Below, piece by piece: positions 1 to 64,000 of a stretch of 64,000 bases of DNA. A program made the translations under genes and the position numbers. Origin of the DNA: a virus. Its lineage: Duplodnaviria > Caudoviricetes. Location: IMG/VR virus record IMGVR_UViG_3300042452_000781, positions 582 to 64,581 of that record; one strand, written 5' to 3'. Numbering within the stretch: position 1 is the stretch's first letter; the number at the start of each line of letters is the position of its first letter. The notes beneath the pieces are model-generated. The model saw nothing but the letters and a program-made list of their open reading frames with translations. It made no database searches and was not told where the DNA came from.

Positions 1-940
1 GCGTTCCAGTAAGACCTTGAGCTGCGGTTGAAACCCCAGATATAGTAGAATATGTTGAGACTGTTGCTATACCAGCCGTGGATGAATAGCCGGAAATAGT
101 TGCATAGCCCGCAGCAGTAGAAATGCCGGAAACATTTGAATATGTTGAAATTCCCGAAGATATGGCATAACTTGAAATTGTTGATATTCCAGAAGAAGTA
201 GAGTAACCTGAGATGTATGTATAAGTTGCAATTCCAGCATTATTCGCATAAGGGGAATTAGTGGAAATACCAGTTAAATTGGAACCATCACCCAAGAAAC
301 TTGTGGCGGTAACGATACCTACAATAAGATTTGGAGTACCGGTTAGTCCTCGGGCAACTGTGGAAATTCCTGCTGTTGCTGCATATGTTGCAATACCGGC
401 ATTAATTGCATAAGATGGAATACCTACATTAATTCCAGTTAGTTGTGATCCATCTCCAAAGAATCTTGTGGCAGTGACAATTCCTGCAATTATGTTATTT
501 GTAATGAAATTATCTAAAACTGTTACGTTTCCTTTAAATTCAGTATTAGTACCAGCAAAACTGACGACTGTATCACCAGACGAGGATAAAATGCTGTTAC
601 CACCTAGGCGTATTTTTCCGCTAAATGAGGTAATTCCAACAGTAGAACCATTGCCAATATAAAAAGAGGTTGGAGCATAAATTAGACGATCTGGACTAAT
701 CTGTATGCTACTTCCAATTGATAAATTCCCAATTAAGGGATTATATGATAGACCATAATTTGTATATACTATCTCTTTTGAAGCTGGAGTGTTATTTGAA
801 TTAACTAAAGTTAGATATAAGGTAACATCAGAAGTGGTGCTCTGGGTGTAGATGTAGTAGGCACTATCAGCCATTGGGTCTTGAACTGTACTGACCCGGT
901 AAACTCCTGGACCTAATCTAATCCTAGATTTATCAATCAT
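1..940 (-). CDS. tail fibre-like virion structural protein (partial, runs off the window start)
   Basis: Read manually because it is absent from the ORF track. ATG at 940 overlaps the upstream stop (ATGA). The frame is open to position 1 (MIDKSRIRLGPG...) with the GIVTAT.F.GDGS.LTG and AGIAT/SGIST repeats typical of cyanophage fibre proteins. Confidence 0.75.
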   Translation of the reverse strand, partial: MIDKSRIRLGPGVYRVSTVQDPMADSAYYIYTQSTTSDVTLYLTLVNSNNTPASKEIVYTNYGLSYNPLIGNLSIGSSIQISPDRLIYAPTSFYIGNGSTVGITSFSGKIRLGGNSILSSSGDTVVSFAGTNTEFKGNVTVLDNFITNNIIAGIVTATRFFGDGSQLTGINVGIPSYAINAGIATYAATAGISTVARGLTGTPNLIVGIVTATSFLGDGSNLTGISTNSPYANNAGIATYTYISGYSTSSGISTISSYAISSGISTYSNVSGISTAAGYATISGYSSTAGIATVSTYSTISGVSTAAQGLTGT

Positions 941-1269
941 AGAGATGCAGTATCCTCCACTATTAGAGAACCCTTAACCAGCTTAAACGTCTCATATTGA
1001 TTTGTGATGATAATATCGAAATAATTTCTCCCAACGGATAATTGTTGTGTTATCTCCTTTTGCATACTTATATTAACATAACCGGTTTCACCTAAAACAG
1101 TAGCAACAAAAGATTTAAAAGACGTTGAAGATGGATACTTTCTTATCTTGGCAACTGCAGTATAATCGCTAATATTTAACGGATTTCCATCAAAAGAGTC
1201 AATCAAAAAAGATACAGAAAAATCTGTACCCTTTTCAATAGTGATTCCAGTGATTTCTTGTGTTGCCAT
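937..1269 (-). CDS. conserved cyanophage virion-associated hypothetical protein (BppU N-terminal-like beta sandwich)
   Basis: 110 aa ORF, co-oriented and tightly packed in the late operon; I.KGTDF...F, AKIRK and GRNYFDI motifs. Confidence 0.65.
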   Translation of the reverse strand: MATQEITGITIEKGTDFSVSFLIDSFDGNPLNISDYTAVAKIRKYPSSTSFKSFVATVLGETGYVNISMQKEITQQLSVGRNYFDIIITNQYETFKLVKGSLIVEDTASL

Positions 1270-1275
1270 TTTATA

Positions 1276-1542
1276 TTAGTTAGTAAATCCTACTTTATTG
1301 GCCTTAATCGCTGCACTTGTAAAAATGACATCTGTGGATAGTTTTTGTAAAAATTCTACGCTATAGCGTGGAATAGTAAAAGAATTTGAAGTGCTTGCTC
1401 CAACAGATGTTGAAATGCTGACTACGATTTCTCCGCCAGTATCATTACAAATTCTAACGCAAGTTGCAGAGTTGAGGGTTATTGCGGTTCCTGTTGTGGT
1501 GGGCGTTGAAACTTGTGTTTCAATCAGCTTTGTAATTTGCAT
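1276..1542 (-). CDS. hypothetical virion protein
   Basis: 88 aa ORF packed in the operon, ending KVGFTN as in small cyanophage structural proteins. Confidence 0.65.
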   Translation of the reverse strand: MQITKLIETQVSTPTTTGTAITLNSATCVRICNDTGGEIVVSISTSVGASTSNSFTIPRYSVEFLQKLSTDVIFTSAAIKANKVGFTN

Positions 1543-1594
1543 TATTATACTTCAATCTTATGTTTATTTATTATACTTCAATCTTATGTTTATT
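1543..1594. repeat. 26-bp tandem duplication in an intergenic region
   Basis: tattatacttcaatcttatgtttatt occurs at 1543-1568 and 1569-1594. Confidence 0.85.
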
Positions 1595-2823
1595 TACCTA
1601 CTTATCTCCTCCCAATCTAAAGAGCAGTGAATATTAGAATTTGTAACACTAGCCACTGCTGCCAGTGTCAATTCAAATGGAGTGTTATTTAAAGTGTTTC
1701 TTTCGAGTTGAAACTTAAATAGGGACTCTTTTAAAATATCAACATTACTATTGAATTGATTAGAGGCGCTAAAATAACCTGAAGCCAGAATTCTACCACC
1801 GGTTATTAGCGTGCCGTTAATGTTATACTCTACGGATGATTCGTTACCTGTATCAATCCATGTTCCACCAGACGTTGTTCCCCTAGAAACAACTTTCCAA
1901 TTATAATTAGAATTATTGGTAATTCCCATAATAGAAAGTGCAGTAAGAATAACGATAGCATCCATTCTATTGGGTGTGGTTTTAAGGCGAATTGAAATTA
2001 ACGGATAGAGTGTTCCGGCTACTGGCATAGTAACAGGTGTAGTTATCTGAGTGCCAACAGCTTGCTGAAGACCTCTTAGCTCGTAGCCACCTTCTGAAAT
2101 AACAGTTGAACAAACCTGCTTTAGTGTACTAGAGCTTGTTGTTACTCCAACATTAGTTATTTCATATCTTATAGGTAGACTTGCGGTTGTCATATAAGTT
2201 GTCTCAATTCTATTGGCATGATGGAAATAGTGTGCCGGAATTATTTTACCATCTATGATAAAACCGGCTCTTACAGTCCCCTCTCCTAGCCATTCAATAT
2301 CTGTCCAAAATATCTGAGCCTTGGAAATATTCAATTTTATTCCAGTAGGATTTGATACACCAACTCCGGTTAAAGTGTCTACGTTCCATTGGGTTTGTGG
2401 AACTCTTGTTTCTGAAACTATACCACTAGTAATGCTTCTTTCTACAATATTGACTGCATCACCATCTTGTTCAAAATATATCCCATTATCAATTCCGAAA
2501 TAACCAATTCTTTGCCTGAGGTTTGGTTTAGGTGGATTCATAATGCCAGTATTGTTAATGCTCAATCCTTTGCCTGGTTGATAAGCGAATACTTTTGTCG
2601 TTTCTCGTATAATCTGGCAAGTTGCTCCGGTTCCAACAGTTAGTTCAACCAACCCCTGATGGGGATTAAAAGAATATGTGCTTCCAGCTCCAACAACTAA
2701 AGTTGACCAAAGATCATTATCTCTATAACGATGACTAGAATCAAATAGTGTTAATGGATTTGAAGACTTTAACCTCCCAAAGGCATCATATATATTTTTA
2801 CTCGGCTCGTATAAGTGTGACAT
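1594..2823 (-). CDS. virion structural protein (beta-rich, lectin/ConA-like)
   Basis: About 409 aa; the likely start MSHLYEP at 2823 overlaps the upstream stop. DAFGRL...TLFDS, QRIGYF, DIEWLG.G.VR.GF and C-terminal DWEE motifs. Confidence 0.7.
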   Translation of the reverse strand: MSHLYEPSKNIYDAFGRLKSSNPLTLFDSSHRYRDNDLWSTLVVGAGSTYSFNPHQGLVELTVGTGATCQIIRETTKVFAYQPGKGLSINNTGIMNPPKPNLRQRIGYFGIDNGIYFEQDGDAVNIVERSITSGIVSETRVPQTQWNVDTLTGVGVSNPTGIKLNISKAQIFWTDIEWLGEGTVRAGFIIDGKIIPAHYFHHANRIETTYMTTASLPIRYEITNVGVTTSSSTLKQVCSTVISEGGYELRGLQQAVGTQITTPVTMPVAGTLYPLISIRLKTTPNRMDAIVILTALSIMGITNNSNYNWKVVSRGTTSGGTWIDTGNESSVEYNINGTLITGGRILASGYFSASNQFNSNVDILKESLFKFQLERNTLNNTPFELTLAAVASVTNSNIHCSLDWEEISR

Positions 2824-3587
2824 TAGACTACTCTCCACCCATTATTGTAAATGATAGTTATTGAACCATAATCAAAAGCTATAGTAACCGCAGGCTTTCC
2901 ATCAATAGTATCAGAACCGGATGAAATAATTTGAATATAACGGTTAGCTCCATTTGAAGCCTGACCTAATTCATCTTTGATTACATAACATGTTCCATTT
3001 GTTGAACTGTCAGGAAGTGTTATTGTAACCGCTCCTTGAAAATTTACTCCGATATAATAATCAGTTGTTTTTATTGTATAAGAATTTGTGGATACAGTCG
3101 TCGTGGAATATTGCATTCCACTGCTACCCGGATCTGCACCTTCCCATTTTTTATTGGTGGTATTATAGCGAAGAAACTTATTATTAACTTTAGCTGAATT
3201 TCTATCTACATCATCTAAAAATTCTAAACGAGTTTCACCGCCTCCACCTATAATTGAGAGTTGTTGCTGTATTCTTGATAAAAAAGACTGGTAATGCTTC
3301 TGAAAGGCATCAACAGTCAAAAAGTTCTGATCTAAAGGGGTTAGCGGATCCTGGTTTTTTGTAGATGTAGGTTCAGCGAGAAGTCCTAAGGATTTCTCCA
3401 ACAGGGAATGATCCTCTTTAATAAATTTAGTTTTTGTGCTCTTATCTCTTTTTTTCGGTTTAGTCTCCTCAATTAGAGGTTTAATAAAAAAATCATCAAA
3501 AGAAGTGGAAATTAATTCCTCCACTTCTTCCTGCTGTATCTTCTTTTCTTTACTTACTGCCTCAAAAAATTCTTTGAGGTCTCCCAT
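2823..3587 (-). CDS. virion structural/fibre-associated protein
   Basis: 254 aa; GGGGETRLEFLDDVD, DYYIGV, TITLP, IKDE.G and DTIDG motifs typical of cyanophage fibre-like proteins. Confidence 0.65.
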   Translation of the reverse strand: MGDLKEFFEAVSKEKKIQQEEVEELISTSFDDFFIKPLIEETKPKKRDKSTKTKFIKEDHSLLEKSLGLLAEPTSTKNQDPLTPLDQNFLTVDAFQKHYQSFLSRIQQQLSIIGGGGETRLEFLDDVDRNSAKVNNKFLRYNTTNKKWEGADPGSSGMQYSTTTVSTNSYTIKTTDYYIGVNFQGAVTITLPDSSTNGTCYVIKDELGQASNGANRYIQIISSGSDTIDGKPAVTIAFDYGSITIIYNNGWRVV

Positions 3588-3745
3588 TAATCTTTAGAAC
3601 CATTAAATAAGGCTGCAGATACTTCAGGCACCAATTCATCAATCTTTTCTAGAGCCTTCCCAGATAGAATATCTTTAATTCTATCACTAATTTGAGCCTG
3701 CGAATCATCGGCTGCAATTAAATCAAGTAAATCTTGTTCGTCCAT
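3587..3745 (-). CDS. small conserved protein downstream of the portal (position of T4 gp67-like prohead core)
   Basis: Manual ORF MDEQDLLDLIAADDSQAQISDRIKDILSGKALEKIDELVPEVSAALFNGSKD (52 aa); its stop overlaps the next start. Confidence 0.7.
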   Translation of the reverse strand: MDEQDLLDLIAADDSQAQISDRIKDILSGKALEKIDELVPEVSAALFNGSKD

Positions 3746-3770
3746 TTTGTTATATAATAACTAAGTCTAT

Positions 3771-5921
3771 TTAGATTTCTCCACCCTTGGGCATTTTAGG
3801 TTCAACCGGAACTTTACCAGATTGACCATTTATGTTATTTGCAGCCTGAGAGGCCGCTACAGGGGCTTCTGGGGTGCCTGTGGGGGGTTCTTGGGGTGCC
3901 ATATTGGGATCTAACGGTAAACCCGTTTCTGGGTCAACTGGGGCATTTGGATCAGGAATAGTTCCATCCTTTATTTCCTTTTCAATCAGCCCATCTTGCT
4001 CAATAATTTCTTCATCAGTCTGGCGGAGAATTTTTCTGCGTAGATAGTCCTGAGAGAAATATCTGCCGACATATGGTTCAGCCATTGTTACCATATTCAA
4101 ACGTTCGGTAAATAGCTCAGATTCTTTAAGTTCGGCAAAGTGATTATCATATAGGAAATCAAACTGAATATGTTCAGCCATTTTTTTCCAATCTTCGGGT
4201 GTCACAATATTCTTTAGTTGAAGTTGGGTTCCCAATAGATCAATAAAAAGTTGAGAAAACCTTTTGCGCAATCTTCCTACAAATTTGGTAAACTTAACTT
4301 CATCTCTTAAGATTTCAGTTGAACGGCCTAGATTGAAACCGCTATCTCCACCGATTCTAGTTTCGGGCACGTTTAGTGACTTATAGAGATTTCTTTTGAA
4401 ATATTCCAAATCAGTTAATTCGCCTAAATTACTGTTTTTGGTATAGATTCCACAGGAAAGAGCAAAAGTGTGATAGTTATGAATAGACTCATCAGAATCA
4501 ATTGTTAAAGTTCCCACTTCAATTTCATCAATTAGATATTCAATATTTGTGATTGCTATATTTTCTTTTTTATGAAGGGGAATCATACTCTGTCCTACAG
4601 ACAAATCCTTTGCCTCAACAAAGCCAATATCATAAATTGGGAATTTGTGGTCGTAGGTACAAATGATGCTCTCACCATTATCAAGAGTAATTCTCATAAC
4701 CTTAGCACTCTTTTGAGTAACCCCCGCCCAAGAAATTAAGCCAGGTGCAAACTCACCAGTTGTTGGATGACAAGAATAAGTCCAAAGTTTCTTACCATCT
4801 TTCATTTCAGACTCAATCTCTGAAATTGTTAGTTCTCGTCCGTCTAGTAAAGATACTTTTGTATCCATTGCTAGACATCCCGCAGGTAAGGTATCAACTT
4901 CAGTACCTCTACCACCTTCACGTCTAGCAAACCAATAATCTTCCATAAGACTCATAAACTTACGGGAAGTATCAACTTCGCCCGTAATATTATTGTAGTT
5001 CATCTTATTGCGATACCTTAGCATAACTTCGCGTAGGTATTGTTCAGCCTTAGGCTTCGGCATACTGCCAACATCAATATAGAAAATTCTCTTTTCTGTG
5101 CTTCGGCTAAGACGATAAATTACGATACTATCTTCAATCATTCTAAGTTGATTGAGAATTTTAATTGCCTTATTGAGATAAGAGAGTGTGGTTCCTTTAT
5201 TGCGATCAACTAATCCCGATGTGCAATATGCAATAGATTCTTTCGTGAATCTAATTCCCTTTTCAGCACCGGCTGACATATCGGCAGAACCAACTGGATA
5301 GGATTGTTTGGGGCTGTAGACAAAATATTCGTCCAGTTCTGGGAATGCCATTTCATTTGGATTTTGATCTTCATATAATTTTGGAGACATATTATCACGC
5401 TTTTGCTTTTTCGCTTGTCTTACAAAGCGAATTTTCATAGAATCCACATACCTAAGATCTTGAATTCCCGCATGGGGATTCTTGAAGTCAATTAGCTTAT
5501 GATAATGTAGTCTACCATCAATATACCAATTTCTAAATATCTCGTGAGACTTTTTATCAAAATCTAGCATCTCAAGAATATACTTAAATTCTCTGCGAAT
5601 TGAATCTTTTATACCATCACTGGCACTAAGATTTGATAATTCAATTTCAACCGGGGAATCATTAGTATCCGAAACAATCGCCTCATTTACAATATCTTCA
5701 ATTGCAGTATCAACTTCGTGATGAAGTGACATTTCACGATACCGCTTAATTAAGTCAAATTCAGTTCGGTAAACACCTTCAATGTCTACATAAGAACCAA
5801 AAAAGCCAGTGGTCAAATAATGATCAGAGCCGTCATCATTATTTGGTGGTACTGGCGATAGTAGGTCTTTTGTTAATTTCTTAGATTCATCTTCAATAGA
5901 AAAACCAAATAATTTAGCCAT
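3771..5921 (-). CDS. gp20: portal vertex protein gp20, intein-containing
   Basis: MAKLFGFSI, FRNWYIDGR, IKILNQLRMIED, RIFYIDVG.MPK.KAEQY, RREGGRGTEV.TL and LRDEVKF.KF motifs. Confidence 0.97.
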   Translation of the reverse strand: MAKLFGFSIEDESKKLTKDLLSPVPPNNDDGSDHYLTTGFFGSYVDIEGVYRTEFDLIKRYREMSLHHEVDTAIEDIVNEAIVSDTNDSPVEIELSNLSASDGIKDSIRREFKYILEMLDFDKKSHEIFRNWYIDGRLHYHKLIDFKNPHAGIQDLRYVDSMKIRFVRQAKKQKRDNMSPKLYEDQNPNEMAFPELDEYFVYSPKQSYPVGSADMSAGAEKGIRFTKESIAYCTSGLVDRNKGTTLSYLNKAIKILNQLRMIEDSIVIYRLSRSTEKRIFYIDVGSMPKPKAEQYLREVMLRYRNKMNYNNITGEVDTSRKFMSLMEDYWFARREGGRGTEVDTLPAGCLAMDTKVSLLDGRELTISEIESEMKDGKKLWTYSCHPTTGEFAPGLISWAGVTQKSAKVMRITLDNGESIICTYDHKFPIYDIGFVEAKDLSVGQSMIPLHKKENIAITNIEYLIDEIEVGTLTIDSDESIHNYHTFALSCGIYTKNSNLGELTDLEYFKRNLYKSLNVPETRIGGDSGFNLGRSTEILRDEVKFTKFVGRLRKRFSQLFIDLLGTQLQLKNIVTPEDWKKMAEHIQFDFLYDNHFAELKESELFTERLNMVTMAEPYVGRYFSQDYLRRKILRQTDEEIIEQDGLIEKEIKDGTIPDPNAPVDPETGLPLDPNMAPQEPPTGTPEAPVAASQAANNINGQSGKVPVEPKMPKGGEI
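4434..4877 (-). mobile_element. mini-intein in gp20 (148 aa, no endonuclease)
   Basis: Inserted at TLPAG|CLAMDTKV...CTYDHKF...GIYTKN|SNLGE. C1, the block B TxxH motif and terminal Asn/+1 Ser are present; no LAGLIDADG motifs. Confidence 0.92.
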
Positions 5922-5954
5922 TATTAATTAATAATTTTAACTGACCTATTTAGC

Positions 5955-6581
5955 TTAGGTAATTGGAGAATTTACCTGATCGGTGATTCCGGTTGCATTT
6001 CCTGCGGTCCAGTGAGTCATATGAAACTCTACAGTAAAAGTTTGAATCTGATCAGTAGAATCCCAGCTCAAATCAATCGGGCTCAGATTTGATGGCCAGG
6101 CATTATGAAGAACATATGTGCGAATGGGTTTAAAAGTTGAGCCGCTAGTTGCATTGGAGATGGTTGAGGATTCAATACCAGTATCATAACCACGGCCAAA
6201 TTGTTGAACGTGAATAGCATTTGCCATATAAGAATCTGGCCGAGTTACACCGGTTCCAGTTTCCATACGGTTGATTGCATTTGACCATGCCTCAAATGCA
6301 GTACGATTTTTGAAATTTTCGTCGTTGATAATTGTAACAGTCCAAGGGTCGTAAGTTCTATCTCCTGGGACTTTGAGGATTCTACCTCTAAAATTGACAT
6401 CCACTGGATTTACATTAGATGCCGGAATTGCACCACCTTTAGCCATAAATGTAAAGGTTTCATTATCCCAACCTGGAACAATCGTGGGGAATGCTGGAAT
6501 ACTAAGTTCAAATAAATTAGCTCGGGCGCCGCCGCCTGCTAGTTTAGATTTAAATGCGGTAATCGTTTTTAGTGTTGCCAT
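5955..6581 (-). CDS. gp19: tail tube protein gp19
   Basis: GGGARANLFE, FRGRILKVPGDRT..PWTVTIIND and IQTFTVEF motifs; position between gp18 and gp20. Confidence 0.95.
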   Translation of the reverse strand: MATLKTITAFKSKLAGGGARANLFELSIPAFPTIVPGWDNETFTFMAKGGAIPASNVNPVDVNFRGRILKVPGDRTYDPWTVTIINDENFKNRTAFEAWSNAINRMETGTGVTRPDSYMANAIHVQQFGRGYDTGIESSTISNATSGSTFKPIRTYVLHNAWPSNLSPIDLSWDSTDQIQTFTVEFHMTHWTAGNATGITDQVNSPIT

Positions 6582-6621
6582 TTTAGTTCTTAAACCTCTG
6601 TGTTAATGTTGTATTGATAAA

Positions 6622-8787
6622 TCAGGCTCGGCCAATCACTTCATCAAAGCTTACTCCATTGCGGGTTGCAACAAAAGTAAGAGTGACATAATTGATTGAT
6701 TTAACCGGTTTCAGGTAAATATCAGCTCTGAACTCGTTATTATCAATTACTGCATCGGTATTGTTACTGGTATCACAGATAACCCGGAAATCATAAACAC
6801 CACCTTTAGCCTGAATGTCTCTTAAGTATGGTTCAACAATATTGATAAAGTTTGAGCGGGTTTGTTCAGTATTGTTTTCAAATAGAGTTGCATTGGCTGT
6901 AGAACCAAGAGCCTGTTCAACCGTAAGAAAGAGTCTGCGAACGTTAATTCTATCAAAAGCAGAGGCATAACCAAGAGCGGTTTTGTCGCCCCATAATGTA
7001 GGCCCAAAACCTGGAAGATTTACAATGGCATTCACACGGGCCGGATATAGACGATCTCTTTGGTTGTTATCGGGACTGTAAGCTAGATTGATTGCTCCAT
7101 TGAGAACTCCACGTTGCTGACCAGCGGGAGAGTTCCAGGGATATGCAATAATACTAGTACGAATCATTAGACCAGCAATATCTGGATTACAGGGAATATA
7201 ACGATAGCGATTATTGAAACGGTCAAAGACATACTTATAACCAGAATCAAACACCGCAAAAGAAGAGCTTGAAAGTGAGGTGAAGAATTCAATGACATTA
7301 TTGGTCTGAGCTTCAGTGTCAGTTAAACCAACAACATCAGTTCTATGTGGAGAAATTGTTGCAATACAATCTTTTCTTTGATTTGCAAGAGAAATGAGTT
7401 GATTAGCCTTGGCCTGCGAGTCAACTTTATTAATATAGCCAGGACCCATAATTAGATAATCCAGGGGGTACTTGTCTCTATTAGAGAAAAGTTGATAACC
7501 TGAAATAATTTCAGCTAGAGTTGGCAACATGCCACCATTAATTCCATAATCTTTACCACCTAAAAGTGAAAAGACTGCATTACCAATAGAACTAAAAGTT
7601 TTACTCTGAGTGGATCCATTCCACAATCCTTCCGCGACCGTCAGCTTTGTGAATCCGGTGCTAAAGCCAGTTGGATATACGGTTTCATTATTGCTATTAT
7701 CGGACGGGTTATCGCCAACATAGACATAAGAAGAATTGGTTGCAATATAATCCTTCCAGAAGATACTTTGAGGAGCATTTACAGTTGAGCGGGCATCATT
7801 AGCCTTGGAAAGATTTAAATGCTTCTCAAGTAAATTGCCTTGAATACCTGTAATGTTGCCAGTGTCGTCAACAACTACAACGTGAATTGCATCATTTCTA
7901 CTATTTCTATCGAAAGAATATTGATTAGTAGACGGCTTAGCTGCAATAGACTTCCAGTAAATTGTGCTGTTAGTGAGAGGAATCACCTGCTCATTATACC
8001 AATCTTTGGCATCAGTAACAGTGGCAGTTGTAACATTGGCACCACTATTGTTTATAATTCTGACAACGTTTGTGGCTAAAAATGAGCGTAGTTGAGAGCG
8101 TTCTGCATAGTTTACTTTGGTTTCAACGTTGGCCGAATCGACAACGGAAACAATTTTTACATCAACCGTACTATTTCCAATACCAGTAACAATTGACTTG
8201 AGGTAACCGTTGAAAAGGGTAGTGGAACCGATACCAGCAGATGGCTGATTTACTAGAGGTGTGGTAATACCAAATCCAGCAACAACTTGAGTGGCCGCAG
8301 CACCAACCGTAAGAATTTGATCAGCCTTATCGTCAATAATTGCAACCTTTAGATTATTTGCCCATTCACCTGGAGTCTTAGCGGCAAAAATATAAGTCTT
8401 TACGTCATCGGTGTGGTTGAGACTATAATCTTGAAAGTTTTTGATTTTTAGATCAACCTGACCTACTGTTGAAACCCCGACATTATCCCGTCTAGCATTG
8501 GCATTGACTAGATTGCTACCATTGCTCCTAACTACGTTTAAAGTTCCACCGTAAGAAAGAAAAGAAGATGCAGATAACCAATACTCATATTGTGCATCAG
8601 TATTTTGGGGTTTACCAAAAACGTTGATTAATTCTTGTTCGGTTCTGATATTTACGGCTTCCTCTACCGGGCCGATACTAAATGGACCGACGATTGCTCC
8701 AATATTGTCAACAATATTATCTACCCGTCCAACTGTTTGATCAACCTCTCTAATGATAAAACCGGGAGATAGTTGCGGAGTCGCCAT
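6622..8787 (-). CDS. gp18: tail sheath protein gp18
   Basis: LSPG..IREVD, W.SPAG..RG, WGDKT, SAFDRINVRRLF and KPVKSINYVTLTFVAT motifs. Confidence 0.97.
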   Translation of the reverse strand: MATPQLSPGFIIREVDQTVGRVDNIVDNIGAIVGPFSIGPVEEAVNIRTEQELINVFGKPQNTDAQYEYWLSASSFLSYGGTLNVVRSNGSNLVNANARRDNVGVSTVGQVDLKIKNFQDYSLNHTDDVKTYIFAAKTPGEWANNLKVAIIDDKADQILTVGAAATQVVAGFGITTPLVNQPSAGIGSTTLFNGYLKSIVTGIGNSTVDVKIVSVVDSANVETKVNYAERSQLRSFLATNVVRIINNSGANVTTATVTDAKDWYNEQVIPLTNSTIYWKSIAAKPSTNQYSFDRNSRNDAIHVVVVDDTGNITGIQGNLLEKHLNLSKANDARSTVNAPQSIFWKDYIATNSSYVYVGDNPSDNSNNETVYPTGFSTGFTKLTVAEGLWNGSTQSKTFSSIGNAVFSLLGGKDYGINGGMLPTLAEIISGYQLFSNRDKYPLDYLIMGPGYINKVDSQAKANQLISLANQRKDCIATISPHRTDVVGLTDTEAQTNNVIEFFTSLSSSSFAVFDSGYKYVFDRFNNRYRYIPCNPDIAGLMIRTSIIAYPWNSPAGQQRGVLNGAINLAYSPDNNQRDRLYPARVNAIVNLPGFGPTLWGDKTALGYASAFDRINVRRLFLTVEQALGSTANATLFENNTEQTRSNFINIVEPYLRDIQAKGGVYDFRVICDTSNNTDAVIDNNEFRADIYLKPVKSINYVTLTFVATRNGVSFDEVIGRA

Positions 8788-8816
8788 ATTTTATGCCTTT
8801 CATTAAGTCTTATTAG

Positions 8817-8824
8817 TATTTATA
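8817..8824 (-). promoter_or_regulatory. T4-type late promoter TATAAATA upstream of gp18
   Basis: Exact TATAAATA on the minus strand 30 nt before the gp18 start. Related (A/C)TAAATA boxes precede other late genes (e.g. 5947, 11544, 13126, 19559, 26277, 39878). Confidence 0.8.
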
Positions 8825-8846
8825 ATAATGGGCATTTAAGAGTGAA

Positions 8847-11522
8847 TTAATAGTTATATTCCCAAAAATAAGAAGCGGCATCATCATTATCGGCGGAAAA
8901 CCATACATTCCCGTCTTGATCAGTTGTTCCATCTTTTGCAAGAGAAAGGTATCTTTCGGTTATTTCGGGTAAAAGTTCAACAGTTGGTGCAAATCCGAAG
9001 GGTAGACCTTCATTTTCTTCCATTTCCTTTTCATGTTCTTCTCTTATATGCTTACGAATATCAGTCTCGGTCATTTCCTTGAAATATTCTTGAGTAATAA
9101 TCCACGAGAATAGAACCAGGCAGGAAACTAGATCATCGTTTTTGCCTTCTTCTGCACTGAAGCTGTTATATCTGGAAACATACGTCGTAAGCTCTCCGTA
9201 AATATCAAAATCCCTAATAATCAATTTATCTTCTTCGATAAACTGCTTAAGATTCATACAACCTTTACTTTTCGCTGGCTTTGACATCTTGATGCCGTAT
9301 TTGACACCTTTACCCGAGAAATTTTGACCAGCAATTTGACCTCCCCTGCCCAAAGTTTTAGTTTGAATTACGTTCGGATAGCCATACTCATTATGTAAAA
9401 TATCGGCAACATGTGCATCATTATTAACTTCACAAAGAACATAGGCATCGTTATATGCTCTTGCAACTGGTTCAATAACGTCTGGAAATCTTAGAGCCGG
9501 AATGTTATTATTTCTATACTTAGCAACAACTTTATATGGTATTTGTGTGGCATCAAAAACGACAAAGGCCGAATAGTCCAATTCAACACCTTGGGCAATA
9601 TCTACCGTTATTACATAGATTCTATCGGGTTGGGGTTCATCATATACATCTAATAATTCTTGACTTCTTATTGGCGTATCTATAACCATATTGGATAGTT
9701 TTACGCCACTAATAAGAGTATCTGAAGAGCCCAGAAAGTCGCATTCAAATTCGGCGTCCCATTTAGTTTGACCAATGTTGGCGATAGTTTCTTCTTTAAA
9801 GTGTTGGTCTCTTCCTGGAACATCTTGCCAATAAACCCGAGTTGGAATGTATTTATTTTTTTGCTTTATTGCATCATCCCAGAGCTTATAGAATTGATTT
9901 AGGCCATTAGGCGTACTGACAATGATAACCTTTGTGTCTTTACCTGAAGTAATAGTGGGATATACCGAACTCATAAAGTTATCTGCTACCTGTTGAGGCA
10001 CGAAAGCGAATTCATCAAGAAAGATGATATTATAAGTTCCACCTCTAACCGATGACGCAGACGTGGAAGCTGCAATAATTTTGGAACCATTTTCAAGTTC
10101 CATTGATCCTTTATTCCAAGATGAAACCCCTTGCTGTAGCCACCGTGGTAGGTTTTCATATCCCGTTTGTAGTCTATTGAGAATATCTCTAGCGGTACTT
10201 GCCTTGTTTGCAAGAACGGCAATATTTACATTATCATTGAAAATTGCATAATGTAAGAGAAATGCTACTGAAGTTGTAGAGTTGTGTGTTGGAATAAATG
10301 ATTTTCCGCATAAAAATAAATGGTCATCACTGTTAACTTGAATGCAAGCAACTGGCACACTAGATACCTTTTCAATAGAATGAATATAATGTCTTTTATC
10401 TTGCGGGCGAGTTTTTTTAGTTTTATTGATTACTTCTATTTTTCTGGGTAGATTGAAAATTATTTCCTCGGTTGTAAAAGAAACAGTATAATATTCAACA
10501 CCTTTAATATCTTTACTTCTTATATTTGATTTAATGCCCATAGTGGAAAGGAGTTCCACAAATTGTATAATAATTTTGTAGCTTTTTTGATAAAATTCAA
10601 AGGCTCTACTGTCACGTTTCACAGAACCATCAGAATCCATTAATCCACGAAGAAGATTTAATCTATCTTCATGTGAAGATCTCAAATAATCTTGAGGAAT
10701 ATGTTTATTTTTTATTAAATTGTATTCCTTTAGTTTGGGTTGTAGGTCTTTAATTCTAAAAATTATACAATTATTGATCTCTTTTTCCGTTTCTACTTCT
10801 AAATTCGTTTTATAAAAATTGTAGTCATCTTTATGTGATACAATTCTACTGGTATGAGAATATCCATCTCCCAACCAAAGACCTAAAAGATATGGATCTA
10901 TTTTTAAATCCTTTTTTGGTAAATTGATGGAATTTGCGCTTTCAATGTATAAAGAGCCTTGGACGCCTTTACCTCTTTTATTTTCGGTTCTTCTAGCATA
11001 AATTTCACTTATTTCTCCGGTTGTAATGACTTTTTTTCCGGCACTCCAATATGAACAATTTACTTCCCATAAATGGTCGGTTGAAGATATGATCTTTTCG
11101 CCAGTATCAAAGGTAATCTCATAACAATCGTGGTCATACATCGTTTCAGTTTTAGAAATAACAGAAACAATATTTCCAGATTGTGAAAAAACTTTGTCGC
11201 CAAGTTTAATTTCACCCATTGTCGTCCAACCATTTACGGTTGGAATAGGTGTATCTAGAGAAAATGGCTTACCACTTTGGCGAGGGAGTAGGCATATATT
11301 AAAACGGTTATTCTGAAAGGACTGCATCATCCTCTCTTGAAAAGGAAACATTGCAAAAGGCTGTAACCCGTGGTCAAGGGTTACAATTTTCATATAATTC
11401 TTTGCAAAATAAACCGGATCAACACTACATTTTGCCAGTTCTAGATATTGCTCTTCTGTTAAGTTAACTTTGGTATATTCTTTTTTTAAAAGGGGATTAC
11501 CAAGATAATGTTCTTCAGCCAT
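8847..11522 (-). CDS. gp17: terminase large subunit gp17, intein-containing
   Basis: YLGNPLLK, Walker A PRQSGK|STT split by an intein, Walker B IFLDEFAF, IIVSTPNG, and nuclease motifs TVDIAQG and NDDLV. Confidence 0.97.
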   Translation of the reverse strand: MAEEHYLGNPLLKKEYTKVNLTEEQYLELAKCSVDPVYFAKNYMKIVTLDHGLQPFAMFPFQERMMQSFQNNRFNICLLPRQSGKPFSLDTPIPTVNGWTTMGEIKLGDKVFSQSGNIVSVISKTETMYDHDCYEITFDTGEKIISSTDHLWEVNCSYWSAGKKVITTGEISEIYARRTENKRGKGVQGSLYIESANSINLPKKDLKIDPYLLGLWLGDGYSHTSRIVSHKDDYNFYKTNLEVETEKEINNCIIFRIKDLQPKLKEYNLIKNKHIPQDYLRSSHEDRLNLLRGLMDSDGSVKRDSRAFEFYQKSYKIIIQFVELLSTMGIKSNIRSKDIKGVEYYTVSFTTEEIIFNLPRKIEVINKTKKTRPQDKRHYIHSIEKVSSVPVACIQVNSDDHLFLCGKSFIPTHNSTTSVAFLLHYAIFNDNVNIAVLANKASTARDILNRLQTGYENLPRWLQQGVSSWNKGSMELENGSKIIAASTSASSVRGGTYNIIFLDEFAFVPQQVADNFMSSVYPTITSGKDTKVIIVSTPNGLNQFYKLWDDAIKQKNKYIPTRVYWQDVPGRDQHFKEETIANIGQTKWDAEFECDFLGSSDTLISGVKLSNMVIDTPIRSQELLDVYDEPQPDRIYVITVDIAQGVELDYSAFVVFDATQIPYKVVAKYRNNNIPALRFPDVIEPVARAYNDAYVLCEVNNDAHVADILHNEYGYPNVIQTKTLGRGGQIAGQNFSGKGVKYGIKMSKPAKSKGCMNLKQFIEEDKLIIRDFDIYGELTTYVSRYNSFSAEEGKNDDLVSCLVLFSWIITQEYFKEMTETDIRKHIREEHEKEMEENEGLPFGFAPTVELLPEITERYLSLAKDGTTDQDGNVWFSADNDDAASYFWEYNY
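10281..11267 (-). mobile_element. class-3-type intein with LAGLIDADG homing endonuclease in the gp17 P-loop (329 aa)
   Basis: GK|PFSLDTPIPT...DHLW...LLGLWLGDG...LLRGLMDSDG...VACIQV...IPTHN|STT; starts with Pro and has the W-C-T triad. Confidence 0.92.
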
Positions 11523-11549
11523 AATGTGTGGAATATTGCAGGCTATTTA

Positions 11550-13097
11550 TCAACACTTCCAACGGCGTCTTGCTGCCAATCCACGCTCACCATCCCAACT
11601 TCTAGAACGACTGCAAAAGTTTTTGCGACGTTTCGCAGCTTTACTTCCCGGTTCAACATCTCCAGTCACTGGAGCCTTAAGATTTGATCCAGTTGCTCTA
11701 TTATAACGGTCCCGTCCTTTTTGGGTTAATCCCCCGCCTCTTGAGATGGGAAGCTTTTCACCTCTACCTACAGATAGACTCGGCCCCTCTTCCCTTAAAC
11801 TATTACGTTTTTTGTCAAAAAACTTATCTTGATTTCTTATCGTAACTAAGGTTTCGTGATCCCTCCAAGGACAAGGTTTATCTTTTGGCTCTTCTGTTTC
11901 TTCAGGTTTAGCCTTTTCTGGTGTGACCTTAGACATCTTAAATTTTTCAATTCTCTCTTTTCTCTTATTAGTCTCTTGATCTACTCGCCTTTTGTTTAGG
12001 TTATCTCTAATTCCATCTAATAGCCCCTCGTCAAAAACATCAACGTCTTCACCGATGGTTTTATTGTTGAGTAGATAATTTTTTGAATGGCTATTTGGAA
12101 CTTGAATTAATGGTTGTCCAACATTTTGACTACCTAATTTATAGTTTAATACCTTTGCATCTGGATAAACTTTAATGATAGCATCTGTAACTTCTCTACG
12201 ATTAGGAACTCTAACTTGTGGAAAGAATAATTGTGAAGACATCATCTTTCCTCTCCAGGAAAAAAGAATCTGCATTACTTGGCCATTTTGAACCGGTAGC
12301 ACGGCTTCTTTAACACAATTTGGGACAGTTTTGCCACTCTTTTTCTTGGTCCCAATCATTTCGTAGCCATCCCAACATGGATCCTTTTTCATTTTCTTGG
12401 CTTCAGAAATGAAATCAAACTGAGTATCACCCAAAAGATCTGCAACTATAGTGGATTCAGATTGGGTATTCTCCACTTTTTTTAGCCGGCTATAATAATC
12501 GGGCTTCTCCGCAAGATGTTGAAGAGCAATTCCTTCAGCTTCTTCTTTGTTGTTGGTATGTTCTTTCTCAATTTTAATCCCCATCTTTAATTGCTTCTGA
12601 ATTTTTGCAACAGAAACACCGTGTTTTTCGGCAATTTTTTCAACACTTCTTACGGGCTTTGATCCTGTTTCCTTTTCGCTAGGATCGTTCTCATCGCAAG
12701 CACAGTCTTCTTCGGACAGTGATTTTAATATTTTATCAACGACTGACTCCTTAGTAAATTTAGGTAGAAGTGGTGTATTTTTTGTCACTTTACTAATATT
12801 GGGAACAGAAGATAGCTTACTTGTTGGAATATTTCTGACCGCCTTTGTACCTGGCTTGGGTTTGGAGTTTTTATGTTCTTCTGGATTAATTTTAAAGGAG
12901 GATTCCTCTATGGGTCCACCTGTATTCATATATTGAGCGGCATCGGTTGTATAATCTGCTGCTCTGGTAATTTTGGATTGAATCCAGGCGGGAATTTGTT
13001 GATCTTTGGACTTAATTTTGGATTTTAATAGTCTAATATTTTTCTCAATCGTTTCTAATTCAACATTAGACATATATCCTTCTGTATCTTTCTTCAT
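11550..13097 (-). CDS. modular hypothetical protein (DUF5661-like KMGIKIEKEH domain, PCW.GY...VPNCV motif, basic C-terminal domain); probable processed head protein
   Basis: 515 aa between gp16 and gp17; short modules separated by Glu-containing linkers; late promoter upstream. Confidence 0.7.
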   Translation of the reverse strand: MKKDTEGYMSNVELETIEKNIRLLKSKIKSKDQQIPAWIQSKITRAADYTTDAAQYMNTGGPIEESSFKINPEEHKNSKPKPGTKAVRNIPTSKLSSVPNISKVTKNTPLLPKFTKESVVDKILKSLSEEDCACDENDPSEKETGSKPVRSVEKIAEKHGVSVAKIQKQLKMGIKIEKEHTNNKEEAEGIALQHLAEKPDYYSRLKKVENTQSESTIVADLLGDTQFDFISEAKKMKKDPCWDGYEMIGTKKKSGKTVPNCVKEAVLPVQNGQVMQILFSWRGKMMSSQLFFPQVRVPNRREVTDAIIKVYPDAKVLNYKLGSQNVGQPLIQVPNSHSKNYLLNNKTIGEDVDVFDEGLLDGIRDNLNKRRVDQETNKRKERIEKFKMSKVTPEKAKPEETEEPKDKPCPWRDHETLVTIRNQDKFFDKKRNSLREEGPSLSVGRGEKLPISRGGGLTQKGRDRYNRATGSNLKAPVTGDVEPGSKAAKRRKNFCSRSRSWDGERGLAARRRWKC

Positions 13098-13128
13098 TTA
13101 ATTTGAGTATTAGAGAACTTTTTAGTAT

Positions 13129-13557
13129 TTATGTTTCTTCGCTAAATTGTTTCTTTATTAGCTTTAATGCTTCTGCAGTAGTTCCGGTAAATACTACATT
13201 ATTTGTAGTAACACTTGATGGGCCTTTGGGTCTAGTGTCTTCAATATCCTTCATTTTTTGTTGTAGATTGATCAATTTGTCAGCAGCATCTGAAACACTC
13301 TTAATAAGATGGCCAACAACCTCATAGCCCCTGGCGGTATCAAGTTCTTGAGCTAGTTCTAGCGCATTTTGAATAGCCTCTTGACCCTTTTCTATAATAG
13401 TGTAATAATTTTCTCTAGAATACTTATAATCAGTTTCAACATCATTAACTATTGGCTTTGCAACGGGCTCAGCTTTGACGATCTCTACATCAACATCAAC
13501 GGTATTTGCTATATTGAAGGTATCATTCAATTTGGTAAATTTTTGTGTTCTAGTCAT
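13129..13557 (-). CDS. gp16: terminase small subunit gp16
   Basis: DYKYSRENYY.IIEKG, RGYEV..HLIK and NNVVFTGTT.E motifs. Confidence 0.9.
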   Translation of the reverse strand: MTRTQKFTKLNDTFNIANTVDVDVEIVKAEPVAKPIVNDVETDYKYSRENYYTIIEKGQEAIQNALELAQELDTARGYEVVGHLIKSVSDAADKLINLQQKMKDIEDTRPKGPSSVTTNNVVFTGTTAEALKLIKKQFSEET

Positions 13558-13569
13558 TGTTTATGCTCC

Positions 13570-14574
13570 TCAAATATTATTAAATGTAAATCCAAAACTA
13601 TCATCATAAGGTATTAGAGAATTGTCTTCTATAGTAATTCTTTTAACCTCAGAACCATTTGGGTGAACCTTTATTTTAGTTTTATCTTGACCACGCTTAA
13701 CTCTTATTTTATTATTATCTTTACTTTCAACCAGTAATTCTTCATCACCAATGTCAATATAGGAATTTACAACTATATTACTGGAATTTGCAACCTCAAT
13801 AACCGTATCGGTTGCGGAAACTTCTTTTGTTAGGGTTGTTTCAACGATACCTGTATAATTTTGAATTGCTCTGGGGGTACTCTCTAAAACTGCATCCCGT
13901 GTTGGTGCTGTAGATAATTCACCGGCAACAAGACCAATAGAAACTTTCTTGATAATTTGAGAGTCTAATGATTTAGATGAAACTGGACCAAAAATATAAG
14001 TTTTTACTGTAAACTTTAAAGTATAAATGAGGGCTCGTCTTTCTCTAAAATCTCCCTCATATGTGTCGGAGGTTGAGATATTATCTAAAACAATATCTAA
14101 GTCCCTTTTCTCTGCTATTGAATCTAGTAGTGTAACACTAACCTTTAAGTTTGGTTGAAAATAAGGTAGAATCTGCTCAACAATTTGGAGCATATCATCA
14201 CTATGTTGTGTCATTATGCTCAGCTCAAAGTTAATATTATATGGAGCTGGCATAAATGTCATTCTCATTGCATTGTTGTTAATGTCCTTAGCACAAAAGG
14301 AAGTGGTTGTGGTTACTTTCCTAGTGGGATCATAACTTATACCAATCATTTCATATGACATCCTGGGTAGTGTAATTTGAATAGGCTTATTGAGATCTGG
14401 TACTTCTCTTAATCTGGCTAGAAACTTTTGAGTTGGTCCATATGCAATTGGAACCTTTCCTTTGAAGAAAATTCTACCTTCCTTATTTTTTTGCTGTATC
14501 TGAATATTATTAAAGAGTGATCCGAAAATTATAACAGCTTTACGGATGGATTCGTTGTAGAAATATTCAAACAT
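13570..14574 (-). CDS. gp15: tail sheath stabiliser/completion protein gp15
   Basis: YFYNESIRK, VPIAYGP.QKFL, TLPRMSYE and QIVEQILPYFQP motifs. Confidence 0.93.
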   Translation of the reverse strand: MFEYFYNESIRKAVIIFGSLFNNIQIQQKNKEGRIFFKGKVPIAYGPTQKFLARLREVPDLNKPIQITLPRMSYEMIGISYDPTRKVTTTTSFCAKDINNNAMRMTFMPAPYNINFELSIMTQHSDDMLQIVEQILPYFQPNLKVSVTLLDSIAEKRDLDIVLDNISTSDTYEGDFRERRALIYTLKFTVKTYIFGPVSSKSLDSQIIKKVSIGLVAGELSTAPTRDAVLESTPRAIQNYTGIVETTLTKEVSATDTVIEVANSSNIVVNSYIDIGDEELLVESKDNNKIRVKRGQDKTKIKVHPNGSEVKRITIEDNSLIPYDDSFGFTFNNI

Positions 14575-15953
14575 TAGAATTCACCGAATGGATTTTTAAT
14601 TGTATAATCAATTATATTCTTAGATTCTTCTTCAATATTTATGTTATCTGCATATGTATCCTCAATATTATCGCCATAACTTGGGATCTCAATTTTATAA
14701 GTGGCACCACTTTCTTGGCCAATTATCGTCTCGCCCTGGCCAAAAGTTCCAGTTGGATTAGATAATTGTAGAATACCTGAAGGCATATCCCAACTCTTGA
14801 CTCTTGCAGTTATACTAGATGCACTACCAGCAACAACTTCGTTGTATATGTAAGTTCCGTAACCAACAAATACTGGATCTGATATTGTAACTATAGGTGC
14901 AGTGGTATAACCTAGACCAGAATTTACTAACTGAATTGATTCAATGGAACCATTTTTAACTACCGCTCGTGCTACTGCTGGCTGTGAAGAAATTCCAACG
15001 AATGAAACTGTAACTATTCCAACATATCCACTTCCACCATCTGAAATATTAATAGAATTAAGAACACCATTACCCAATGATGCTAATGCCTCAACTCCAG
15101 AACCTCCACCCCCATTAAATATCACAGAAGGTGGCGTAGTATATCCAAATCCCGAATTTGTTATATTAACTGCCTGGACTCTTAATTTATCTGGATCTGG
15201 GCCACATATGTCAACAATACCTCCAATCATTTCGGCAACACCTGTTGCGGTTTGGCCATTAGCTGGGGCTGTACTAAATGTTACAGTTGGTGCAGTAGTA
15301 AATCCATATCCACGGTTTAACATTGTCACAAATCTGACTCCACCATTTACTACATTTGCCGTTGCTATTGCGCTTGAACCCGATCCAACCATCACATAAG
15401 ATTGAATAAATCCCTCATCCTCAACATTATCATCAATAATATCAATGCTCGTATCAATAACCTCATTTTGATAACGAAATAGCTCACAATTGAGGCTATA
15501 TGTATATGTTTTTCCTAACTGATAAAAAGGCTTTTCGTGTTCAACAAATTTAATCTCAAAGATTCTATCTCCCAATGGAAAATATATTAAATCTCCTTCT
15601 TTGGGTCGGGTTGACAACTCAACATTTGGAAGTCTTTTTATTAATGGTGCAATATAGGTCTCAAATCGTTCTCTGGAGATTGTAATAGTTAGGTCATTCA
15701 TCGGCTGGATGCCGAATTTAGTCATTAATGTACCAGCACCCTCATAACCATCATAAGTTTCAACATATGCCTCTATAGGATAAGCATTATTAAATTCAGA
15801 TTCAATAACCTCGCGAATCACCCGCTTTTTAGTGAGGTAAAATCTCGGAAGATAGAAAACATCTACACCATAGATTTTAATGGACTCATTAATTAAATCC
15901 TGAAGAAATCCCTGTTCTACCTTTGAATCGTTATGAAAAAATGGATTGAGCAT
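14574..15953 (-). CDS. gp14: neck protein gp14 (with internal G-rich beta-repeat insertion)
   Basis: LNPFF, ESIKIYG.DV.YLPR, RPKEGDLIYFPL, FVEHEKPFYQLG and C-terminal NPFGEF motifs. Confidence 0.93.
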   Translation of the reverse strand: MLNPFFHNDSKVEQGFLQDLINESIKIYGVDVFYLPRFYLTKKRVIREVIESEFNNAYPIEAYVETYDGYEGAGTLMTKFGIQPMNDLTITISRERFETYIAPLIKRLPNVELSTRPKEGDLIYFPLGDRIFEIKFVEHEKPFYQLGKTYTYSLNCELFRYQNEVIDTSIDIIDDNVEDEGFIQSYVMVGSGSSAIATANVVNGGVRFVTMLNRGYGFTTAPTVTFSTAPANGQTATGVAEMIGGIVDICGPDPDKLRVQAVNITNSGFGYTTPPSVIFNGGGGSGVEALASLGNGVLNSINISDGGSGYVGIVTVSFVGISSQPAVARAVVKNGSIESIQLVNSGLGYTTAPIVTISDPVFVGYGTYIYNEVVAGSASSITARVKSWDMPSGILQLSNPTGTFGQGETIIGQESGATYKIEIPSYGDNIEDTYADNINIEEESKNIIDYTIKNPFGEF

Positions 15954-15955
15954 AA

Positions 15956-16762
15956 TTATCCAATTAAATCAAAGGGGGGCATTTCATAATCGTAGGTCAT
16001 TCTTTCTTCTATGTGAACAATCTCTCTTTGAGCATCATCGTAAATTTGACGACCATTAAATTCCACGCCACCGGGAAGTTTCATTCCTTGATACTTAATT
16101 AAGTTTTGCCCCCATTGACGCTTAATAATAGCCGTGGCATAACGTTTAAGAAATGAATCATTCCACACCTTATCCGATTCCGAAGGATCCATTGCTCTAT
16201 AGCAATCAATAACAATATAATTTCCAACCTCAACATCAGACCAATTCATATCAATATACAATTTATCTCCTCTTTTATTAAACCTAACAACTTTCTCGGG
16301 ATTTAAAATCCAGTTAATATCTTCAAGATACCTTTGAACCATTGTATATGAAAGGAGTTCCATTGAACCCCAGTAATATAAATCATTCAAAAATAGCTGG
16401 TATTTAATATTGAAAAGACCACTAGAGAGTGTACTCCCCATAGAGAAATTAAATATTTTATTGACTCCAATTACATGGGGAGGAATCTTGATATAATTTG
16501 CAGTCTCGGAAAAATTATAACCATCAATTGAAGTTGTTGCAATCCCAACCGGTCCTTTAGATCTATCAATATCTTCTTGTCTTATCTGATATTTGAGGTA
16601 TGTTTGCATAACACCATCAAAATGACGCTCTTGAAACAACTGTAAAGCATCATCAATTAAATCATCTAGCTGTTCATCTGCAATAGCAATGTTTATCACC
16701 GGAGCACCCAATTGGCGCAAACAATAATCAATTAGTTGTTGACGAGAAGCAGGTTTAGCCAT
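15956..16762 (-). CDS. gp13: neck protein gp13
   Basis: LIDYCLRQLGAPVINI and KRQWGQNLIKY.G..LPGGV.FNG motifs. Confidence 0.95.
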   Translation of the reverse strand: MAKPASRQQLIDYCLRQLGAPVINIAIADEQLDDLIDDALQLFQERHFDGVMQTYLKYQIRQEDIDRSKGPVGIATTSIDGYNFSETANYIKIPPHVIGVNKIFNFSMGSTLSSGLFNIKYQLFLNDLYYWGSMELLSYTMVQRYLEDINWILNPEKVVRFNKRGDKLYIDMNWSDVEVGNYIVIDCYRAMDPSESDKVWNDSFLKRYATAIIKRQWGQNLIKYQGMKLPGGVEFNGRQIYDDAQREIVHIEERMTYDYEMPPFDLIG

Positions 16763-16801
16763 TATTTATTTTAGATTAAGCACTACTACTATGTATAAAG
16801 G

Positions 16802-17029
16802 TTATTGAAATTTACCTAAGACCGTTTTTAGAATATCTTTTATTTCGGCCATATCTTCTTTTAGGGTATCAAGTTCTTCTTCAATTTTTTCAACTTTATT
16901 TTTTTGAAGTTTTTTAATTTGCGCCGATATTAAGTATTTTTCATACTCGCTTTTGTTGTTATTTAATACCGCATTAGTTTTTACATCCCGAATTAAATCC
17001 GGGTGGCCATCTATTTTAGTGTGTTTCAT
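16802..17029 (-). CDS. conserved small coiled-coil protein
   Basis: 75 aa; KIDGHPDLIRD..TNAVLN motif, conserved in T4-like cyanophages upstream of gp13. Confidence 0.75.
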   Translation of the reverse strand: MKHTKIDGHPDLIRDVKTNAVLNNNKSEYEKYLISAQIKKLQKNKVEKIEEELDTLKEDMAEIKDILKTVLGKFQ

Positions 17030-19536
17030 TAATAAGAGCCAGCTAGGGCAACAACTCGTAGATTTTTAATTCTCGGTGGATACGCCTGATTAGTTGAGGT
17101 CCCAACTAATTTAATGCTATAATACCTAAATGACGGTAAATTATCAACCGTAAATGTGTATTCCCTGTAATTAACTTTGGAACCTTCAAATCCTAGAGCG
17201 TCATCTTTAACTATTTTAGAGTCAGATAAACCACTATTTTTAGATGAGTCAATGGTTTTATTGAATGAGTTTATATTATCGTAACCAGGGAAAGGGAAAT
17301 AAACTAAGGCTGCATCTTTGGTATTTGATACTGAATATAAACATTTGATTTCACTGAATACGTTAATATGTCCGGTTAAGTAAATTTTAATTGCATTTGC
17401 CGGTAGTTCAAGCTCAATTGGAATATTTGCATAAACAAAAGCTGATGGATCGCCCTTTAGAGTAGAAACACGGTCGTCTAGAGCAAAATCGGTAATTAAA
17501 TTGTCAACTCTATTAGTGGTAAAGCTCATTGCAACTCTTTGAAGGTCAATCGCGGGTGACACATAAGAATTTTGTGTATTTAATTCCATGTTGAGCGTTA
17601 ACGATTTGTTTCCAATAAGTGAATTTAAATTCTGTTTCTCGTTAACTTTGGCTGCCACAATTCGTGTGGAGTTTAGAAAATTATTTTCATTTAAACTGAT
17701 TTCAGTAAACCCGGAATCAACATATGATAATTCCCCACCACTAATGCTCGTTCCAGTTATAGTCCTTAATTTTGAAGACAGATTTGTTTGTGGTAAAACG
17801 ATGGCATCAACCAGAGGATGAACTATCTCAAAGGCAATATTTTGAGTGGCCTGAATGGTGGTTCCGCCAGTTGATTTTTCCTGATTAAAGAAAAGTCGCC
17901 CTAAAGGTGATCCTGAACTCCTATCGGATATTCCTTGTGGTAAATTTGGATTATTTGTGGTATTTGTAAAATTTATTTTAATTTTATAATAATCTAAACC
18001 AATTGAATTTGTTTCAGTTGAATCGCTGAGAGTGTGTTCTTTATTAATTCTTCGCAAAGAGACGCCATTCAACTCATACTTCATTACTGTAGTGTGCATT
18101 GAATAATAGCCTGCTAAAGTTTGATCAATTTGACGAGTAATGCCGGTTAAATTATTACCCGAAATGCCCGTATAAGCTATGATTTCCTGTCCTATTAGAA
18201 TATAGCCAGGATTAGCTGCAGATACAGTTACGTTTTCAAATATAGTAAAATCAGATGAATCCTGAATCGCAATATTGCCTGTTGCAGTATTTGAATAATC
18301 AGCGGTTAATTTTGTAACATTTACATCACTAGAAACATTTCTTAATACTACCTTATTAACGCTAGAGTGCATTCCATGGTTTTTATGATTTACTTTAATA
18401 TGTTCACCATTTTTATTTGTTACCAAGCTATTGGGGAATGCTTTTGATAAATGTGAAAAATAAATATCACTGGTTATACCAGAGTTGTTAACATAAGTTA
18501 AAGTTTTAGAAGAATCGCCAGATGAGAATTCCCCTTGAACATTATTAACTATGAGTTCATTTATTCCTGCAACATTTTGAACCGAAAGTTGTAAATTTAA
18601 TCCTAGGCTAGATGCGCCAATTTGTGGTGCAGTTAAAACATCTCCAATTAAATACCCATTTCCTCCTGTGCTAATTGTTGCACCAATTGAACTAACAGAA
18701 CCATTCAAAACCGTAATATTTGCAGTTGCATTTCTACCATTTCCAGTTAAAGATATTAGAGGCACATTATTAAATGTGAATGAACCCATTGAGGGCGTAT
18801 AACCTATGCCAGAATTAATAACATTAAGAGTAGAGGTAGCTGAACCGGCAAAGCCAACGTAAATACCTTTACCCGTAGAATTGACTTGAGTTATTCTGTT
18901 TCCCGGTGTGAGGTTAGATGACAAGACTGTTGAACCCAACCCTATTCTAATTTCTCTGGCATTTATCTCTAATGGGTTATTAATAAGATTTGCAATTTGA
19001 TGGTTTCCAACTGAAAGTTCTGAATTGTAAAAATTAATGTCCCCAGACGATGATTTAAAATTTGCCCTATAAAGAGTAAATTTTAAATCATCACTTTGTA
19101 TTGGAGTCCAGGTTGTTCCATTTTGGGATTTAAAAAGAGAACCCGAAAGGGGCTGCTTTGTTACAAAAACCACACTATTAGAATTAGCTGCTAAATCCTT
19201 TTCCGATAATCTTGAGATGTGAACGAGATATTGATCAGAATTTGATAGTAAGCATATGCAATGAAATTCACCACCTTTAAGATAAACGGGTGATTCAAAT
19301 GTTACTCTAGTTGCTAGAGTTCCATCATTAGAGGTTGAAATTTTATCAGGCGATAGAACCACTTCGGCGTGGCGATAAACAGAATCTGTCGGTATTCCGT
19401 ACTGCAAAGAGCGTAATTGTACTGTTACCGGCAATTCTGCATCCTTACTATAGAAAAATAAATCCAAAGAAGTTACAAAGTATCCACTATTTGGATTAAC
19501 AAAAAATGATTGTGCAATCGGATCTACTAACTTCAT
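17029..19536 (-). CDS. VrlC/DUF4815-like virion protein, C-terminal part
   Basis: DPIAQSF, TSLDLFF, GSLFKSQNG.TW...Q.DDLKF and PRIKNLRVVALA motifs. Confidence 0.8.
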   Translation of the reverse strand: MKLVDPIAQSFFVNPNSGYFVTSLDLFFYSKDAELPVTVQLRSLQYGIPTDSVYRHAEVVLSPDKISTSNDGTLATRVTFESPVYLKGGEFHCICLLSNSDQYLVHISRLSEKDLAANSNSVVFVTKQPLSGSLFKSQNGTTWTPIQSDDLKFTLYRANFKSSSGDINFYNSELSVGNHQIANLINNPLEINAREIRIGLGSTVLSSNLTPGNRITQVNSTGKGIYVGFAGSATSTLNVINSGIGYTPSMGSFTFNNVPLISLTGNGRNATANITVLNGSVSSIGATISTGGNGYLIGDVLTAPQIGASSLGLNLQLSVQNVAGINELIVNNVQGEFSSGDSSKTLTYVNNSGITSDIYFSHLSKAFPNSLVTNKNGEHIKVNHKNHGMHSSVNKVVLRNVSSDVNVTKLTADYSNTATGNIAIQDSSDFTIFENVTVSAANPGYILIGQEIIAYTGISGNNLTGITRQIDQTLAGYYSMHTTVMKYELNGVSLRRINKEHTLSDSTETNSIGLDYYKIKINFTNTTNNPNLPQGISDRSSGSPLGRLFFNQEKSTGGTTIQATQNIAFEIVHPLVDAIVLPQTNLSSKLRTITGTSISGGELSYVDSGFTEISLNENNFLNSTRIVAAKVNEKQNLNSLIGNKSLTLNMELNTQNSYVSPAIDLQRVAMSFTTNRVDNLITDFALDDRVSTLKGDPSAFVYANIPIELELPANAIKIYLTGHINVFSEIKCLYSVSNTKDAALVYFPFPGYDNINSFNKTIDSSKNSGLSDSKIVKDDALGFEGSKVNYREYTFTVDNLPSFRYYSIKLVGTSTNQAYPPRIKNLRVVALAGSY

Positions 19537-19565
19537 TTATTTTTCTAATTTGATATACTATTTAT

Positions 19566-22500
19566 TTACCGACCAGCAAGAGTCCTGGCTACATTATTTA
19601 ATTGATTGAGATCGGAAACACTATTAATATTTTTAATTCCAGCTTCATTCCTTAGTTGTTCTACCGTGAATGATGTGCCATTTTTTGCATTAATACTATC
19701 AACCAATCTTTGTCCCTCAGCGGAAGCTGTAATTTTACTACTGCGGAGATCAATAACCCCATTTGACCAGGGGGTTGGTACTTGTACTGCCGGCGCTGGA
19801 GGTGGACTGGCTACTACGGCTGCAGGCGGGGAATAATATTCGGGTACACTTGGGGGCGTATAAACTGGAGGAGTATAAACTGGAGGAGTATAATAAACCG
19901 GAGTAGCTGGTTCATTAACAACTGGGGGTGAATAATAATTTGTATCATTTTGAGGTGGATAATAAATTGGTGTAATTGGAGGTGTGGGTGTTTGAGGGGG
20001 CTCATTTCTAACTATATTTTGTTCAATTGAGTCTAGTCTACCTGACGAGTAGTATTTTTCCTCAGAAAATGTTGTAGCCGCTCCATCAATTGAAGAATTT
20101 GTCGGGCTATTGGTTAATCTAAAAACTCTTGTTCCACTTTCAAATGAAGGATTTTCATTGATATTTCTATCTGGGATAAAAAAGCAACCAATTAAATCAC
20201 CTGAACTATCTGTTACTAACTTAATATTAGAATTAATTATAGCTTCAGCTCCTGAGGTTTGCCCCTTAAGAGTCATTCCACTATCAATATAACCACCAAA
20301 ATCACCCTGAACCATATTAGCCAGACTATAGGTATCAACATTTAAAATGGTAGTTGTTGATGAATAAAATTCAGGAATGGTTTTATCTGATGAATATGGA
20401 TTTTGTTTGTATGTTACTGTTGGTGCATTATATGGCCCAAATTTGTGGTTACTGGATGCACATCTAAATTTAATTTTTGCAGAGGTATTACTGTTTGTTC
20501 CAACTATAACTTCGCCAGAACTAAATGTTCCACTAACCATTGATATTTCTATTAGTTTGGGTACTATAAATTTATCAAAAGATCTTCCATCAAAATAAGG
20601 ATATAATCTAGTTAAAGTCTTCATTCTTTTGGCAGTAAATTCAACATTTCTAGAGCGAAGATATGGAATAACTTGACTACTAAGAATACTATTGCCACTA
20701 GACCATATGCTAGATATGGAATCCCATAGAACTGGATTAAAGCCGGCTTGCGGGTCAAGACCAAGTGCTGAGATCTGTTGTGGGGAAGGTGTATAATTTG
20801 AGGCTACCGTAACATTTTTTGTAGAAACTGTTACTTGGTCGGCCCATACATCTGAAGATGGATAGAGTATGATAGTGCCGCTAAATGTATTATTGCGATA
20901 AGAAGCAACATTGTCAACCCTAGTTGAATAGGGTTGAACAATTTCTACAACTTCATCATAATCTAATGTTAGTAGCTCTCCGGTTTTCTTTACATTTGAT
21001 CCGATTAAATCATTTGAATATTTTAGGTCTACAAGAGTATCTGCAACTGTTCCTATTCCTACAATGGAATTTGATGCAATAATTAAATCTAATTCGGTTG
21101 TATAGTGGCTAGGGCGAAGTTCACTGTTGGTAATATCAATACTGTTTTTTATGATTGTATCTTTTTGTTGAGTGGTTGATGAATTAAAATTATCAACAAA
21201 GAAGCCTGACTTAAATCTATTTAATCCTGAAGTGTCTGGAATGAATAGATTGGCCGTATCTGTCTCAAGTAGAGTCAAAGACGTGTAATATTCTAAATTA
21301 TAAATTCGGTCTTCAAGATTTTTAATATCTTCCATTCTGTATCTTTTATGAGATACAAGTTGTATATTTACATCATCAGTATTGCAGAGATATGCTGGCA
21401 GATAAATTGAGGCAATTTCTAGTGCATTATCGATAGAATTTGGTGGTTGTGGAGATTCCGCTGGAACTCCTACTACTAATTGAATTTGACTATTTTTTGT
21501 TAAAAATAGCTTATCATACCTAGGTAGATAAAAAGAATAATCAAGATTAATGGATTCATCGGATGCTAAAATATTTTTAGGATTGGATGAGCTATTTGAA
21601 AAATCTCTGCCTAAAAATTCAAAAGGAGATCTTGAGTTCTCTAATACGTTATATTGTGATACCCTCGGCCTTACATCTATAATATCTGTTAATGAAATTC
21701 CATCTACTTTGCCCAGTTCACAGTAATCAAAATTCCTATAGGAATTTGAGGTCACAATATCTCCAACATCTGAATTTAAATAATTAGCAGACTCAAATAT
21801 TACCGTTATTCTTTTATTTGGTTCCCTTGCAGTTGGATTTCTGGAAATTTTTGAATAATCATAGATTGTGGATTTTTGACCAGAATCAAATGAAAAATGT
21901 GAAGTAATGTCAGAATCCCCGTTTTCACTTGCTGATATAGTTGCAGTAACCCCGGTTTCCTGGAAGGTTATAGATTCATTTATATTAAAATTAGCAGAAT
22001 TTAAATAAACAAAATTAATACTAAGATCATTAACTGGCCTAATGAGAACCCCAACCGCATTTGAGATCGTTCCAATAAACTTTTCTCCAATAAGAAGATC
22101 TCCAGTTTTATTTGTCTGACCATTAATCATGGAAAGATTTAGTTTGGGTAGGGTCGCAGAATTTACCGTGGATGATTCAAACACGCCATAAATTTTAGTA
22201 ACATCTGGAGTGAGTAAACAAATGTCATTATCTTGAACCCGTGATCCATATGGATAATTCCCATAAACAAGCCCGTCATTTAATGTGGTAGTGCCTATAC
22301 CAGATGCACTGTATTTTGACTTATCAAACGTAACAATATTGATTCTATTTTTGTATTTTACTTTCTCGTTAATGTTTACTTTTCTTAGAGTTGCAATAAG
22401 TTTTGCATTTGAATTATTACCAAGGCCGCTTATAGTTAAAGTTGAAGAGCCATTCCCAAATGTAAATTTGTCTGGAGATAATACTTCAGTTGTTCCATCT

Positions 22501-24707
22501 TCTCTGATTAAAACGTAACGTTCTTCATCAAATGGTAGGAAAGTTTCGTTTGAATCTGCTGAAATTGGACCAACGGCGTTTGAGGTTATAGTAACATTGA
22601 ACTGTTTTCGGATTACTAAACTAGAATTCGAAAGATTTACATTTGATACTTTATCTTTTGGTATTTTTGTATATAGCGTATTATCCTGAGATTTTGCAAA
22701 TTGTGAAGAAAGAATAGTAAAATCTGAGGGATTAATTGTAGTTGTAGGTAGTTTACCATCACAGATACCCGCTACAGAAGTTACTCCAACTATTGTTAGA
22801 TTTTTAGGGTTGACTTTAGTTACTCTTGCAAATGTGCTGGTTGTTAAGCCGGGAGACGAAAAAGCTACAATATTTCCAACGTTGACGTTTCCAACAAACG
22901 TATCCGAGGTTCGGGTTACGGTTGAAATTCCACTTCCAGAATCAACGGGGCTTATATTTACTTGACCAATTTGTAAATTATTATATTGTTTGACATCTGC
23001 CGTGAATGTGTATGCAGTCCCGACCACACCATATACAGACTTTACATCATTTAAAGAATAAGAAGTAACGGCTGTGGATACTCTAGTATTTTCAATACCA
23101 TTAAAGGCGAGTTTTTCGCCTACAGCGAACGTGCCCCTAATATCATAAACAGTTGTAATTCCGCTATTTCTTGAATCATAACGCAGAAACCCTGTTGCTC
23201 CACTTGATTTTCCTAGAACTTGGCATGGTATATTGTAGAGCGTGTTGCTATCTAAATTCTGATTGAGAGTTATTTCAGTATATACCTGAACATCAAATAA
23301 AGAAATATCCCACTCATTTAGGTTGGGGTTAGATGAAGAATATGAACCAGATTCTAGAGCAAAGTCATACACCCGTGCTAGACCTATTTCTTTTCCGGCT
23401 GCTACAGTTTGAACATTATCTATTCTTGAGTCCCTAAGACTTAAAGTATAGTTTGTTGAAATGCCAATGTTAGGAGTTCCATAAACTCTGTTCAGAGTTA
23501 GGCTAGAGCCGGTATAATATACAAGCTCTTGCTTTTCTAACAATTTAGTTGTTCTTGGTTTTAGAAAATCAATAAAAGATGGGCTTATCGTTTTTGACTC
23601 GTATCCCTGAACATATGCCTTTACTGGCGATATGTGATAAATACCTAATTCTTCGCTAGGTGTATTTCCACTATAGGTTACATCTGAAGAATTGTAAATA
23701 CCATTATTACCCAAAAGGTTATTTAAGGATTCACTAATTGATACTACAGGTGGGCTTATATAATAATTTCCAGATTCATCAAATGTTCTTTTAGCAAATT
23801 CCTGCTCTAAAATATTATATGATGAAACTTCTTGAGTATCTATTAGGTTTCCATTTTTAATTTCTAAAAGTTGAACGAAATTGCTAGGCTTATCTTCATT
23901 TGTTCCGTATTTTGTTAGAATTAACTGAATGGATAGCCTGTCGGCGCCGGGTGCAGTATAGTTTGGTGATCCATTGGCATTATCAAGGAGTTCAATTTTA
24001 TTAAAAGAATTAATGATTGATTCCTCAACAAAGAACCCCACCTTATATGATGGCGTGTTAGTATATTGACTTAATAGTAGAGTTTGCTTATAAACGTTTA
24101 CGAAATTTCCCCTAATAAAATAAACACCATCTGAAACTGTAACTGAGGATGCAATAGAATTGCAATTGCTTGTGATAGTGGCTGCAAAAGTTTCACCTGC
24201 CGTGAAAACAACGGTCTCTCCAGTCGAAATTGTTACATTGACAGAAGTGTCCAGTGTAATCTCTTCTCCATCTGTAAAAAGTTCGGCGGTTCCATTTGTA
24301 GAATCGGAACCAATATATTTCAGATAAAGAGAAGCATTCCCTCTTAGTGATTCGTTTTGCGTTCTAACTAATATTAATTTTGCCCTAATACCACTCGTTT
24401 TGCCTATAATAGTTTTACCAACTAATAGTGGAATGTAGGTAGATACACTAATTCCGTTATAAGAATTTTGAAGCTCTACTACTTGTAAATTATTATCGTA
24501 ATCAATATTACCCGGAATTACAATAGAACCTTCTTTGAAAACATGACTTCCAAATTTTTCAATTTGATCTTGTAAGATTGATTGTAAATTATTAACTTCT
24601 CTTGCCTGGACTGGCTTTGATGGCTTAAAAAGAACACGATGATAATTATCCTTAGGATCAAAATCATCGTTATATGGAGTAATATTTAAATTTGTTTCCT
24701 GGGGCAT
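19566..24707 (-). CDS. VrlC/DUF4815-like virion protein, N-terminal part
   Basis: MPQETNLN..PY.DDFD, VQARE.NNLQSILQ, APGADR, RTFDESGNY, LEYYTSL.LLE and RFKSGFFVDNF motifs; ends in a Pro-rich tail. Confidence 0.85.
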   Translation of the reverse strand: MPQETNLNITPYNDDFDPKDNYHRVLFKPSKPVQAREVNNLQSILQDQIEKFGSHVFKEGSIVIPGNIDYDNNLQVVELQNSYNGISVSTYIPLLVGKTIIGKTSGIRAKLILVRTQNESLRGNASLYLKYIGSDSTNGTAELFTDGEEITLDTSVNVTISTGETVVFTAGETFAATITSNCNSIASSVTVSDGVYFIRGNFVNVYKQTLLLSQYTNTPSYKVGFFVEESIINSFNKIELLDNANGSPNYTAPGADRLSIQLILTKYGTNEDKPSNFVQLLEIKNGNLIDTQEVSSYNILEQEFAKRTFDESGNYYISPPVVSISESLNNLLGNNGIYNSSDVTYSGNTPSEELGIYHISPVKAYVQGYESKTISPSFIDFLKPRTTKLLEKQELVYYTGSSLTLNRVYGTPNIGISTNYTLSLRDSRIDNVQTVAAGKEIGLARVYDFALESGSYSSSNPNLNEWDISLFDVQVYTEITLNQNLDSNTLYNIPCQVLGKSSGATGFLRYDSRNSGITTVYDIRGTFAVGEKLAFNGIENTRVSTAVTSYSLNDVKSVYGVVGTAYTFTADVKQYNNLQIGQVNISPVDSGSGISTVTRTSDTFVGNVNVGNIVAFSSPGLTTSTFARVTKVNPKNLTIVGVTSVAGICDGKLPTTTINPSDFTILSSQFAKSQDNTLYTKIPKDKVSNVNLSNSSLVIRKQFNVTITSNAVGPISADSNETFLPFDEERYVLIREDGTTEVLSPDKFTFGNGSSTLTISGLGNNSNAKLIATLRKVNINEKVKYKNRINIVTFDKSKYSASGIGTTTLNDGLVYGNYPYGSRVQDNDICLLTPDVTKIYGVFESSTVNSATLPKLNLSMINGQTNKTGDLLIGEKFIGTISNAVGVLIRPVNDLSINFVYLNSANFNINESITFQETGVTATISASENGDSDITSHFSFDSGQKSTIYDYSKISRNPTAREPNKRITVIFESANYLNSDVGDIVTSNSYRNFDYCELGKVDGISLTDIIDVRPRVSQYNVLENSRSPFEFLGRDFSNSSSNPKNILASDESINLDYSFYLPRYDKLFLTKNSQIQLVVGVPAESPQPPNSIDNALEIASIYLPAYLCNTDDVNIQLVSHKRYRMEDIKNLEDRIYNLEYYTSLTLLETDTANLFIPDTSGLNRFKSGFFVDNFNSSTTQQKDTIIKNSIDITNSELRPSHYTTELDLIIASNSIVGIGTVADTLVDLKYSNDLIGSNVKKTGELLTLDYDEVVEIVQPYSTRVDNVASYRNNTFSGTIILYPSSDVWADQVTVSTKNVTVASNYTPSPQQISALGLDPQAGFNPVLWDSISSIWSSGNSILSSQVIPYLRSRNVEFTAKRMKTLTRLYPYFDGRSFDKFIVPKLIEISMVSGTFSSGEVIVGTNSNTSAKIKFRCASSNHKFGPYNAPTVTYKQNPYSSDKTIPEFYSSTTTILNVDTYSLANMVQGDFGGYIDSGMTLKGQTSGAEAIINSNIKLVTDSSGDLIGCFFIPDRNINENPSFESGTRVFRLTNSPTNSSIDGAATTFSEEKYYSSGRLDSIEQNIVRNEPPQTPTPPITPIYYPPQNDTNYYSPPVVNEPATPVYYTPPVYTPPVYTPPSVPEYYSPPAAVVASPPPAPAVQVPTPWSNGVIDLRSSKITASAEGQRLVDSINAKNGTSFTVEQLRNEAGIKNINSVSDLNQLNNVARTLAGR

Positions 24708-24713
24708 TGGGAG

Positions 24714-26261
24714 TTAGAATAGCAAAATTACTTTAACGTCTTCTTGTTGATTGATAGACCTTGGTGTAGATGGCCGGTTGTCAACATGAATAATATCTCC
24801 AGAATATTTCTTTACTTCGGGATTTGATATACCATTTGTAAAGTTTTGCCCCAGATAATTATTATTTATTGTATTATAGTCGCCGTTAAAAGTATTGTCA
24901 ATCGGTACAACACTAGAATTACAAATTAGATTAAGTGAACCGTCTTGGGTGGGGGTGCTAGTGAAGTTGTTTAAGTTAAAACCATAAGTTGGGGATGAAT
25001 TTTGGGAACCATCTCGATTAAACCCAGCTAGAGAACGGTCTTGCCAGTACCTTAAAACATTATTCGTGTAATCAAATGATGCAACTCTTCCAATAGCCGT
25101 TGCCCCCACTCCAATAGTCTGAGTAAAAGTTGAATTTGCCGGAAATGTACCAGAATTCAAATTTGTCCCTGAAACTTTAATTGCGGATAATGCACTGGCT
25201 CGGTCAGTATTTAATAAGGTTGTTGAGCCAAATGTTTGGGCATTTTTCACTATTCCAAATCTTGCGGTTTGATTTCCTGTAATAAAATCAGGATTTGTTG
25301 GGTCATTCTCAAATCTAGCATATAGCATCACCTTTGATGCACCAAGCTCTCGGTAAATATCGTAACCATGACCACCCTTTGGCGGAATGATTACATTAAA
25401 CACTGGAGTCAAAGTTCCAACTTGAATATTGACAGAACTCAAATCAACTGTACCATAGGTATAACCAGTTCCACCTTTAGTCACGGTTATAGAATCAACT
25501 TTTGAATCATTGTTGACGACAACTGTTGCTTCTGCACCATAACCATCTCCTACAATTTTAACTTTGCTGTAGGCAGTGTTTGGGGCACCAACGGACACTC
25601 CTCTATTCGCAATAGTGATAATTTTTATTTGTCCCCCATTGATGGCATTATTTCTTATTGGAGAGTATTCTGCATTTGTTTCCCAGTCCGATGGGACTGG
25701 AATATAATTTGCAGTAACAAACTTAATAATATCACTAGGTTTAATTGTATAAAGGTATTTCCATATGTACCCATCTCCACCATCTCCTGCACCTCTTGGT
25801 TCCAAATCTGTAAAAGTGGGCTCATTTAATGATGGTCTACCATTAGGATTTTCGGGGTCAGCTCCATTGAAAAGACAAATATAAACTTTATAGTCCTCAT
25901 TGACTACATAATATCCCGAAGCATAAAGGCTAGTTGCACCAGACGGTCTAGAAACATTAGTTCTGGTAATGTCATTACGATACATATCATAAATTGTACC
26001 AGATGCCCATGTTGAGTTTTTAATTATAAGTCTAACATTATTCGTATATATTTTTTTAAGTGCGATCATTGTATCCCAATAATCGTTCTCTTGGTCAAAA
26101 CTGTCTTTCGGGGCGGGCGGATTTGCATTCCAGGTGGATTGATACTCCGTTGCATTCGGAAGGCCAATAAAAGTATAATAGGTGTCTCTACCAGTAGACA
26201 CAGAATTTACAAAGTTCTTTGCCAGTGATATTCTATGTTGTTCAGTGACTATTGCAGACAT
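24714..26261 (-). CDS. gp8: baseplate wedge protein gp8
   Basis: MSAIVT, Y.FIGLP, YKVYICL.NG, DGYIWKYLYTI, PP.GGHG and EDVKVIL.F motifs. Confidence 0.92.
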   Translation of the reverse strand: MSAIVTEQHRISLAKNFVNSVSTGRDTYYTFIGLPNATEYQSTWNANPPAPKDSFDQENDYWDTMIALKKIYTNNVRLIIKNSTWASGTIYDMYRNDITRTNVSRPSGATSLYASGYYVVNEDYKVYICLFNGADPENPNGRPSLNEPTFTDLEPRGAGDGGDGYIWKYLYTIKPSDIIKFVTANYIPVPSDWETNAEYSPIRNNAINGGQIKIITIANRGVSVGAPNTAYSKVKIVGDGYGAEATVVVNNDSKVDSITVTKGGTGYTYGTVDLSSVNIQVGTLTPVFNVIIPPKGGHGYDIYRELGASKVMLYARFENDPTNPDFITGNQTARFGIVKNAQTFGSTTLLNTDRASALSAIKVSGTNLNSGTFPANSTFTQTIGVGATAIGRVASFDYTNNVLRYWQDRSLAGFNRDGSQNSSPTYGFNLNNFTSTPTQDGSLNLICNSSVVPIDNTFNGDYNTINNNYLGQNFTNGISNPEVKKYSGDIIHVDNRPSTPRSINQQEDVKVILLF

Positions 26262-26279
26262 ATTATTCTTTTTAGCTAT

Positions 26280-29200
26280 TTATGTGTAATTTTTATATTT
26301 GAGGGGATTAATTCTTTTGATTATGGGTGATGTATTTATTCCAGAAATTCCATTAGTATAAACTGTAAATTTGTCGGATGAAACTCCATCAGGAATTGTA
26401 ATTCTACCCCAACTATAAGTCCCATAAAAATTTGTCGCGGCAATACCAATATTGTTATTTTCCACTGATGTTATAACTCTAGCAATAGAGGTTGTTCCAA
26501 TTCCCGAAACAACTGTACTGGCAATTGAAACTGAGGAAACTCTATAGACATTATCGAGATAGGTTGTTCCGGTTGAAATTAAAGAGCCGTTTTCATCTAA
26601 CGATTTGATCCCATTGCCAAGGTGGGAATTTTTAACCACGAAATAGTATCCGGTTTGAATACCACTAACTGTAATTGCAGTGCCCACAATATTTGAATTT
26701 CTAAGGAATGAATCTTGCGGTATAAAGAGATCAAATATGAGAGCCGTTGATGCAATTCCAACTGAAGAAGTACCTATGCCTGAAATTAACCCGAAATCAC
26801 CAGTATAGTTGCCGGCAGTTACGTCCTCGAAAATATTCTTAGGATTTTCAATCATAACTTGCGGCAGGGAAGTGAAAGTATAACCTACTCCGGGGGAGTT
26901 TATGGTTATTGAACTTATTGAACCTGATGAAATAAATGCAGTAGCATATGCTCTTGATGCAGTTGTAAATCCAACCGGAATCGGAAATGAAATTGCAGGA
27001 GAAGTAGCATAACCTTTCCCACCATCTATTGGTGTTGCAGAAACGATGGAACCTAAATTTGATACGGTTACAGTGGCAATAGCAACTCTAACTTCATCTT
27101 GAGAAACTATTCTCAATTTGTTTCTATAATCCAGAACGGTATTTTCCCGCTCATCATCAAATATGGTTCTAACATTCTCAACGAATAGTATATTTGTATT
27201 AATACCAACCGTTTTGATAATATTTGTTGTTGGTTCTATAATATCCTCATAGATTTCTCTATTTTTGGTAACTTCAGTTTGATTTATGAAGAGATCTTCA
27301 GTCTGCTTCCTCCATCTTATTGGTCTAGTATAAGATTCATCTTCGGCCACTCCGGCTCCACTGTATGTGATAGTGTTAACTGTATCAGATGAGGGTACGC
27401 CCGTAACTAACCTATCAGTTTCGGCATAATAAAAATCATCTTCCAATCTAACTAAATCTCCAGGTTTTACTGTTTCCACAACATCAACATCAATAACGTC
27501 GTTTGACCCAGAACCTCGATAAAATAGAATTGCACATGAATAATTTTCTCTGGGGGGCTCGCTAAATGTTATAAAACTGCTACCGGTAATGGAATAACTC
27601 TCACCTGGGATTTGGAGAATACCATTTATAAAAACAAGAAAAATGGTGTTGATGTCAATTAGTGAATTATAACCAGCCCGAATACTTCTTAATTCTTCAT
27701 CAATTTTGAGGGGGAAGGAACGTCTATTTCCATCAAATAGAATTTCAATTGAGTCAATAAGTTGTAATTGACCAAAAGACCACCCGGAAAATTCATTATT
27801 ATAAATCTCATCCACTAGAATTTTAAAATCAGAATATTGTGGTCCGGCTGGTGGATCATCTTCGGTAGTAGTGATAGTAATTGTACCACCACTTTGCCTC
27901 GATAAAGGATCTGTCTTGACATTCGTAAAGGATGAATAGCGAAGTGTTCCAAGTTTATTTGATGCACCAAAGACTATATTATAGGTGCTACTGTTTAGTG
28001 TATTTTGATTCCCGCCATCAGAAACCCCCGGGGTAGAAGAGGTAGATTCGTTGATATATTGTGCAGTGCCAGTATTGGTTGCAGTGAACAATGAAACTGC
28101 ATTATTTACGCCACAAAAACTTTCTGTACCATCAAGATAAAACGAACCAAAAATAAGTTCAAAACGATTGGCCCAATTATGAACCTGGGCCAATCCCGAG
28201 GTGCCACCAGTAGAACTAGATGTAGCTGTATCAAAGTAATAATCAAATCTTTGTTCGCCTAATACACCTGTAGATTGGCCTAATGGTATCCAATTGCCTA
28301 CAGGAGCATAATTGCCAACCAAACCTGTGTAGATAAAGTTTCTTCTGTTGGGAATAGCTCCAGTATTCATTGCCCCACCTGCGGGGTTAAACTGCATTGG
28401 TCTAGTATTAGATATTAAATCTGGAACTGGCACATATGTAGCCCCAGAAGCGGTGAAAGTAAAGGTGATCGCACTACCAACCAGTGGAGGTGGAATTAGA
28501 GAAGATGGAATTCCTACAGTACCTCCAATAGCTACAGTTAAAATATCACCCTTTTTATAACCAAACCCACGATTAACAATTTCAACATCCACAACACTAG
28601 AGTTGATACCAACAGTAAGATTAGCTCTTGCTCCAGTTCCAATTCCAGAAGATAATAGTGGTATATTTACATAAGGAAGTGGTGCATCAAATCTTATTGT
28701 GGGTGGATTTGTAAATGTAAACCCAGCCCCCGGATTAGTCAGATTAACGGAAACTACGTTTCCATTTAGAACGGAAGCTATACCAACATTTTGGAAAGTA
28801 GATAAACCGGCGATTGGAGAATAAGCACTAATCATTACGGTTTGGAGACCAGATCTATAACCGGATCCCGCATTATTGATGGTTATAGATGTAATCGTCC
28901 CGGCTAAAGAAACGTTAGCAGTACCTCCGGCAGAAACTAGCGGTTGTATCCCATACCCACGACTATACCCGATAGAAACGATTACTCCCCCTATTGGTAG
29001 CCCGGATCCATTTACGTCATTCACCTGTGTTGCGGGGGCTCCTAGGAACCTTATAGACGATATTCCAGCGGTCTGTGAAATAGTGTAACTGTTGTATGCT
29101 CGGTTAAATCCGGTCAATTCGGAAGGAACTTGAAAAACTTCATTAATTAGTATTGAACCAGTATCTGTAGCAATTCCAGTAATATTTTGTGAATTACTTT

Positions 29201-32200
29201 TTAGAGTAAAAGTTGAAGAAATTCCGTTAAACCCACTAGAAATATCATCTAAAACAAAATTGGTATAATACGCATCATTTGGAGTATTTTTGATACCATT
29301 TCTCGTGAAAACTCTACCATTAAAATTGAGAAACGATGTAATGCCGACATAATCAACATCTTCGGGTGAGCCCCCAACTGTTCCCATTGGCGATGGTCCT
29401 TTAGGTGGCTCTACAAAATGTATAGTATTGTCAACAATATTGTAATTGCCTTGTATTTTATAAACTGTGGAATTTGCAGCATGGGTTGCGATACCGGTCC
29501 CAACCCAGGCTCGGTTAACTGCAACGCTATTGGTTGATGCAATTCCAACAGAAATTACTTTTACAATTTCATCATCAATTTTTGCATAATCGCCACTAGC
29601 GAAATCCCCAATGCCCTGGAAGGAAATTGTCGTAGAACCTAGCCCGACAAATGAATTAATTGTAGTTGAGGTAGCGGTCGCCACAATTGGAGATTGAATG
29701 ATACCACCTAGAGTTATGATAGCCTTACTGTTTTGGTTAGTTGATTTTAATATGTGTGTACTACCAATTCCAACACTTGAGAGAATGAGAGGTATTGGTT
29801 TACTTTTGATGGCATTTTCTGCACTACTAGCTAATGCTATTTCAGATTCGCTGTATTTTACGACATATAAATTTGAGGGTAATTTGTCAGTAACACCGAT
29901 TCCCGCGATATTAGTGCTTTGTATTCCTATTGGACCGCCGCTATAAGAATATGTAACTTTCTCACCATCAGCGAAGTAATGATTTGGTATTTTTATAATG
30001 TTATTTTGAATTTCAACAACAGATTGACTACTACCATCAAAATTTCTAAGAAAAATATTTCTATTACGACTGGTTAGGTCAAACTGGCGGGTAATTCCGT
30101 CAAATTTTGGACTAATATCATCAATAACTAGAACTCTATTTCCTACTACTAAAGAATAATCTTGTAATATTTTATTCTTAAAATAAATTTGATTAGATGC
30201 AAGATCCGTTCCAACTTTAAAATTATTTTCTGTGCCTAAATCATAATCAACAATAGCATTTAAGTCAACTTCTGAAATGCTGGATATATTGAGATTAAAA
30301 AGGGAATCATTTTGATCAGTATTGATACCACTTGACGGGGTGGATTCTACGATAAAATCTCCAAATTTTTTAAATCCAGCAATATGTGTTAGGCTACTGA
30401 CCGGATTTTTCCAGGTGCCATAGTCAATTTTAGATTTTAATGAATATGCAAAGGATTGATAATAATCACCGTCCTGGATTCTCTGAAATTCATTATCAAA
30501 AAATCCCTTTTCAGTATTCCAACCTTTTTTTACAATAGAGGATGAATTTGTGTTATATTTTGATTTAAAGTTATAGATTTTACTAACAGTCCCAAGCGAA
30601 AGGGAATCTGAGCCTGAAATTAATGCCCCAGGGTACAAATCATCGGTCGAAGAAAGTGTCAAGAGTTCATTATCTTCGTTCCAAAATTGGACGATTCCTG
30701 TGAAATTATTTGAGGTAACAATTTCGTCTTTTAGAAAAGAATTCTTGGTTAAATCAATTGTAAATTGTGGAAAGAATTTTTCTGGAACTACTGTCCCAGA
30801 TAAAACCGATGTATTGAATATTCCGGGGTATTCGCCCGCCGATAATTTGTCGGCCATGCTATAAGTAATAGAGCCATTAGATCCACCGATATTTGGATTA
30901 ATTTGTGTAATAGTGAATCTTGAATACTCATAAGAATATGAGTTATAACCTTTGGCCCCTGGATCTGTAATAATCGCAACATTTTCAATTAATACTTTAT
31001 CTCCAACCATAAAGGGGAAATCCGAAAGATTACTATACCCCTGATATAGAAATACTGTTACGTCTTTTGTGATAAAATTATATGTAATTGAATTTATTTG
31101 AATCCCATTTGAATTGTTTGTTGGAATAATTATGGGATCAACATTATTGATTCCCCTACTATTTTTAAATATCGTGACATCGCTATCTCCCAGTTCATAT
31201 CTTAGGTCTACATCTGGAACCCTTTTTAGTGTTAGACCATCCAATAAAACTAATGATGGAGGGAAAATATAATTTTTACCTTGAGACGCAATACCAACAC
31301 TTTTCAATGTCGTTTGAGGCTCTACCTTAAGAACTAATGGAGTTTGAGTTAATGGGCTCAAAGTCAAATCTGCTGGATAGTCATAGCCTATATCGTTTAT
31401 TTTTACACTGTTTATTCTCCCGATTGAACTACTAACAATCTCAAATATTGCATTAGATCCATTCTTGGTAATAACCGAACTGATTCCAGGGAGAAACTGG
31501 TATCCACCTCCACCTGAAGTGACAGTAATTCTGTCAATAGGTCCAGTTGCACTACTGGAATTTGTGATGTAGTTTACATTTCCATTATAGCTAGATTTTT
31601 CTGGAATATTTGGTATCGTATAAGAGAACGCAGTGGTGCCCACTCCGCTAACCACATAAGACCCAGAATAAGAACTTTCAACAAAGTTAATTTTGTTGTA
31701 ATTGTTATTATATTCTTTATCAGTATAAACTGTTTGGCCTGTTTTAGAAATTAAGTTATAATATAGCTCGTTTGGTAAATTGCCATCATTCGTTAGAGTA
31801 ACCTTTGCTACGGGGTCTATACCAATTTTTCCATTTTTGGTTAGGTTAAATGTGCTAGTTTCATATGTCGTGTAGAATTTATTGGCGAAATGGTAATCTG
31901 TAAAAATATCAAAATCAAATGAAGAGACTGTTTCAAATCCATTAAATTCGGAAAGAGAATGATCCGACAAGTCAAATATTATAGAATTACCACCAATAAC
32001 ATCAATACTTGGATTGATTTCTGAGAAAGCCCCCGGAGTGCTACCACTCAGTTCTACAAATTCCCTAGCTATTACTGCGCCATAGTAAGATCTACTCAGT
32101 CCAATTTTATCCGAATTGACGACAATTGTATAATAAATTCCATTATTTTCTAGTCCAATTGTTGGAGAATTTGAAGTATAGATTATCTTTTTACCACTAT

Positions 32201-35200
32201 AATACCTATGATTTTTAATGGTGATAAAATTATCAACAACATCTATAGATGCAAAAGTTCTAGGATTTATAAGAAGCCTTTGAGTTTCTTTACTATATAA
32301 AACCTTAATAATTTGGTCTTCTTGTGGTTGCACATCTACGATAATTTGGTCATTTGGGAGCAATTCCGAAACTGATTCAGTGAAAACTGAGACTAAATTT
32401 TTATCAACTTGACCGCTAGTTGATTCATAAGAGGTCAAAAGACTATGCTTCTTCCCTGTGCCGGTGTTGTTATAGTATAGAATTTTCGCAGCACTTGTAG
32501 TATTATATCCGACATAATTTCCAGTGGAACCTACTCCAACCTTTTCAGTGGAAAGGCCAACAAAATCGCCAGAATATGCCACCGCATATAATATTGAACC
32601 GTCTGCCAGTGGATAAGTTAAGGGGCCGCTCGTTACGCTAAAGGATGAGCCCCCATTGTTTTTATAGATTAACTCCTCTCCTGTTGTTAGTGCATGTTCA
32701 GGAATGTATATTGATCTTGTAGGGACATAAACACTCGTAGGGCCGATTCCTGGATTTGAAAAGAAGATCGTAGTTCCAATACCGACACCCACAGATTCTG
32801 TCGGGTTGAAGTAAATTTCTTTATTAATAGGAGAATTTGTAAATCCCTGTCTCCCTGTGGGTATGAAGAATTTTCTAGGAATTTCTACTATTTCTGTACC
32901 TGCAATATGAGAAGTTCCTAAAGTTCCTGCATATTGTCGCTCTACTAATAATCTTGAAGATTTCAGATCAACATTCAATACTTTTATCTTTTCATCTTCT
33001 ATTTGGAGTATATCATTTTCTCTAATATTTGGATAATTTAAATTTCCATATAGGTTAAGATATGTTATAGTTCCAGTAAAAAATGGAGCATCTAAGTTTG
33101 TATTTAATGTAAACTTTCGCCCTTCAACTGAGATTCTAAAGACTCTTTGTAACTGAGACTGATTGTGAGATAAATTTGAAATGCCTACTACATCATTATT
33201 TTGAAACAGGTGGGGCTCTTTGCAGAATCCTATAATTCCATATTGTGCATTTGGTGTAAATTCAACATCATAATATGAAGTGGAGGCAATGCTAATTGAG
33301 GAAACATTTTTCCCAATTATTGACGACACTTCTGCTGCCGCATTTATACCACCTGAAATATCACTATTGAATAATAATTTGTCTCCAATTTTATAATTAT
33401 CTCCACCCTCGGAAACTATAATCGCCTCAACCGAACCTGGAAGTATGCTCGTTATTGTTGAGGTTTGTTCATATTGGCTGAAAGGTTGAACGAGATATTT
33501 GTAGAAACTATTTTTGGAATTAAATGCAAACGGGGTTACATTTCTCAACCAACCAGTGCCATTTAAATCAATTAAATCTTGATTTGACGAGTAAATAAAA
33601 TTAAAATCTACAACTTTTGAATGGTATGTATTTCCTATAAAATATGGAAAGGCCGGCTTAAAATAATTTGCAAATGCCCCAACAGTTTCATATGCACTGT
33701 TAGAAATCGTTGAAAAATACGCATATGTTCCATTAGGAAATTCTGGTGTCACACAATAACGGCCATTGTGCTCATCTAAATCGCCTGTATTTTTGAATTG
33801 GTAATCGTCAACAAAAAATCCTTGGGGATATAGAGTTAGGTTCGGTCTGTTTGCGTCTATTACAATTTGATAAGAACTTTCTATACATTTTACGGCACCG
33901 CCTGTCTGTCTTTCATAACCATATGGTCCGTAAATTGGGCTTCCATCATATGCCCATCCTAAAATTGGGGAGTGAGAATCTGATACCTTTTCTGTTCCAT
34001 TTACGAACTGTAAATCAGGTTGATATGTTAAATTACCTGCAATATATTTCGATGCCGATAGGATTCCCCTCAACTTTCTTGGGGCATAACCATGAGTATA
34101 TTGTAACCCGTAGTCTGAATTTATACTCTTTGAGATAATTCCATCATCATCTACAATTTTATTTGTCTGAAATAGTCTTTCAATATTGTTAACAGTCCAT
34201 CTTTTTATATTGGCCCTAATTTTGGCACCATAACCGGCGGGGGTTACTGTTAAGTAAGTATTTCTTGGATCATAATCATAACCGGAATTGATAACTTTTA
34301 CTTCCTTTATCTCACCATTTTCAATAATGGGGGTTAATCTTGCACCTCTACCGGAACCAACAATAGTAATGTCTGGAGGAGAGTTGTATCCTACACCAGA
34401 ATTGATTACTAATACTTGGGTTATTTTCCCACCGGTTACAATTGCCTGTAATTGTGCCGATTCGCCACTCTTGAAGTTAATCGTTGGTTGCCTATTGTAA
34501 TTTAAAATGTCTTCTTGGCCATATTTTTTCCCGCCATTTTCAACTAATACTGAAGTAATTTCACCTCGGAAAATTGGCTGAATTTTGGCTGAAAAGTGAG
34601 TGCCAATTCCAGAAATTCCATCAATAGTTACAATAATAGGTTCATAGTTGAAATAATGTGTTCCAGTGCCTGAATTTGTAAGAGTTACGAATTGGCCAGT
34701 CTTAAAATAATAATCTGGAACCTTTGGTGCAACTTCTGACAATTTGAAGCTATTTTCATTTATTGCCGTAACGTAGTAACTCCTATTTGTGGCTAGTCCT
34801 GAAATTGGAGCGTCAGTATAACCTTCATAAACAATCAACTCACCAGTCTTAAAGTTATGCTCACCTTTATTGATTATATTTGTTTCAATACTAATTCCCC
34901 TATAGTCAACGGAAACTTTACGATTTTTATAGCCTTCTCCTGGATCAACTATATTAACGGATGAAACCTTTGTTTTAGGTGAAGCTGAAACGATTCTATG
35001 GTTAGCTATTCCACTTGGAATTAAGGTAATAGTGTTGATGCCCGAAATTGCATCAGAATAAATCTTATGCAATTTGATACTCTGGGCATCCACCGTAGAT
35101 GTAAAATATTGAGAATTTGTTGTTATACCAGTAACTTTGGTTAAACCATCTGGCTTGAAGATTACCTTTTCTGCATTGTTAAATCCGTGAAATGTACTAA

Positions 35201-37550
35201 ATCCGATGACATTATTTACAATTGAGGTAGACTCAAAACTAGCAGAGTGCTCAAAAAGACTAATTTCGGCCCTGGCCCTGGCATTTTTACCATTACCGCC
35301 TGAAATAGTGATGGATGGCTCAGAATTAAAATTAAGACCTGGATTTAAGATTCTAATTTCCTTTAAAGATCCGGTCACTTCACAGTTGGCTAGAGCCTCA
35401 GAACCCGTTTCATCGGTAATCTCAATTAGTGGGGGATTGATAACATCATAATCCGATCCAGGAGAGATGACGACAATGGAATCTATAGGTCCATAGAATA
35501 CAGCATCCTGTGATTTATAGTTTAAAATTTCAACACCGTTGTTCAGAATACCAGTATTTCCAATCGGCGTCGGTGTAGGTGTTACTGTTGGAATTGGTTT
35601 TGTGATTTTTCTGAAAAGCTTTTGATGGTTTAAAGTTTTACCGAAAAAATCATTATACGAAAGAGTGTTGTTCGTTACGGTTCCCCGAACACTAACGAAA
35701 ACCCCAGCTTTTAAATTTGTTCTACTTGTCGCTAATGATATGGAGTCTTTTGTGACTTTCTTGGCATAATAGATACCTTTTGCGATTCCGAGATTGCTAG
35801 AAGTATAATCGTAAATTACCACATCGCCAGTATAGAATCCATGATTTGTATAGTTTATTACGGTTCCATTAAAGGTGCCATTTAAAATAATCCCCCGAGC
35901 ATTTACTTCCAATGGCTCTTGAAAATAACCCGGAATGGATGGCGTGGAAACGTAATAGTTTTCAGAAGAATCAACATAAACATTTTGAACATTCGCCAGA
36001 TAATTGCTAACATCTGGAAAATTTGTGGCTGCTGCCCTAGTAATTTCTCTCTCAATATAGTCAATATTTGAGAAAACGAGTTCACCCTGCCCCTGGACAA
36101 TAAACGTATTGAAATTTATTTTAGAATAGATTGGGGTTCGTATAATTGTTCCATTTTTATAGAAAATTTTTATTATATCGCCAGCATTTAGGGAATTTTC
36201 ATCAATCGTTTTAACTTCATATTGTCCCGTTAGCGAATCCAATAGCCTTATTGATTCTAAAATGTAGCAGCTTGGAATATTGTATTGCCAAGTTTTTGAC
36301 CGAATATCATTACTCAATTTCCCTAAAGATTTTGGCCTTATATCATCCCCAACATTTAATTGGTAGGCATTAACGATTTCTTCAAAATCACCAATAACTC
36401 CAGTTACACGAACACTCACAACATCTGAGGTATTCTGGCCGCTGTAACCATATGCAAAGGCATTTACCGCAACTGTATCGCCGGCATTTAGATTAAATGA
36501 AATGCCAGAACATCCGAAAAACTGGTTTATAGATTTTGAGGTATAGTTTAGAACTGAATTGTCGCTCAATAGCAAAGAACCTGCCTGTGGAAATCCAACT
36601 GTAGAATCTACATCTAAGGTTGTGGAACCAATAGGCGCAGAGCTTGTCAGTTGAGTTTTAGGATGAATTGAAAATTCTCCGATTTCACTCGTATTTCGGT
36701 TAAAATCATAATCTAGACTAATAATATAGTAGGTTTTGTCTCCGCGATTTATTTTCTCTACCTTACTAATCGATCCAGTAGCTTTATTATAATACTCTGT
36801 TTCATCTTGAAATAATGTTCTGTTCTCCAGAAGAGTCGGGTCGCCAAAGATAGACTCAACAACTAAATCTTTTGATACTCTATATTCGGCATCAGATGGG
36901 GTAAAAAGATAATCCCTTGGCTTTAGTACTTGTACGGGTTCACCGTAAAGAGCCCCAAAAAGTATCTCAAATGCCTTATCTGTACCCTTGGTGGCATAGA
37001 AATCTTTTGACCTTTGAATGAAAGTTGTCTGGTTTAATTCATCAGTGAATTCTCTACCCTCAAACCCTGGAATAAGCTGCTTCTTGAGCTTTTCTAAGAA
37101 TCTGTTAAGGAAAAGAACGCTAAGATTTTCTACAATAGCATTGTCTAGATGACTAGAAGATTCTGTTGTTGAAAATTCTAAATTATAATTCGATGTACCA
37201 CAAAACCCTCTTACACAATCGTTGAAAGTCGTATCAGTTTTTGAAGTATATGTAATAATTTCGGAATCAATTTTTAATAGCCCATATGATTCTGGAAAAC
37301 CTTTAGTTGAGGTTACTGTAATAACGGTATCAGTAAATGAAATATCTGTAGTTAAGAATGATGATTGTATATTGTTTGTTAGATTTTCTAATTTTGTATA
37401 TTGATCAATATTAGGAATTAAATCAAACGGTCCACCTTTATATTCACCTGAAACAAAATATTGGCGCATAAAATCCACCAATAGTGGTGATTCTTCTCTT
37501 AGAAAAGAAGGAATCTGGCTTCCAACGATAGAGCTTATTTTAACTTTCAT
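26280..37550 (-). CDS. gp7: baseplate wedge initiator gp7-like giant protein (3756 aa)
   Basis: Position between gp6 and gp8; FY.TKGT, HSPILGWAYDG.PIYGPYG...DLDEHNGR (YHYH-like) and IQD..YYQ.F.Y..KS motifs; many G.GY..P repeats. Confidence 0.88.
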   Translation of the reverse strand: MKVKISSIVGSQIPSFLREESPLLVDFMRQYFVSGEYKGGPFDLIPNIDQYTKLENLTNNIQSSFLTTDISFTDTVITVTSTKGFPESYGLLKIDSEIITYTSKTDTTFNDCVRGFCGTSNYNLEFSTTESSSHLDNAIVENLSVLFLNRFLEKLKKQLIPGFEGREFTDELNQTTFIQRSKDFYATKGTDKAFEILFGALYGEPVQVLKPRDYLFTPSDAEYRVSKDLVVESIFGDPTLLENRTLFQDETEYYNKATGSISKVEKINRGDKTYYIISLDYDFNRNTSEIGEFSIHPKTQLTSSAPIGSTTLDVDSTVGFPQAGSLLLSDNSVLNYTSKSINQFFGCSGISFNLNAGDTVAVNAFAYGYSGQNTSDVVSVRVTGVIGDFEEIVNAYQLNVGDDIRPKSLGKLSNDIRSKTWQYNIPSCYILESIRLLDSLTGQYEVKTIDENSLNAGDIIKIFYKNGTIIRTPIYSKINFNTFIVQGQGELVFSNIDYIEREITRAAATNFPDVSNYLANVQNVYVDSSENYYVSTPSIPGYFQEPLEVNARGIILNGTFNGTVINYTNHGFYTGDVVIYDYTSSNLGIAKGIYYAKKVTKDSISLATSRTNLKAGVFVSVRGTVTNNTLSYNDFFGKTLNHQKLFRKITKPIPTVTPTPTPIGNTGILNNGVEILNYKSQDAVFYGPIDSIVVISPGSDYDVINPPLIEITDETGSEALANCEVTGSLKEIRILNPGLNFNSEPSITISGGNGKNARARAEISLFEHSASFESTSIVNNVIGFSTFHGFNNAEKVIFKPDGLTKVTGITTNSQYFTSTVDAQSIKLHKIYSDAISGINTITLIPSGIANHRIVSASPKTKVSSVNIVDPGEGYKNRKVSVDYRGISIETNIINKGEHNFKTGELIVYEGYTDAPISGLATNRSYYVTAINENSFKLSEVAPKVPDYYFKTGQFVTLTNSGTGTHYFNYEPIIVTIDGISGIGTHFSAKIQPIFRGEITSVLVENGGKKYGQEDILNYNRQPTINFKSGESAQLQAIVTGGKITQVLVINSGVGYNSPPDITIVGSGRGARLTPIIENGEIKEVKVINSGYDYDPRNTYLTVTPAGYGAKIRANIKRWTVNNIERLFQTNKIVDDDGIISKSINSDYGLQYTHGYAPRKLRGILSASKYIAGNLTYQPDLQFVNGTEKVSDSHSPILGWAYDGSPIYGPYGYERQTGGAVKCIESSYQIVIDANRPNLTLYPQGFFVDDYQFKNTGDLDEHNGRYCVTPEFPNGTYAYFSTISNSAYETVGAFANYFKPAFPYFIGNTYHSKVVDFNFIYSSNQDLIDLNGTGWLRNVTPFAFNSKNSFYKYLVQPFSQYEQTSTITSILPGSVEAIIVSEGGDNYKIGDKLLFNSDISGGINAAAEVSSIIGKNVSSISIASTSYYDVEFTPNAQYGIIGFCKEPHLFQNNDVVGISNLSHNQSQLQRVFRISVEGRKFTLNTNLDAPFFTGTITYLNLYGNLNYPNIRENDILQIEDEKIKVLNVDLKSSRLLVERQYAGTLGTSHIAGTEIVEIPRKFFIPTGRQGFTNSPINKEIYFNPTESVGVGIGTTIFFSNPGIGPTSVYVPTRSIYIPEHALTTGEELIYKNNGGSSFSVTSGPLTYPLADGSILYAVAYSGDFVGLSTEKVGVGSTGNYVGYNTTSAAKILYYNNTGTGKKHSLLTSYESTSGQVDKNLVSVFTESVSELLPNDQIIVDVQPQEDQIIKVLYSKETQRLLINPRTFASIDVVDNFITIKNHRYYSGKKIIYTSNSPTIGLENNGIYYTIVVNSDKIGLSRSYYGAVIAREFVELSGSTPGAFSEINPSIDVIGGNSIIFDLSDHSLSEFNGFETVSSFDFDIFTDYHFANKFYTTYETSTFNLTKNGKIGIDPVAKVTLTNDGNLPNELYYNLISKTGQTVYTDKEYNNNYNKINFVESSYSGSYVVSGVGTTAFSYTIPNIPEKSSYNGNVNYITNSSSATGPIDRITVTSGGGGYQFLPGISSVITKNGSNAIFEIVSSSIGRINSVKINDIGYDYPADLTLSPLTQTPLVLKVEPQTTLKSVGIASQGKNYIFPPSLVLLDGLTLKRVPDVDLRYELGDSDVTIFKNSRGINNVDPIIIPTNNSNGIQINSITYNFITKDVTVFLYQGYSNLSDFPFMVGDKVLIENVAIITDPGAKGYNSYSYEYSRFTITQINPNIGGSNGSITYSMADKLSAGEYPGIFNTSVLSGTVVPEKFFPQFTIDLTKNSFLKDEIVTSNNFTGIVQFWNEDNELLTLSSTDDLYPGALISGSDSLSLGTVSKIYNFKSKYNTNSSSIVKKGWNTEKGFFDNEFQRIQDGDYYQSFAYSLKSKIDYGTWKNPVSSLTHIAGFKKFGDFIVESTPSSGINTDQNDSLFNLNISSISEVDLNAIVDYDLGTENNFKVGTDLASNQIYFKNKILQDYSLVVGNRVLVIDDISPKFDGITRQFDLTSRNRNIFLRNFDGSSQSVVEIQNNIIKIPNHYFADGEKVTYSYSGGPIGIQSTNIAGIGVTDKLPSNLYVVKYSESEIALASSAENAIKSKPIPLILSSVGIGSTHILKSTNQNSKAIITLGGIIQSPIVATATSTTINSFVGLGSTTISFQGIGDFASGDYAKIDDEIVKVISVGIASTNSVAVNRAWVGTGIATHAANSTVYKIQGNYNIVDNTIHFVEPPKGPSPMGTVGGSPEDVDYVGITSFLNFNGRVFTRNGIKNTPNDAYYTNFVLDDISSGFNGISSTFTLKSNSQNITGIATDTGSILINEVFQVPSELTGFNRAYNSYTISQTAGISSIRFLGAPATQVNDVNGSGLPIGGVIVSIGYSRGYGIQPLVSAGGTANVSLAGTITSITINNAGSGYRSGLQTVMISAYSPIAGLSTFQNVGIASVLNGNVVSVNLTNPGAGFTFTNPPTIRFDAPLPYVNIPLLSSGIGTGARANLTVGINSSVVDVEIVNRGFGYKKGDILTVAIGGTVGIPSSLIPPPLVGSAITFTFTASGATYVPVPDLISNTRPMQFNPAGGAMNTGAIPNRRNFIYTGLVGNYAPVGNWIPLGQSTGVLGEQRFDYYFDTATSSSTGGTSGLAQVHNWANRFELIFGSFYLDGTESFCGVNNAVSLFTATNTGTAQYINESTSSTPGVSDGGNQNTLNSSTYNIVFGASNKLGTLRYSSFTNVKTDPLSRQSGGTITITTTEDDPPAGPQYSDFKILVDEIYNNEFSGWSFGQLQLIDSIEILFDGNRRSFPLKIDEELRSIRAGYNSLIDINTIFLVFINGILQIPGESYSITGSSFITFSEPPRENYSCAILFYRGSGSNDVIDVDVVETVKPGDLVRLEDDFYYAETDRLVTGVPSSDTVNTITYSGAGVAEDESYTRPIRWRKQTEDLFINQTEVTKNREIYEDIIEPTTNIIKTVGINTNILFVENVRTIFDDERENTVLDYRNKLRIVSQDEVRVAIATVTVSNLGSIVSATPIDGGKGYATSPAISFPIPVGFTTASRAYATAFISSGSISSITINSPGVGYTFTSLPQVMIENPKNIFEDVTAGNYTGDFGLISGIGTSSVGIASTALIFDLFIPQDSFLRNSNIVGTAITVSGIQTGYYFVVKNSHLGNGIKSLDENGSLISTGTTYLDNVYRVSSVSIASTVVSGIGTTSIARVITSVENNNIGIAATNFYGTYSWGRITIPDGVSSDKFTVYTNGISGINTSPIIKRINPLKYKNYT

Positions 37551-37553
37551 TTT

Positions 37554-39452
37554 TTATCGCGTTGAATTTCCATTTAGATAACTTGAAGATGTAATATAGC
37601 TTGAACCTGATATATCACCACCTGAAGATATATCATCTGAAACCATATTTATCGTAGAATAATTGAGATCCATTTGAAGATATAGGTCTTGTAAACCTAT
37701 AACATCGTTTGATTTCGGAATTACTGAAATTTCAATGATATTATTTTTAATGGTTGATAAAATATTTATTGAACTTATTTTAATCTCTCCTGTTGAGTAA
37801 TCAATGGTCCCAACATTATTTCTGATGACTAGTGGAGCATCTTTATTGGTGAATAGAAATAGCGTGCCCGTATATTCATCCGATGGTCTATCGGATATGT
37901 AAACGGTGTCGGAAATACCGCTGACCGTAAATCCAGACGACTTTATGTTGTAGCCATTGATATTTTTAATATGAAATGAATTTCCGAAGCAAGTTTCATA
38001 ATTTGCAAAAGTGTTCAGAACTACTCTTACATCCCGTCTTAATTGAATTTTTGTTATGTTAGATGTTACAGATGCATGACTGTCATCAATCAATTTTTGA
38101 AATCTACTATACTTAAATCTAGACCCAAATCCGTTTAGTTCATATGATTTTGAATAGCTCTGGATGTTATCCGATACTATACTTTTAACATATTCAGGGG
38201 ATGGAGCAAGATTTGGATTATAATATACGTTACTGAATATTTCAATAAAGAGATATTTTAGATCAATAATCTCGGGAACTATTCCGCTTACCGCATAATG
38301 CTTTAACTTATTTTTGAGATTATCTTTAATGCTATTTGGCACAAAATTACCATAAAATGGTTTGATAGTAATGAATACTTTACCATATTGAGGTGGTGAT
38401 AAAGTTTCTCCACCATATGCTGTCACACTTTCGGCCTCTGGATAAATTCTGGGGATGATAGCTTCATAATCCTCGGGAGTTACACACCTACCTTGAGCTG
38501 CATAGTTTTTAGGTGCAAGTTTTTTAATTGAATTGATAGATTCAATTTCTTTGCCGCCACTTGATGCAATGTTTGTCGTAATTACAGAAACACCAGATGT
38601 CACAGAACTGTTGTTATTATCTACAAGTCTCCCAATAAACGAAAAAGAAGATACACCATTAGCAGCAGAATCATTAGTTGTAACATAAGAAACCTCAATA
38701 TAATTTTGGCTGTTTAGGCTAACCCCAAATATACCATCTCCAAAAATGAGTTCATATCTTTGATCTTCAATTTCTTGAATGAAAAATATTTTTGAGGTAG
38801 AATTTACATTAAAAAGATTGTCGGCAAAAGTGAACTTATTTGAGGTTGATGTAGAGATACTATCTCTTACGGTTACTCTTATGGTTGAAGTATCAATTTT
38901 TGGATTATCTAAAATATATCTTTGTGGTGGTGCTGGATTCAAAGATTCAACGGTAAAGTTATTAATTACGAACGAACCCTCAATTATCTCGATAGACTCA
39001 AATAGTGCAATATCATTGACAACGGGTACTGTTATATCGTTGGCAACCGAAAAGGTATAAGATTCATTTCCGAACGCCAGAGAAGAGCACACCAGGCCCT
39101 TCTTTAGGGTCAATGAGATTGGCTTATTTGAAAAAGAGGAAGTATCAACAAAAAACGAAATATTAGCCCGCGCCGCTGTAGAACTCCTCGGCAAGTAGCC
39201 GATTTCTCTGGCAGCGGAAACGACATTTTCTCTTAAAGTCGCACTATCAAGAAATGCCTCATTGGAAAGCATATTTCCAATGAAGGCATTTGTGTATGTA
39301 TTATATGCAAGAACGTCTATAATTACCGATAGATTTGAACCCTCAAAATCATAATCGGTAAAGTTTGAATTAGACCTTAGATACTCTTTAAGAGCTACCC
39401 TAATCTGGTCGTAATCCAATGTGGTAAAGTTGACTATGGGTGATGTAGCCAT
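37554..39452 (-). CDS. gp6: baseplate wedge protein gp6
   Basis: FTDYDFEGSNLS, LAYNTY, FLDSATLRENVVS, FGDG.FG and AQGR.VT.EDY motifs. Confidence 0.95.
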   Translation of the reverse strand: MATSPIVNFTTLDYDQIRVALKEYLRSNSNFTDYDFEGSNLSVIIDVLAYNTYTNAFIGNMLSNEAFLDSATLRENVVSAAREIGYLPRSSTAARANISFFVDTSSFSNKPISLTLKKGLVCSSLAFGNESYTFSVANDITVPVVNDIALFESIEIIEGSFVINNFTVESLNPAPPQRYILDNPKIDTSTIRVTVRDSISTSTSNKFTFADNLFNVNSTSKIFFIQEIEDQRYELIFGDGIFGVSLNSQNYIEVSYVTTNDSAANGVSSFSFIGRLVDNNNSSVTSGVSVITTNIASSGGKEIESINSIKKLAPKNYAAQGRCVTPEDYEAIIPRIYPEAESVTAYGGETLSPPQYGKVFITIKPFYGNFVPNSIKDNLKNKLKHYAVSGIVPEIIDLKYLFIEIFSNVYYNPNLAPSPEYVKSIVSDNIQSYSKSYELNGFGSRFKYSRFQKLIDDSHASVTSNITKIQLRRDVRVVLNTFANYETCFGNSFHIKNINGYNIKSSGFTVSGISDTVYISDRPSDEYTGTLFLFTNKDAPLVIRNNVGTIDYSTGEIKISSINILSTIKNNIIEISVIPKSNDVIGLQDLYLQMDLNYSTINMVSDDISSGGDISGSSYITSSSYLNGNSTR

Positions 39453-39853
39453 TAACGTGTCGGCTGAAGAGCAAAGGATAATTGTTGAGGCTGGGCATCA
39501 ATTCCGATAATATTGTATCTTATGACAACATCGTAGGCATTTTCATCATAATTAGGATTTACGTCAACAGATGATAATGATACCCTGGGTTCATAGTTCC
39601 TGATTGTATTATCAATTTCACTTTGAATATTAGAGGCAGTTGAATCTGTTAGATTTTCAAATAAGCTTCTAGATACACTACAACCAAGATTACTTTGGAA
39701 AAATCTTTCACCTTGTAATGTATAGACTAAATTACGAATAGAGCGGGATATTGCTGTTTCATTTTTTAGAGCAATAATATCAAACGTTAAAGGGCTAACC
39801 TTAAAGGAAGAAGAAAGGTCTTTGAAAGATTGACTTATTCGCTCTAATGCCAT
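39452..39853 (-). CDS. gp25: baseplate wedge subunit gp25
   Basis: FKDLS.SF, AI.RSIRNLV.T..GER.F and NYEPRV motifs. Confidence 0.93.
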   Translation of the reverse strand: MALERISQSFKDLSSSFKVSPLTFDIIALKNETAISRSIRNLVYTLQGERFFQSNLGCSVSRSLFENLTDSTASNIQSEIDNTIRNYEPRVSLSSVDVNPNYDENAYDVVIRYNIIGIDAQPQQLSFALQPTR

Positions 39854-39883
39854 TATTATAAAACAATCGTTATAATCTATTTA

Positions 39884-40009
39884 TTAGCCAAGTAGAACTT
39901 TTTCTCTATCTTTAGTTTCTTTGCGTTCAAATAACTCTGTTTCTTCTTCTAGAGAAGATTCCATGAATTCTTCACTATCCACTTCTCGGATTAATTTTGG
40001 TTGTTCCAT
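39884..40009 (-). CDS. small acidic hypothetical protein
   Basis: Manual 41-aa ORF MEQPKLIREVDSEEF...EKVLLG, directly downstream of a late promoter box. Confidence 0.55.
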   Translation of the reverse strand: MEQPKLIREVDSEEFMESSLEEETELFERKETKDREKVLLG

Positions 40010-40031
40010 TGTATTATCAATTGACTGATCC

Positions 40032-40045
40032 TATTTAGCTAAATA
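40032..40045. promoter_or_regulatory. back-to-back late promoters (palindrome TATTTAGCTAAATA)
   Basis: CTAAATA on both strands at the strand switch, about 22 nt from the ATGs at 40009 (-) and 40067 (+). Confidence 0.7.
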
Positions 40046-40066
40046 ATGTTACATTGATAAACTAAA

Positions 40067-40726
40067 ATGGAAAGCGTAGATTTTAAGGGTTTGTATGAAT
40101 CTTATAGAAGTGTTTATAATGAAGAAGTAGAGGAGCTTGATGAGATGAAAGAGGGCTATACCGATCCAAAATTCAATAGAAAAGAATATTTAGCCAAACT
40201 CTCAAAACGGGGTGGCATGGGGATGGGCACGAAAGAAGATCCTCATGGTTATAGAGACCCTAAAATGGCTAAAGTTGGTGCAGAATTTGTAAAAAGGACA
40301 ACTGCACGATCCAAGTCAAAAAAGTCTGGAGAGCCTGATGAATATAAAACTGAAAAGGAATCACAATCAAAACTGAGATCTACCAATGAATCCACCGATC
40401 TATATGATCTAGTTCTAGAATATCTTCTTGATGAAGGTCTTTGCGAATCAGTTGAAAATGCTGAGATTATGATGGCTCATATGAGCGAGGGTTGGGTTGA
40501 TGCTATTGTTGAAGAAAAGAAAGTTGTGATGAGCGTCACTTCACCTACCGGGAAGAATCGGCAACTAAATACAACTCGCGCAACGAGTCCAGCAAAAAAT
40601 CTATCAGGTCAGGATCGCCTTGCTGCCGCGAAAGATTTGAGGCAGAAAAAAGTAGACAAGCGTGCGTACCAAATTAGCGCAAAACTAAAACGTAGGTATG
40701 GACTTAGAAGTAGTGATTTAGATTGA
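40067..40726 (+). CDS. putative internal head protein (paralogous LDYL..EG...MS..W...I.E family)
   Basis: Shares domains with 41985-42260 and 43599-43997; late promoter upstream. Confidence 0.7.
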   Translation: MESVDFKGLYESYRSVYNEEVEELDEMKEGYTDPKFNRKEYLAKLSKRGGMGMGTKEDPHGYRDPKMAKVGAEFVKRTTARSKSKKSGEPDEYKTEKESQSKLRSTNESTDLYDLVLEYLLDEGLCESVENAEIMMAHMSEGWVDAIVEEKKVVMSVTSPTGKNRQLNTTRATSPAKNLSGQDRLAAAKDLRQKKVDKRAYQISAKLKRRYGLRSSDLD

Positions 40727-40749
40727 GATTTTTAATTGTTGATTGCAGC

Positions 40750-40777
40750 AAAAAGCCCCCAAATCGGGGGCTTTTTT
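40750..40777. terminator. bidirectional intrinsic terminator
   Basis: aaaaagccccc-aaatc-gggggctttttt between convergent genes. Confidence 0.85.
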
Positions 40778-40781
40778 AATG

Positions 40782-40916
40782 TCAACCTTGACCTCGATAA
40801 CGCTTTCGGGCCTTATTTGAGCTAGTAGAAGCATATTTTGTATGCTTTCCATCGCCTTGTCTGGACTTCTTTGGTCTAGATTGAATGTCGCTTGAACTCT
40901 TTGTCTTTGCTGCCAT
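40782..40916 (-). CDS. small basic conserved cyanophage protein
   Basis: Manual ORF MAAKTKSSSDIQSRPKKSRQGDGKHTKYASTSSNKARKRYRGQG, with an AGGAG RBS. Confidence 0.75.
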   Translation of the reverse strand: MAAKTKSSSDIQSRPKKSRQGDGKHTKYASTSSNKARKRYRGQG

Positions 40917-40926
40917 GGTTTTTCTC

Positions 40927-41067
40927 CTAAACGTAATTAAAATCTACTTTGTCTTCGTCAATTTCGCCTTTATAGGCTTTTTCGGCTAATTCAACTAAAA
41001 TAACAAGAGATTCTTCTTCTGTTACTTGTTTATGAATTACTTTCCCGTCGTATAGAATGTTAATCAT
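40927..41067 (-). CDS. small hypothetical protein
   Basis: Manual 46-aa ORF MINILYDGKVIHKQVTEEESL..., packed between its neighbours. Confidence 0.6.
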   Translation of the reverse strand: MINILYDGKVIHKQVTEEESLVILVELAEKAYKGEIDEDKVDFNYV

Positions 41068-41069
41068 TT

Positions 41070-41906
41070 TCAAATTGCGAACGTCTTTTCGTGGCCAACT
41101 CTAATTCGTGGATCTACCCACACCGGAATCCCTTTTTCTTTTGCGGTCAAGCAGAAGCCAACGTCTTCACCGCAATAATCAACAATCTCACCATTATTAA
41201 AGGTCTGGAGCAACGGCGGCCACCAGGGATATTCCATACTCTCAAATACACCTTTTTGAACCATCAGCCAGCCCCCACCAACATAATCACAAGTAAATGG
41301 CTTCTTGCGCGATAGCATTGTTTCAATCTTTTCCATATTCATCATCCCTTTGTTCTTGACAAATTCATCTGATTCTAACCAAAATGCACAGGCAGTATGT
41401 TCACGATCCTCGGTTGAATACCAACCAGATGCAATTGCCCTAGTCTTAGATTGATCAATATGTTGATGTAATCCTAGTAGTTTACCATCATCATCTCGCA
41501 CCTCATCGTATGTAACCGCCTCATCTGGTAGAGCAAGATCACATAATTGCCAAAAATTCTCCGGTGTGAATGCAATATCGCTATCAATCCACATTTGATA
41601 ATCATATTCTATTTGGCCCTGCCAGGGAACCTGATGTGGACCAGCGAGTACATTAGCCCCGAGAACCTTACAACGAGCAAAATTTACCATACTGCTATAA
41701 TCTTGCTGAATATGCAATTGCATATTATTCTGGGCAATTTGAAAACACAACTGCACGAAATTTTTCAGAAAGTTATAAGAGCAACCTCTTCCAGGTAGAC
41801 ATAAAACTATAGATTTCCCCTGCATCTTTTGCTTGATCTTATTATAATCCCATTCAGGCTCAACTACAGTTGGTTGCCTCTCTTTAATTTGAAACCCCTT
41901 GGCCAT
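41070..41906 (-). CDS. glycosyltransferase-like (GT-A) conserved cyanophage protein
   Basis: Likely start MAKGF at 41906; LPGRGCSY, YDYQMWIDSDI (DxD), GEDVGFC and DPRIRVGHEK motifs. Confidence 0.75.
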   Translation of the reverse strand: MAKGFQIKERQPTVVEPEWDYNKIKQKMQGKSIVLCLPGRGCSYNFLKNFVQLCFQIAQNNMQLHIQQDYSSMVNFARCKVLGANVLAGPHQVPWQGQIEYDYQMWIDSDIAFTPENFWQLCDLALPDEAVTYDEVRDDDGKLLGLHQHIDQSKTRAIASGWYSTEDREHTACAFWLESDEFVKNKGMMNMEKIETMLSRKKPFTCDYVGGGWLMVQKGVFESMEYPWWPPLLQTFNNGEIVDYCGEDVGFCLTAKEKGIPVWVDPRIRVGHEKTFAI

Positions 41907-41984
41907 ATTGTTCGCTTTTGCAATAATGCGTCCTATATAGGTGCTCTCCAATCATAAATAATTTGAAGAACTAAGAGTGTTTGA

Positions 41985-42260
41985 ATGCCTATTGATACCG
42001 CCGAGTTAAAGAGACTCATTGCCAAGAAGTCTGCCAAATTGAGCAAACCACCCTCGTATGGAAAGACTAATAGAACGCAGACTGATGAGGCGGAAAAGGA
42101 ATTTAAGAATGAGCGTGATAAGCTGATGAAAGAGTATAAAGAAATCATTGCAGACATTTTATTCAATGAAGGATTGGTTGATTCTCAAGAATCCTTGAAA
42201 GTAATTCTTGGTGTTATGAGTGAGAGTTTTATTGAAAAAGTAGCTAGAAATTCCAAATGA
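41985..42260 (+). CDS. putative internal head protein family paralog
   Basis: C-terminal ILFNEGLVDS.ES...ILGVMSE domain shared with 40067 and 43599; ATAAATA at 41954-41960. Confidence 0.65.
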   Translation: MPIDTAELKRLIAKKSAKLSKPPSYGKTNRTQTDEAEKEFKNERDKLMKEYKEIIADILFNEGLVDSQESLKVILGVMSESFIEKVARNSK

Positions 42261-42895
42261 AAACTTTTGACCAGTTTATAAACGAGGCTAAGCACGGCCC
42301 CCGTAGCTCAAAGGAACGAAGACAGCAAAGAGGCGAGAATTTATCAAAAATTCTAAAACGGAGAATGGGAACTAGAGCCAAAATTCGTGGTGGAAGCGAT
42401 GAACATATTCACACCACTTCAGATCCTGATGATGTTTCAATAGAAATTAGAAAATATAAAAATCCAGCACATTATGCTGCAGGTGAAACCCCAAAGGTCA
42501 ATACTATTAATGGAAAAAATGTAGTCGTTAAAAACTCAGAAAGAGCGTTTAAGGCAAATCAGCTAAGAAAACAAATAACCAAAAATCGTAGAAACCCGAA
42601 AGGAACCGTATTCACTACTGATATTGTCCCAAATTTAGAAAGAGGACATGGTGATTTTGAGAACATTAAAAAGAGAACTCAAAATCTTAAAAAGGCTGTT
42701 GGAAATGTTCCAAGAGAAATTAAAAAAGCCGGAGGAAAGTCTGGTGATGTTGTTATTGGAAAACCCGGTCAAACTCAAAGTGGCGGTCCAGAAAAAGCCG
42801 GAAGAAATTCCAGGGCTAAGTTATATAAAAAGCTACTTCCTAATGCCAGTAAAATGAACCCCGTTACAAATCGTATGATGGGTAAAGTAGAATGA
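42257..42895 (+). CDS. basic protein with a T4 internal-protein-like capsid-targeting leader
   Basis: Starts MKTFDQFINEA; very K/R-rich. Confidence 0.7.
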   Translation: MKTFDQFINEAKHGPRSSKERRQQRGENLSKILKRRMGTRAKIRGGSDEHIHTTSDPDDVSIEIRKYKNPAHYAAGETPKVNTINGKNVVVKNSERAFKANQLRKQITKNRRNPKGTVFTTDIVPNLERGHGDFENIKKRTQNLKKAVGNVPREIKKAGGKSGDVVIGKPGQTQSGGPEKAGRNSRAKLYKKLLPNASKMNPVTNRMMGKVE

Positions 42896-43275
42896 AGACA
42901 TTTGAAGAATTTCTGAATGAGGCAAATCAACCAAAATCCGATGCCCTAAAAACTATCAGTAAAAACTGGGAAAGAAGACCAAATTATAAGGGAGTCAACG
43001 TATATGCAACTCAAAATAAAGACCACATAAGAGTTCACGACTTATTTGTGCCGTCTCATTTGAGGGGCAAAGGTGTTGGTGGTAGAGTTATGAAAGGAGT
43101 TACAAGATTAGCAGATAAACAGGGCTCCAAAGTATCTTTAAATCAGGCCCCGGCTCCAGGTTATAAGAAAAAGTTAGACACATTTTATAAGAATTTTGGT
43201 TTTAAGTCTAATAAAGGAAGAAATAAAGACTTTACAACAAGAGATACACATATCAGGCAACCAAAAGATAAATAA
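42892..43275 (+). CDS. GNAT-family acetyltransferase with a capsid-targeting-like leader
   Basis: MKTFEEFLNEA leader; motif A LFVPSHLRGKGVG and motif B FYKNFGF. Confidence 0.8.
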   Translation: MKTFEEFLNEANQPKSDALKTISKNWERRPNYKGVNVYATQNKDHIRVHDLFVPSHLRGKGVGGRVMKGVTRLADKQGSKVSLNQAPAPGYKKKLDTFYKNFGFKSNKGRNKDFTTRDTHIRQPKDK

Positions 43276-43285
43276 AATAAAAAAG

Positions 43286-43570
43286 ATGCAACCAAACAAG
43301 ACATTTGAAGAATTTCTTTCTGAGGCCATTGCAGCCACTAGAGCTACAACTAGAGGCAGAAAAATTCCAGGCGCGGCTCAGAAAATAACTGCCCAAAATG
43401 ACCGCAGAGAAGAAGCCCGAGCACGCCAACGTGAAAGAGAGGCTCAAAGGCAGAGAGACATTGAATATGCTCAAGAGCGAAGAGCGAATCCAGAGCTTAT
43501 TAAAAAAGAAGCAAGAAAAAGAACCCTTCCCAGTAGAATGGAAAGAGCCGCACAAAAGTTGGGTTTATGA
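43286..43570 (+). CDS. basic coiled-coil protein with a KTFEEFLSEA leader
   Basis: Probable start ATG 43286 (MQPNKTFEEFLSEA), preceded by ATAAATA at 43268-43274. Confidence 0.65.
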   Translation: MQPNKTFEEFLSEAIAATRATTRGRKIPGAAQKITAQNDRREEARARQREREAQRQRDIEYAQERRANPELIKKEARKRTLPSRMERAAQKLGL

Positions 43571-43598
43571 TAAATAGACTTAATAAGTAATTTGTGAA

Positions 43599-43997
43599 AT
43601 GGACATTAGAGAACTTTCTAATTTGTATGATTCTTATGTGGCCATTTACGAGATGAAGTCCACTCGTATTTCAAAGAGTAGAGAAGCTTATATTAATCCC
43701 GATCAAAGTAAAGACTGGAAGCATAATAAAGAATTAAATTGGGGCGAAACTCATCCTAAAGTACCTTCACATAAAGAAGCAATGGTCAAAAGACTAAAAT
43801 TTGCCATTGGCACTCAAAGGCGTCAAGATAAAGAAACTGGTATGCGTGAACACGTCTTAGATTATCTTGTAAATGAAGGCTACGTTGATTCTTATGAGTC
43901 GGCTGAATGTGTTTTAGAGGCTATGAGTGATGAATGGTTGGAGAGTATCGTTGAGGCGAAGAAAGCTAAAATTATGGTTGACGTTAATAACCCATAA
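43599..43997 (+). CDS. putative internal head protein family paralog
   Basis: LYDSY.AIYE N-terminus and VLDYLVNEGY...AMSDEWLESIVE domain; late promoter upstream. Confidence 0.7.
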   Translation: MDIRELSNLYDSYVAIYEMKSTRISKSREAYINPDQSKDWKHNKELNWGETHPKVPSHKEAMVKRLKFAIGTQRRQDKETGMREHVLDYLVNEGYVDSYESAECVLEAMSDEWLESIVEAKKAKIMVDVNNP

Positions 43998-44009
43998 GTG
44001 AAATTTTTA

Positions 44010-44036
44010 GGGGTTCTCTTAATAAAAGAGAACCCC
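44010..44036. terminator. hairpin terminator between convergent genes
   Basis: ggggttctctt-aataa-aagagaacccc inverted repeat. Confidence 0.65.
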
Positions 44037-44106
44037 TTGTCAGGTTAACAGTGATAGTATGAATATACCGAAGAGTTCAAAGAATAGGAGGAGTTGGAGC
44101 ATTTTG

Positions 44107-44907
44107 TTAATTGAGAGAATTTAAAACTTTTTTCTTTCTTCCGCCCACTCCAGGACACTTTTTGCCTTTATTGGGCGGAACCTTACTTTTCATAGGATTT
44201 CTGTCCCCTTGCTTTGAGAAACGCCTGCAGCAAGTTTGTCCCATTTTTAATCCAGTAACTAGAACTTCTCTTTCTCCACCGCAATCACAATACACTTTAA
44301 CTTTAGACCATTTTGTTATTCTGGATGGAATGTAAACTACAGACAATCCTCTTCTTTGACATTCTTGTGCAATGTGTTCTCTCCAATACTTATCGCCATA
44401 AGATGTAGTTCTATTTTCTCGCAAAATTACTTTTGCTTGTTTTAATAATACCATAATTGAACCTTTTGATAGCCCAATCTTGTTTGCAATTTTGGTAATT
44501 GAAAGTTTTTCATTCTCATAAAGATACTTTGCATAATCTCTATGTTGTTGATTTATACTTATTCCTCTGTTCCAACCACCTTCCACATAATCATTATTTG
44601 TTTTGTTAATGCAAAGTGGATTGTTTTTTAAATTGTAAGTTTGAAGAACAATGGTCTCATAATCAACAGCATCTTTATCTGTTTCAAAAAATGCTATAGG
44701 ATACAAAGTTCTTTTTAAGAGATTCCAATTACTATCAGAAGAACTTCCAAGATAACCATCGTTTAAATTATGAGTTGAATGCTTCCCGAAATAAAAGTAG
44801 TTCGGATTTTCTTCTGAAACTACAACGTAAACAAAATGAAATTCACCAGTAGATTTACTTCTTACACTTTCTACCAGTAAATTTGAATACAATAAGTCCT
44901 TGTCCAT
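44107..44907 (-). CDS. free-standing GIY-YIG (Seg-like) homing endonuclease
   Basis: FVYVV...YFYFGKHST...DGYLGSS catalytic region with downstream E and N, followed by an HTH, Cys pairs and a NUMOD-like G..NPM..K..PNKGK tail. Confidence 0.75.
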   Translation of the reverse strand: MDKDLLYSNLLVESVRSKSTGEFHFVYVVVSEENPNYFYFGKHSTHNLNDGYLGSSSDSNWNLLKRTLYPIAFFETDKDAVDYETIVLQTYNLKNNPLCINKTNNDYVEGGWNRGISINQQHRDYAKYLYENEKLSITKIANKIGLSKGSIMVLLKQAKVILRENRTTSYGDKYWREHIAQECQRRGLSVVYIPSRITKWSKVKVYCDCGGEREVLVTGLKMGQTCCRRFSKQGDRNPMKSKVPPNKGKKCPGVGGRKKKVLNSLN

Positions 44908-44949
44908 ACGGGTTCATAGTTTTAACGGCATTGCTATTTAGTGCGTATT

Positions 44950-44974
44950 AAAAAGGGAGAACCGAAGTTCTCCC
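44950..44974 (-). terminator. psbA intrinsic terminator
   Basis: Minus strand GGGAGAAC-TTCG-GTTCTCCC-TTTTT. Confidence 0.9.
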
Positions 44975-45012
44975 AATTTTGCCGATATGGTTCTATGAAC
45001 CGTAACTATTTA

Positions 45013-47516
45013 TCAACCAATAGTTGGGGCTTTTAGAGCAATTTCTTGAGTAGAAACTGCAGCCAAATCTACACTTGGCCCATAAGTTTACCATTCTTAT
45101 GGAGTGGACTATATCATCACCATTGAAGGTGTCGGACGCTTATTCCTGTTATTAAGGGGACTAAACCCCTCAGGTAGTCTCTGAAGTTTCCTCAAGTGTA
45201 CTTGAGGCTTACCTGCTGATTGCCCAGTGTTTTGGAGGGTTTCCAGCAATTCATCCGATGTTTCATCTATCAATTACTTGATAGAGCCACTAGATTTTCT
45301 AATGGGAAGTTGTGGGCGTTTCTCTCATGTCGTTTGTTATCGTAAGAACTCTTTATTTCTTACTTCTTACTATCACTAGTAAGTCCAGACTATCTCTTCA
45401 TCCGTTCTGGATGCTGGGCATTCGTGGGTAGATTATTGTTGGAACTCACTACCTAGTCGTTAGACCTGCCGAAGAACCTATGTCCTCTTCGGATTGGTAC
45501 GGGATTGTCTACTTGAGAGTTTCCCCGTTTAACCCAGTTTCGTCAAGGAATATTCCTATTCCAGGGTGACTACATTTAAGAAATCACTTCCATTCCAAGC
45601 CCAGCTTTGTTCAATACGTCCGACCAGGTATTAATTACCCGACCTTGACTATCTTGGATAGATTGATTGAAATTAAATCCGTTCAGGTTGAATGCCATAG
45701 TGCTAACACCAAGAGCAGTAAACCAGATGCCCACAACAGGCCATGCGGCGAGGAAGAAGTGCAGCGAACGGGAGTTATTAAAGGACGCATATTGGAAAAT
45801 AAGACGACCGAAATACCCGTGAGCGGCAACAATTGAATAAGTTTCTTCCTCTTGGCCAAACTTATACCCATAATTTTGAGATTCATTTTCGGTTGTTTCA
45901 CGAACAAGGCTGCTAGTGACTAACGAGCCATGCATCGCTGAGAAAAGACTTCCTCCGAATACTCCCGCCACACCCAACATGTGAAAAGGATGTTGAAGGA
46001 TATTGTGTTCTGCCTGGAATACCAACCATTAGGCAGAACGGGGACCTATGTTTTCATAGGGATTGGACTATCTCATAATTAATAGAAATTTCTATTAATC
46101 TCGGGCGCTGATTCTGGTTATTAAGAGGGCTATACCTCTCCAGTAGTCTCTACACTTTACATGAGTGTACTCAAGTCTTAGCACGGTATTGGCATATCTA
46201 TAAGACTTAGCTTTCACCGTTTTCACCCGATTTATACTACACATTGGTTTAGTTTATGTAGTTAAAGGTTCCTGAAATGCCAAGGGGCATCGCATCTGAA
46301 AAAGAACCTTGACCGAAGGGATAGATTAGGAATACGGCAGTAGCAGCAGCAACGGGTGCGCTGTAAGCAACCATAATCCAAGGACGCATTCCGAGACGAT
46401 AAGAAAGTTCCCATTCACGGCCCATGTAGCAGTAAATACCAATCAGGAAGTGAAATATGATGAGTTGAAATGGACCCCCATTATAGAGCCATTCATCAAG
46501 ACTTGCAGCTTCCCAAATTGGATAAAAATGCAGCCCAATAGCATTAGAAGAAGGAACAACAGCACCAGAGATAATGTTGTTACCATACATTAGTGAACCA
46601 GCAACTGGTTCACGAATCCCGTCGCTTACATCTAACAAACAACCATATCAATAGACTTAGGTTGTTTCTGTTGGCGAATTCGATTTGCTCTTTTTGCGTT
46701 TTCAACTCTTCCACCGTTTTCTACCCACTCTTTCCAAGTTTGTAGATGAGAAATACATTCGGTTATTCTTTCCCCCCGTCTTACTCCCATATAAGGGAGT
46801 ATTTTTTGTAGAATGAATAAGACCTTTTCTTTTTCTCCGATGTGAAGGGTATAAACTTGTTTCCCTGTTACCGTTTTTCTTGATGGAGAAAAGTAAGATT
46901 TATCTAAAAGTTTGCTCAACCTTTGGATAATATCTTCATCAACCATAGAAATTTTGATAAAGGGTGCTGGTGGTGTTTTAGAAATTTCATAGCGGTCTTT
47001 GGAACGATCATCTATTCCAAAGTATCCTTCACCTTCTAATAAACCAGCAATCCAAGCAATATCAGTTTCAGTTAAATTTAACATTTTGGTTTGCGTCTTC
47101 TGTATTATTTATACAGCATTAGCAACAAAAAGTCAACAGTAGATGTGTGGACTATATCTTCACCCTTTATAGAAGGGGCTGGGCACTTAAACCTGTTATT
47201 AAGGGGACTAAACCCCTCAGGTAGTCTCTGAACCTTCCCCAAGTGTACTTGAGGCTTGGCTGCTGATTGCCTTTCGGTTTCCAGCAATTCACCCAGTTTC
47301 GTCAATACTCTTACGAGTAAGGGACACCGATTAGTTAATGTCTACAGGAGGTGCGCCAATAAAAGCGATAATAAAAACTGAAGTAGCAGCAAGAAGGCAA
47401 GGAATCATAAGAACTCCAAACCATCCCACATATAAACGATTGTTCGTTGAAGTAACCCAGGAACAAAATTGCTCCCAGAGATTACCCCCCGAGCGTGTAG
47501 CAATTGAAGCGGTCAT
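45013..47516 (-). CDS. psbA: photosystem II D1 protein, five exons: 47516-47338, 46624-46256, 46026-45583, 45330-45302, 45071-45013 (359 aa spliced)
   Basis: The exons join in frame (179+369+444+29+59 = 1080 nt) to give a full D1 with standard numbering (D61, Y161, H190, H198, H332, E333, D342, A344). Confidence 0.97.
45072..45301 (-). mobile_element. group I intron 4 of psbA (after nt 1021), ORF-less, 230 nt
   Basis: P1 CCAU/GUGG; P10 AAAUCUA/UAGAUUU; CAGAGACUA and GAUAUAGUCC core; terminal G. Confidence 0.92.
45331..45582 (-). mobile_element. group I intron 3 of psbA (after nt 992), ORF-less, 252 nt
   Basis: P1 GUGAU/GUCAC; P10 AUGU/ACAU; AACGACUA and GAUAGUCU core; terminal G. Confidence 0.9.
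46027..46255 (-). mobile_element. group I intron 2 of psbA (after nt 548), ORF-less, 229 nt
   Basis: P1 CUACAU/GUGUAG; P10 ACCAAU/GUUGGU; AGAGACUA and GAUAGUCC core; terminal G. Confidence 0.92.
46625..47337 (-). mobile_element. group I intron 1 of psbA (after nt 179), contains a LAGLIDADG ORF
   Basis: 5' exon ends in U; P1 GACAU/GUGUC; P7 elements CAGAGACUA and GAUAUAGUCC; terminal G at 46625. Confidence 0.93.
46632..47084 (-). CDS. intron-encoded single-motif LAGLIDADG homing endonuclease
   Basis: [12 protein letters not shown] motif; lies 3' of the intron core; TATAAATA late promoter at 47106-47113. Confidence 0.88.
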
Positions 47517-47529
47517 ATTTGAAAAAAAG

Positions 47530-47630
47530 GTAACAAATATTCGCGGGGACGAATGTGATTATTATTTCTTCTCTCCCCCAGAGAAGATATGAGAGACGTA
47601 TTTGATGTGCAAAGTCTCGGTAAGCACGGG
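47530..47630 (-). ncRNA. structured psbA 5' leader, PhotoRC-II-like motif
   Basis: Minus strand GTGC..CCGAGAC..GCAC...GTCTC (pseudoknot pairing), then the hairpin TCTTCTCT-GGGGG-AGAGAAGA whose loop can pair with a downstream CCCC; resembles cyanophage psbA leaders as I recall them. Confidence 0.7.
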
Positions 47631-47664
47631 AGCAAGTTAGGAATCCCTGACCTGCTTGTGTATG

Positions 47665-47721
47665 TATGGTAACACTTTTTGTGGATTAGTCAAGGGGTGT
47701 TGTGTCAGTTGAGGGAGTGAC
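47665..47721 (-). promoter_or_regulatory. sigma70-like psbA promoter with an upstream GTCAGTT-N4-GAGTGAC palindrome
   Basis: -35 TTGACT at 47693-47688, candidate -10 TACCAT, palindrome at 47704-47721. Confidence 0.55.
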
Positions 47722-47819
47722 CTCTTAGTTTAGTTTTGAATAATCAACTACCATATTCCATAAGGAGTATTGCCAGAGAACAGTCCGGGTCAATTCGGCT
47801 TCCGTGAAAACTATTATCC

Positions 47820-48056
47820 CTAGATGTCTGGTCTGTTGAAGTTTGGCCGATGTATATACAAGGTAAATACAAGTCCTAGCCAGCCAAATAATACACTTGT
47901 GACGGAGAGAAAACTTACTGGGGCATGGACTCCAAGTGCTATCGCCAAGCAAGAAACTGTGCATTGTATTGAATAGACTGCTGCCTGCATTAAGGTTGGT
48001 GTGTTATCACGGTAGTTTCGAATTACCAGATTACAGCTACGAAAAAACTTGCACAT
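47820..48056 (-). CDS. small hypothetical membrane protein
   Basis: Start overlaps the upstream stop (TAATG); hydrophobic C-terminal half. Confidence 0.4.
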   Translation of the reverse strand: MCKFFRSCNLVIRNYRDNTPTLMQAAVYSIQCTVSCLAIALGVHAPVSFLSVTSVLFGWLGLVFTLYIHRPNFNRPDI

Positions 48057-48235
48057 TAGGGTTTCGGTACGAACACAAATCCCTTTCCTTCGCGATCTGC
48101 GGCTACCATCAGCTCAAGGGTATCAATTGCGGCTCTAATTACCTCCTCTTTCGGTACTTTCATGCTTGCTGATAGCTCTTCTAAGCGATCAACAAAATCT
48201 CTACTGGCATTAAATTGAATCCGTTTTATTGTCAT
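48056..48235 (-). CDS. ribbon-helix-helix (CopG/Arc-like) DNA-binding protein
   Basis: Manual 59-aa ORF MTIKRIQFNASRDFVDRLEELSASMKVPKEEVIRAAIDTLELMVAADREGKGFVFVPKP; beta-alpha-alpha pattern; overlaps both neighbours. Confidence 0.7.
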   Translation of the reverse strand: MTIKRIQFNASRDFVDRLEELSASMKVPKEEVIRAAIDTLELMVAADREGKGFVFVPKP

Positions 48236-48534
48236 AGCTTAAACATATCGGGAAACTCTTCTGGCTTCAACTCTACTACATTGCAACGGGAAACATCTTC
48301 ATGTTCACCTAAACCAAACTCCTCATAAAGAAAGTCGGCTATGTGCTCCGTAAAATAATCACGGAAAGCATTGGGCGTACTTAATTCATTACAATCGTCA
48401 ATAGCTATATTAAACCCAACATAAAAAGTAACCTTATAACATCTCATATCTTTACGAGATGCCATATGGATTTCAATGTCTGTTTGAAGTTGTTGCAGCT
48501 CCGCAAAAGAGAGTTTATTTAAATCAATTTTCAT
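48232..48534 (-). CDS. hypothetical protein
   Basis: 100 aa ORF co-oriented in the cluster. Confidence 0.7.
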   Translation of the reverse strand: MKIDLNKLSFAELQQLQTDIEIHMASRKDMRCYKVTFYVGFNIAIDDCNELSTPNAFRDYFTEHIADFLYEEFGLGEHEDVSRCNVVELKPEEFPDMFKL

Positions 48535-48566
48535 CGTGAGTGGTCTCAGTATAATTTGGTTCTATA

Positions 48567-48698
48567 TTAAATAATTCTCTTAAATGCTTCACCGAGACTA
48601 TGTTCTGCACCCTCGTAAACATCCATGCCGGCTGGGCCAACATCCAATGACCATACATACTGGTCATTTTCGGGTCTGTACCATATTTCAATGTTCAT
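48567..48698 (-). CDS. small hypothetical protein, possibly truncated paralog of 49046-49228
   Basis: MNIEIWYRPENDQYVWSLDVGPAGMDVYEGAEHSLGEAFKRII*; TAA aligns with TAC in the paralog. Confidence 0.5.
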   Translation of the reverse strand: MNIEIWYRPENDQYVWSLDVGPAGMDVYEGAEHSLGEAFKRII

Positions 48699-48699
48699 T

Positions 48700-48876
48700 T
48701 CATTCTCCTTTAATATTTTCAGAATAAACTTTGGCTGCGGTCTTGGCTATTTCAAAGTATTCATTGAATAAAGTTTCCTGATCTTCGGAATTCCATTCAC
48801 GAACAACACGATAAGAAACCTGCTCCGCTATAAGTTTGATATAAATCCGTGCCAAAACATCTAAATTAATATTCAT
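48700..48876 (-). CDS. hypothetical protein
   Basis: ORF track 48700-48888; ATG at 48876 has a GGAG RBS. Confidence 0.55.
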   Translation of the reverse strand: MNINLDVLARIYIKLIAEQVSYRVVREWNSEDQETLFNEYFEIAKTAAKVYSENIKGE

Positions 48877-49045
48877 TTCAGTCTCCAAAACAAGGGTCTG
48901 ACGGGTTCCACTGATAGCACCAATTCAATTTAGAATTAACTGCTTCAGGCTTTCCCTGTAAATGGCATTTTGTTATCTTTCTTACTGTAATAAGAATGGG
49001 GGGGGTCTGGTTCTCGAATAAAGGCAGTTGTGACATCTTTGTGGT

Positions 49046-49228
49046 TCATTCATCGTTAGGTGCCTCCCTATAACTCCTTCCAATTAGTGTCCTATTGTAA
49101 ATAATTCTCTCAAATGCCTCGCCAAGACTATTCGCCTGTCCGCAATACTCATCAATACCATCAGGTCCATCATACAATACTCATTCATAAGAAACGGTTT
49201 CGGGTCTGTACTCAATTTTAATGTTCAT
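49046..49228 (-). pseudogene. paralog of 48567-48698 with an in-frame TGA
   Basis: MNIKIEYRPETVSYE*VLYDGPDGIDEYCGQANSLGEAFERIIY...; TGA at 49181-49183 aligns with TGG (Trp) in the paralog. Confidence 0.6.
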
Positions 49229-49457
49229 TTAATTCCGGCCATGTATGGCCCAAAAGGTCAATTGAAAACCCGACTTTCCAAAAATAACAGAAGAAGCTGA
49301 GAAGCTGATTTCCACCCATGCTTATCTGCCAATAGGGCCAGAGCGCGGGTTTAGTTTCATAATCAAAAGAAATTTGAATTAGTGTTCCCCAAGAAGTATG
49401 CAAAAATCCGAAAGAGTAATCGTCGGCCTTATTAAAGGTGAATAGTTTAATCATCAA
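49218..49457 (-). CDS. hypothetical protein
   Basis: Aromatic-rich 79 aa ORF overlapping its neighbours. Confidence 0.6.
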   Translation of the reverse strand: MMIKLFTFNKADDYSFGFLHTSWGTLIQISFDYETKPALWPYWQISMGGNQLLSFFCYFWKVGFSIDLLGHTWPELNEH

Positions 49458-49797
49458 TCAAATTCTCAAGATCATCAAAGAAATTTTCATCCAATGGAAC
49501 ACAGTCATCCAGATTAATGTTTGCGGTCATTTCCATCAAATCCTCTAAAAATTCTTTAGGATAGGTATCATCTTCATTCAAATCATACCAGAATGTTAAA
49601 TAGCATTCTTCAAAGGGGTTATCCTCATCTTGAAGAGCATAATTCTTTTGATTTTCAGGAAACCATACAAGGTCCATCCAGGTATGAAAATTGTTATAAA
49701 TGGATGTCCATCCTGTCATCCAACAGTGTTCAATCCAATAATTCCACCAATTTAACTTGGTCTTGTCTGTTGCTAAAATAGGTCTTGAAACTGTCAT
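49447..49797 (-). CDS. conserved cyanophage hypothetical protein
   Basis: W-rich N-terminus (LNWWNYWI.HCWMTGW) and DDTYPKEFLE.L motif. Confidence 0.75.
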   Translation of the reverse strand: MTVSRPILATDKTKLNWWNYWIEHCWMTGWTSIYNNFHTWMDLVWFPENQKNYALQDEDNPFEECYLTFWYDLNEDDTYPKEFLEDLMEMTANINLDDCVPLDENFFDDLENLIDD

Positions 49798-50198
49798 AAT
49801 GTTGGATGCTCCTTATAAAACTCATAGGCTCTTACGGTTTGAATGATTTCTCTTGTTGCGTTTGGGTTTCTTTCAACTCTCCAGCGAACATTAAAGCTCT
49901 CATCTCGGGCAAGAATTGTTAGAGTTTCGGGTGGTGTGTTAGGATTGGATGCAACTCCACAGCGAACAGTCCAATCCTCATCTTGAGCAAGAATCGTTAG
50001 AGTTTCGGGTGGTGTGTTGGGGTTGTTTGCAACTCTCCAGCGAACATCAACATCCTCATCTCGGGCAAGAATTGTTAGAGTTTCAGATGAAGAAGTCATA
50101 ACGAAATCAGTAGTGCAACCACCTCCACTGCCTCTTACAACTACCATAATATCATCTGGAAACTCGCTCAAGGCTTCAATCAATTCGGCCTTTGTCAT
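49794..50198 (-). CDS. LRV/HEAT-like repeat protein
   Basis: Three 24-aa repeats ETLTILA.DE...VR..VA.NPNTPP. Confidence 0.8.
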   Translation of the reverse strand: MTKAELIEALSEFPDDIMVVVRGSGGGCTTDFVMTSSSETLTILARDEDVDVRWRVANNPNTPPETLTILAQDEDWTVRCGVASNPNTPPETLTILARDESFNVRWRVERNPNATREIIQTVRAYEFYKEHPTL

Positions 50199-50407
50199 TT
50201 TGGGTGGCGGAGAACTGTTTAGGTATTATGAACCAATTTCTGCATAATAGTGAAATGAGTGGACAGTTTTTCCTTTGACCCTTTTGGTGAAATTTTTTGG
50301 CGGGAAAATTTTTAATGGATGAGGGGTGTCTTAAAACATATGGGACCCATTGACTTTTTATTTAAAACGCACTTGGGGGAATGGGTGGATGGGCGGTTCT
50401 TATCGCT

Positions 50408-50440
50408 AGGCCCAGGGGCCAGGCCCAGGGGCCAGGCCCC
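50408..50440. repeat. GC-rich 13-bp tandem repeat (aggcccaggggcc x2.5)
   Basis: Seen directly in a non-coding gap. Confidence 0.8.
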
Positions 50441-50578
50441 AATGGACGGCTAGGCTACTGTCCATAGTACACTTAGACTATAGTACAACTGTCCTATAAG
50501 ACCTGCTTATCACCCAATAAACATAAGAAAAGGCCCCCCAGATTGGAGGCCATTAACTATAAGAACTGTCTTCAATAC

Positions 50579-52069
50579 TTATAGAGATTTAGGCGGAACA
50601 TTCACCATGGTTAGGTGTTGTTTAGCGCGGGTAACTAGCACGTAGCATAGATTATCCTCCTGCCCAAGTTCCCACGGTTGCTTAGCCCATTTGCTAGGAG
50701 AATATGTGTTCATTCCTAGAGCAAACACTCTATTCCATTCTCTACCCTTTGCCTTATGAATTGTAGATAGCGTTAGAACTTGTTGTTTGCCGGTTTCGGT
50801 ATCACCAAACAGCTCCCGAATCTTACCAATTAATATATCCAAAGAATCCGAATCCTCGCACTGATATATAAAAACCTTAAGAGTTTCCGCCTGATCTTCT
50901 ACAACCTGGCACCTAGAATCGTTGCCCTTTTCTTTATGCTTGGCGATCTCTTTAGTCGCCCATTCTTCTAACCGAATCTCTAATTCTCCAACATTCTTTA
51001 CAGTCTTCCAGCGCATGGCTAGTTTAATCAATCCCTCACCGATTGAACGGCCTTCTACTCTACAGGCAACCGAGTTACGGATCAATTTGTATGCTAACTC
51101 CACCAAAGGTTTAGTATTACGACAGATGATAACATCCTGGGGTTTGGATATCTTAATAAGATCACCAATCTCACAAGCATCAACTATACCATCAGGTGCA
51201 GTTTCGTGAGCCTCAATATGATTGACCCAACGATTGGCCACCTTAACTATATTCTTAGGGCACCGATAAGTGACCGTAAGAGGCAGAGTTTCTGCCTTGA
51301 ATTCTGCCCGAATGTTATTCAGTGATTCGCTATCCGCCCCAGTAAATCCATAAATCGCCTGGCAAGGATCGCCTACAGCGATTAACCTACCATTAGGCTT
51401 TAACATCATTTTAACTAGAGCACGTCTGGAGGCATTAGTATCTTGCGCCTCATCTAACAAAATATAATCATACTGCCAAATCTTCATTCTATTAAGAATA
51501 GGAAGATATATCATATCACTAAAGTCTACAATTTGTGTCAGTGAATTGCTCACCTTAAGAAGATATTGTGCAGCATCTATTCCTTGTTCTTCACTTATAT
51601 TGTTGGGGAGCGTTTCTGCTATATTATAATGATTTAACATCTCTAGCCAATTATCTAGATTATTCTCCAATACTGCTCCTATTCCACACTCTTTAGCCAT
51701 TGCGGCTGCGGATATAACAAACGACTGTAGAGTTTCATATTCACCAGTGAATTCTCTACGGGCAAGTTCCCGTAGTTTGTTGCCGTCAACCTTAACGCGA
51801 CTTACGGCCCTACGAATAGCACCAAAACCGAAACTATGAAGTGTTCCTACCTTAATAGGAAGATTAAATGGGGCAATTTTAGATTCTATCTCAGTTGCGA
51901 TTGACTTGTTAAATGCACAGAATGCCCCGTTGCCTTGAGCAACTTTAGACATTTCAATCAAGGTTGTTGTTTTGCCGGCACCAGCTACCGCTTCCAGAAC
52001 GAGATTGGCGCGGGAAGATGTAACAAATTGAACAGCGGCGGTTTGCTGGGAGGAGAGTGAGCGAGCCAT
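50579..52069 (-). CDS. SF1 UvrD/Rep-like helicase
   Basis: AVAGAGKTT (Walker A), LLDEAQD, VGDPCQAIYGF.GA, TYRCP, STIHKAKGREW and YVLVTRAK motifs. Confidence 0.93.
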   Translation of the reverse strand: MARSLSSQQTAAVQFVTSSRANLVLEAVAGAGKTTTLIEMSKVAQGNGAFCAFNKSIATEIESKIAPFNLPIKVGTLHSFGFGAIRRAVSRVKVDGNKLRELARREFTGEYETLQSFVISAAAMAKECGIGAVLENNLDNWLEMLNHYNIAETLPNNISEEQGIDAAQYLLKVSNSLTQIVDFSDMIYLPILNRMKIWQYDYILLDEAQDTNASRRALVKMMLKPNGRLIAVGDPCQAIYGFTGADSESLNNIRAEFKAETLPLTVTYRCPKNIVKVANRWVNHIEAHETAPDGIVDACEIGDLIKISKPQDVIICRNTKPLVELAYKLIRNSVACRVEGRSIGEGLIKLAMRWKTVKNVGELEIRLEEWATKEIAKHKEKGNDSRCQVVEDQAETLKVFIYQCEDSDSLDILIGKIRELFGDTETGKQQVLTLSTIHKAKGREWNRVFALGMNTYSPSKWAKQPWELGQEDNLCYVLVTRAKQHLTMVNVPPKSL

Positions 52070-52147
52070 AGGGGTTTCCCTGGATTACTCAGACATTCTA
52101 GCACACTGGCAGCGGAACCGCAACATTTTCTTAAATTATATTAAAAG

Positions 52148-52190
52148 GCAGGGTTAGCGTGCCGTTTTGTATAAACGCGATTCGTTCGCT
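52148..52190 (-). ncRNA. putative sRNA repeat element A, copy 1 (inverted relative to the others)
   Basis: AGCGAACGAATCGCGTTTATACAAAACGGCACGCTAACCCTGC on the minus strand, 20 nt after a TTGACA-N18-TAGAAT promoter. Confidence 0.55.
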
Positions 52191-52318
52191 TCTATTCTGT
52201 TGTCTAATCTATTCTAGCAACTGCCGGTGGAATATGTCAAGCCTTCTAACCATTAGGATTGCTTATCACCCAATAAACATAATAAAAGGCCCCCAATAAG
52301 GAGGCCCATTAACTATAC

Positions 52319-52555
52319 TCACATATTCTGAATATCAATATCAAGAGCTAAAGTAGTGTTAGGCTGCTTAAGTCTAATAATATCCCCCATAACTTCGCGC
52401 CGGCAAACTACACCAGTCCAACCCATAATTGACTTCGAGAGTCTAACAATTTGTATATCAGTTAGACAATCTGTTCTGATAATCTCCTGCCTGCTATAGC
52501 AGTCGTTAACACTGTTATCAATAAGGCCGACTTTTTCAACTATAATCTTAATCAT
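52319..52555 (-). CDS. early hypothetical protein
   Basis: ORF between a promoter hub and a hairpin terminator. Confidence 0.7.
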   Translation of the reverse strand: MIKIIVEKVGLIDNSVNDCYSRQEIIRTDCLTDIQIVRLSKSIMGWTGVVCRREVMGDIIRLKQPNTTLALDIDIQNM

Positions 52556-52709
52556 GGCCGGGGTGTTGCTTTGGGACCTTCATATCCTACATCATCGGAT
52601 GCCCTACAACCGACCAACCATTGATGATCTTATCTTATGTGTCCGATAAGCAACGCTAATGTTCCAAACTGCTCCAACCATGCTAGGATAGTTTCAAGAA
52701 CAAAATAAG

Positions 52710-52752
52710 AGCGAACGACTCGCGTTTATAGAAAATGCCACGCTAATCCTGC
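52710..52752 (+). ncRNA. putative sRNA repeat element A, copy 2
   Basis: 43-bp core, 20 nt after TAGGAT. Confidence 0.55.
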
Positions 52753-52808
52753 TCTTAACTAATAATATAAAGATATAATAAAAGGCCCCCCAATAAGGGG
52801 GCAATTAA

Positions 52809-53210
52809 CTATGCAAGATCGCTCACAACTTCTGTACCATCCAGATAATGTGGAACACCGGCAATATAATCAATCGGCTCAAAGTTTCCGACTACATCCC
52901 ACGTTTCGGTGGTGAGAAAATTGTTTAGGGCAAACTCTGCAAACTTCATTGCGCCATCATTAGTCTTGAACTGCCCCAGATAATAATTGCATTCAGTAGT
53001 TGGGCCATCTGAAGTCATCTCAACCTTTACAAATAAGATTCCTAATTCTCTACCAGAACCTACCGTAAAGTTGATATAATACTGGAAGTCGTCAAATGCT
53101 GTTCGTATCGTATTGCTGTAAATGCCCCCTACAATCTGTTCTTGATTGTTTAGATAATTCCATACCAAACTTTGGTCTAGACCGATAGCCATAAACTTGT
53201 TGTTAATCAT
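52809..53210 (-). CDS. early hypothetical protein
   Basis: 133 aa; own TTGACA/TATTCT promoter and terminator. Confidence 0.75.
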   Translation of the reverse strand: MINNKFMAIGLDQSLVWNYLNNQEQIVGGIYSNTIRTAFDDFQYYINFTVGSGRELGILFVKVEMTSDGPTTECNYYLGQFKTNDGAMKFAEFALNNFLTTETWDVVGNFEPIDYIAGVPHYLDGTEVVSDLA

Positions 53211-53348
53211 GGCCGGGGGTGTTGCTTTGGGACTCTTTAAGAATAAACCGGTTTGGCTAGTCTGTCAAGCCTTGACCGATAAGCGTTTCTTATCGTTGAA
53301 TAAACATAAGAAAAGGCCCCCGATTGGAGGACCTTAACTATACCGAAA

Positions 53349-53963
53349 TCATCCAGGGAATTGTGTAGACAAGAAAGGAACTTCCGTCCAGATTCCTATA
53401 ACCTTTGTATCATCCTGAAAGGGTTTAACTATAGACCAAACTTTATTGCGACTGAATAGATTACAGCCACAAAAATGCATAAGAATTCTGTTTAACCTTT
53501 CCTTAGTAGATTTGGGACCTCCACTTACACGCAGAATTACAACTTTACGCTTGAAATCTACTGCTGCGAACAGCTTTTTCTGGTGGTAAATGTTTAGAGC
53601 ATCTTCACTACATTTGTGATTGAAGTTTCTACCCGTTAGCACTACAGCATCGGTACGGTAGTTATAGTAATTCTGATGCCGGATTGCCTCAATCAGACTG
53701 CGAATGGCTGGAGATTTAGAAGGATAATTATTGGCATCATTAAATATATCAATCATTGCTTGATATTGTTTAGCCACTAAAATGGCCTCATAATAAGCAG
53801 TAAAGGCTACCTCGCCTGTTTTTTTGACTCTAGTATATCCTGCTGCCCTAATAAGTTCTGCACGGGAAGCATAATCGCTTCCTTTCTTGTTGTGCTCAAG
53901 TAGAGCTAATCCCGTAAGTCTTTCTTGTGTTGTGTAGTCAATAACAAGCTGTTGGCTGGTCAT
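53349..53963 (-). CDS. cyAbrB N-terminal-like domain fused to a domain paralogous to 60605-60913
   Basis: True start probably MTSQQ (53963), downstream of the promoter; LTG.ALL...K...R.E....GY..V.K.G....T.YY.AIL.AK pattern; C-terminal TKERLNRIL. Confidence 0.65.
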   Translation of the reverse strand: MTSQQLVIDYTTQERLTGLALLEHNKKGSDYASRAELIRAAGYTRVKKTGEVAFTAYYEAILVAKQYQAMIDIFNDANNYPSKSPAIRSLIEAIRHQNYYNYRTDAVVLTGRNFNHKCSEDALNIYHQKKLFAAVDFKRKVVILRVSGGPKSTKERLNRILMHFCGCNLFSRNKVWSIVKPFQDDTKVIGIWTEVPFLSTQFPG

Positions 53964-54117
53964 TTGTTTACTGGCAACCTGCCAGTGATTGGTTGACTTG
54001 CTTAGTATAGGGGCAGTTCTGGCTGATACTGGCTGCTGGTGTGCCAGTTGTAGAAGTGTCTGAGAGGCACCCACAAGCGTCTACAATGGCCTTAGAATAC
54101 TCTTAACAACCTAGGAC

Positions 54118-54160
54118 AGCGAACGACTCGCGTTTATAGAAAATGCCACGCTAATCCTGC
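54118..54160 (+). ncRNA. putative sRNA repeat element A, copy 3
   Basis: AGCGAACGACTCGCGTTTATAGAAAATGCCACGCTAATCCTGC, 19 nt after TAGAAT. Confidence 0.55.
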
Positions 54161-54215
54161 TTGTTTATAAAAATATAAGAATATAAGAAAAGGCTCCCGA
54201 AAGAGCCTCTATAAG

Positions 54216-54485
54216 TTATGCTAATGCTCCAAGATTGCCTAACTGTATGGCTATCTTATGGGCGGCAATTCGTCGGTCGTTTAACATAAAAGTTGTCCGA
54301 CCTTTGGAGATCCTACAACTAATTTTAATATCAGTAAATCGCCCCTCTCCGGCATAACCTTGGCAGTGTAAGTCTGCCTCGCCTATAGCCCTTCCAGGCA
54401 AACCCATATTAGAAAGGGCTAACGTTTCAACATCCTTTCGCCGTTGGAAGTTCTGATCAAAGCTGGCGAGAGTGTAGGAAGCCAT
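54216..54485 (-). CDS. early hypothetical protein
   Basis: 89 aa cassette gene. Confidence 0.7.
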   Translation of the reverse strand: MASYTLASFDQNFQRRKDVETLALSNMGLPGRAIGEADLHCQGYAGEGRFTDIKISCRISKGRTTFMLNDRRIAAHKIAIQLGNLGALA

Positions 54486-54623
54486 TAGACTTGAGCGGTT
54501 GACTTGTTTATCCTAGAGGCAGTTCTGGCCGTTACTAGCTGCTGGTGTGCCGGTTGTAGAAGTGTCTGGAAGGGGCCTAGAAGAGCCTGCAAGGTGCTTA
54601 GAATACTCTTATCACCATAAGAC

Positions 54624-54666
54624 AGCGAACGACTCGCGTTTATAGAAAATGCCACGCTAATCCTGC
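54624..54666 (+). ncRNA. putative sRNA repeat element A, copy 4
   Basis: Core identical to copy 3, after TAGAAT. Confidence 0.55.
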
Positions 54667-54724
54667 TTGTTTATAAAAATATACAAAAAAAGAAGAGAAC
54701 CGAATCTCTTCTTATATCTTTATA

Positions 54725-55036
54725 TCAGTGCTTAGAACTCCAGGCTATAATCTTATTGGCTGCTACTTCAATAGAATCTGTATTACATTTACGAAACTTT
54801 TCTGTTTCAGACCTATTGAATTGTTCAATCTTACCTGCTCCGATATGAAACATAGCATATCGGGAATTATGATAAATCCCGTTAATCCACTGTTCCATTG
54901 GATCTAACGAAACCTTGACGATTAGACTGGCATTTTCTTCTCCACCTAGAGTGGATCTTTCCACATAATAATAAGGAAAGATTCCACTCAATAGTTCAAT
55001 CAATTTGGTCTCGTCTTCGGTGGATGGGATGAACAT
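54725..55036 (-). CDS. early hypothetical protein
   Basis: 103 aa; STLGG and W.NGIY.NSRY motif; own promoter. Confidence 0.75.
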   Translation of the reverse strand: MFIPSTEDETKLIELLSGIFPYYYVERSTLGGEENASLIVKVSLDPMEQWINGIYHNSRYAMFHIGAGKIEQFNRSETEKFRKCNTDSIEVAANKIIAWSSKH

Positions 55037-55111
55037 TTGTATGGTTCTGGTGACTTTCTAAGAATAACAGGCTTGACCGTGGTTGTCAAGCCCCTGAACG
55101 ATAAGCGTTTC

Positions 55112-55300
55112 TTATGCCAAGCAGAAGTCAATAGTAGTTTTTACTCCATTGTTTACTTCAATCAACTTTAATGGTCCATCTTTTTTATCTAAGAAAGACC
55201 TAGCCTTTTCATAGGTCTTAAACTTACCTAAACAAGTGTCAAGAGTTGGGCCGAATTGATTGAAAGATGACCCTGGTCTTACTACTTCATAGGTTGACAT
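55112..55300 (-). CDS. early hypothetical protein
   Basis: ATG at 55300; the stop lies inside the next palindromic box. Confidence 0.65.
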   Translation of the reverse strand: MSTYEVVRPGSSFNQFGPTLDTCLGKFKTYEKARSFLDKKDGPLKLIEVNNGVKTTIDFCLA

Positions 55301-55439
55301 AATCAATCCTCAGTGGTGGTTGACTTTTTAAGAATAAACCATCTGCAAGGGTATGTCAAGCCTTGAATGATAAGCATTGCTGATGGCCCGAAGGCTTGAC
55401 ATACATTAAGAGGTAGAATAATCTACCTCTTATTAGTTT

Positions 55440-55916
55440 TTATTGAAATTTACCCCTTGCAACCTGTAGTTCAAGAATAAACTTATCAAGTTCTTCTTTT
55501 TTGTAGAAGTATATATTACAACTGCGGCCAGCATCATTCCAAACCTCAACGCTAACAATCGTTTGAACCCCTTCTGTAACCGGGTTGCCATTAGTTCCAC
55601 CATATTCTCGCTTAATATAGTAAACTTCATAAGTATCTAAACCAGAGAGCGGAAGAATTGGCGTGTTATTGTAGATTTCTTCCCGTTCTTTGCGTCTCTG
55701 TTCTTTATAATCTTCTACTTGTTTGGCCACTTCTTCTACATTTTCGGTTATACCAACCTTTTTAATTGCACCATTAAGATCATGTTTGGGAAAATTAAAT
55801 GCTGCAGCAGAGTGAACACTAGTATCTGTATCTTGGGCCAGAAGCCTTAGGATACTTGTTGGGGTGTTTCCATTCTGGAGATCGATAATGTCCTGAATCT
55901 GTTCAGTGGTGGCCAT
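55440..55916 (-). CDS. early hypothetical protein with one LRV-like repeat
   Basis: NGNTPTSILRLLAQD.D.SV repeat unit near the N-terminus. Confidence 0.7.
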   Translation of the reverse strand: MATTEQIQDIIDLQNGNTPTSILRLLAQDTDTSVHSAAAFNFPKHDLNGAIKKVGITENVEEVAKQVEDYKEQRRKEREEIYNNTPILPLSGLDTYEVYYIKREYGGTNGNPVTEGVQTIVSVEVWNDAGRSCNIYFYKKEELDKFILELQVARGKFQ

Positions 55917-56053
55917 TTGATCTTGTTGCTTTGGGACTTTTTAAGAATAAACCTTTTTAGTCAGCCTGTCAAGCCTTGAATGATAAGCACTGCTGATGGT
56001 CCGAAGGCTTGACATACTGACTTCTCTGCTGCTATACTTTAAGAAAGAAAATA

Positions 56054-56096
56054 AGCGAACGACTCGCGTTTATAGAAAATGCCACGCTAATCCTGC
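56054..56096 (+). ncRNA. putative sRNA repeat element A, copy 5
   Basis: Identical core, 15 nt after a near-consensus TTGACA-N18-TATACT promoter. Confidence 0.6.
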
Positions 56097-56157
56097 TCTT
56101 AGATAAAAATATAAGAATATAAGAAAAAGCCTCCAATAAGGAGGCATAAGAATATGT

Positions 56158-56451
56158 TTATCGATCAATAATAAATCCTATTTTGTGTACCCCATCAGGA
56201 ATTTCTCCAAGTATAACTTCATATTTGTAAATACCGTTATTTTCATTACTTACCTCGTGAAATGGAATCTCAACTTCTAATAATTCGTCGGGATCAATAC
56301 AATCAATTCTAATATCATCTCCAAAATACTCGGCGGTTTCCTCCGGTAAGGAAACCTCCATTTCTTTACAAAATTGTAACACTTTAATGTGTTTTTGGTG
56401 CTCCAGATCTAAAGGTGAGCGAAAACCCTTTACACTGATTGACACTGACAT
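56158..56451 (-). CDS. early hypothetical protein
   Basis: 97 aa cassette gene. Confidence 0.75.
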   Translation of the reverse strand: MSVSISVKGFRSPLDLEHQKHIKVLQFCKEMEVSLPEETAEYFGDDIRIDCIDPDELLEVEIPFHEVSNENNGIYKYEVILGEIPDGVHKIGFIIDR

Positions 56452-56533
56452 TGTTTTGATTGGTTGGGGACTTTTTAAGAATAACAGGAGTTTAGGCGGT
56501 TGTCAATGGTTGATTGATAAGAACTGCTTATCG

Positions 56534-56755
56534 TTACCAATTCGCTGCAATTTCCTTGGCATTATCGCCAAGGAAACTATAACAAGCATCGGGAACTGGC
56601 CTACCCAAAATTTGACAACAACGCACCAATTCATCGCCGTCTGCCTGTATCCTGACCATGCCGTAGCAATTTACATTTAACCATTTCTTGGGGTCTTCGC
56701 TGGGAGTGGCTGGAATGTAGGCCATGGCGCCATTCAAATCACGGGCAATTAACAT
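56534..56755 (-). CDS. early hypothetical protein
   Basis: 73 aa cassette gene downstream of a promoter hub. Confidence 0.7.
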   Translation of the reverse strand: MLIARDLNGAMAYIPATPSEDPKKWLNVNCYGMVRIQADGDELVRCCQILGRPVPDACYSFLGDNAKEIAANW

Positions 56756-56895
56756 GGTTGCGGAGATCTGTTGACCTGTTCAGTATAGGGGCAGTTCTGG
56801 CTGATACCGGTTGGTGGTGTGCCAGTTGTAGAAGTGTCTGAGAGGCGTCTGGATGGGGCTGTAATGGCGTTAGAATACCTTTAACACCATAAGAC

Positions 56896-56938
56896 AGCGG
56901 GCGAACCGCGTTTATAGAAAATGCCACGCTAACCCTGC
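56896..56938 (+). ncRNA. putative sRNA repeat element A, copy 6
   Basis: Variant core AGCGGGCGAACCGCGTTTATAGAAAATGCCACGCTAACCCTGC, after TAGAAT. Confidence 0.55.
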
Positions 56939-57035
56939 TCTTAGATAAAAATATAAGAATATAAGAAAAGGCCCCCGAAGGAGCCTTTATATTACCAATT
57001 ATTACTAAACCTTATTTTATATACACCAGACGAGA

Positions 57036-57347
57036 TCAAGATGGGCCGTGCAGGTTAGGCGTAAACCACGGGAACCACCCGTCAATAAAAAAGTTGTACG
57101 TGTGACATTTGAAATCTGGGCCTACAATAACCCAATGTCCGTCCGGATTACATCCTGGTAGCCCAATTTCAGTCCAATATATCCAGGCTCTCCTAGTTGT
57201 TCTCTTCGTGAATTCAGATGGCTCTACACCTACCTTTACCATAACATCTTCGGTGGGTAAATCTGCAATCTGGGCCCATATGGGGCAACCAGTCTTTGGT
57301 GCGGATTCAATTGGCTCCATTTTTTGGCCGTTAACGGTGATAGTCAT
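57036..57347 (-). CDS. early hypothetical protein (PIESAPK.G motif)
   Basis: 103 aa cassette gene. Confidence 0.7.
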   Translation of the reverse strand: MTITVNGQKMEPIESAPKTGCPIWAQIADLPTEDVMVKVGVEPSEFTKRTTRRAWIYWTEIGLPGCNPDGHWVIVGPDFKCHTYNFFIDGWFPWFTPNLHGPS

Positions 57348-57487
57348 GGTGGTTTGGATCGGTTGACTTGTTCAGTATAGGGGCAGTTCTGGCTGATACC
57401 GGTTGGTGGTGTGCCAGTTGTAGAAGTGTCCTAGAGGCGTCTGGATGGGGCTGTAATGGCGTTAGAATACTCTTAACAACCTGACAC

Positions 57488-57530
57488 AGCGTAAGAAGCG
57501 CCTAAACACAAACGGGCACGCTAATCCTGC
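57488..57530 (+). ncRNA. putative sRNA repeat element A, copy 7 (subtype 2)
   Basis: AGCGTAAGAAGCGCCTAAACACAAACGGGCACGCTAATCCTGC, after TAGAAT. Confidence 0.55.
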
Positions 57531-57583
57531 TCTTTTTAAGAATATAAATAATACCAAAAAACCTCCAATAAGGAGGCTATTGT

Positions 57584-57910
57584 TTATACTGACTGTAAGA
57601 ACTGTAAAGACTTAACTAAATCTCTTTTTACCCATGTTGGTAGATTATTATACTGATCACTTTCAATAATATCTTCATGGATGATTAGACATCCTTTGAT
57701 ATAACAATTACCTTTCCGACCTTTCATTTCATTTACATTATTTACGGTTATTGCGGCTTGCATATTCCAAAAGAAAGACGAAACATTGTCGGCTAATTTC
57801 TGGCTGTTACTACCCTTAAGGTTTAGCCTATTAGCTAGTCTCCTGCCCGTCATTGTTGAAAAATGACGTAGAAACGGGATCTGTTCATTGGTGGGGAAGG
57901 GGCAGATCAT
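57584..57910 (-). CDS. early hypothetical protein
   Basis: 108 aa cassette gene. Confidence 0.7.
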   Translation of the reverse strand: MICPFPTNEQIPFLRHFSTMTGRRLANRLNLKGSNSQKLADNVSSFFWNMQAAITVNNVNEMKGRKGNCYIKGCLIIHEDIIESDQYNNLPTWVKRDLVKSLQFLQSV

Positions 57911-58053
57911 CGGCTTGCCTGGGGTGGTTGACTTGTTTAGTATAGGGGCAGTTCTGGCCGTTACTGATTGGTGGTGTGCCAGTCTTAGAAGTGTCCTAGA
58001 GGCACGTCTGAAGCGTCTGCAATGGCCTTAGAATACTCTTAACAACCTAGGAC

Positions 58054-58096
58054 AGCGAACGACTCGCGTTTATACAAAACGGCACGCTAATTCTGC
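58054..58096 (+). ncRNA. putative sRNA repeat element A, copy 8
   Basis: Variant core after TAGAAT. Confidence 0.55.
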
Positions 58097-58155
58097 TCTT
58101 AACTAATAATATAAAGATATAAAAAAAGACTCCCGAAGGAGCCTTATTAAATCAA

Positions 58156-58575
58156 TCAACAAGAAGGTTGAAAGTATATCTTATCGGTTGGAGTCATAAT
58201 TGTAGTAATAACTCCATCATCACTTACTGTAGTCTTTTCCTCTAACCAATAAAATGCAGTTTCAAGTCTGCCACCCTTTCGTATAAGTTCTCTTTCCTCT
58301 TCAGTTAGATTATCCCACTTGTTTAATACTTTACGACCATCCAGGCCGATTGTAAGTAATAGGGTGTGCTTATCAAGCATTGATTGCCATTTAGCATAAG
58401 CATAAGACGTTAATGCCTCTTGCTTATATTTTGGGAGCCTCTTAAAGGCTGGCTCCGCGTATAGATTATTAAGGCCATCTTTGGCATGGTTTAGATTTTG
58501 TCTGTAACTTACTGCCGCAGATATGGCTCCATTGATTCTGGCCTGATAGTTTGAATAAACATCGGTGGTGGCCAT
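58156..58575 (-). CDS. early hypothetical protein
   Basis: 139 aa; own promoter and terminator. Confidence 0.75.
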   Translation of the reverse strand: MATTDVYSNYQARINGAISAAVSYRQNLNHAKDGLNNLYAEPAFKRLPKYKQEALTSYAYAKWQSMLDKHTLLLTIGLDGRKVLNKWDNLTEEERELIRKGGRLETAFYWLEEKTTVSDDGVITTIMTPTDKIYFQPSC

Positions 58576-58658
58576 GGTGGTTTGTGGGGCTGGGGGACTT
58601 TTTAAGAATATCAGGAGCTTGAGAGGTTGTCAAGCCCCTGAACGATAAGCAGTTCTTA

Positions 58659-59105
58659 TCAGTATACAAAGGGTAGAATCTTATCACGTAGGGCATAAAT
58701 TTCATCGTCTAATTCTTTGATTTTATTAATTGTGGCTTCAACTTCATCTAGTGTGTATTCTGTATATTCTTTCGGTTCTTTAAGACTGCTAAGATCATCA
58801 AAATTAATCCTTGCAATATCGAAATGTTTAGTTGCTCTTTCGGTTCTGTGTTCTGATACTGAATACCTATAAGAAACTTCTGCAGATATACTACAAGAAT
58901 AAAAGTGAAATATAATAGAACACCCGTAACCAGCTCTGAGAATGTCCATCTCATCACTGATCTTCTTAATAAAAGTTCTATAAGGAGTGGTCTTGATTAC
59001 CTTCTTACCGATATAGGGTTCTAGAATTGTGTTTATCTTATCGTTAATTTCCCTGGCCAGTCTGTTGACTAAATTGGTGGCTTCAACTTTGGCAGCGAGT
59101 GTCAT
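58659..59105 (-). CDS. early hypothetical protein
   Basis: True start probably MTLAAK (59105); the longer track ORF reads through promoter DNA. Confidence 0.7.
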   Translation of the reverse strand: MTLAAKVEATNLVNRLAREINDKINTILEPYIGKKVIKTTPYRTFIKKISDEMDILRAGYGCSIIFHFYSCSISAEVSYRYSVSEHRTERATKHFDIARINFDDLSSLKEPKEYTEYTLDEVEATINKIKELDDEIYALRDKILPFVY

Positions 59106-59190
59106 GGTGGTGTGGTTGTGGGCAGTTGACTTTTTAAGAATATCAGGAGCTTGAGAGATTGTCAAGCCCCTGAACGATAAGCATTTCTTA

Positions 59191-59499
59191 TCATTCAAAA
59201 ATGATGTTTTCGTCTAAAGAATTAAACCCGGTTAATTCCTTAAAAGAATTCTTAAGATACTTAATGAGTGTAGTGATATTTTTACCCTTAAACTGTGCCA
59301 GATCAATTATATCATCGCCATACTCAATCTCATCGGGAATCTCTAGAATTTTGATCTTACCTGTTACAATATGAATAGGATAGAAATACCATCTGCTACC
59401 CATAAACTCGCTTCGGTTTTGAGCATCTGAAACTGTAGGGAATTCCCCTTCAGTTACCTTTTCACCGTCAAGAGCGAGACAGACAAGTTTGTAAGACAT
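59191..59499 (-). CDS. early hypothetical protein (MGSRWYFYP motif)
   Basis: 102 aa cassette gene. Confidence 0.75.
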   Translation of the reverse strand: MSYKLVCLALDGEKVTEGEFPTVSDAQNRSEFMGSRWYFYPIHIVTGKIKILEIPDEIEYGDDIIDLAQFKGKNITTLIKYLKNSFKELTGFNSLDENIIFE

Positions 59500-59520
59500 T
59501 GTGGTGGAGTGGTTGACTTC

Positions 59521-59940
59521 TTAAGAATACCCGGTTTTTAAGGGCTTGTCAATGGTTGAATGATAAGCAGTTCTTATCCAATATGAAATATCAATTTCCT
59601 TTAGTGTTTCAAGAATATTACCGGGAACTAATACTTCTACACTATCAGCATAAAATACCTTAAAGGCGCGATCTATTAGGGCAATTTCTAACGGCCCCAT
59701 AAGATAGGGAGCACAACCAATCATAACACCTTCACACTTATCTCTATGGCCACCGTCATAAAGAAACCTATAATCACTTGCAATGTAGGCTATATTTTTA
59801 GCCCTTTGTATTATGGGAAGCTCGCTAAGTGTAAGAAGTTTTCTAACCTCTTGGAGCATATCATCAATGTGAATATCAACAATTCCTGTGGCTATTTGTT
59901 CTGCGGTTGCATCGTGTTGAGTTAGATTGATAATGGCCAT
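59521..59940 (-). CDS. NLTQH-family phage protein, Csx20/Csx15-like, C-terminus apparently damaged
   Basis: IINLTQH.AT.EQ, MIG.APYLM.PLE.AL and VFYA motifs; the ORF tail runs through the next promoter. Confidence 0.55.
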   Translation of the reverse strand: MAIINLTQHDATAEQIATGIVDIHIDDMLQEVRKLLTLSELPIIQRAKNIAYIASDYRFLYDGGHRDKCEGVMIGCAPYLMGPLEIALIDRAFKVFYADSVEVLVPGNILETLKEIDISYWIRTAYHSTIDKPLKTGYS

Positions 59941-59964
59941 TTGATTGGAGGTAAGTTTATAAAG

Positions 59965-60195
59965 TTACGGTAGTTCATCCTTAGTTTTGATAAGTTGATT
60001 CAGAATATAATTAAATGCTCGTTTCATATCTTCGGGTGATACCTCTACTTCCACTAACTTTTCTTCGGTATCAAAACAATAAGAACATGTATTACAAGAA
60101 TACCGACGCACGGTTACATCACCAGATTCTAAAAGCTTATGTGTTGTTAGAAGATGGTTACGGTCGTAACCATTACAGATTGGACATTGGGCCAT
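59965..60195 (-). CDS. zinc-ribbon protein (NrdR-N/Ogr-like)
   Basis: CPIC...RRYSCNTC...F.TEE motif. Confidence 0.75.
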   Translation of the reverse strand: MAQCPICNGYDRNHLLTTHKLLESGDVTVRRYSCNTCSYCFDTEEKLVEVEVSPEDMKRAFNYILNQLIKTKDELP

Positions 60196-60333
60196 TTGAG
60201 GCGGGGCAGGGGGACTTTTAATAATATACCATTTTCAGGTTCGCTGTTGTGGTGGTGGGTCAGTTGTAGAAGTGTCTGGAAGGCACCTAGAAGAGCCTGT
60301 AGGGGGCCTAGAATACCTTAGACAACCTAGGAC

Positions 60334-60376
60334 AGCGTAAGAAGCGCCTAAACATAAACCGGCACGCTAATCCTGG
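60334..60376 (+). ncRNA. putative sRNA repeat element A, copy 9 (subtype 2)
   Basis: AGCGTAAGAAGCGCCTAAACATAAACCGGCACGCTAATCCTGG, after TAGAAT. Confidence 0.55.
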
Positions 60377-60464
60377 GCTCTTATAAAAATATAACGAATA
60401 CAAAATAAGACTCCCCCGAATGAGAGAGTCTTATCTTAATGGATTAGGGCATGTTGAGGGCCTC

Positions 60465-60531
60465 TTATTGATTGGGGGAAGCAAGAATTGTTAGAGTTTC
60501 TGATGGAGTGTTGTGAGTGGATTAGAGCATG
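60465..60531 (-). pseudogene. remnant of an LRV-repeat gene
   Basis: Minus-strand frame HNTPSETLTILASPNQ*; the DNA gcaagaattgttagagtttc matches the repeats in 49794-50198; it sits behind an intact promoter. Confidence 0.5.
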
Positions 60532-60604
60532 ATGGGAACCTCTCTTTCTTCTTAAGAATAACAGGGGCTTGAGAGTTTGTCAAGCCCTTAATGATAAGTG
60601 TTTC

Positions 60605-60913
60605 TTATTGGAGAAACATTCCACTTTCAAAGGGAACATCTTTACCATTATCATTTACGAACCATTCAAAGTTCTTTTGAAAGATCCCCCAACCACGAGA
60701 TTGAAGTATAGCATTTAGCCGGCTCTTTGTGGTTTTTGTTTGCCAGCCGCCATCAAAGATTTGGATAAAATTACCACCAATTTTGGCAATAAGATTGCCG
60801 TGGAGTAGAACTTTAATAACTCCATCTTCGGTGATTACGGTAGTGTTACCACCGCCGAAGTTCCTGCCATTGGAGATGGCTTGATTCATCTTCTGTTCAA
60901 TGATGCGGGTCAT
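60605..60913 (-). CDS. conserved cyanophage early protein
   Basis: IEQKMN.AI, LHGNLIA and GWQT.TTKSRLNAIL motifs. Confidence 0.8.
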   Translation of the reverse strand: MTRIIEQKMNQAISNGRNFGGGNTTVITEDGVIKVLLHGNLIAKIGGNFIQIFDGGWQTKTTKSRLNAILQSRGWGIFQKNFEWFVNDNGKDVPFESGMFLQ

Positions 60914-60996
60914 GTGTCTGGGGGGTGGTTGACTTTTTAAGAATAACAGGGGCCTGAATGAATGTCAAGCCCCGAATGATAAGAACTTCTTATTGG

Positions 60997-61146
60997 TCAA
61001 TTATCTATTTCCAAAATGGGCCAAAGTAAACCGCCAATAATTCCAAAAGGAATGGCGAATAGGATAACACCTACGGGGCCAAGATAAAAACCAGAAAGAC
61101 CACTAATAGTCATAACAAACAGCAGATTGAAGTAATTGATTTTCAT
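60997..61146 (-). CDS. small two-TM membrane protein
   Basis: True start probably MKINY (61146); two hydrophobic segments. Confidence 0.6.
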   Translation of the reverse strand: MKINYFNLLFVMTISGLSGFYLGPVGVILFAIPFGIIGGLLWPILEIDN

Positions 61147-61202
61147 GTTGATGGTTGCTTTGGTTGAGGACTTTTTAAGAATACCAGGTTTTTGTCGGGC
61201 TG

Positions 61203-61451
61203 TCAAGGGGTTGGATGATAAGGAGTTCTTATGCTGACCCTGCCATCCCTCAACCATCTAACAACCGGCTTCAATGATTTTTGGTCTGGCCACTTATAAT
61301 AGCCGTCATCTATTAAGTTTTTGCCTACATGTGTAACCTCAACCTCTTCATTATCCACGTTCAAATAAATCGAGGTGCCGAACTGGGCTGCGGCATCGGC
61401 ACTGAAATAAGCATGGCGTGGGGTTTCATCCATGTTTTCAAGGGTAGTCAT
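61203..61451 (-). CDS. early hypothetical protein
   Basis: 82 aa; EVTHV and Y.WPD motif. Confidence 0.7.
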   Translation of the reverse strand: MTTLENMDETPRHAYFSADAAAQFGTSIYLNVDNEEVEVTHVGKNLIDDGYYKWPDQKSLKPVVRWLRDGRVSIRTPYHPTP

Positions 61452-61519
61452 TTGATTGGGTTTGGGACTTAACTATAATACCACATTTTGTGTGGTGTGG
61501 TGAATGTGTGTGCCAGTTC

Positions 61520-61732
61520 TTAAGGTGTCTCTTGAGCATAGACGAACTTAACGAATTCTCCTACTTTATTATCATCGTGATAGCAATCTTGCATTGATTC
61601 TAACTTACAATAAACATCAAGATAATGATCTCCTAGGTAATTCATAAGGAATTGACCATATCTTAGCCCTTTGCTATCGTGGCAGTATGCACTGTTGGCC
61701 TCTGCAAAGAACCTATCGGGGCAGAATGTCAT
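61520..61732 (-). CDS. early hypothetical protein (LRYGQ motif)
   Basis: Probable start MTFCP (61732). Confidence 0.65.
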   Translation of the reverse strand: MTFCPDRFFAEANSAYCHDSKGLRYGQFLMNYLGDHYLDVYCKLESMQDCYHDDNKVGEFVKFVYAQETP

Positions 61733-61755
61733 TTGTTTGGGGTGTTGTGGAAGAA

Positions 61756-62019
61756 TCAATTAACAGAGTAGCCAATATAACCGTATGCTACTGTAATACC
61801 AGCAGCAACGGGAACCTTTAATGCCCGACATTTACAAGCCTGCCATAAAGGTTTTAATTTGGGTTCATAAATTAACACATGCCAATCTACTGCATCTGAT
61901 AATGTCGGTAGACCGTCTAAATCCATTTCAAGACTATGACGTTTTACGAATCTTAGTGCAGATTCGTTTAGTCTCTCCTTATCGGATTCGGTGAATGAAC
62001 GAATAATAGAAAGGGACAT
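61756..62019 (-). CDS. early hypothetical protein
   Basis: 87 aa, downstream of a promoter hub. Confidence 0.7.
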   Translation of the reverse strand: MSLSIIRSFTESDKERLNESALRFVKRHSLEMDLDGLPTLSDAVDWHVLIYEPKLKPLWQACKCRALKVPVAAGITVAYGYIGYSVN

Positions 62020-62212
62020 CGGTGGAATCGGTTGACCTTCTTATTGTAGTGGGCAGGCGTGGGACCGATGGGCGAGTGTGTGCCAGTTGTTGAGGTGGTT
62101 AGCTATATTTTGATATTTTCTTGCGTTTTTATTTGTGTGCATGGTGTTTAGGGTCTTACTGGCTAAGTCCACTAAGACGGGACACCTTCTAAGATACTTT
62201 AACTGCATTTAA

Positions 62213-62283
62213 TACTCAATAAGACCTTCCATTACTCAATAAGACCTTCCATTACTCAATAAGACCTTCCATTACTCAATAAG
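62213..62283. repeat. 20-bp tandem repeat (tactcaataagaccttccat x3.5), with degenerate copies to about 62380
   Basis: Seen directly; the unit length is not a multiple of 3; AT-rich and non-coding. Confidence 0.9.
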
Positions 62284-62417
62284 CTTAATATGCTCAATAT
62301 ACTTAATAAGACCATTCCTTTATGCTTTCATACGCATATCCATTCAATAAGACCTTAAAACTTATTCCTTTATGCTTTTAGACACATATTTGTTTAAAAT
62401 GATTAAAATACGTTTTT

Positions 62418-62828
62418 TTAATACTCATAGAGATTTTTTGAATAGTTTAATGGGACCATCTTCGCTCCACACGAATCTTTGCCTCTTGAATTGTGGGTGG
62501 GTGGCTTATGTTGCTCTAGTTGTTCTTTCAGTTTATTCAGTTGATCTTCGGTTTCTTGAATAGTCTGGAGCAGTTGTTGGGTATTAATTTGTTTTGGTGT
62601 GATTTTTAAGATGTCAAATTGGCTAGAATGATATACCGACCACAAACCGGAACTTGTCCATGTGAGGCAAGCATCTAGAGAACTGTTATCCATATAAAAT
62701 GGATACTTTTCGGATAACCAAGATGTCAACACAGAACTAGAATCCTCGATAATTCCGGTGCGAATTTCGCCATTTCGTAGCGTAACGGCTACTTCTTTGT
62801 TGAGAAAGTCAGCAAGATTGATGGTCAT
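62418..62828 (-). CDS. hypothetical protein (MTINLAD family, coiled-coil tail)
   Basis: 136 aa; N-terminal domain shared with 62952-63359. Confidence 0.7.
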   Translation of the reverse strand: MTINLADFLNKEVAVTLRNGEIRTGIIEDSSSVLTSWLSEKYPFYMDNSSLDACLTWTSSGLWSVYHSSQFDILKITPKQINTQQLLQTIQETEDQLNKLKEQLEQHKPPTHNSRGKDSCGAKMVPLNYSKNLYEY

Positions 62829-62951
62829 TTGGGGCTTTTGGTTCGGTTGACTAGATCAGTATAAGGGCAGTTCTGGTTGGTTTTGTTGGCCGTGTGCCAG
62901 TTGTTCAGGTGTCCTCTGAGGATATATTATCTTCCAAGGGGAAACGTATCA

Positions 62952-63359
62952 CTATTCCCAAACTCCTTTATGATGAATACAACAAAACTTTGGTCCTGTT
63001 TTTAATGATGCAAACAATCCTTGGTCATCATCAGCCGTTGCAACAATTTCCACAAAGGAATCGCCAGCATTTCGTTTTTCGGATGCAGTTGTATTTGGAA
63101 AATCACAATACCCGTTTTCCCAATATTGACAAGATTCGCAATATCTCTCTGCCGGAGGAACATACTCTTCAATTTTTACAATATCCTGTGGGCATTTCAT
63201 ATTACCAACCCATTTGCCGTCTTGGTGGTATTCTTGGTCGTTTATTTGATAAGGATAATCTATAAATTTATTATATCTTACAGTTCCGAATTCTGTTGAA
63301 CTATTGCGGGTTGTGATGGTTACAACCTTATTAACATAGTCTGCAAGATTGATGGTCAT
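62952..63359 (-). CDS. hypothetical protein (MTINLAD family, Cys-rich C-terminal domain)
   Basis: Probable start at 63359; C..C.YW...C and TGPKFCCIHH motifs. Confidence 0.7.
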   Translation of the reverse strand: MTINLADYVNKVVTITTRNSSTEFGTVRYNKFIDYPYQINDQEYHQDGKWVGNMKCPQDIVKIEEYVPPAERYCESCQYWENGYCDFPNTTASEKRNAGDSFVEIVATADDDQGLFASLKTGPKFCCIHHKGVWE

Positions 63360-63405
63360 TTGTGCTTTTGGTTTGGGTGACTTTTGTATTCTAGAGGAAG
63401 AGGTG

Positions 63406-63804
63406 TTAGCGTGCCAGTTGTTCATAGCATCCTACATATTCGCCAAAATAAACTTCACGTCTAATTTCATTCCTTAAGACCTTATACAAATCCTTAAGCT
63501 CTTCAACAAAGGAAGAATCTTGAATAAGTGGATTATTTGCATCAATGTATTTCTTATCGATTAAAGATCCAGGAATCGCAGTATAAAATTCATAAGAACC
63601 AAACCAGTCTACATCAATGATCTTATCGGTTGCCATATCAATAAACCACAGGCACGGATAAGAAACATACGAAAGATTATACTTTTTACAGAACGGTTCA
63701 ATATGGGCCTCTCTAAATTTTCTTCCGAGTAAGACCATCTTGGTTTCCCATTCGGAATTTATTCCCTGTATTGAATTGTTAAAAAGGAGACATGAATGTT
63801 TCAT
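63406..63804 (-). CDS. hypothetical protein
   Basis: 132 aa, downstream of a palindrome-associated promoter. Confidence 0.65.
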   Translation of the reverse strand: MKHSCLLFNNSIQGINSEWETKMVLLGRKFREAHIEPFCKKYNLSYVSYPCLWFIDMATDKIIDVDWFGSYEFYTAIPGSLIDKKYIDANNPLIQDSSFVEELKDLYKVLRNEIRREVYFGEYVGCYEQLAR

Positions 63805-64000
63805 GGTGTTTTTAAGAATAGCAGAGAGTGGTGATACGGTGCCACTTAAGAAAGTGGGGCTCCCGTTTAAGAGTTTCAGAATTGAATACTCTTAAGATCC
63901 TCATTCTGGCATGAGGCGATTAGTTGCTTAAGGGCCTCATACTGTTTTGTAGTTACCTTAAACTCTTTGACTGGATTGTAGTTGGGATTTTGTGCAACTC

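Follow-up and report, generated by a model that had tools for sequence, protein, structure and literature searches.

A dyad on the early promoters of T4-like cyanophages matches an element upstream of the csoS1-cbbL operon of Cyanobiaceae

Dyad-bearing early promoters in the window

The DNA analyzed here (the window, 64 kb) represents part of the genome of a T4-like cyanophage that has Synechococcus phages B3 and B23 as relatives, and it carries T4-like structural genes. In the region from 50496 to 61232, where the minus strand is the coding strand, a short inverted repeat, ATAAG-N5-CTTAT, is found many times. It has 5-bp inverted arms in a 5-5-5 arrangement, with T at position 2 and A at position 14, as expected from its earlier description as a T-N11-A dyad of the LysR type. 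Ten exact copies are present in the window, compared with 0.16 expected from 100 dinucleotide shuffles of the window (shuffle maximum, 3), and all ten lie between 50496 and 61232; when one mismatch was allowed, 21 sites were found in the window, compared with 4.85 expected, 18 of them inside this region. The recurrence of the dyad noted in the sequence-only reading was confirmed, but its count of 14 was not: the exact copies and the ATTAG-, -CTAAT and -CTGAT variants amount to 15 dyads (the 10 exact copies and those at 52252, 52646, 54211, 55370 and 55983).

The genes are encoded by the minus strand, and read in this direction the dyad precedes the promoter. At 12 of the 15 dyads an exact TTGACA is located 10 or 11 nt downstream, with a spacer of N17 (N18 in one case) and then TATTCT (TAGAAT in one case), in agreement with the spacing first noticed. 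The early-promoter module at 61178-61232 on the minus strand (dyad 61218-61232, -35 box TTGACA 61201-61206, -10 box TATTCT 61178-61183) drives a 49-aa open reading frame (ORF) at 60997-61146. Further minus-strand modules, given in the same order of dyad, -35 and -10, are found at 60940-60993 (60979-60993, 60963-60968, 60940-60945), driving 60605-60913 (Kyano_Gp96/phrog_554); at 59524-59577 (59563-59577, 59547-59552, 59524-59529), driving 59191-59499; at 59137-59191 (59177-59191, 59160-59165, 59137-59142), driving 58659-59105; at 58605-58659 (58645-58659, 58628-58633, 58605-58610), driving 58156-58575; at 56478-56531 (56517-56531, 56501-56506, 56478-56483), driving 56158-56451; and at 55061-55115 (55101-55115, 55084-55089, 55061-55066), driving 54725-55036 (phrog_3308). 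The minus-strand module at 60555-60608 (60594-60608, 60578-60583, 60555-60560) has no immediate downstream ORF, and transcription from it would enter a D3 repeat copy in antisense. Two minus-strand modules are preceded by a terminator: that at 53240-53293 (53279-53293, 53263-53268, 53240-53245) follows an intrinsic terminator and drives 52809-53210, and that at 52211-52266, with the dyad at 52252-52266 (ATAAG...CTAAT on the minus strand), the -35 box at 52235-52240, N18 and TAGAAT at 52211-52216, leads into an inverted D3 repeat copy (52136-52190).

The dyads at 55370 and 55983 are each shared by a divergent promoter pair, with a second, plus-strand TTGACA 11 nt beyond the opposite side of the dyad; both of the outward-facing pairs pointed out in the sequence-only reading were thus recovered. 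In the bidirectional module at 55944-56038, the dyad (55983-55997) reads ATCAG...CTTAT on the minus strand; the minus arm (-35 55967-55972, -10 55944-55949) drives 55440-55916, and the plus arm (TTGACA 56009-56014, N18, TATACT 56033-56038) enters a D3 repeat copy at 56037-56134. In the module at 55331-55424 (dyad 55370-55384), the minus arm (-35 55354-55359, -10 55331-55336) drives 55112-55300, and the plus arm (TTGACA 55396-55401, N17, TAATCT 55419-55424) overlaps a terminator-like hairpin.

At the remaining three of the 15 dyads the -35 box is absent. The dyad at 50496-50510 lies directly past the terminator of a UvrD-like helicase gene (50579-52069), with short direct repeats next to it, following on the minus strand. 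On the plus strand at 52646-52689, the dyad (52646-52660) is followed 20 nt further on by TGCTAGGAT, an extended -10-like sequence that stands ahead of a D3 repeat copy (52693-52790). The third, an ATAAG...CTAAT variant at 54211-54225, adjoins a terminator-like hairpin and D1/D3 repeat copies.

The association was equally evident when promoters, rather than dyads, were used as the starting point. Exact TTGACA-N16-18-TAnnnT has 16 matches in the window (mean of 3.9 in mononucleotide shuffles). Fourteen of these lie within 52-61 kb, and every one of the 14 has a dyad at 10-11 nt; the other two sit within structural genes outside this interval. The promoters of 52-61 kb are covered by cassette families D4-D6, the members of which are 60-97% identical over 66-77 nt, and ORFans lie downstream of them.

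Spacing and conservation in related phages

The phage dyad spans -60 to -46, with its centre at about -53. The same dyad and spacing are kept in the relatives G001, G002 and B3. Across the window, G001 and G002, a dyad with at most two mismatches was present on 53 of 57 promoter-anchored positions; the gap between dyad and -35 box was exactly 10 nt in 30 of these 53 promoters and exactly 11 nt in 23, and it persists despite differing spacer and -10 sequences between cassette subfamilies. The complete genome G002 has about 25-30 dyad sites in its early region, and 11 of its 12 exact dyads are confined to 96-120 kb. The proteins of B3 are only 53-63% identical, yet its dyads are kept at -60 to -46 of TATTCT promoters; twice they occur as tandem pairs 22 bp apart, and at one promoter the tandem dyads precede a TATTCT box for which a -35 could not be recognised. 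In five marine T4-like cyanophages the dyad was not above control, which indicates that T4-like cyanophages in general can do without the device.

An UP element, an A/T tract at about -40 to -60, is contacted by the alpha subunit and acts only beside a core promoter. The phage dyad overlaps this zone in position but contains G and C conserved at set positions, and the host family has this element at about -86; a UP element reading was rejected on these grounds. The dyad was also rejected as a hairpin, since its stem is weak (mean MFE of -2.65 kcal/mol, compared with -0.90 kcal/mol for shuffles) and the central pair is broken without compensation at 16 of 43 sites. Mismatches in the phage concentrate on dyad positions 3 and 13, that is, on arm position 3, and 27 of the 43 sites are perfect palindromes with both arms in the form that is invariant in the host.

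These properties bear on the possibility that no transcription factor is involved, in which case the dyad would be part of a duplicated cassette resembling the promoter-early stem-loop (PeSL) cassettes of T4-like phages (Arbiol et al. 2010; Comeau et al. 2014, PMC4122927), perhaps a stem-loop variant used in recombinational shuffling or RNA 3'-end formation, or a UP-like contact, and the resemblance to the cso operon described below would be coincidental. The available text of PMC4122927 describes a dyad with a sigma70 early promoter, repeated between small ORFans in a hyperplastic region; the phage modules share with it the dyad, the adjacent sigma70-like early promoter, the leader, the start codon and the ORFan setting. 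As with PeSLs, some copies follow a terminator and the cassette number varies between close relatives: G001 has extra cassettes (26870, 27190) between the equivalents of window sites 59177 and 59563. The similarity of the cassettes to one another and the overlap with the UP-element zone fit this explanation as well. However, a stable stem-loop is lacking, and it is the sequence that is conserved, not the pairing; moreover, sequence and spacing outlive the divergence of the rest of the cassette in the G002 subfamilies and in B3. PeSL stems vary by phage group, with no link to a host factor in the available text of PMC4122927, whereas the phage dyad equals a host operator. High PeSL density was judged absent in cyanophage S-PM2, according to the part of PMC4503421 available.

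The same dyad upstream of the host csoS1-cbbL operon

The key new result is the presence of the phage dyad at the csoS1-cbbL (carboxysome/RuBisCO) operon of the host family. Fifty Cyanobiaceae genomes were fetched by their cbbL gene, and thus chosen independently of the motif; in 49 of them (30/30 and 19/20) a dyad with at most two mismatches lies upstream of this operon. The host dyad has the form ATnAG-N5-CTTAT and is centred at about -86, where the -35, -10 and transcription start positions were deduced from sequence conservation; TTGAC is found 43 nt past the dyad in 46 of 52 placed sites, and a conserved gAc.gTgAT box lies between the dyad and the -35. All but one of the 49 sites have CTTAT as the right arm; as the left arm, 27 have ATAAG, 10 ATCAG, 6 ATGAG and 5 ATTAG. 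Of the 24 mismatches in the host, 23 are at arm position 3, the position that is also variable in the phage. The comparison establishes that the phage and host elements are the same and have one free position in common, that the spacing is fixed, and how the elements are distributed over lineages.

There is essentially one conserved operator per host-family genome, and exact copies number only 0-2 per 2-3.5 Mb in the high-GC host genomes, which makes coincidence very unlikely. Furthermore, the same ten specified bases with the same free position recur at a single host promoter in nearly every genome, from a distance that is beyond the range of a UP element. An account without a transcription factor is therefore disfavoured, and we consider it highly improbable.

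The host factor presumed to recognize the dyad is most likely an RbcR/CbbR-type LysR regulator, judging from the sequence of the site and of the candidate proteins. The Synechocystis RbcR motif given in the sequence-only reading, ATTA(G/A)-N5-(C/T)TAAT, is the one printed in the available text of a 2026 review (PMC13249358), where Bolay et al. 2022 is quoted for the motif and for activation from about -90. The dyad matches 8 of its 10 specified bases and differs at arm position 3, that is, by one base per arm, as had been claimed; a few phage and host sites read ATTAG or CTAAT. Both have the 5-5-5 form with T-N11-A, and the host-family position of about -86 is close to the reported activating position. 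Only one LysR regulator is present in each of the smallest host genomes, G013 and G035; its best solved relative is 5Y2V, a cyanobacterial "Rubisco operon transcriptional regulator", and its N-terminal helix-turn-helix (HTH) region hardly differs among the four host genomes with a readable start. In addition, a 2026 preprint infers RbcR control over the cso-cbbLS module in Prochlorococcus MED4. The assignment draws on likeness to the motif of a distant cyanobacterium and on elimination, and one finding speaks against it: no dyad turned up ahead of the host LysR gene or ahead of the sbtA-like gene (0/29 host loci), both of which are activated by RbcR in Synechocystis according to the available text of PMC13249358.

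Possible role at the early promoters

The match suggests that the phage connects its first genes to the regulator by which the host controls carbon fixation. The reading that we prefer, and hold with roughly even confidence from the sequences compared, is that the dyad is the operator of the host csoS1-cbbL regulator, copied by the phage lineage onto its early promoters, where it would boost early transcription. Freshwater and brackish T4-like cyanophages (the window, G001, G002 and B3) would have placed the copied operator 10-11 nt upstream of the -35 of sigma70-type early promoters, a new position relative to the host. A LysR regulator would bind the dyad as a dimer and, at about -53, could touch RNA polymerase and so boost or license early transcription; the start of infection would then be tied to a host regulator of carbon fixation that is both abundant and indispensable.

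Several observations count against this reading. With their perfect -35 box and 17-nt spacer, the phage promoters may have no need of an activator. B3 has only 5 dyad sites in total, and when one mismatch is allowed its whole genome yields 12 matches, fewer than the reversed control (29). The phage position matches neither the host position nor the canonical LysR layout, in which a recognition binding site (RBS) at about -65 is combined with an activation binding site (ABS) at -35/-10 and a tetramer contacts about 50-60 bp: no second conserved, ABS-like site was seen upstream of the dyad in the flank consensus of the window and G001, and the B3 tandem dyads are 22 bp apart. Unlike the RbcR operator, the phage copies lie close to a consensus -35 and recur on 12-25 promoters, the genes of which are unrelated ORFans. 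A close, phage-like geometry was found in 0 of 201 host-family genomes, so that activation from the phage position would be without host precedent.

Inhibition of CO2 fixation is a known cyanophage strategy, and the dyads could be pure decoys that titrate the cso-operon regulator off its chromosomal operator as phage DNA replicates, thereby lowering carboxysome and RuBisCO synthesis. One host operator per genome would face 15 sites in the window, or the more numerous sites of the G002 early region; most phage sites are perfect palindromes, and three window dyads have no promoter. However, a sponge requires no fixed distance to the -35, and the sites are confined to early promoters instead of being spread over the genome. 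The strict spacing, maintained across diverged subfamilies, favours a role at the promoter, and we regard a pure decoy as quite improbable. The sequence-only reading had offered both early activation and titration through a host RuBisCO/carbon-concentration regulator; the operator match with its single free position gives the link to that regulator much better support, but a pure sponge is disfavoured. Titration may nevertheless be a side effect of the preferred reading, with 15-30 sites per replicating phage genome competing with the single host operator.

It is unlikely, in our judgement, that the dyad is instead bound by a phage-encoded or virion-delivered protein, such as the ribbon-helix-helix (RHH) protein encoded at 48056-48235 and already named in the sequence-only reading, that switches the early promoters off (or on). 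Such a protein would replace the AsiA/MotA system, as motA and asiA are lacking in cyanomyoviruses, and it might contend with the host regulator for the cso operator. The RHH domain is genuine but borderline (22 bits; cut-off, 20.5), the protein has homologues in G001 (95% identity) and G002 (43%), and a global early shut-off switch would require just such a site, common to all early promoters. Nevertheless, the dyad-keeping phage B3 yielded no homologue in a search of limited sensitivity for a 59-aa protein, and the four phage records (window, G001, G002 and B3) encode no LysR-type HTH. Conservation of the element at one operon in uninfected hosts indicates that a host protein recognizes it, and a phage protein of equal specificity would be an extra assumption.

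The evidence for recognition by a host factor would serve equally well if that regulator acted as a brake, its occupancy of -60 to -46 hindering alpha-subunit contacts or read-through between cassettes according to carbon status. Repression from the recognition site is common among LysR proteins, and where the -35 box is perfect, damping is needed more than activation. According to the available text of PMC13249358, repression through the RbcR motif is possible at some positions, but the position reported for it is about -10, not -53. We find a brake very doubtful: a lytic phage has no clear motive to damp every early promoter, and the tandem-dyad promoter of B3 looks activator dependent.

A regulator that activates the early promoters, as we prefer, would have parallels in the NtcA and PhoB boxes, host transcription factor sites found upstream of a few auxiliary metabolic genes of cyanophages. 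There, too, the operator of a host nutrient-status regulator is borrowed to control phage genes; here, instead, essentially every early promoter carries the element and the regulator is one of carbon fixation. The ATCAG-N5-CTTAT form, used by B3 and by the window sites 55370 and 55983, is found in high-GC host genomes, and one B3 dyad is identical to one host-family dyad.

The dyad-promoter module in the window and in related phages

In the window, exact copies of the dyad ATAAG-N5-CTTAT number 10, against 0.16 expected, and 10/10 lie within positions 50496-61232; with one mismatch allowed, there are 21 dyad sites against 4.85 expected, 18 of them inside that interval. A sequence-only reading of this DNA had described a cluster of 14 sites; the clustering was confirmed, but the variants that it named give 15 sites, not 14. 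Genes in the dyad region run on the minus strand, and the dyad belongs there to an ordered module: the stop codon or terminator of the preceding gene is followed by the dyad, a gap of 10-11 nt (C-A/G-TTCA-A/G-GG-C), TTGACA, 17 nt, TATTCT, TAAAAAGTC, a CA-rich leader of 24-31 nt, and the ATG. With the start set about 7 nt past the -10 box, the dyad extends from approximately -60 to -46. Each module is followed by an ORFan or a member of a family of unknown function, the typical content of an early hyperplastic region.

A promoter scan that was blind to the dyad (exact TTGACA-N16-18-TAnnnT across the window) gave 16 matches. Fourteen lie in 52-61 kb, and a dyad is found 10 or 11 nt upstream in 14/14 cases; the remaining 2 are inside structural genes, at about the level expected by chance (shuffle mean, 3.9). 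Three dyads, at 50496, 52646, and 54211, have no -35 box, and the dyads at 55370 and 55983 are flanked by divergent -35 boxes, just as the earlier reading described. On the plus strand at 55408-55445, a hairpin with a 10-bp stem and a T-run, terminator-like on that strand, extends over the -10 box of the putative divergent promoter at 55396-55424, which may thus be incidental to a 50-nt extended palindrome and not a real start. No Rfam match was obtained at the dyads or cassettes of the window, and a hairpin reading of the dyad was rejected: its stem is weak, with no compensation for the breaks in it.

The window derives from a 64.6-kb IMG/VR virus record with an estimated completeness of 30%. 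It carries T4-type neck, sheath-stabilizer, and baseplate genes, and its closest named relatives are the Synechococcus phages B3 and B23 (245 kb), to which gp15 is 53% identical and a UvrD-like helicase 63%. Its psbA gene is interrupted by group I introns and lies downstream of a PhotoRC-II RNA motif, and the DNA data sets that contain the stretch are freshwater and lake metagenomes; among RNA data sets, none is listed as containing 52000-61500. Taken together, the T4-type genes, the kinship with B3 and B23, psbA, and the metagenomic distribution identify the phage as a freshwater T4-like cyanophage.

A scan of IMG/VR for the dyad plus TTGACA returned mainly single matches, as chance predicts, with arrays in two contigs; a stricter cassette pattern matched five contigs in total. 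Of the two related records with arrays, G001 (32 kb) has 12 exact dyads against 0 for the reversed-pattern control, and G002, a complete genome of 247,932 bp, also has 12, 11 of them in 96-120 kb, against 1. When sites were anchored on promoters (window phage, G001, and the G002 early region), a dyad with no more than two mismatches preceded 53/57 promoters, at 10 nt from the -35 box in 30 cases and at 11 nt in 23. Since the G002 cassettes fall into three subfamilies that differ in their spacers and -10 boxes, selection, and not recent duplication alone, maintains the dyad-to--35 spacing. We had also considered a uniform orientation of the dyad, with the degenerate arm distal, as in the hosts; this idea was dropped because the degenerate arm is proximal in many G002 cassettes.

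Phage B3 has five dyad sites in 114-120 kb, ahead of TATTCT boxes and again at -60 to -46; two of these sites are tandem dyad pairs set 22 bp apart, and a recognizable -35 box is missing at one promoter. One-mismatch dyads across the B3 genome number 12, against 29 in the reversed control, so the case for B3 rests on clustering and context. The relaxed dyad occurs only at control level in five marine T4-like cyanophages (S-SM2, P-SSM4, SynMITS9220M01, Bellamy, and S-SCSM1), and neither megablast with the 50-62 kb region of the window nor blastn with one 81-nt cassette gave a match to a named phage.

The repeated architecture of dyad plus early promoter is the same as that of the promoter-early stem-loop (PeSL) cassettes of other T4-like phages, as outlined in PMC4122927. 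Unlike PeSL, the dyad of the window phage is read as an operator and not as a stem-loop. For S-PM2 and Syn9, sigma70-like early motifs have been reported, with no dyad upstream.

The dyad at the host cso operon

Genomes of the host family, Cyanobiaceae, among them that of Vulcanococcus limneticus (G003), were reached via a match to the published cyanobacterial 16S primer CYA359F. In 81 of these genomes, the exact dyad is barely more common than its reversed control (about 150 matches against 107, tallied by hand); the signal is therefore not a large regulon but one locus. Several matches, however, recurred beside similar genes: in four genomes, the dyad lies approximately 125 nt upstream of a BMC-domain gene with the gene for the RuBisCO large subunit behind it, the order csoS1-cbbL of the carboxysome (cso) operon. 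We then retrieved cbbL loci blind to the motif, taking the best-scoring 30 of 75 genomes with a match plus 20 loci picked from the remainder of the list, with larger high-GC genomes favored; this sample represents 50 out of several hundred Cyanobiaceae species. A dyad with no more than two mismatches is present upstream of csoS1 in 30/30 loci of the first set and 19/20 of the second, the exception being locus L323. The dyad thus precedes csoS1-cbbL in 49/50 genomes; upstream of an sbtA-like gene, it was found in 0/29 host loci.

Among the 52 placed host sites (these 49 plus 3 found via the dyad search), 46 have TTGAC 43 nt past the dyad, and the promoter continues with CATTGT 17-18 nt after TTGAC and a conserved leader ahead of the start codon. 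If TTGAC is the -35 box, the host dyad would be centered near -86. In 48/49 sites, the right arm reads CTTAT, and the left arm is ATAAG in 27, ATCAG in 10, ATGAG in 6, and ATTAG in 5. In a search left free at every position, 23/24 host mismatches fall on arm position 3. Mismatches in the promoter-anchored phage set are concentrated at dyad positions 3 (8) and 13 (22); at the other positions, they stay at the background that the four dyad-less promoters contribute. The high-GC host genomes, which are of the kind infected by B3-like phages, carry the form ATCAG/ATGAG-N5-CTTAT, and the same form is found in B3 and at two sites of the window (55370 and 55983); the host site at locus L336 has an identical counterpart in B3. 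Chance is not a credible explanation for this match, because high-GC genomes of 2-3.5 Mb have 0-2 exact copies of the dyad, and a copy that does occur is repeatedly the one at cso. As judged by sequence and pattern of variation, the dyad of the phage early promoters is shown to be that of the host cso promoter.

Many high-GC Cyanobiaceae (e.g., loci L372, L382, and L371 and V. limneticus, G003:C1:49531-52843) have an SbtA-family (PF05982) gene that directly precedes csoS1 in the same orientation, which places the conserved dyad between this gene and the cso operon. Another exact dyad that recurs is located just downstream of prmA (ribosomal protein L11 methyltransferase) at position 1501-1515 of loci L277 (genome G084) and L278 (genome G007), where the two share the flank ggtctccgattggacc and the neighboring genes have no Pfam match; from its sequence, genome G066 probably carries this dyad as well.

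Candidate regulator and proposed mode of action

T4-like cyanophages start and time their transcription in the absence of Alt/Mod and AsiA/MotA proteins; an entire early-promoter class with a host operator provides a concrete candidate factor. Boxes for host factors such as NtcA and PhoB occur in cyanophages. Among the main texts covered by our literature search, no paper links cyanophage promoters to RbcR or LysR sites.

RbcR is a LysR-type regulator of cyanobacterial RuBisCO/CCM promoters. According to a review (PMC13249358) quoting Bolay et al. 2022, the Synechocystis RbcR motif activates from approximately 90 nt upstream of the start; the published motif differs from the dyad solely at arm position 3. 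In Prochlorococcus MED4, RbcR control of a small cso-cbbLS expression module was inferred in a 2026 preprint. Two 1.8-Mb host genomes that were tested each encode one LysR regulator, and the same protein is found in larger host genomes, with a nearly identical N-terminal HTH region. Among proteins of solved structure, its best match is the "Rubisco operon transcriptional regulator" of a cyanobacterium; it has no equivalog-level name in NCBIfam, and its exact-sequence cluster is nameless. No dyad was present within 400 nt upstream of the LysR gene at five loci with a readable conserved LysR frame, and of two further LysR loci, one has no site and the other has nothing beyond a chance-like string with one mismatch at the start codon. 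The missing dyads at the LysR gene and at the sbtA-like gene, like the missing equivalog-level name, are neutral or unfavorable to an assignment of the dyad to RbcR. A LysR-type HTH is encoded by none of the four phage records. The phage RHH protein that had been put forward as another possible binder has the domain, albeit marginally; homologues occur in G001 and G002, and the search of B3 gave none.

We postulate that the host RuBisCO-operon LysR regulator binds the phage dyads. The phage dyad stands at a fixed, phage-specific distance from the -35 box. At 10-11 nt, this spacing is 32-33 bp shorter than the 43 nt of the host, a difference of about three helical turns; a dimer bound there would thus approach the polymerase from almost the same side as in the host but right beside it, roughly where the host promoter has a conserved proximal box (gAc.gTgAT, at about -60). 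Based on the shared element, the fixed spacing, and the near-identical helical face, we favor a role in which the early promoters would be coactivated or licensed by a LysR regulator that all host cells contain and that is not easily lost by the host. Against this reading, the phage promoters look strong unaided, and the dyad geometry is noncanonical for LysR proteins and occurs in 0/201 host-family genomes. Titration of the regulator by replicating phage DNA, which the sequence-only reading offered as an alternative, would be a likely side effect of such binding. A broader scheme, which we consider improbable, is that in this freshwater cyanophage lineage all early transcription is licensed via an essential host LysR regulator while the 15-30 perfect operators per genome copy strip that regulator from its single host operator, acting as a protein-free decoy that stops new carboxysome and RuBisCO synthesis while photosynthetic electron flow is kept, psbA being carried by the phage.

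If the factor is RbcR, the onset of infection, and perhaps host carbon fixation, would be coupled via a single essential regulator whose loss would not come easily to the host, and such coupling would be relevant to the coevolution of phage and host and to the influence of viruses on CO2 fixation in aquatic systems. A by-product of this analysis is a sharply defined, deeply conserved cis-element of the alpha-carboxysome operon promoter in Prochlorococcus, Synechococcus, and Cyanobium-type genomes; these picocyanobacteria are genetically hard to manipulate, and RbcR control in them has so far been inferred only.

Repeats, psbA, and hli in the phage genomes

Between 52136 and 60414, the promoter cassettes are interspersed with a repeat family, D1-D3, of 98-227 nt in 5-7 copies plus one inverted copy. 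Plus-strand copies are located at 52693, 54101, 54607, 56037, 56879, 58037, and 60317, and the inverted copy is at 52136-52190. Three copies lie directly downstream, and in the sense direction, of dyad-bearing promoters, namely those at 56009 (plus strand) and 52240 (minus strand) and the TGCTAGGAT that follows the dyad at 52646. The repeats have no Rfam match; they could constitute a small or antisense RNA family or a second regulatory cassette for genes without dyad promoters.

The promoter-less dyad at 50496 sits after a helicase terminator. Downstream of it on the minus strand, at approximately 50400-50495, there are direct repeats (two copies each of GTACTAT-A/G-G and GGACAGT), and past these, tandem GGGCCTGGCCCCT-like repeats precede an LRV/HEAT-repeat ORF at 49794-50198. 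A comparable repeat pair follows a dyad in G002, at position 27583 of its 90-125 kb stretch.

G002, rated complete, is classed as a provirus by IMG/VR. Neither psbA (PF00124) nor hli (PF00504) was detected in it; by contrast, psbA is present in the window phage, as are hli-like genes in B3. Compared with genome contigs, the B3 hli-like protein matched only two MAG stretches, named Parvibaculum and Chloroflexota, which are probably phage-derived contamination.

The psbA region of the window (45080-47639, minus strand) seemingly contains four group I introns, matched by Rfam at 45080-45313, 45366-45632, 46044-46314, and 47126-47347. The Photo_RC exons are at 47331-47516, 46249-46638, and 45576-46025, a LAGLIDADG-type ORF is at 46632-47084, and the PhotoRC-II RNA motif lies upstream of psbA at 47554-47639, all on the minus strand. 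A phage psbA with four introns would be unusual.

Follow-up and report, generated by a model that had tools for sequence, protein, structure and literature searches.

The window analysed here, a stretch of 64,000 nt from the virus record IMGVR_UViG_3300042452_000781, carries a block of small early-type ORFs and a UvrD/Rep-like helicase gene on the minus strand, together with nine copies of a repeated element. The features were as follows:

50579..52069, minus strand: UvrD/Rep-like SF1 helicase gene (phrog_1967, E 1.3e-108; Pfam UvrD-helicase, 5.4e-24, and UvrD_C, 9.7e-16)
52118..52192, minus strand: element copy 1, co-oriented with the genes (74.2 bits with covariance model R1; core 52148-52190)
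52240-52211, minus strand: promoter of copy 1, TTGACA-N18-TAGAAT with TGn before the -10 (11/12 matches)
52319..60195, minus strand: block of small early-type ORFs (from the ORF list), oriented with 3' ends and terminators towards the elements
52684-52689, plus strand: -10 of copy 2, TAGGAT, extended (TGc); terminator ahead at 52785-52802
52708..52782, plus strand: element copy 2, antisense to the genes (pattern and covariance model)
54116..54190, plus strand: element copy 3; -10 TAGAAT at 54093-54098, terminator ahead at 54189-54210
54622..54696, plus strand: element copy 4; -10 TAGAAT at 54599-54604, terminator at 54690-54713 scoring on both strands
56052..56126, plus strand: element copy 5; TTGACA-N18-TATACT at 56009-56038, terminator ahead at 56129-56145
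56894..56968, plus strand: element copy 6; -10 TAGAAT at 56871-56876, terminator ahead at 56967-56988
57486..57560, plus strand: element copy 7; variant interior with a U·G closing pair, -10 TAGAAT at 57463-57468
57560-57578, minus strand: terminator at copy 7, the plus strand scoring too
58052..58126, plus strand: element copy 8; -10 TAGAAT at 58029-58034, terminator ahead at 58126-58145
60332..60406, plus strand: element copy 9; variant interior with the end CCTGG, -10 TAGAAT at 60309-60314, terminator ahead at 60401-60438

Within the block, the minus-strand ORF at 54725-55036 matched phrog_3308. A pattern search with AGCG-N27-CGCTAAYYCTGS returned nine exact matches in the window, with core starts at 52148 on the minus strand and at 52710, 54118, 54624, 56054, 56896, 57488, 58054 and 60334 on the plus strand, precisely where the first-pass annotation had placed them, and 100 dinucleotide-preserving shuffles gave none. 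Over the whole 64.6-kb record the count was still nine, with none outside the known set, and covariance models found no additional copies in the window. The conserved unit is longer than the 43-bp core, since about 75 nt can be aligned (alignment A2, mean column identity 84%), and these ~75-nt elements sit inside intergenic cassettes of 250-300 bp. The core interior has the constant length of 27 nt that had been proposed; its sequences, described earlier as two subtypes, were counted as six variants. An A-rich tract follows all nine copies, as annotated, and the six boxA-like GCTCTT ends of the first-pass annotation proved to be five exact ones, directly after CCTG, and one shifted by two bases in copy 9, the stretch being conserved in the window type only. 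A conserved ORF is absent, as had been stated, a GTG-started frame being open in two of the nine copies. It should be added that recent duplication or gene conversion may account for part of the similarity among the copies of one genome.

Each window copy has a -10 hexamer 15-20 nt upstream, TAGAAT in seven cases, TATACT in copy 5 and TAGGAT in copy 2, and complete TTGACA-N18 promoters precede only copies 1 and 5, both observations agreeing with the initial reading; six of the nine copies have the -10 alone. It should also be added that TAGAATA reads TATTCTA on the gene strand, which was counted against the reading of the elements as transcribed RNA units. Among 118 distinct copies of the family (described below), TAnnnT was found 13-24 nt upstream in 101, with a peak at 19-20 nt, and at least five of the six TTGACA positions were matched at 16-18 nt in 22; the opposite strand, scanned with identical spacing as a control, gave 41 and 1, respectively. 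A TGn-extended -10 was recognised in 48 of 117 family copies, and the co-oriented copies preceding the helicase, which have no terminator hairpin, keep a promoter of their own. These sequence patterns, seen in the window as well as in some 40 related records, support the earlier claim that promoter and element move as a single unit. The genes have a separate promoter family, TTGACA-N17-TATTCT, with nine members on the minus strand of the window and with TTGACA inside a stem-loop.

As the early genes lie on the minus strand, eight of the nine copies are antisense to them, and each of these leads into a hairpin that serves the convergent gene as its intrinsic terminator. The terminators in the block are polar for the minus strand; of the ten strong minus-strand ones between 52 and 60.5 kb, eight adjoin the eight antisense copies and a ninth is followed after about 95 nt by copy 1. 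The A-rich tract after the element is the complement of the U-tract of the convergent terminator. Copy 1, the sole co-oriented one, had been assigned to a slot normally held by a protein gene; instead, it occupies the 218-bp helicase leader, between the terminator at 52307-52287 and the helicase start at 52069, 49 nt before that start, and no hairpin was found close downstream of it. Among 41 family copies examined, 33 have a hairpin that begins no more than 8 nt from the model end. The 8 nt preceding its stem contain 5.95 A on average and the 8 nt following it 3.44 T, at least five T follow it on the element strand in 10 of 59 copies, and an own-strand terminator score was obtained for two of the eight antisense window copies; U-rich tails are nonetheless present 3' of the hairpin in many relatives. 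The shared hairpin is a good terminator on the gene strand and a weak one on the element strand, and an RNA made from the element may therefore end elsewhere. Relative to neighbouring ORFs, 89 of the 118 family copies are opposite, 7 are in the same direction and 22 are unclear. In the annotated phage B3 all six copies are on the minus strand; five occupy unannotated gaps directly past the stop codon of a gene on the plus strand, and one overlaps a hypothetical ORF of 38 codons.

The fold proposed in the first-pass annotation was not supported: its AGCG/CGCU outer stem is invariant in the window type and lost in divergent relatives, its inner GCGUUU/AAAUGC helix is 76% paired, no better than in shuffles, and the UAGGA/UCCUG and ACAA/UUGU stems appear in single-sequence folds only and look disrupted in copies 4, 6 and 7 as judged by eye. 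Covariation was found on the element strand in a 4-bp G+C hairpin with a loop of 4-5 nt (88% purine). Its positions were paired in 100% of 140, 99.4% of 172 and 99.7% of 310 cells in successive alignments, which were fitted to the hairpin and support only this one short helix. The closing pair is GC in 48, AU in 22 and GU in 8 cases, and the inner pair is GC in 37, CG in 36, UA in 3 and AU in 1; pairing is kept in stems as different as GCGG/CCGC, ACGC/GCGU, AGCC/GGCU and AGAGC/GCUCU. The covariation score exceeded those of 500 out of 500 shuffles and of every slid control. A 4-bp inverted repeat at a palindromic protein-binding DNA site would show compensatory change too, so it is only the G·U pairs that argue for RNA: seven G·U or U·G pairs in alignment A4 and eight in A5, with one non-pair each, would be A·C mismatches on the opposite strand, and the pairing hence fits the element strand only. 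An RNA-level element on the strand of each copy would fit both the covariation and the G·U pairs. Downstream of the hairpin an unpaired CCTGC (CCUGC in RNA) is near-invariant, being present in 102 of 114 distinct elements. In window-type copies it is followed by UGCUCUUA, and in divergent relatives AU-rich and unrelated sequences, CAUGAAAU, AAGUUAAU or ACUUUUAU, take the place of the boxA-like stretch. A target for the conserved motif was sought elsewhere in the window and none was found.

The covariance modelling and virome search that had been suggested recovered the family in 39 other viral contigs, and also in two cultured Synechococcus phages, B3 and B23. Model R1, built on 16 copies, identified 18 diverged copies, which come from two contigs with a helicase of about 70% identity; model R2 detected six copies in B3, seven in B23 and 104 in 37 of 39 further loci, the loci representing 34 contigs. 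A covariance-model search of S-CRM01, S-PM2, Syn9 and P-SSM2 gave no element, and none of 31 pattern matches in cellular genomes, among which no cyanobacterial match occurred, was confirmed by the model. Among the genomes searched the distribution is phage-only. That the element matches no known Rfam family, as first noted, was borne out: at the gathering threshold Rfam 15 yielded only group I introns and PhotoRC-II in the window, both away from the elements, matches with E up to 10 in 52000-60600 were at chance level (top score 28 bits, cut-off 60), and the loci of three relatives had no match at their elements. Searches of RNA runs returned none containing the region, and a literature search found no transcriptome for this phage clade.

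We consider it probable, with some reserve, that each of the nine repeats forms the conserved core of an independently transcribed non-coding RNA unit, the units being partly antisense to the 3' ends of early mRNAs. Each unit would start with a promoter of the host sigma-70 type, which has TAnnnT as its -10 and in many cases a TGn extension or TTGACA as -35, followed by an A/C-rich leader of 12-13 nt, the 4-bp G+C hairpin with its purine loop of 4-5 nt, an A-rich linker and the unpaired motif (G/C)AC(A/G)CU.A.CCUGC, and would close with about 30 AU-rich nt and the G+C hairpin acting as terminator of the convergent early gene. Because eight of the nine units oppose the genes, their product could only be a non-coding RNA. 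If it ended at the shared hairpin, this RNA would measure about 105-125 nt, not the 65-75 nt assumed before, and its last 40-55 nt would form a perfect complement of the 3' end of the adjacent early mRNA, and likewise of any read-through transcript, with the 5' module common to all copies. We infer from this layout an early RNA family of high dosage, in which the hairpin and CCUGC module may act on a single common partner, be it a protein with affinity for small purine-loop hairpins or some RNA, and the copy-specific 3' part may pair in cis with early transcripts and influence their processing, stability or read-through. A bolder proposal, which we hold to be improbable as it stands, is a clade-specific RNA timing device of large freshwater cyanomyoviruses: each early unit would have a convergent small RNA whose common module either recruits a single host or phage factor (an RNase or RNA-binding protein) to early mRNA 3' ends or makes the antisense polymerase terminator-proof. 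Such a device would shut off or stabilise the whole early gene set together, a control role that proteins fill in T4.

The position of the hairpin at a set distance from the -10 (the 19-20 nt peak) would also suit a promoter-proximal leader or antitermination module of the kind of lambda nut, HK022 put or rrn boxB-boxA, with polymerase made resistant to the hairpin ahead. A long antisense RNA would then cross the upstream early gene and cause silencing, collision or protection from RNase E as a duplex, and the co-oriented copy would yield a read-through helicase mRNA. BoxB is a small protein-binding hairpin, which the size and purine-rich loop of the present one recall. The weak U-tracts of the element strand count for this explanation, as does the entry of co-oriented copies into the helicase without a terminator at three of the six loci that contain the helicase N-terminus, and so does the boxA-like stretch after CCUGC in window copies. 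Shielding of mRNA from RNase E by antisense RNA in phage-infected Prochlorococcus, as reported in PMC3113571, was counted in its favour as well. However, that stretch is lost in divergent copies and U-rich tails follow the hairpin in many relatives, and we rate antitermination as unlikely. R-loop priming of T4-style origins, by a transcript that enters an AT-rich unwinding region, stays hybridised and primes DNA synthesis, appears very improbable: every copy does have a promoter and, after it, about 30 bp of AT-rich sequence, and one adjoins a helicase gene, but the tract is there because of the U-tract of the convergent terminator, 9-12 sites within 8-10 kb point nearly all in the same direction, the helicase is UvrD-like and not UvsW-like, and the conserved hairpin and CCUGC would be left unexplained.

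Alternatively, the element might act as DNA only, as a cassette of terminator and promoter resembling the promoter-early stem-loops (PeSLs) and kept for recombination or gene shuffling among early genes or for protein binding, the outward promoter being incidental or acting solely as a roadblock to read-through. The elements lie exactly at terminator-promoter junctions in a hyperplastic block of small ORFs, as PeSLs do in T4-like phages according to PMC4122927 and PMC2839356. In the single slot compared, copy 4 shares its downstream terminator with the copies L002:8844 and L003:12959 of close relatives and differs from them in the type of upstream promoter, which would imply recombination breakpoints at the element, and an operator-like inverted repeat precedes 17 of 113 copies versus 1.2 in shuffles. 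Yet the inverted element retains its own promoter and orientation, canonical -35/-10 pairs number 22 versus 1 on the other strand, the G·U pairs outnumber the single non-pair by 7-8 to one, and the stem varies freely in sequence with pairing kept, unlike a sequence-specific protein site. A DNA-only role seems to us improbable, and independently transcribed RNA units remain the preferred reading.

According to PMC2839356 and PMC4122927, PeSLs are terminator and promoter cassettes that serve genes in T4-like phages. They share with the present elements the form of short conserved repeated cassettes amid small early ORFs, beside a terminator stem-loop and a sigma-70 promoter, and perhaps also module shuffling between close relatives. 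The elements do lie between small ORFs of the hyperplastic region and adjoin a terminator stem-loop; however, their promoter opposes the genes in eight of nine window copies and 89 of 118 family copies, and their core combines this counter-gene promoter with a hairpin that covaries and a linear motif that is conserved. A closer analogue of PeSLs is the gene-strand TTGACA-stem-loop/TATTCT promoter family of the window (n=9).

The sites nut, boxB-boxA and put resemble the element in a small G+C purine-loop hairpin and a linear stretch between promoter and terminator. A boxB-like covarying 4-bp hairpin is indeed found near the promoter, but the boxA-like stretch is confined to window-type copies, and beyond the terminator most copies have nothing to express. 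RatA/txpA and SR4/bsrG, in prophage regions of Bacillus subtilis, are convergent antisense sRNAs with 3' overlap via a shared terminator, each directed at one toxin mRNA. The likeness is in a small RNA gene that converges on a small protein gene with overlapping 3' ends; in contrast, the elements number 9-12 per genome, have a common 5' module outside the mRNA overlap and neighbour genes without known toxin function.

Among cyanobacterial RNAs, PMC6778093 describes for Yfr1 and Yfr10 two stem-loops that enclose an unpaired C-rich conserved motif, in which UCCU is critical in the case of Yfr1, and for the related Yfr2 family multiple copies, up to nine in one Synechococcus genome. The architecture of the former and the multiplicity of the latter are alike, whereas the motif differs, no Rfam cyanobacterial sRNA matched and the element occurred in no cellular genome searched. 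CfrI of cyanophage S-PM2, as described in the review PMC12197685, is likewise an antisense non-coding RNA encoded by a cyanomyovirus, of about 225 nt and linked to psbA and a homing endonuclease; it is, however, single-copy, and S-PM2 gave no element match. With its own promoter, no conserved ORF and a terminator-like 3' hairpin with a weak U-tract, the element has the sequence features of a small RNA gene, and the copies in this freshwater cyanophage probably belong to a family of small non-coding RNAs that has not been described before.

In the first-pass annotation the element was described as a 43-bp core occurring nine times in the window, and the pattern AGCG-N27-CGCTAAYYCTGS indeed matched exactly nine times, positions included, once on the minus strand (copy 1) and eight times on the plus strand, versus no match in 100 dinucleotide-preserving shuffles. 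By this pattern, these nine copies are the only ones in the full 64.6-kb viral record. The claimed -10 hexamers (TAGAAT in seven copies, TATACT and TAGGAT in one each) are present 15-20 nt upstream of the cores, and copies 1 and 5 do have the complete TTGACA-N18 promoter claimed. The extent of 43 bp proved too short: about 75 nt align across the copies with a mean column identity of 84%, ACACUUAnCCUGC being a conserved region, and the elements lie inside intergenic cassettes of 250-300 bp with two upstream types. The claimed absence of a conserved ORF was borne out, the GTG-started frame being open in two of the nine copies only; a small peptide was rejected on this ground and because the family-consensus AUG frame is lost in other subtypes. 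A gene-strand promoter inside the core (TATAAA) was likewise rejected, as it is missing from variant copies 7 and 9.

The source of the window is a large freshwater cyanomyovirus. Among cultured phages, Synechococcus phages B3 and B23 (Kyanoviridae; genomes of 245 kb; from a subarctic lake) are closest to it by the helicase. Sequencing runs containing the region were DNA runs from freshwater and lake metagenomes, with no RNA run among those listed. Every sizeable ORF of the window is on the minus strand, and family matches were obtained for two of them:

50579-52069, minus: UvrD-like helicase
54725-55036, minus: phrog_3308 protein

Intrinsic terminators between 52 and 60.5 kb show strong minus-strand polarity, and the small ORFs are served by nine minus-strand TTGACA-N17-TATTCT promoters. 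With genes and terminators so arranged, eight of the nine copies are therefore oriented against the genes; each is located directly downstream of the terminator of a minus-strand gene, so that an element transcript would meet that hairpin head-on. The inverted copy 1 is co-oriented with the genes, residing in the 218-bp helicase leader with its own TTGACA-N18-TAGAAT promoter and without a hairpin 3' of it.

It should be added that a single ORF of 3756 aa (26280-37550, minus) was observed among other large ORFs of the same strand, a presumably structural block, and that the minus strand at 45080-47639 probably carries psbA interrupted several times; four introns there would be unusual. The features there are (intron and PhotoRC-II matches from Rfam at gathering scores):

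45080-45313, minus: group I intron
45366-45632, minus: group I intron
46044-46314, minus: group I intron
46632-47084, minus: ORF with weak LAGLIDADG matches below Pfam cut-offs
47126-47347, minus: group I intron
47554-47639, minus: PhotoRC-II

The covariance-model search proposed at first pass was run and matched related viral contigs and phages B3 and B23. A first model, built from 16 near-identical copies (the window and two close contigs), retrieved 18 diverged copies in two contigs with a helicase ~70% identical; a second one found six copies in B3 and seven in B23. All six copies of B3 are on the minus strand, at sites within 115689-120718, five of them in unannotated gaps 30-70 nt beyond the stop codon of a gene on the plus strand; the sixth overlaps a 38-codon hypothetical ORF. 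Scanning IMG/VR with a degenerate pattern returned 45 stretches. Of the 39 loci that were new, 37 proved by the model to carry the element, with 104 copies between them; these loci represent 34 additional contigs, some being 225-258 kb long. Genomes carry 6-12 copies each, copies number roughly 150 in all, and the lake viral records with the element are at least 41. As the first-pass annotation had supposed, no Rfam family matched the element, whether in the window or in relatives and whether the threshold was the gathering score or a permissive E-value. The model found no element in S-CRM01, S-PM2, Syn9 and P-SSM2 at E up to 1, and the genomes of 185,579 species gave 31 unrelated single pattern matches, none cyanobacterial and none confirmed by the model. 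DNA searches of the phage collection for close and for remote matches yielded nothing useful, the genome announcement of B3 and B23 does not mention the element, and in the literature we found neither a multi-copy, individually promoted small RNA for cyanophages nor a transcriptome for this phage clade. The element is a real, conserved, unannotated and phage-only family.

The element contains a G+C hairpin of 4 bp, whose 4-5-nt loop is 88% purine. Pairing amounted to 100% of 140, 99.4% of 172 and 99.7% of 310 cells in three alignments, counts which concern a short helix to which the alignments were fitted. In the 310-cell alignment the closing pair was GC in 48, AU in 22 and GU in 8 cases, and the innermost one GC in 37, CG in 36, UA in 3 and AU in 1. 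Stem sequences differ outright between subtypes (GCGG/CCGC, ACGC/GCGU, AGCC/GGCU, AGAGC/GCUCU), and covariation was higher than in any of the 500 shuffles or slid controls, although a symmetric protein site could covary likewise. The 172- and 310-cell alignments held 7 and 8 G·U or U·G pairs, respectively, versus one non-pair in each; on the other strand these pairs would be A·C mismatches, which speaks for an RNA of the element strand. Next come an A-rich linker and a conserved, unpaired motif, which ends in CCUGC in 102 of 114 distinct elements, the module from hairpin to CCUGC being 45 nt long. An AU-rich tail follows and, in 33 of 41 copies, a G+C hairpin that begins at most 8 nt away from the end of the model. 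The fold originally drawn for copy 3 was reproduced by single-sequence folding but failed on comparison: its outer stem AGCG/CGCU is invariant in the window type, hence uninformative, and absent in relatives, and the inner helix GCGUUU/AAAUGC was 76% paired, no better than shuffles. The boxA-like GCUCUU reported with it holds for the window type and not outside it. A second helix, CCUG with the bases before ACAC, was rejected as a conserved feature, since rows read by eye frequently show A facing C on the partner side. The window contains no complement of the conserved motif elsewhere, and a motif search for targets there returned only the copies themselves and one chance-level site.

Across the family, TAnnnT occurs 13-24 nt upstream of the hairpin in 101 of 118 distinct copies (peak at 19-20 nt), and TTGACA with at least five of six bases, at 16-18 nt, in 22 of 118, compared with 41 and 1, respectively, on the opposite strand in the same geometry. 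A TGn extended -10 is present in 48 of 117 copies, and most of the 17 copies scored without a -10 show one further upstream behind an inserted segment, as read by eye. Of the 118 copies, 89 run opposite to the neighbouring ORFs, 7 run with them and 22 are unclear; in three of six loci holding the helicase N-terminus the gene is preceded by a co-oriented, terminator-less copy. The element does travel with its own promoter, as had been claimed: promoter, hairpin and CCUGC motif form a conserved, jointly moving unit, which a terminator accompanies only where it faces a gene. Together, there is good comparative evidence for a putative promoter-driven RNA on the strand opposite to the genes.

Other repeated modules were observed around the elements. 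The gene-strand early promoters TTGACA-N17-TATTCT form a second repeat family (nine sites, 53240-60583, minus), with the -35 inside a G+C stem-loop (GGGCTTGACA...TCAAGCCC); they are the closest analogue in the window of PeSLs (promoter-early stem-loops), the composite terminator/promoter cassettes of T4-like phages. Examples are:

55061-55093, minus
58605-58641, minus
59137-59173, minus
60555-60587, minus

Six cassettes, designated type A, have a further ~120 bp in common between the -10 of the element and the next gene, including, on the gene strand, ACAACTGGCACACCACCAACCGG and, ~20 nt later, TATACT and then the ATG (positions approximate):

~53950-54090: type A upstream part
54470-54600: type A upstream part
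56760-56870: type A upstream part
57350-57460: type A upstream part
57920-58030: type A upstream part
60200-60310: type A upstream part

A similar motif, ACTGGCACACC, is found in element orientation upstream of some relatives' element promoters, and ACAACTGGCACACCACCAACCGG/ACTGGCACACC is possibly an operator or a further class of promoter. In relatives, 17 of 113 distinct upstream regions (versus 1.2 in shuffles) contain an operator-like inverted repeat, CAGTY-N3-8-RNYYG, some 30-50 nt before the -10, for example in relatives' contig stretches L027 (around 25650-25680), L090 and L072. A single family, with the loop GAGTATAAYWAACTC (e.g. GGCCCAGAGTATAACTAACTCCGGGCC), accounts for many of the shared terminators in L012, L013, L099 and further relatives; the terminators themselves are therefore a repeated module. 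Finally, at 7263-7532 of L012 two back-to-back elements diverge from a common upstream region (CCCATAAGCACTGCTA and its complement), and the ATAAGCA-N2-GCTRAT motif of this pair also stands upstream of window copies 1, 2 and 5.

We consider that the elements are probably independently transcribed non-coding RNAs, made from promoters of sigma-70 type and therefore probably early. If ending at the shared hairpin, the predicted RNA would be ~105-125 nt long and, over its last 40-55 nt, antisense to the early mRNA next to it, at that mRNA's 3' end; this would leave the common 5' module free to bind a shared partner. A CRISPR-repeat mimic, a ToxI-like antitoxin, a self-cleaving ribozyme and a tRNA-like element were each set aside, as Rfam offered no match, every copy stands apart from the others with a promoter of its own, and the stem has only 4 bp.

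On the element strand the shared hairpins are weak terminators: the 8 nt that follow the stem contain 3.44 T on average, with at least five T in only 10 of 59 copies, and only two of eight window hairpins score as terminators. A nut- or put-like leader, the real products of which would be longer antisense RNAs and a read-through helicase mRNA, is therefore a substantial rival, if an unlikely one. Elements also sit at terminator-promoter junctions, and one slot has differing promoter types among relatives, as expected of a PeSL-like cassette shuffled as DNA only; such a cassette, however, accounts neither for the G·U pairs nor for stems that change freely in sequence nor for promoters locked to the element's orientation, and we regard it as doubtful. 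The A-rich tract reported after the copies is present and is explained as the complement of the convergent terminator's U-tract; R-loop origins explain nothing beyond what this U-tract covers and seem very improbable.

Phage-encoded small RNAs are few, and we know of none described as multi-copy and individually promoted in a lytic phage; also to our knowledge, cyanomyoviruses are without the T4 early-to-middle switch proteins. The elements are tied one-to-one to early-gene terminators and, if transcribed, the family would offer a handle on cyanomyovirus control of early transcripts; it is directly approachable, as two cultured phages with Synechococcus/Cyanobium hosts in a culture collection carry it (isolation in PMC7171214). 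Bacillus type I toxin-antitoxin loci possess convergent antisense sRNAs overlapping at the 3' ends, a geometry which the element resembles. Its architecture is similar to that of Yfr1, in which a C-rich unpaired motif stands between two stem-loops (PMC6778093). The element is a member of neither group. The closest concept is that of the PeSL cassettes of T4-like phages (PMC4122927, PMC2839356); their description fits the gene-strand promoters embedded in stem-loops in the window, whereas the promoter of the element does not, as in a PeSL, serve the genes.
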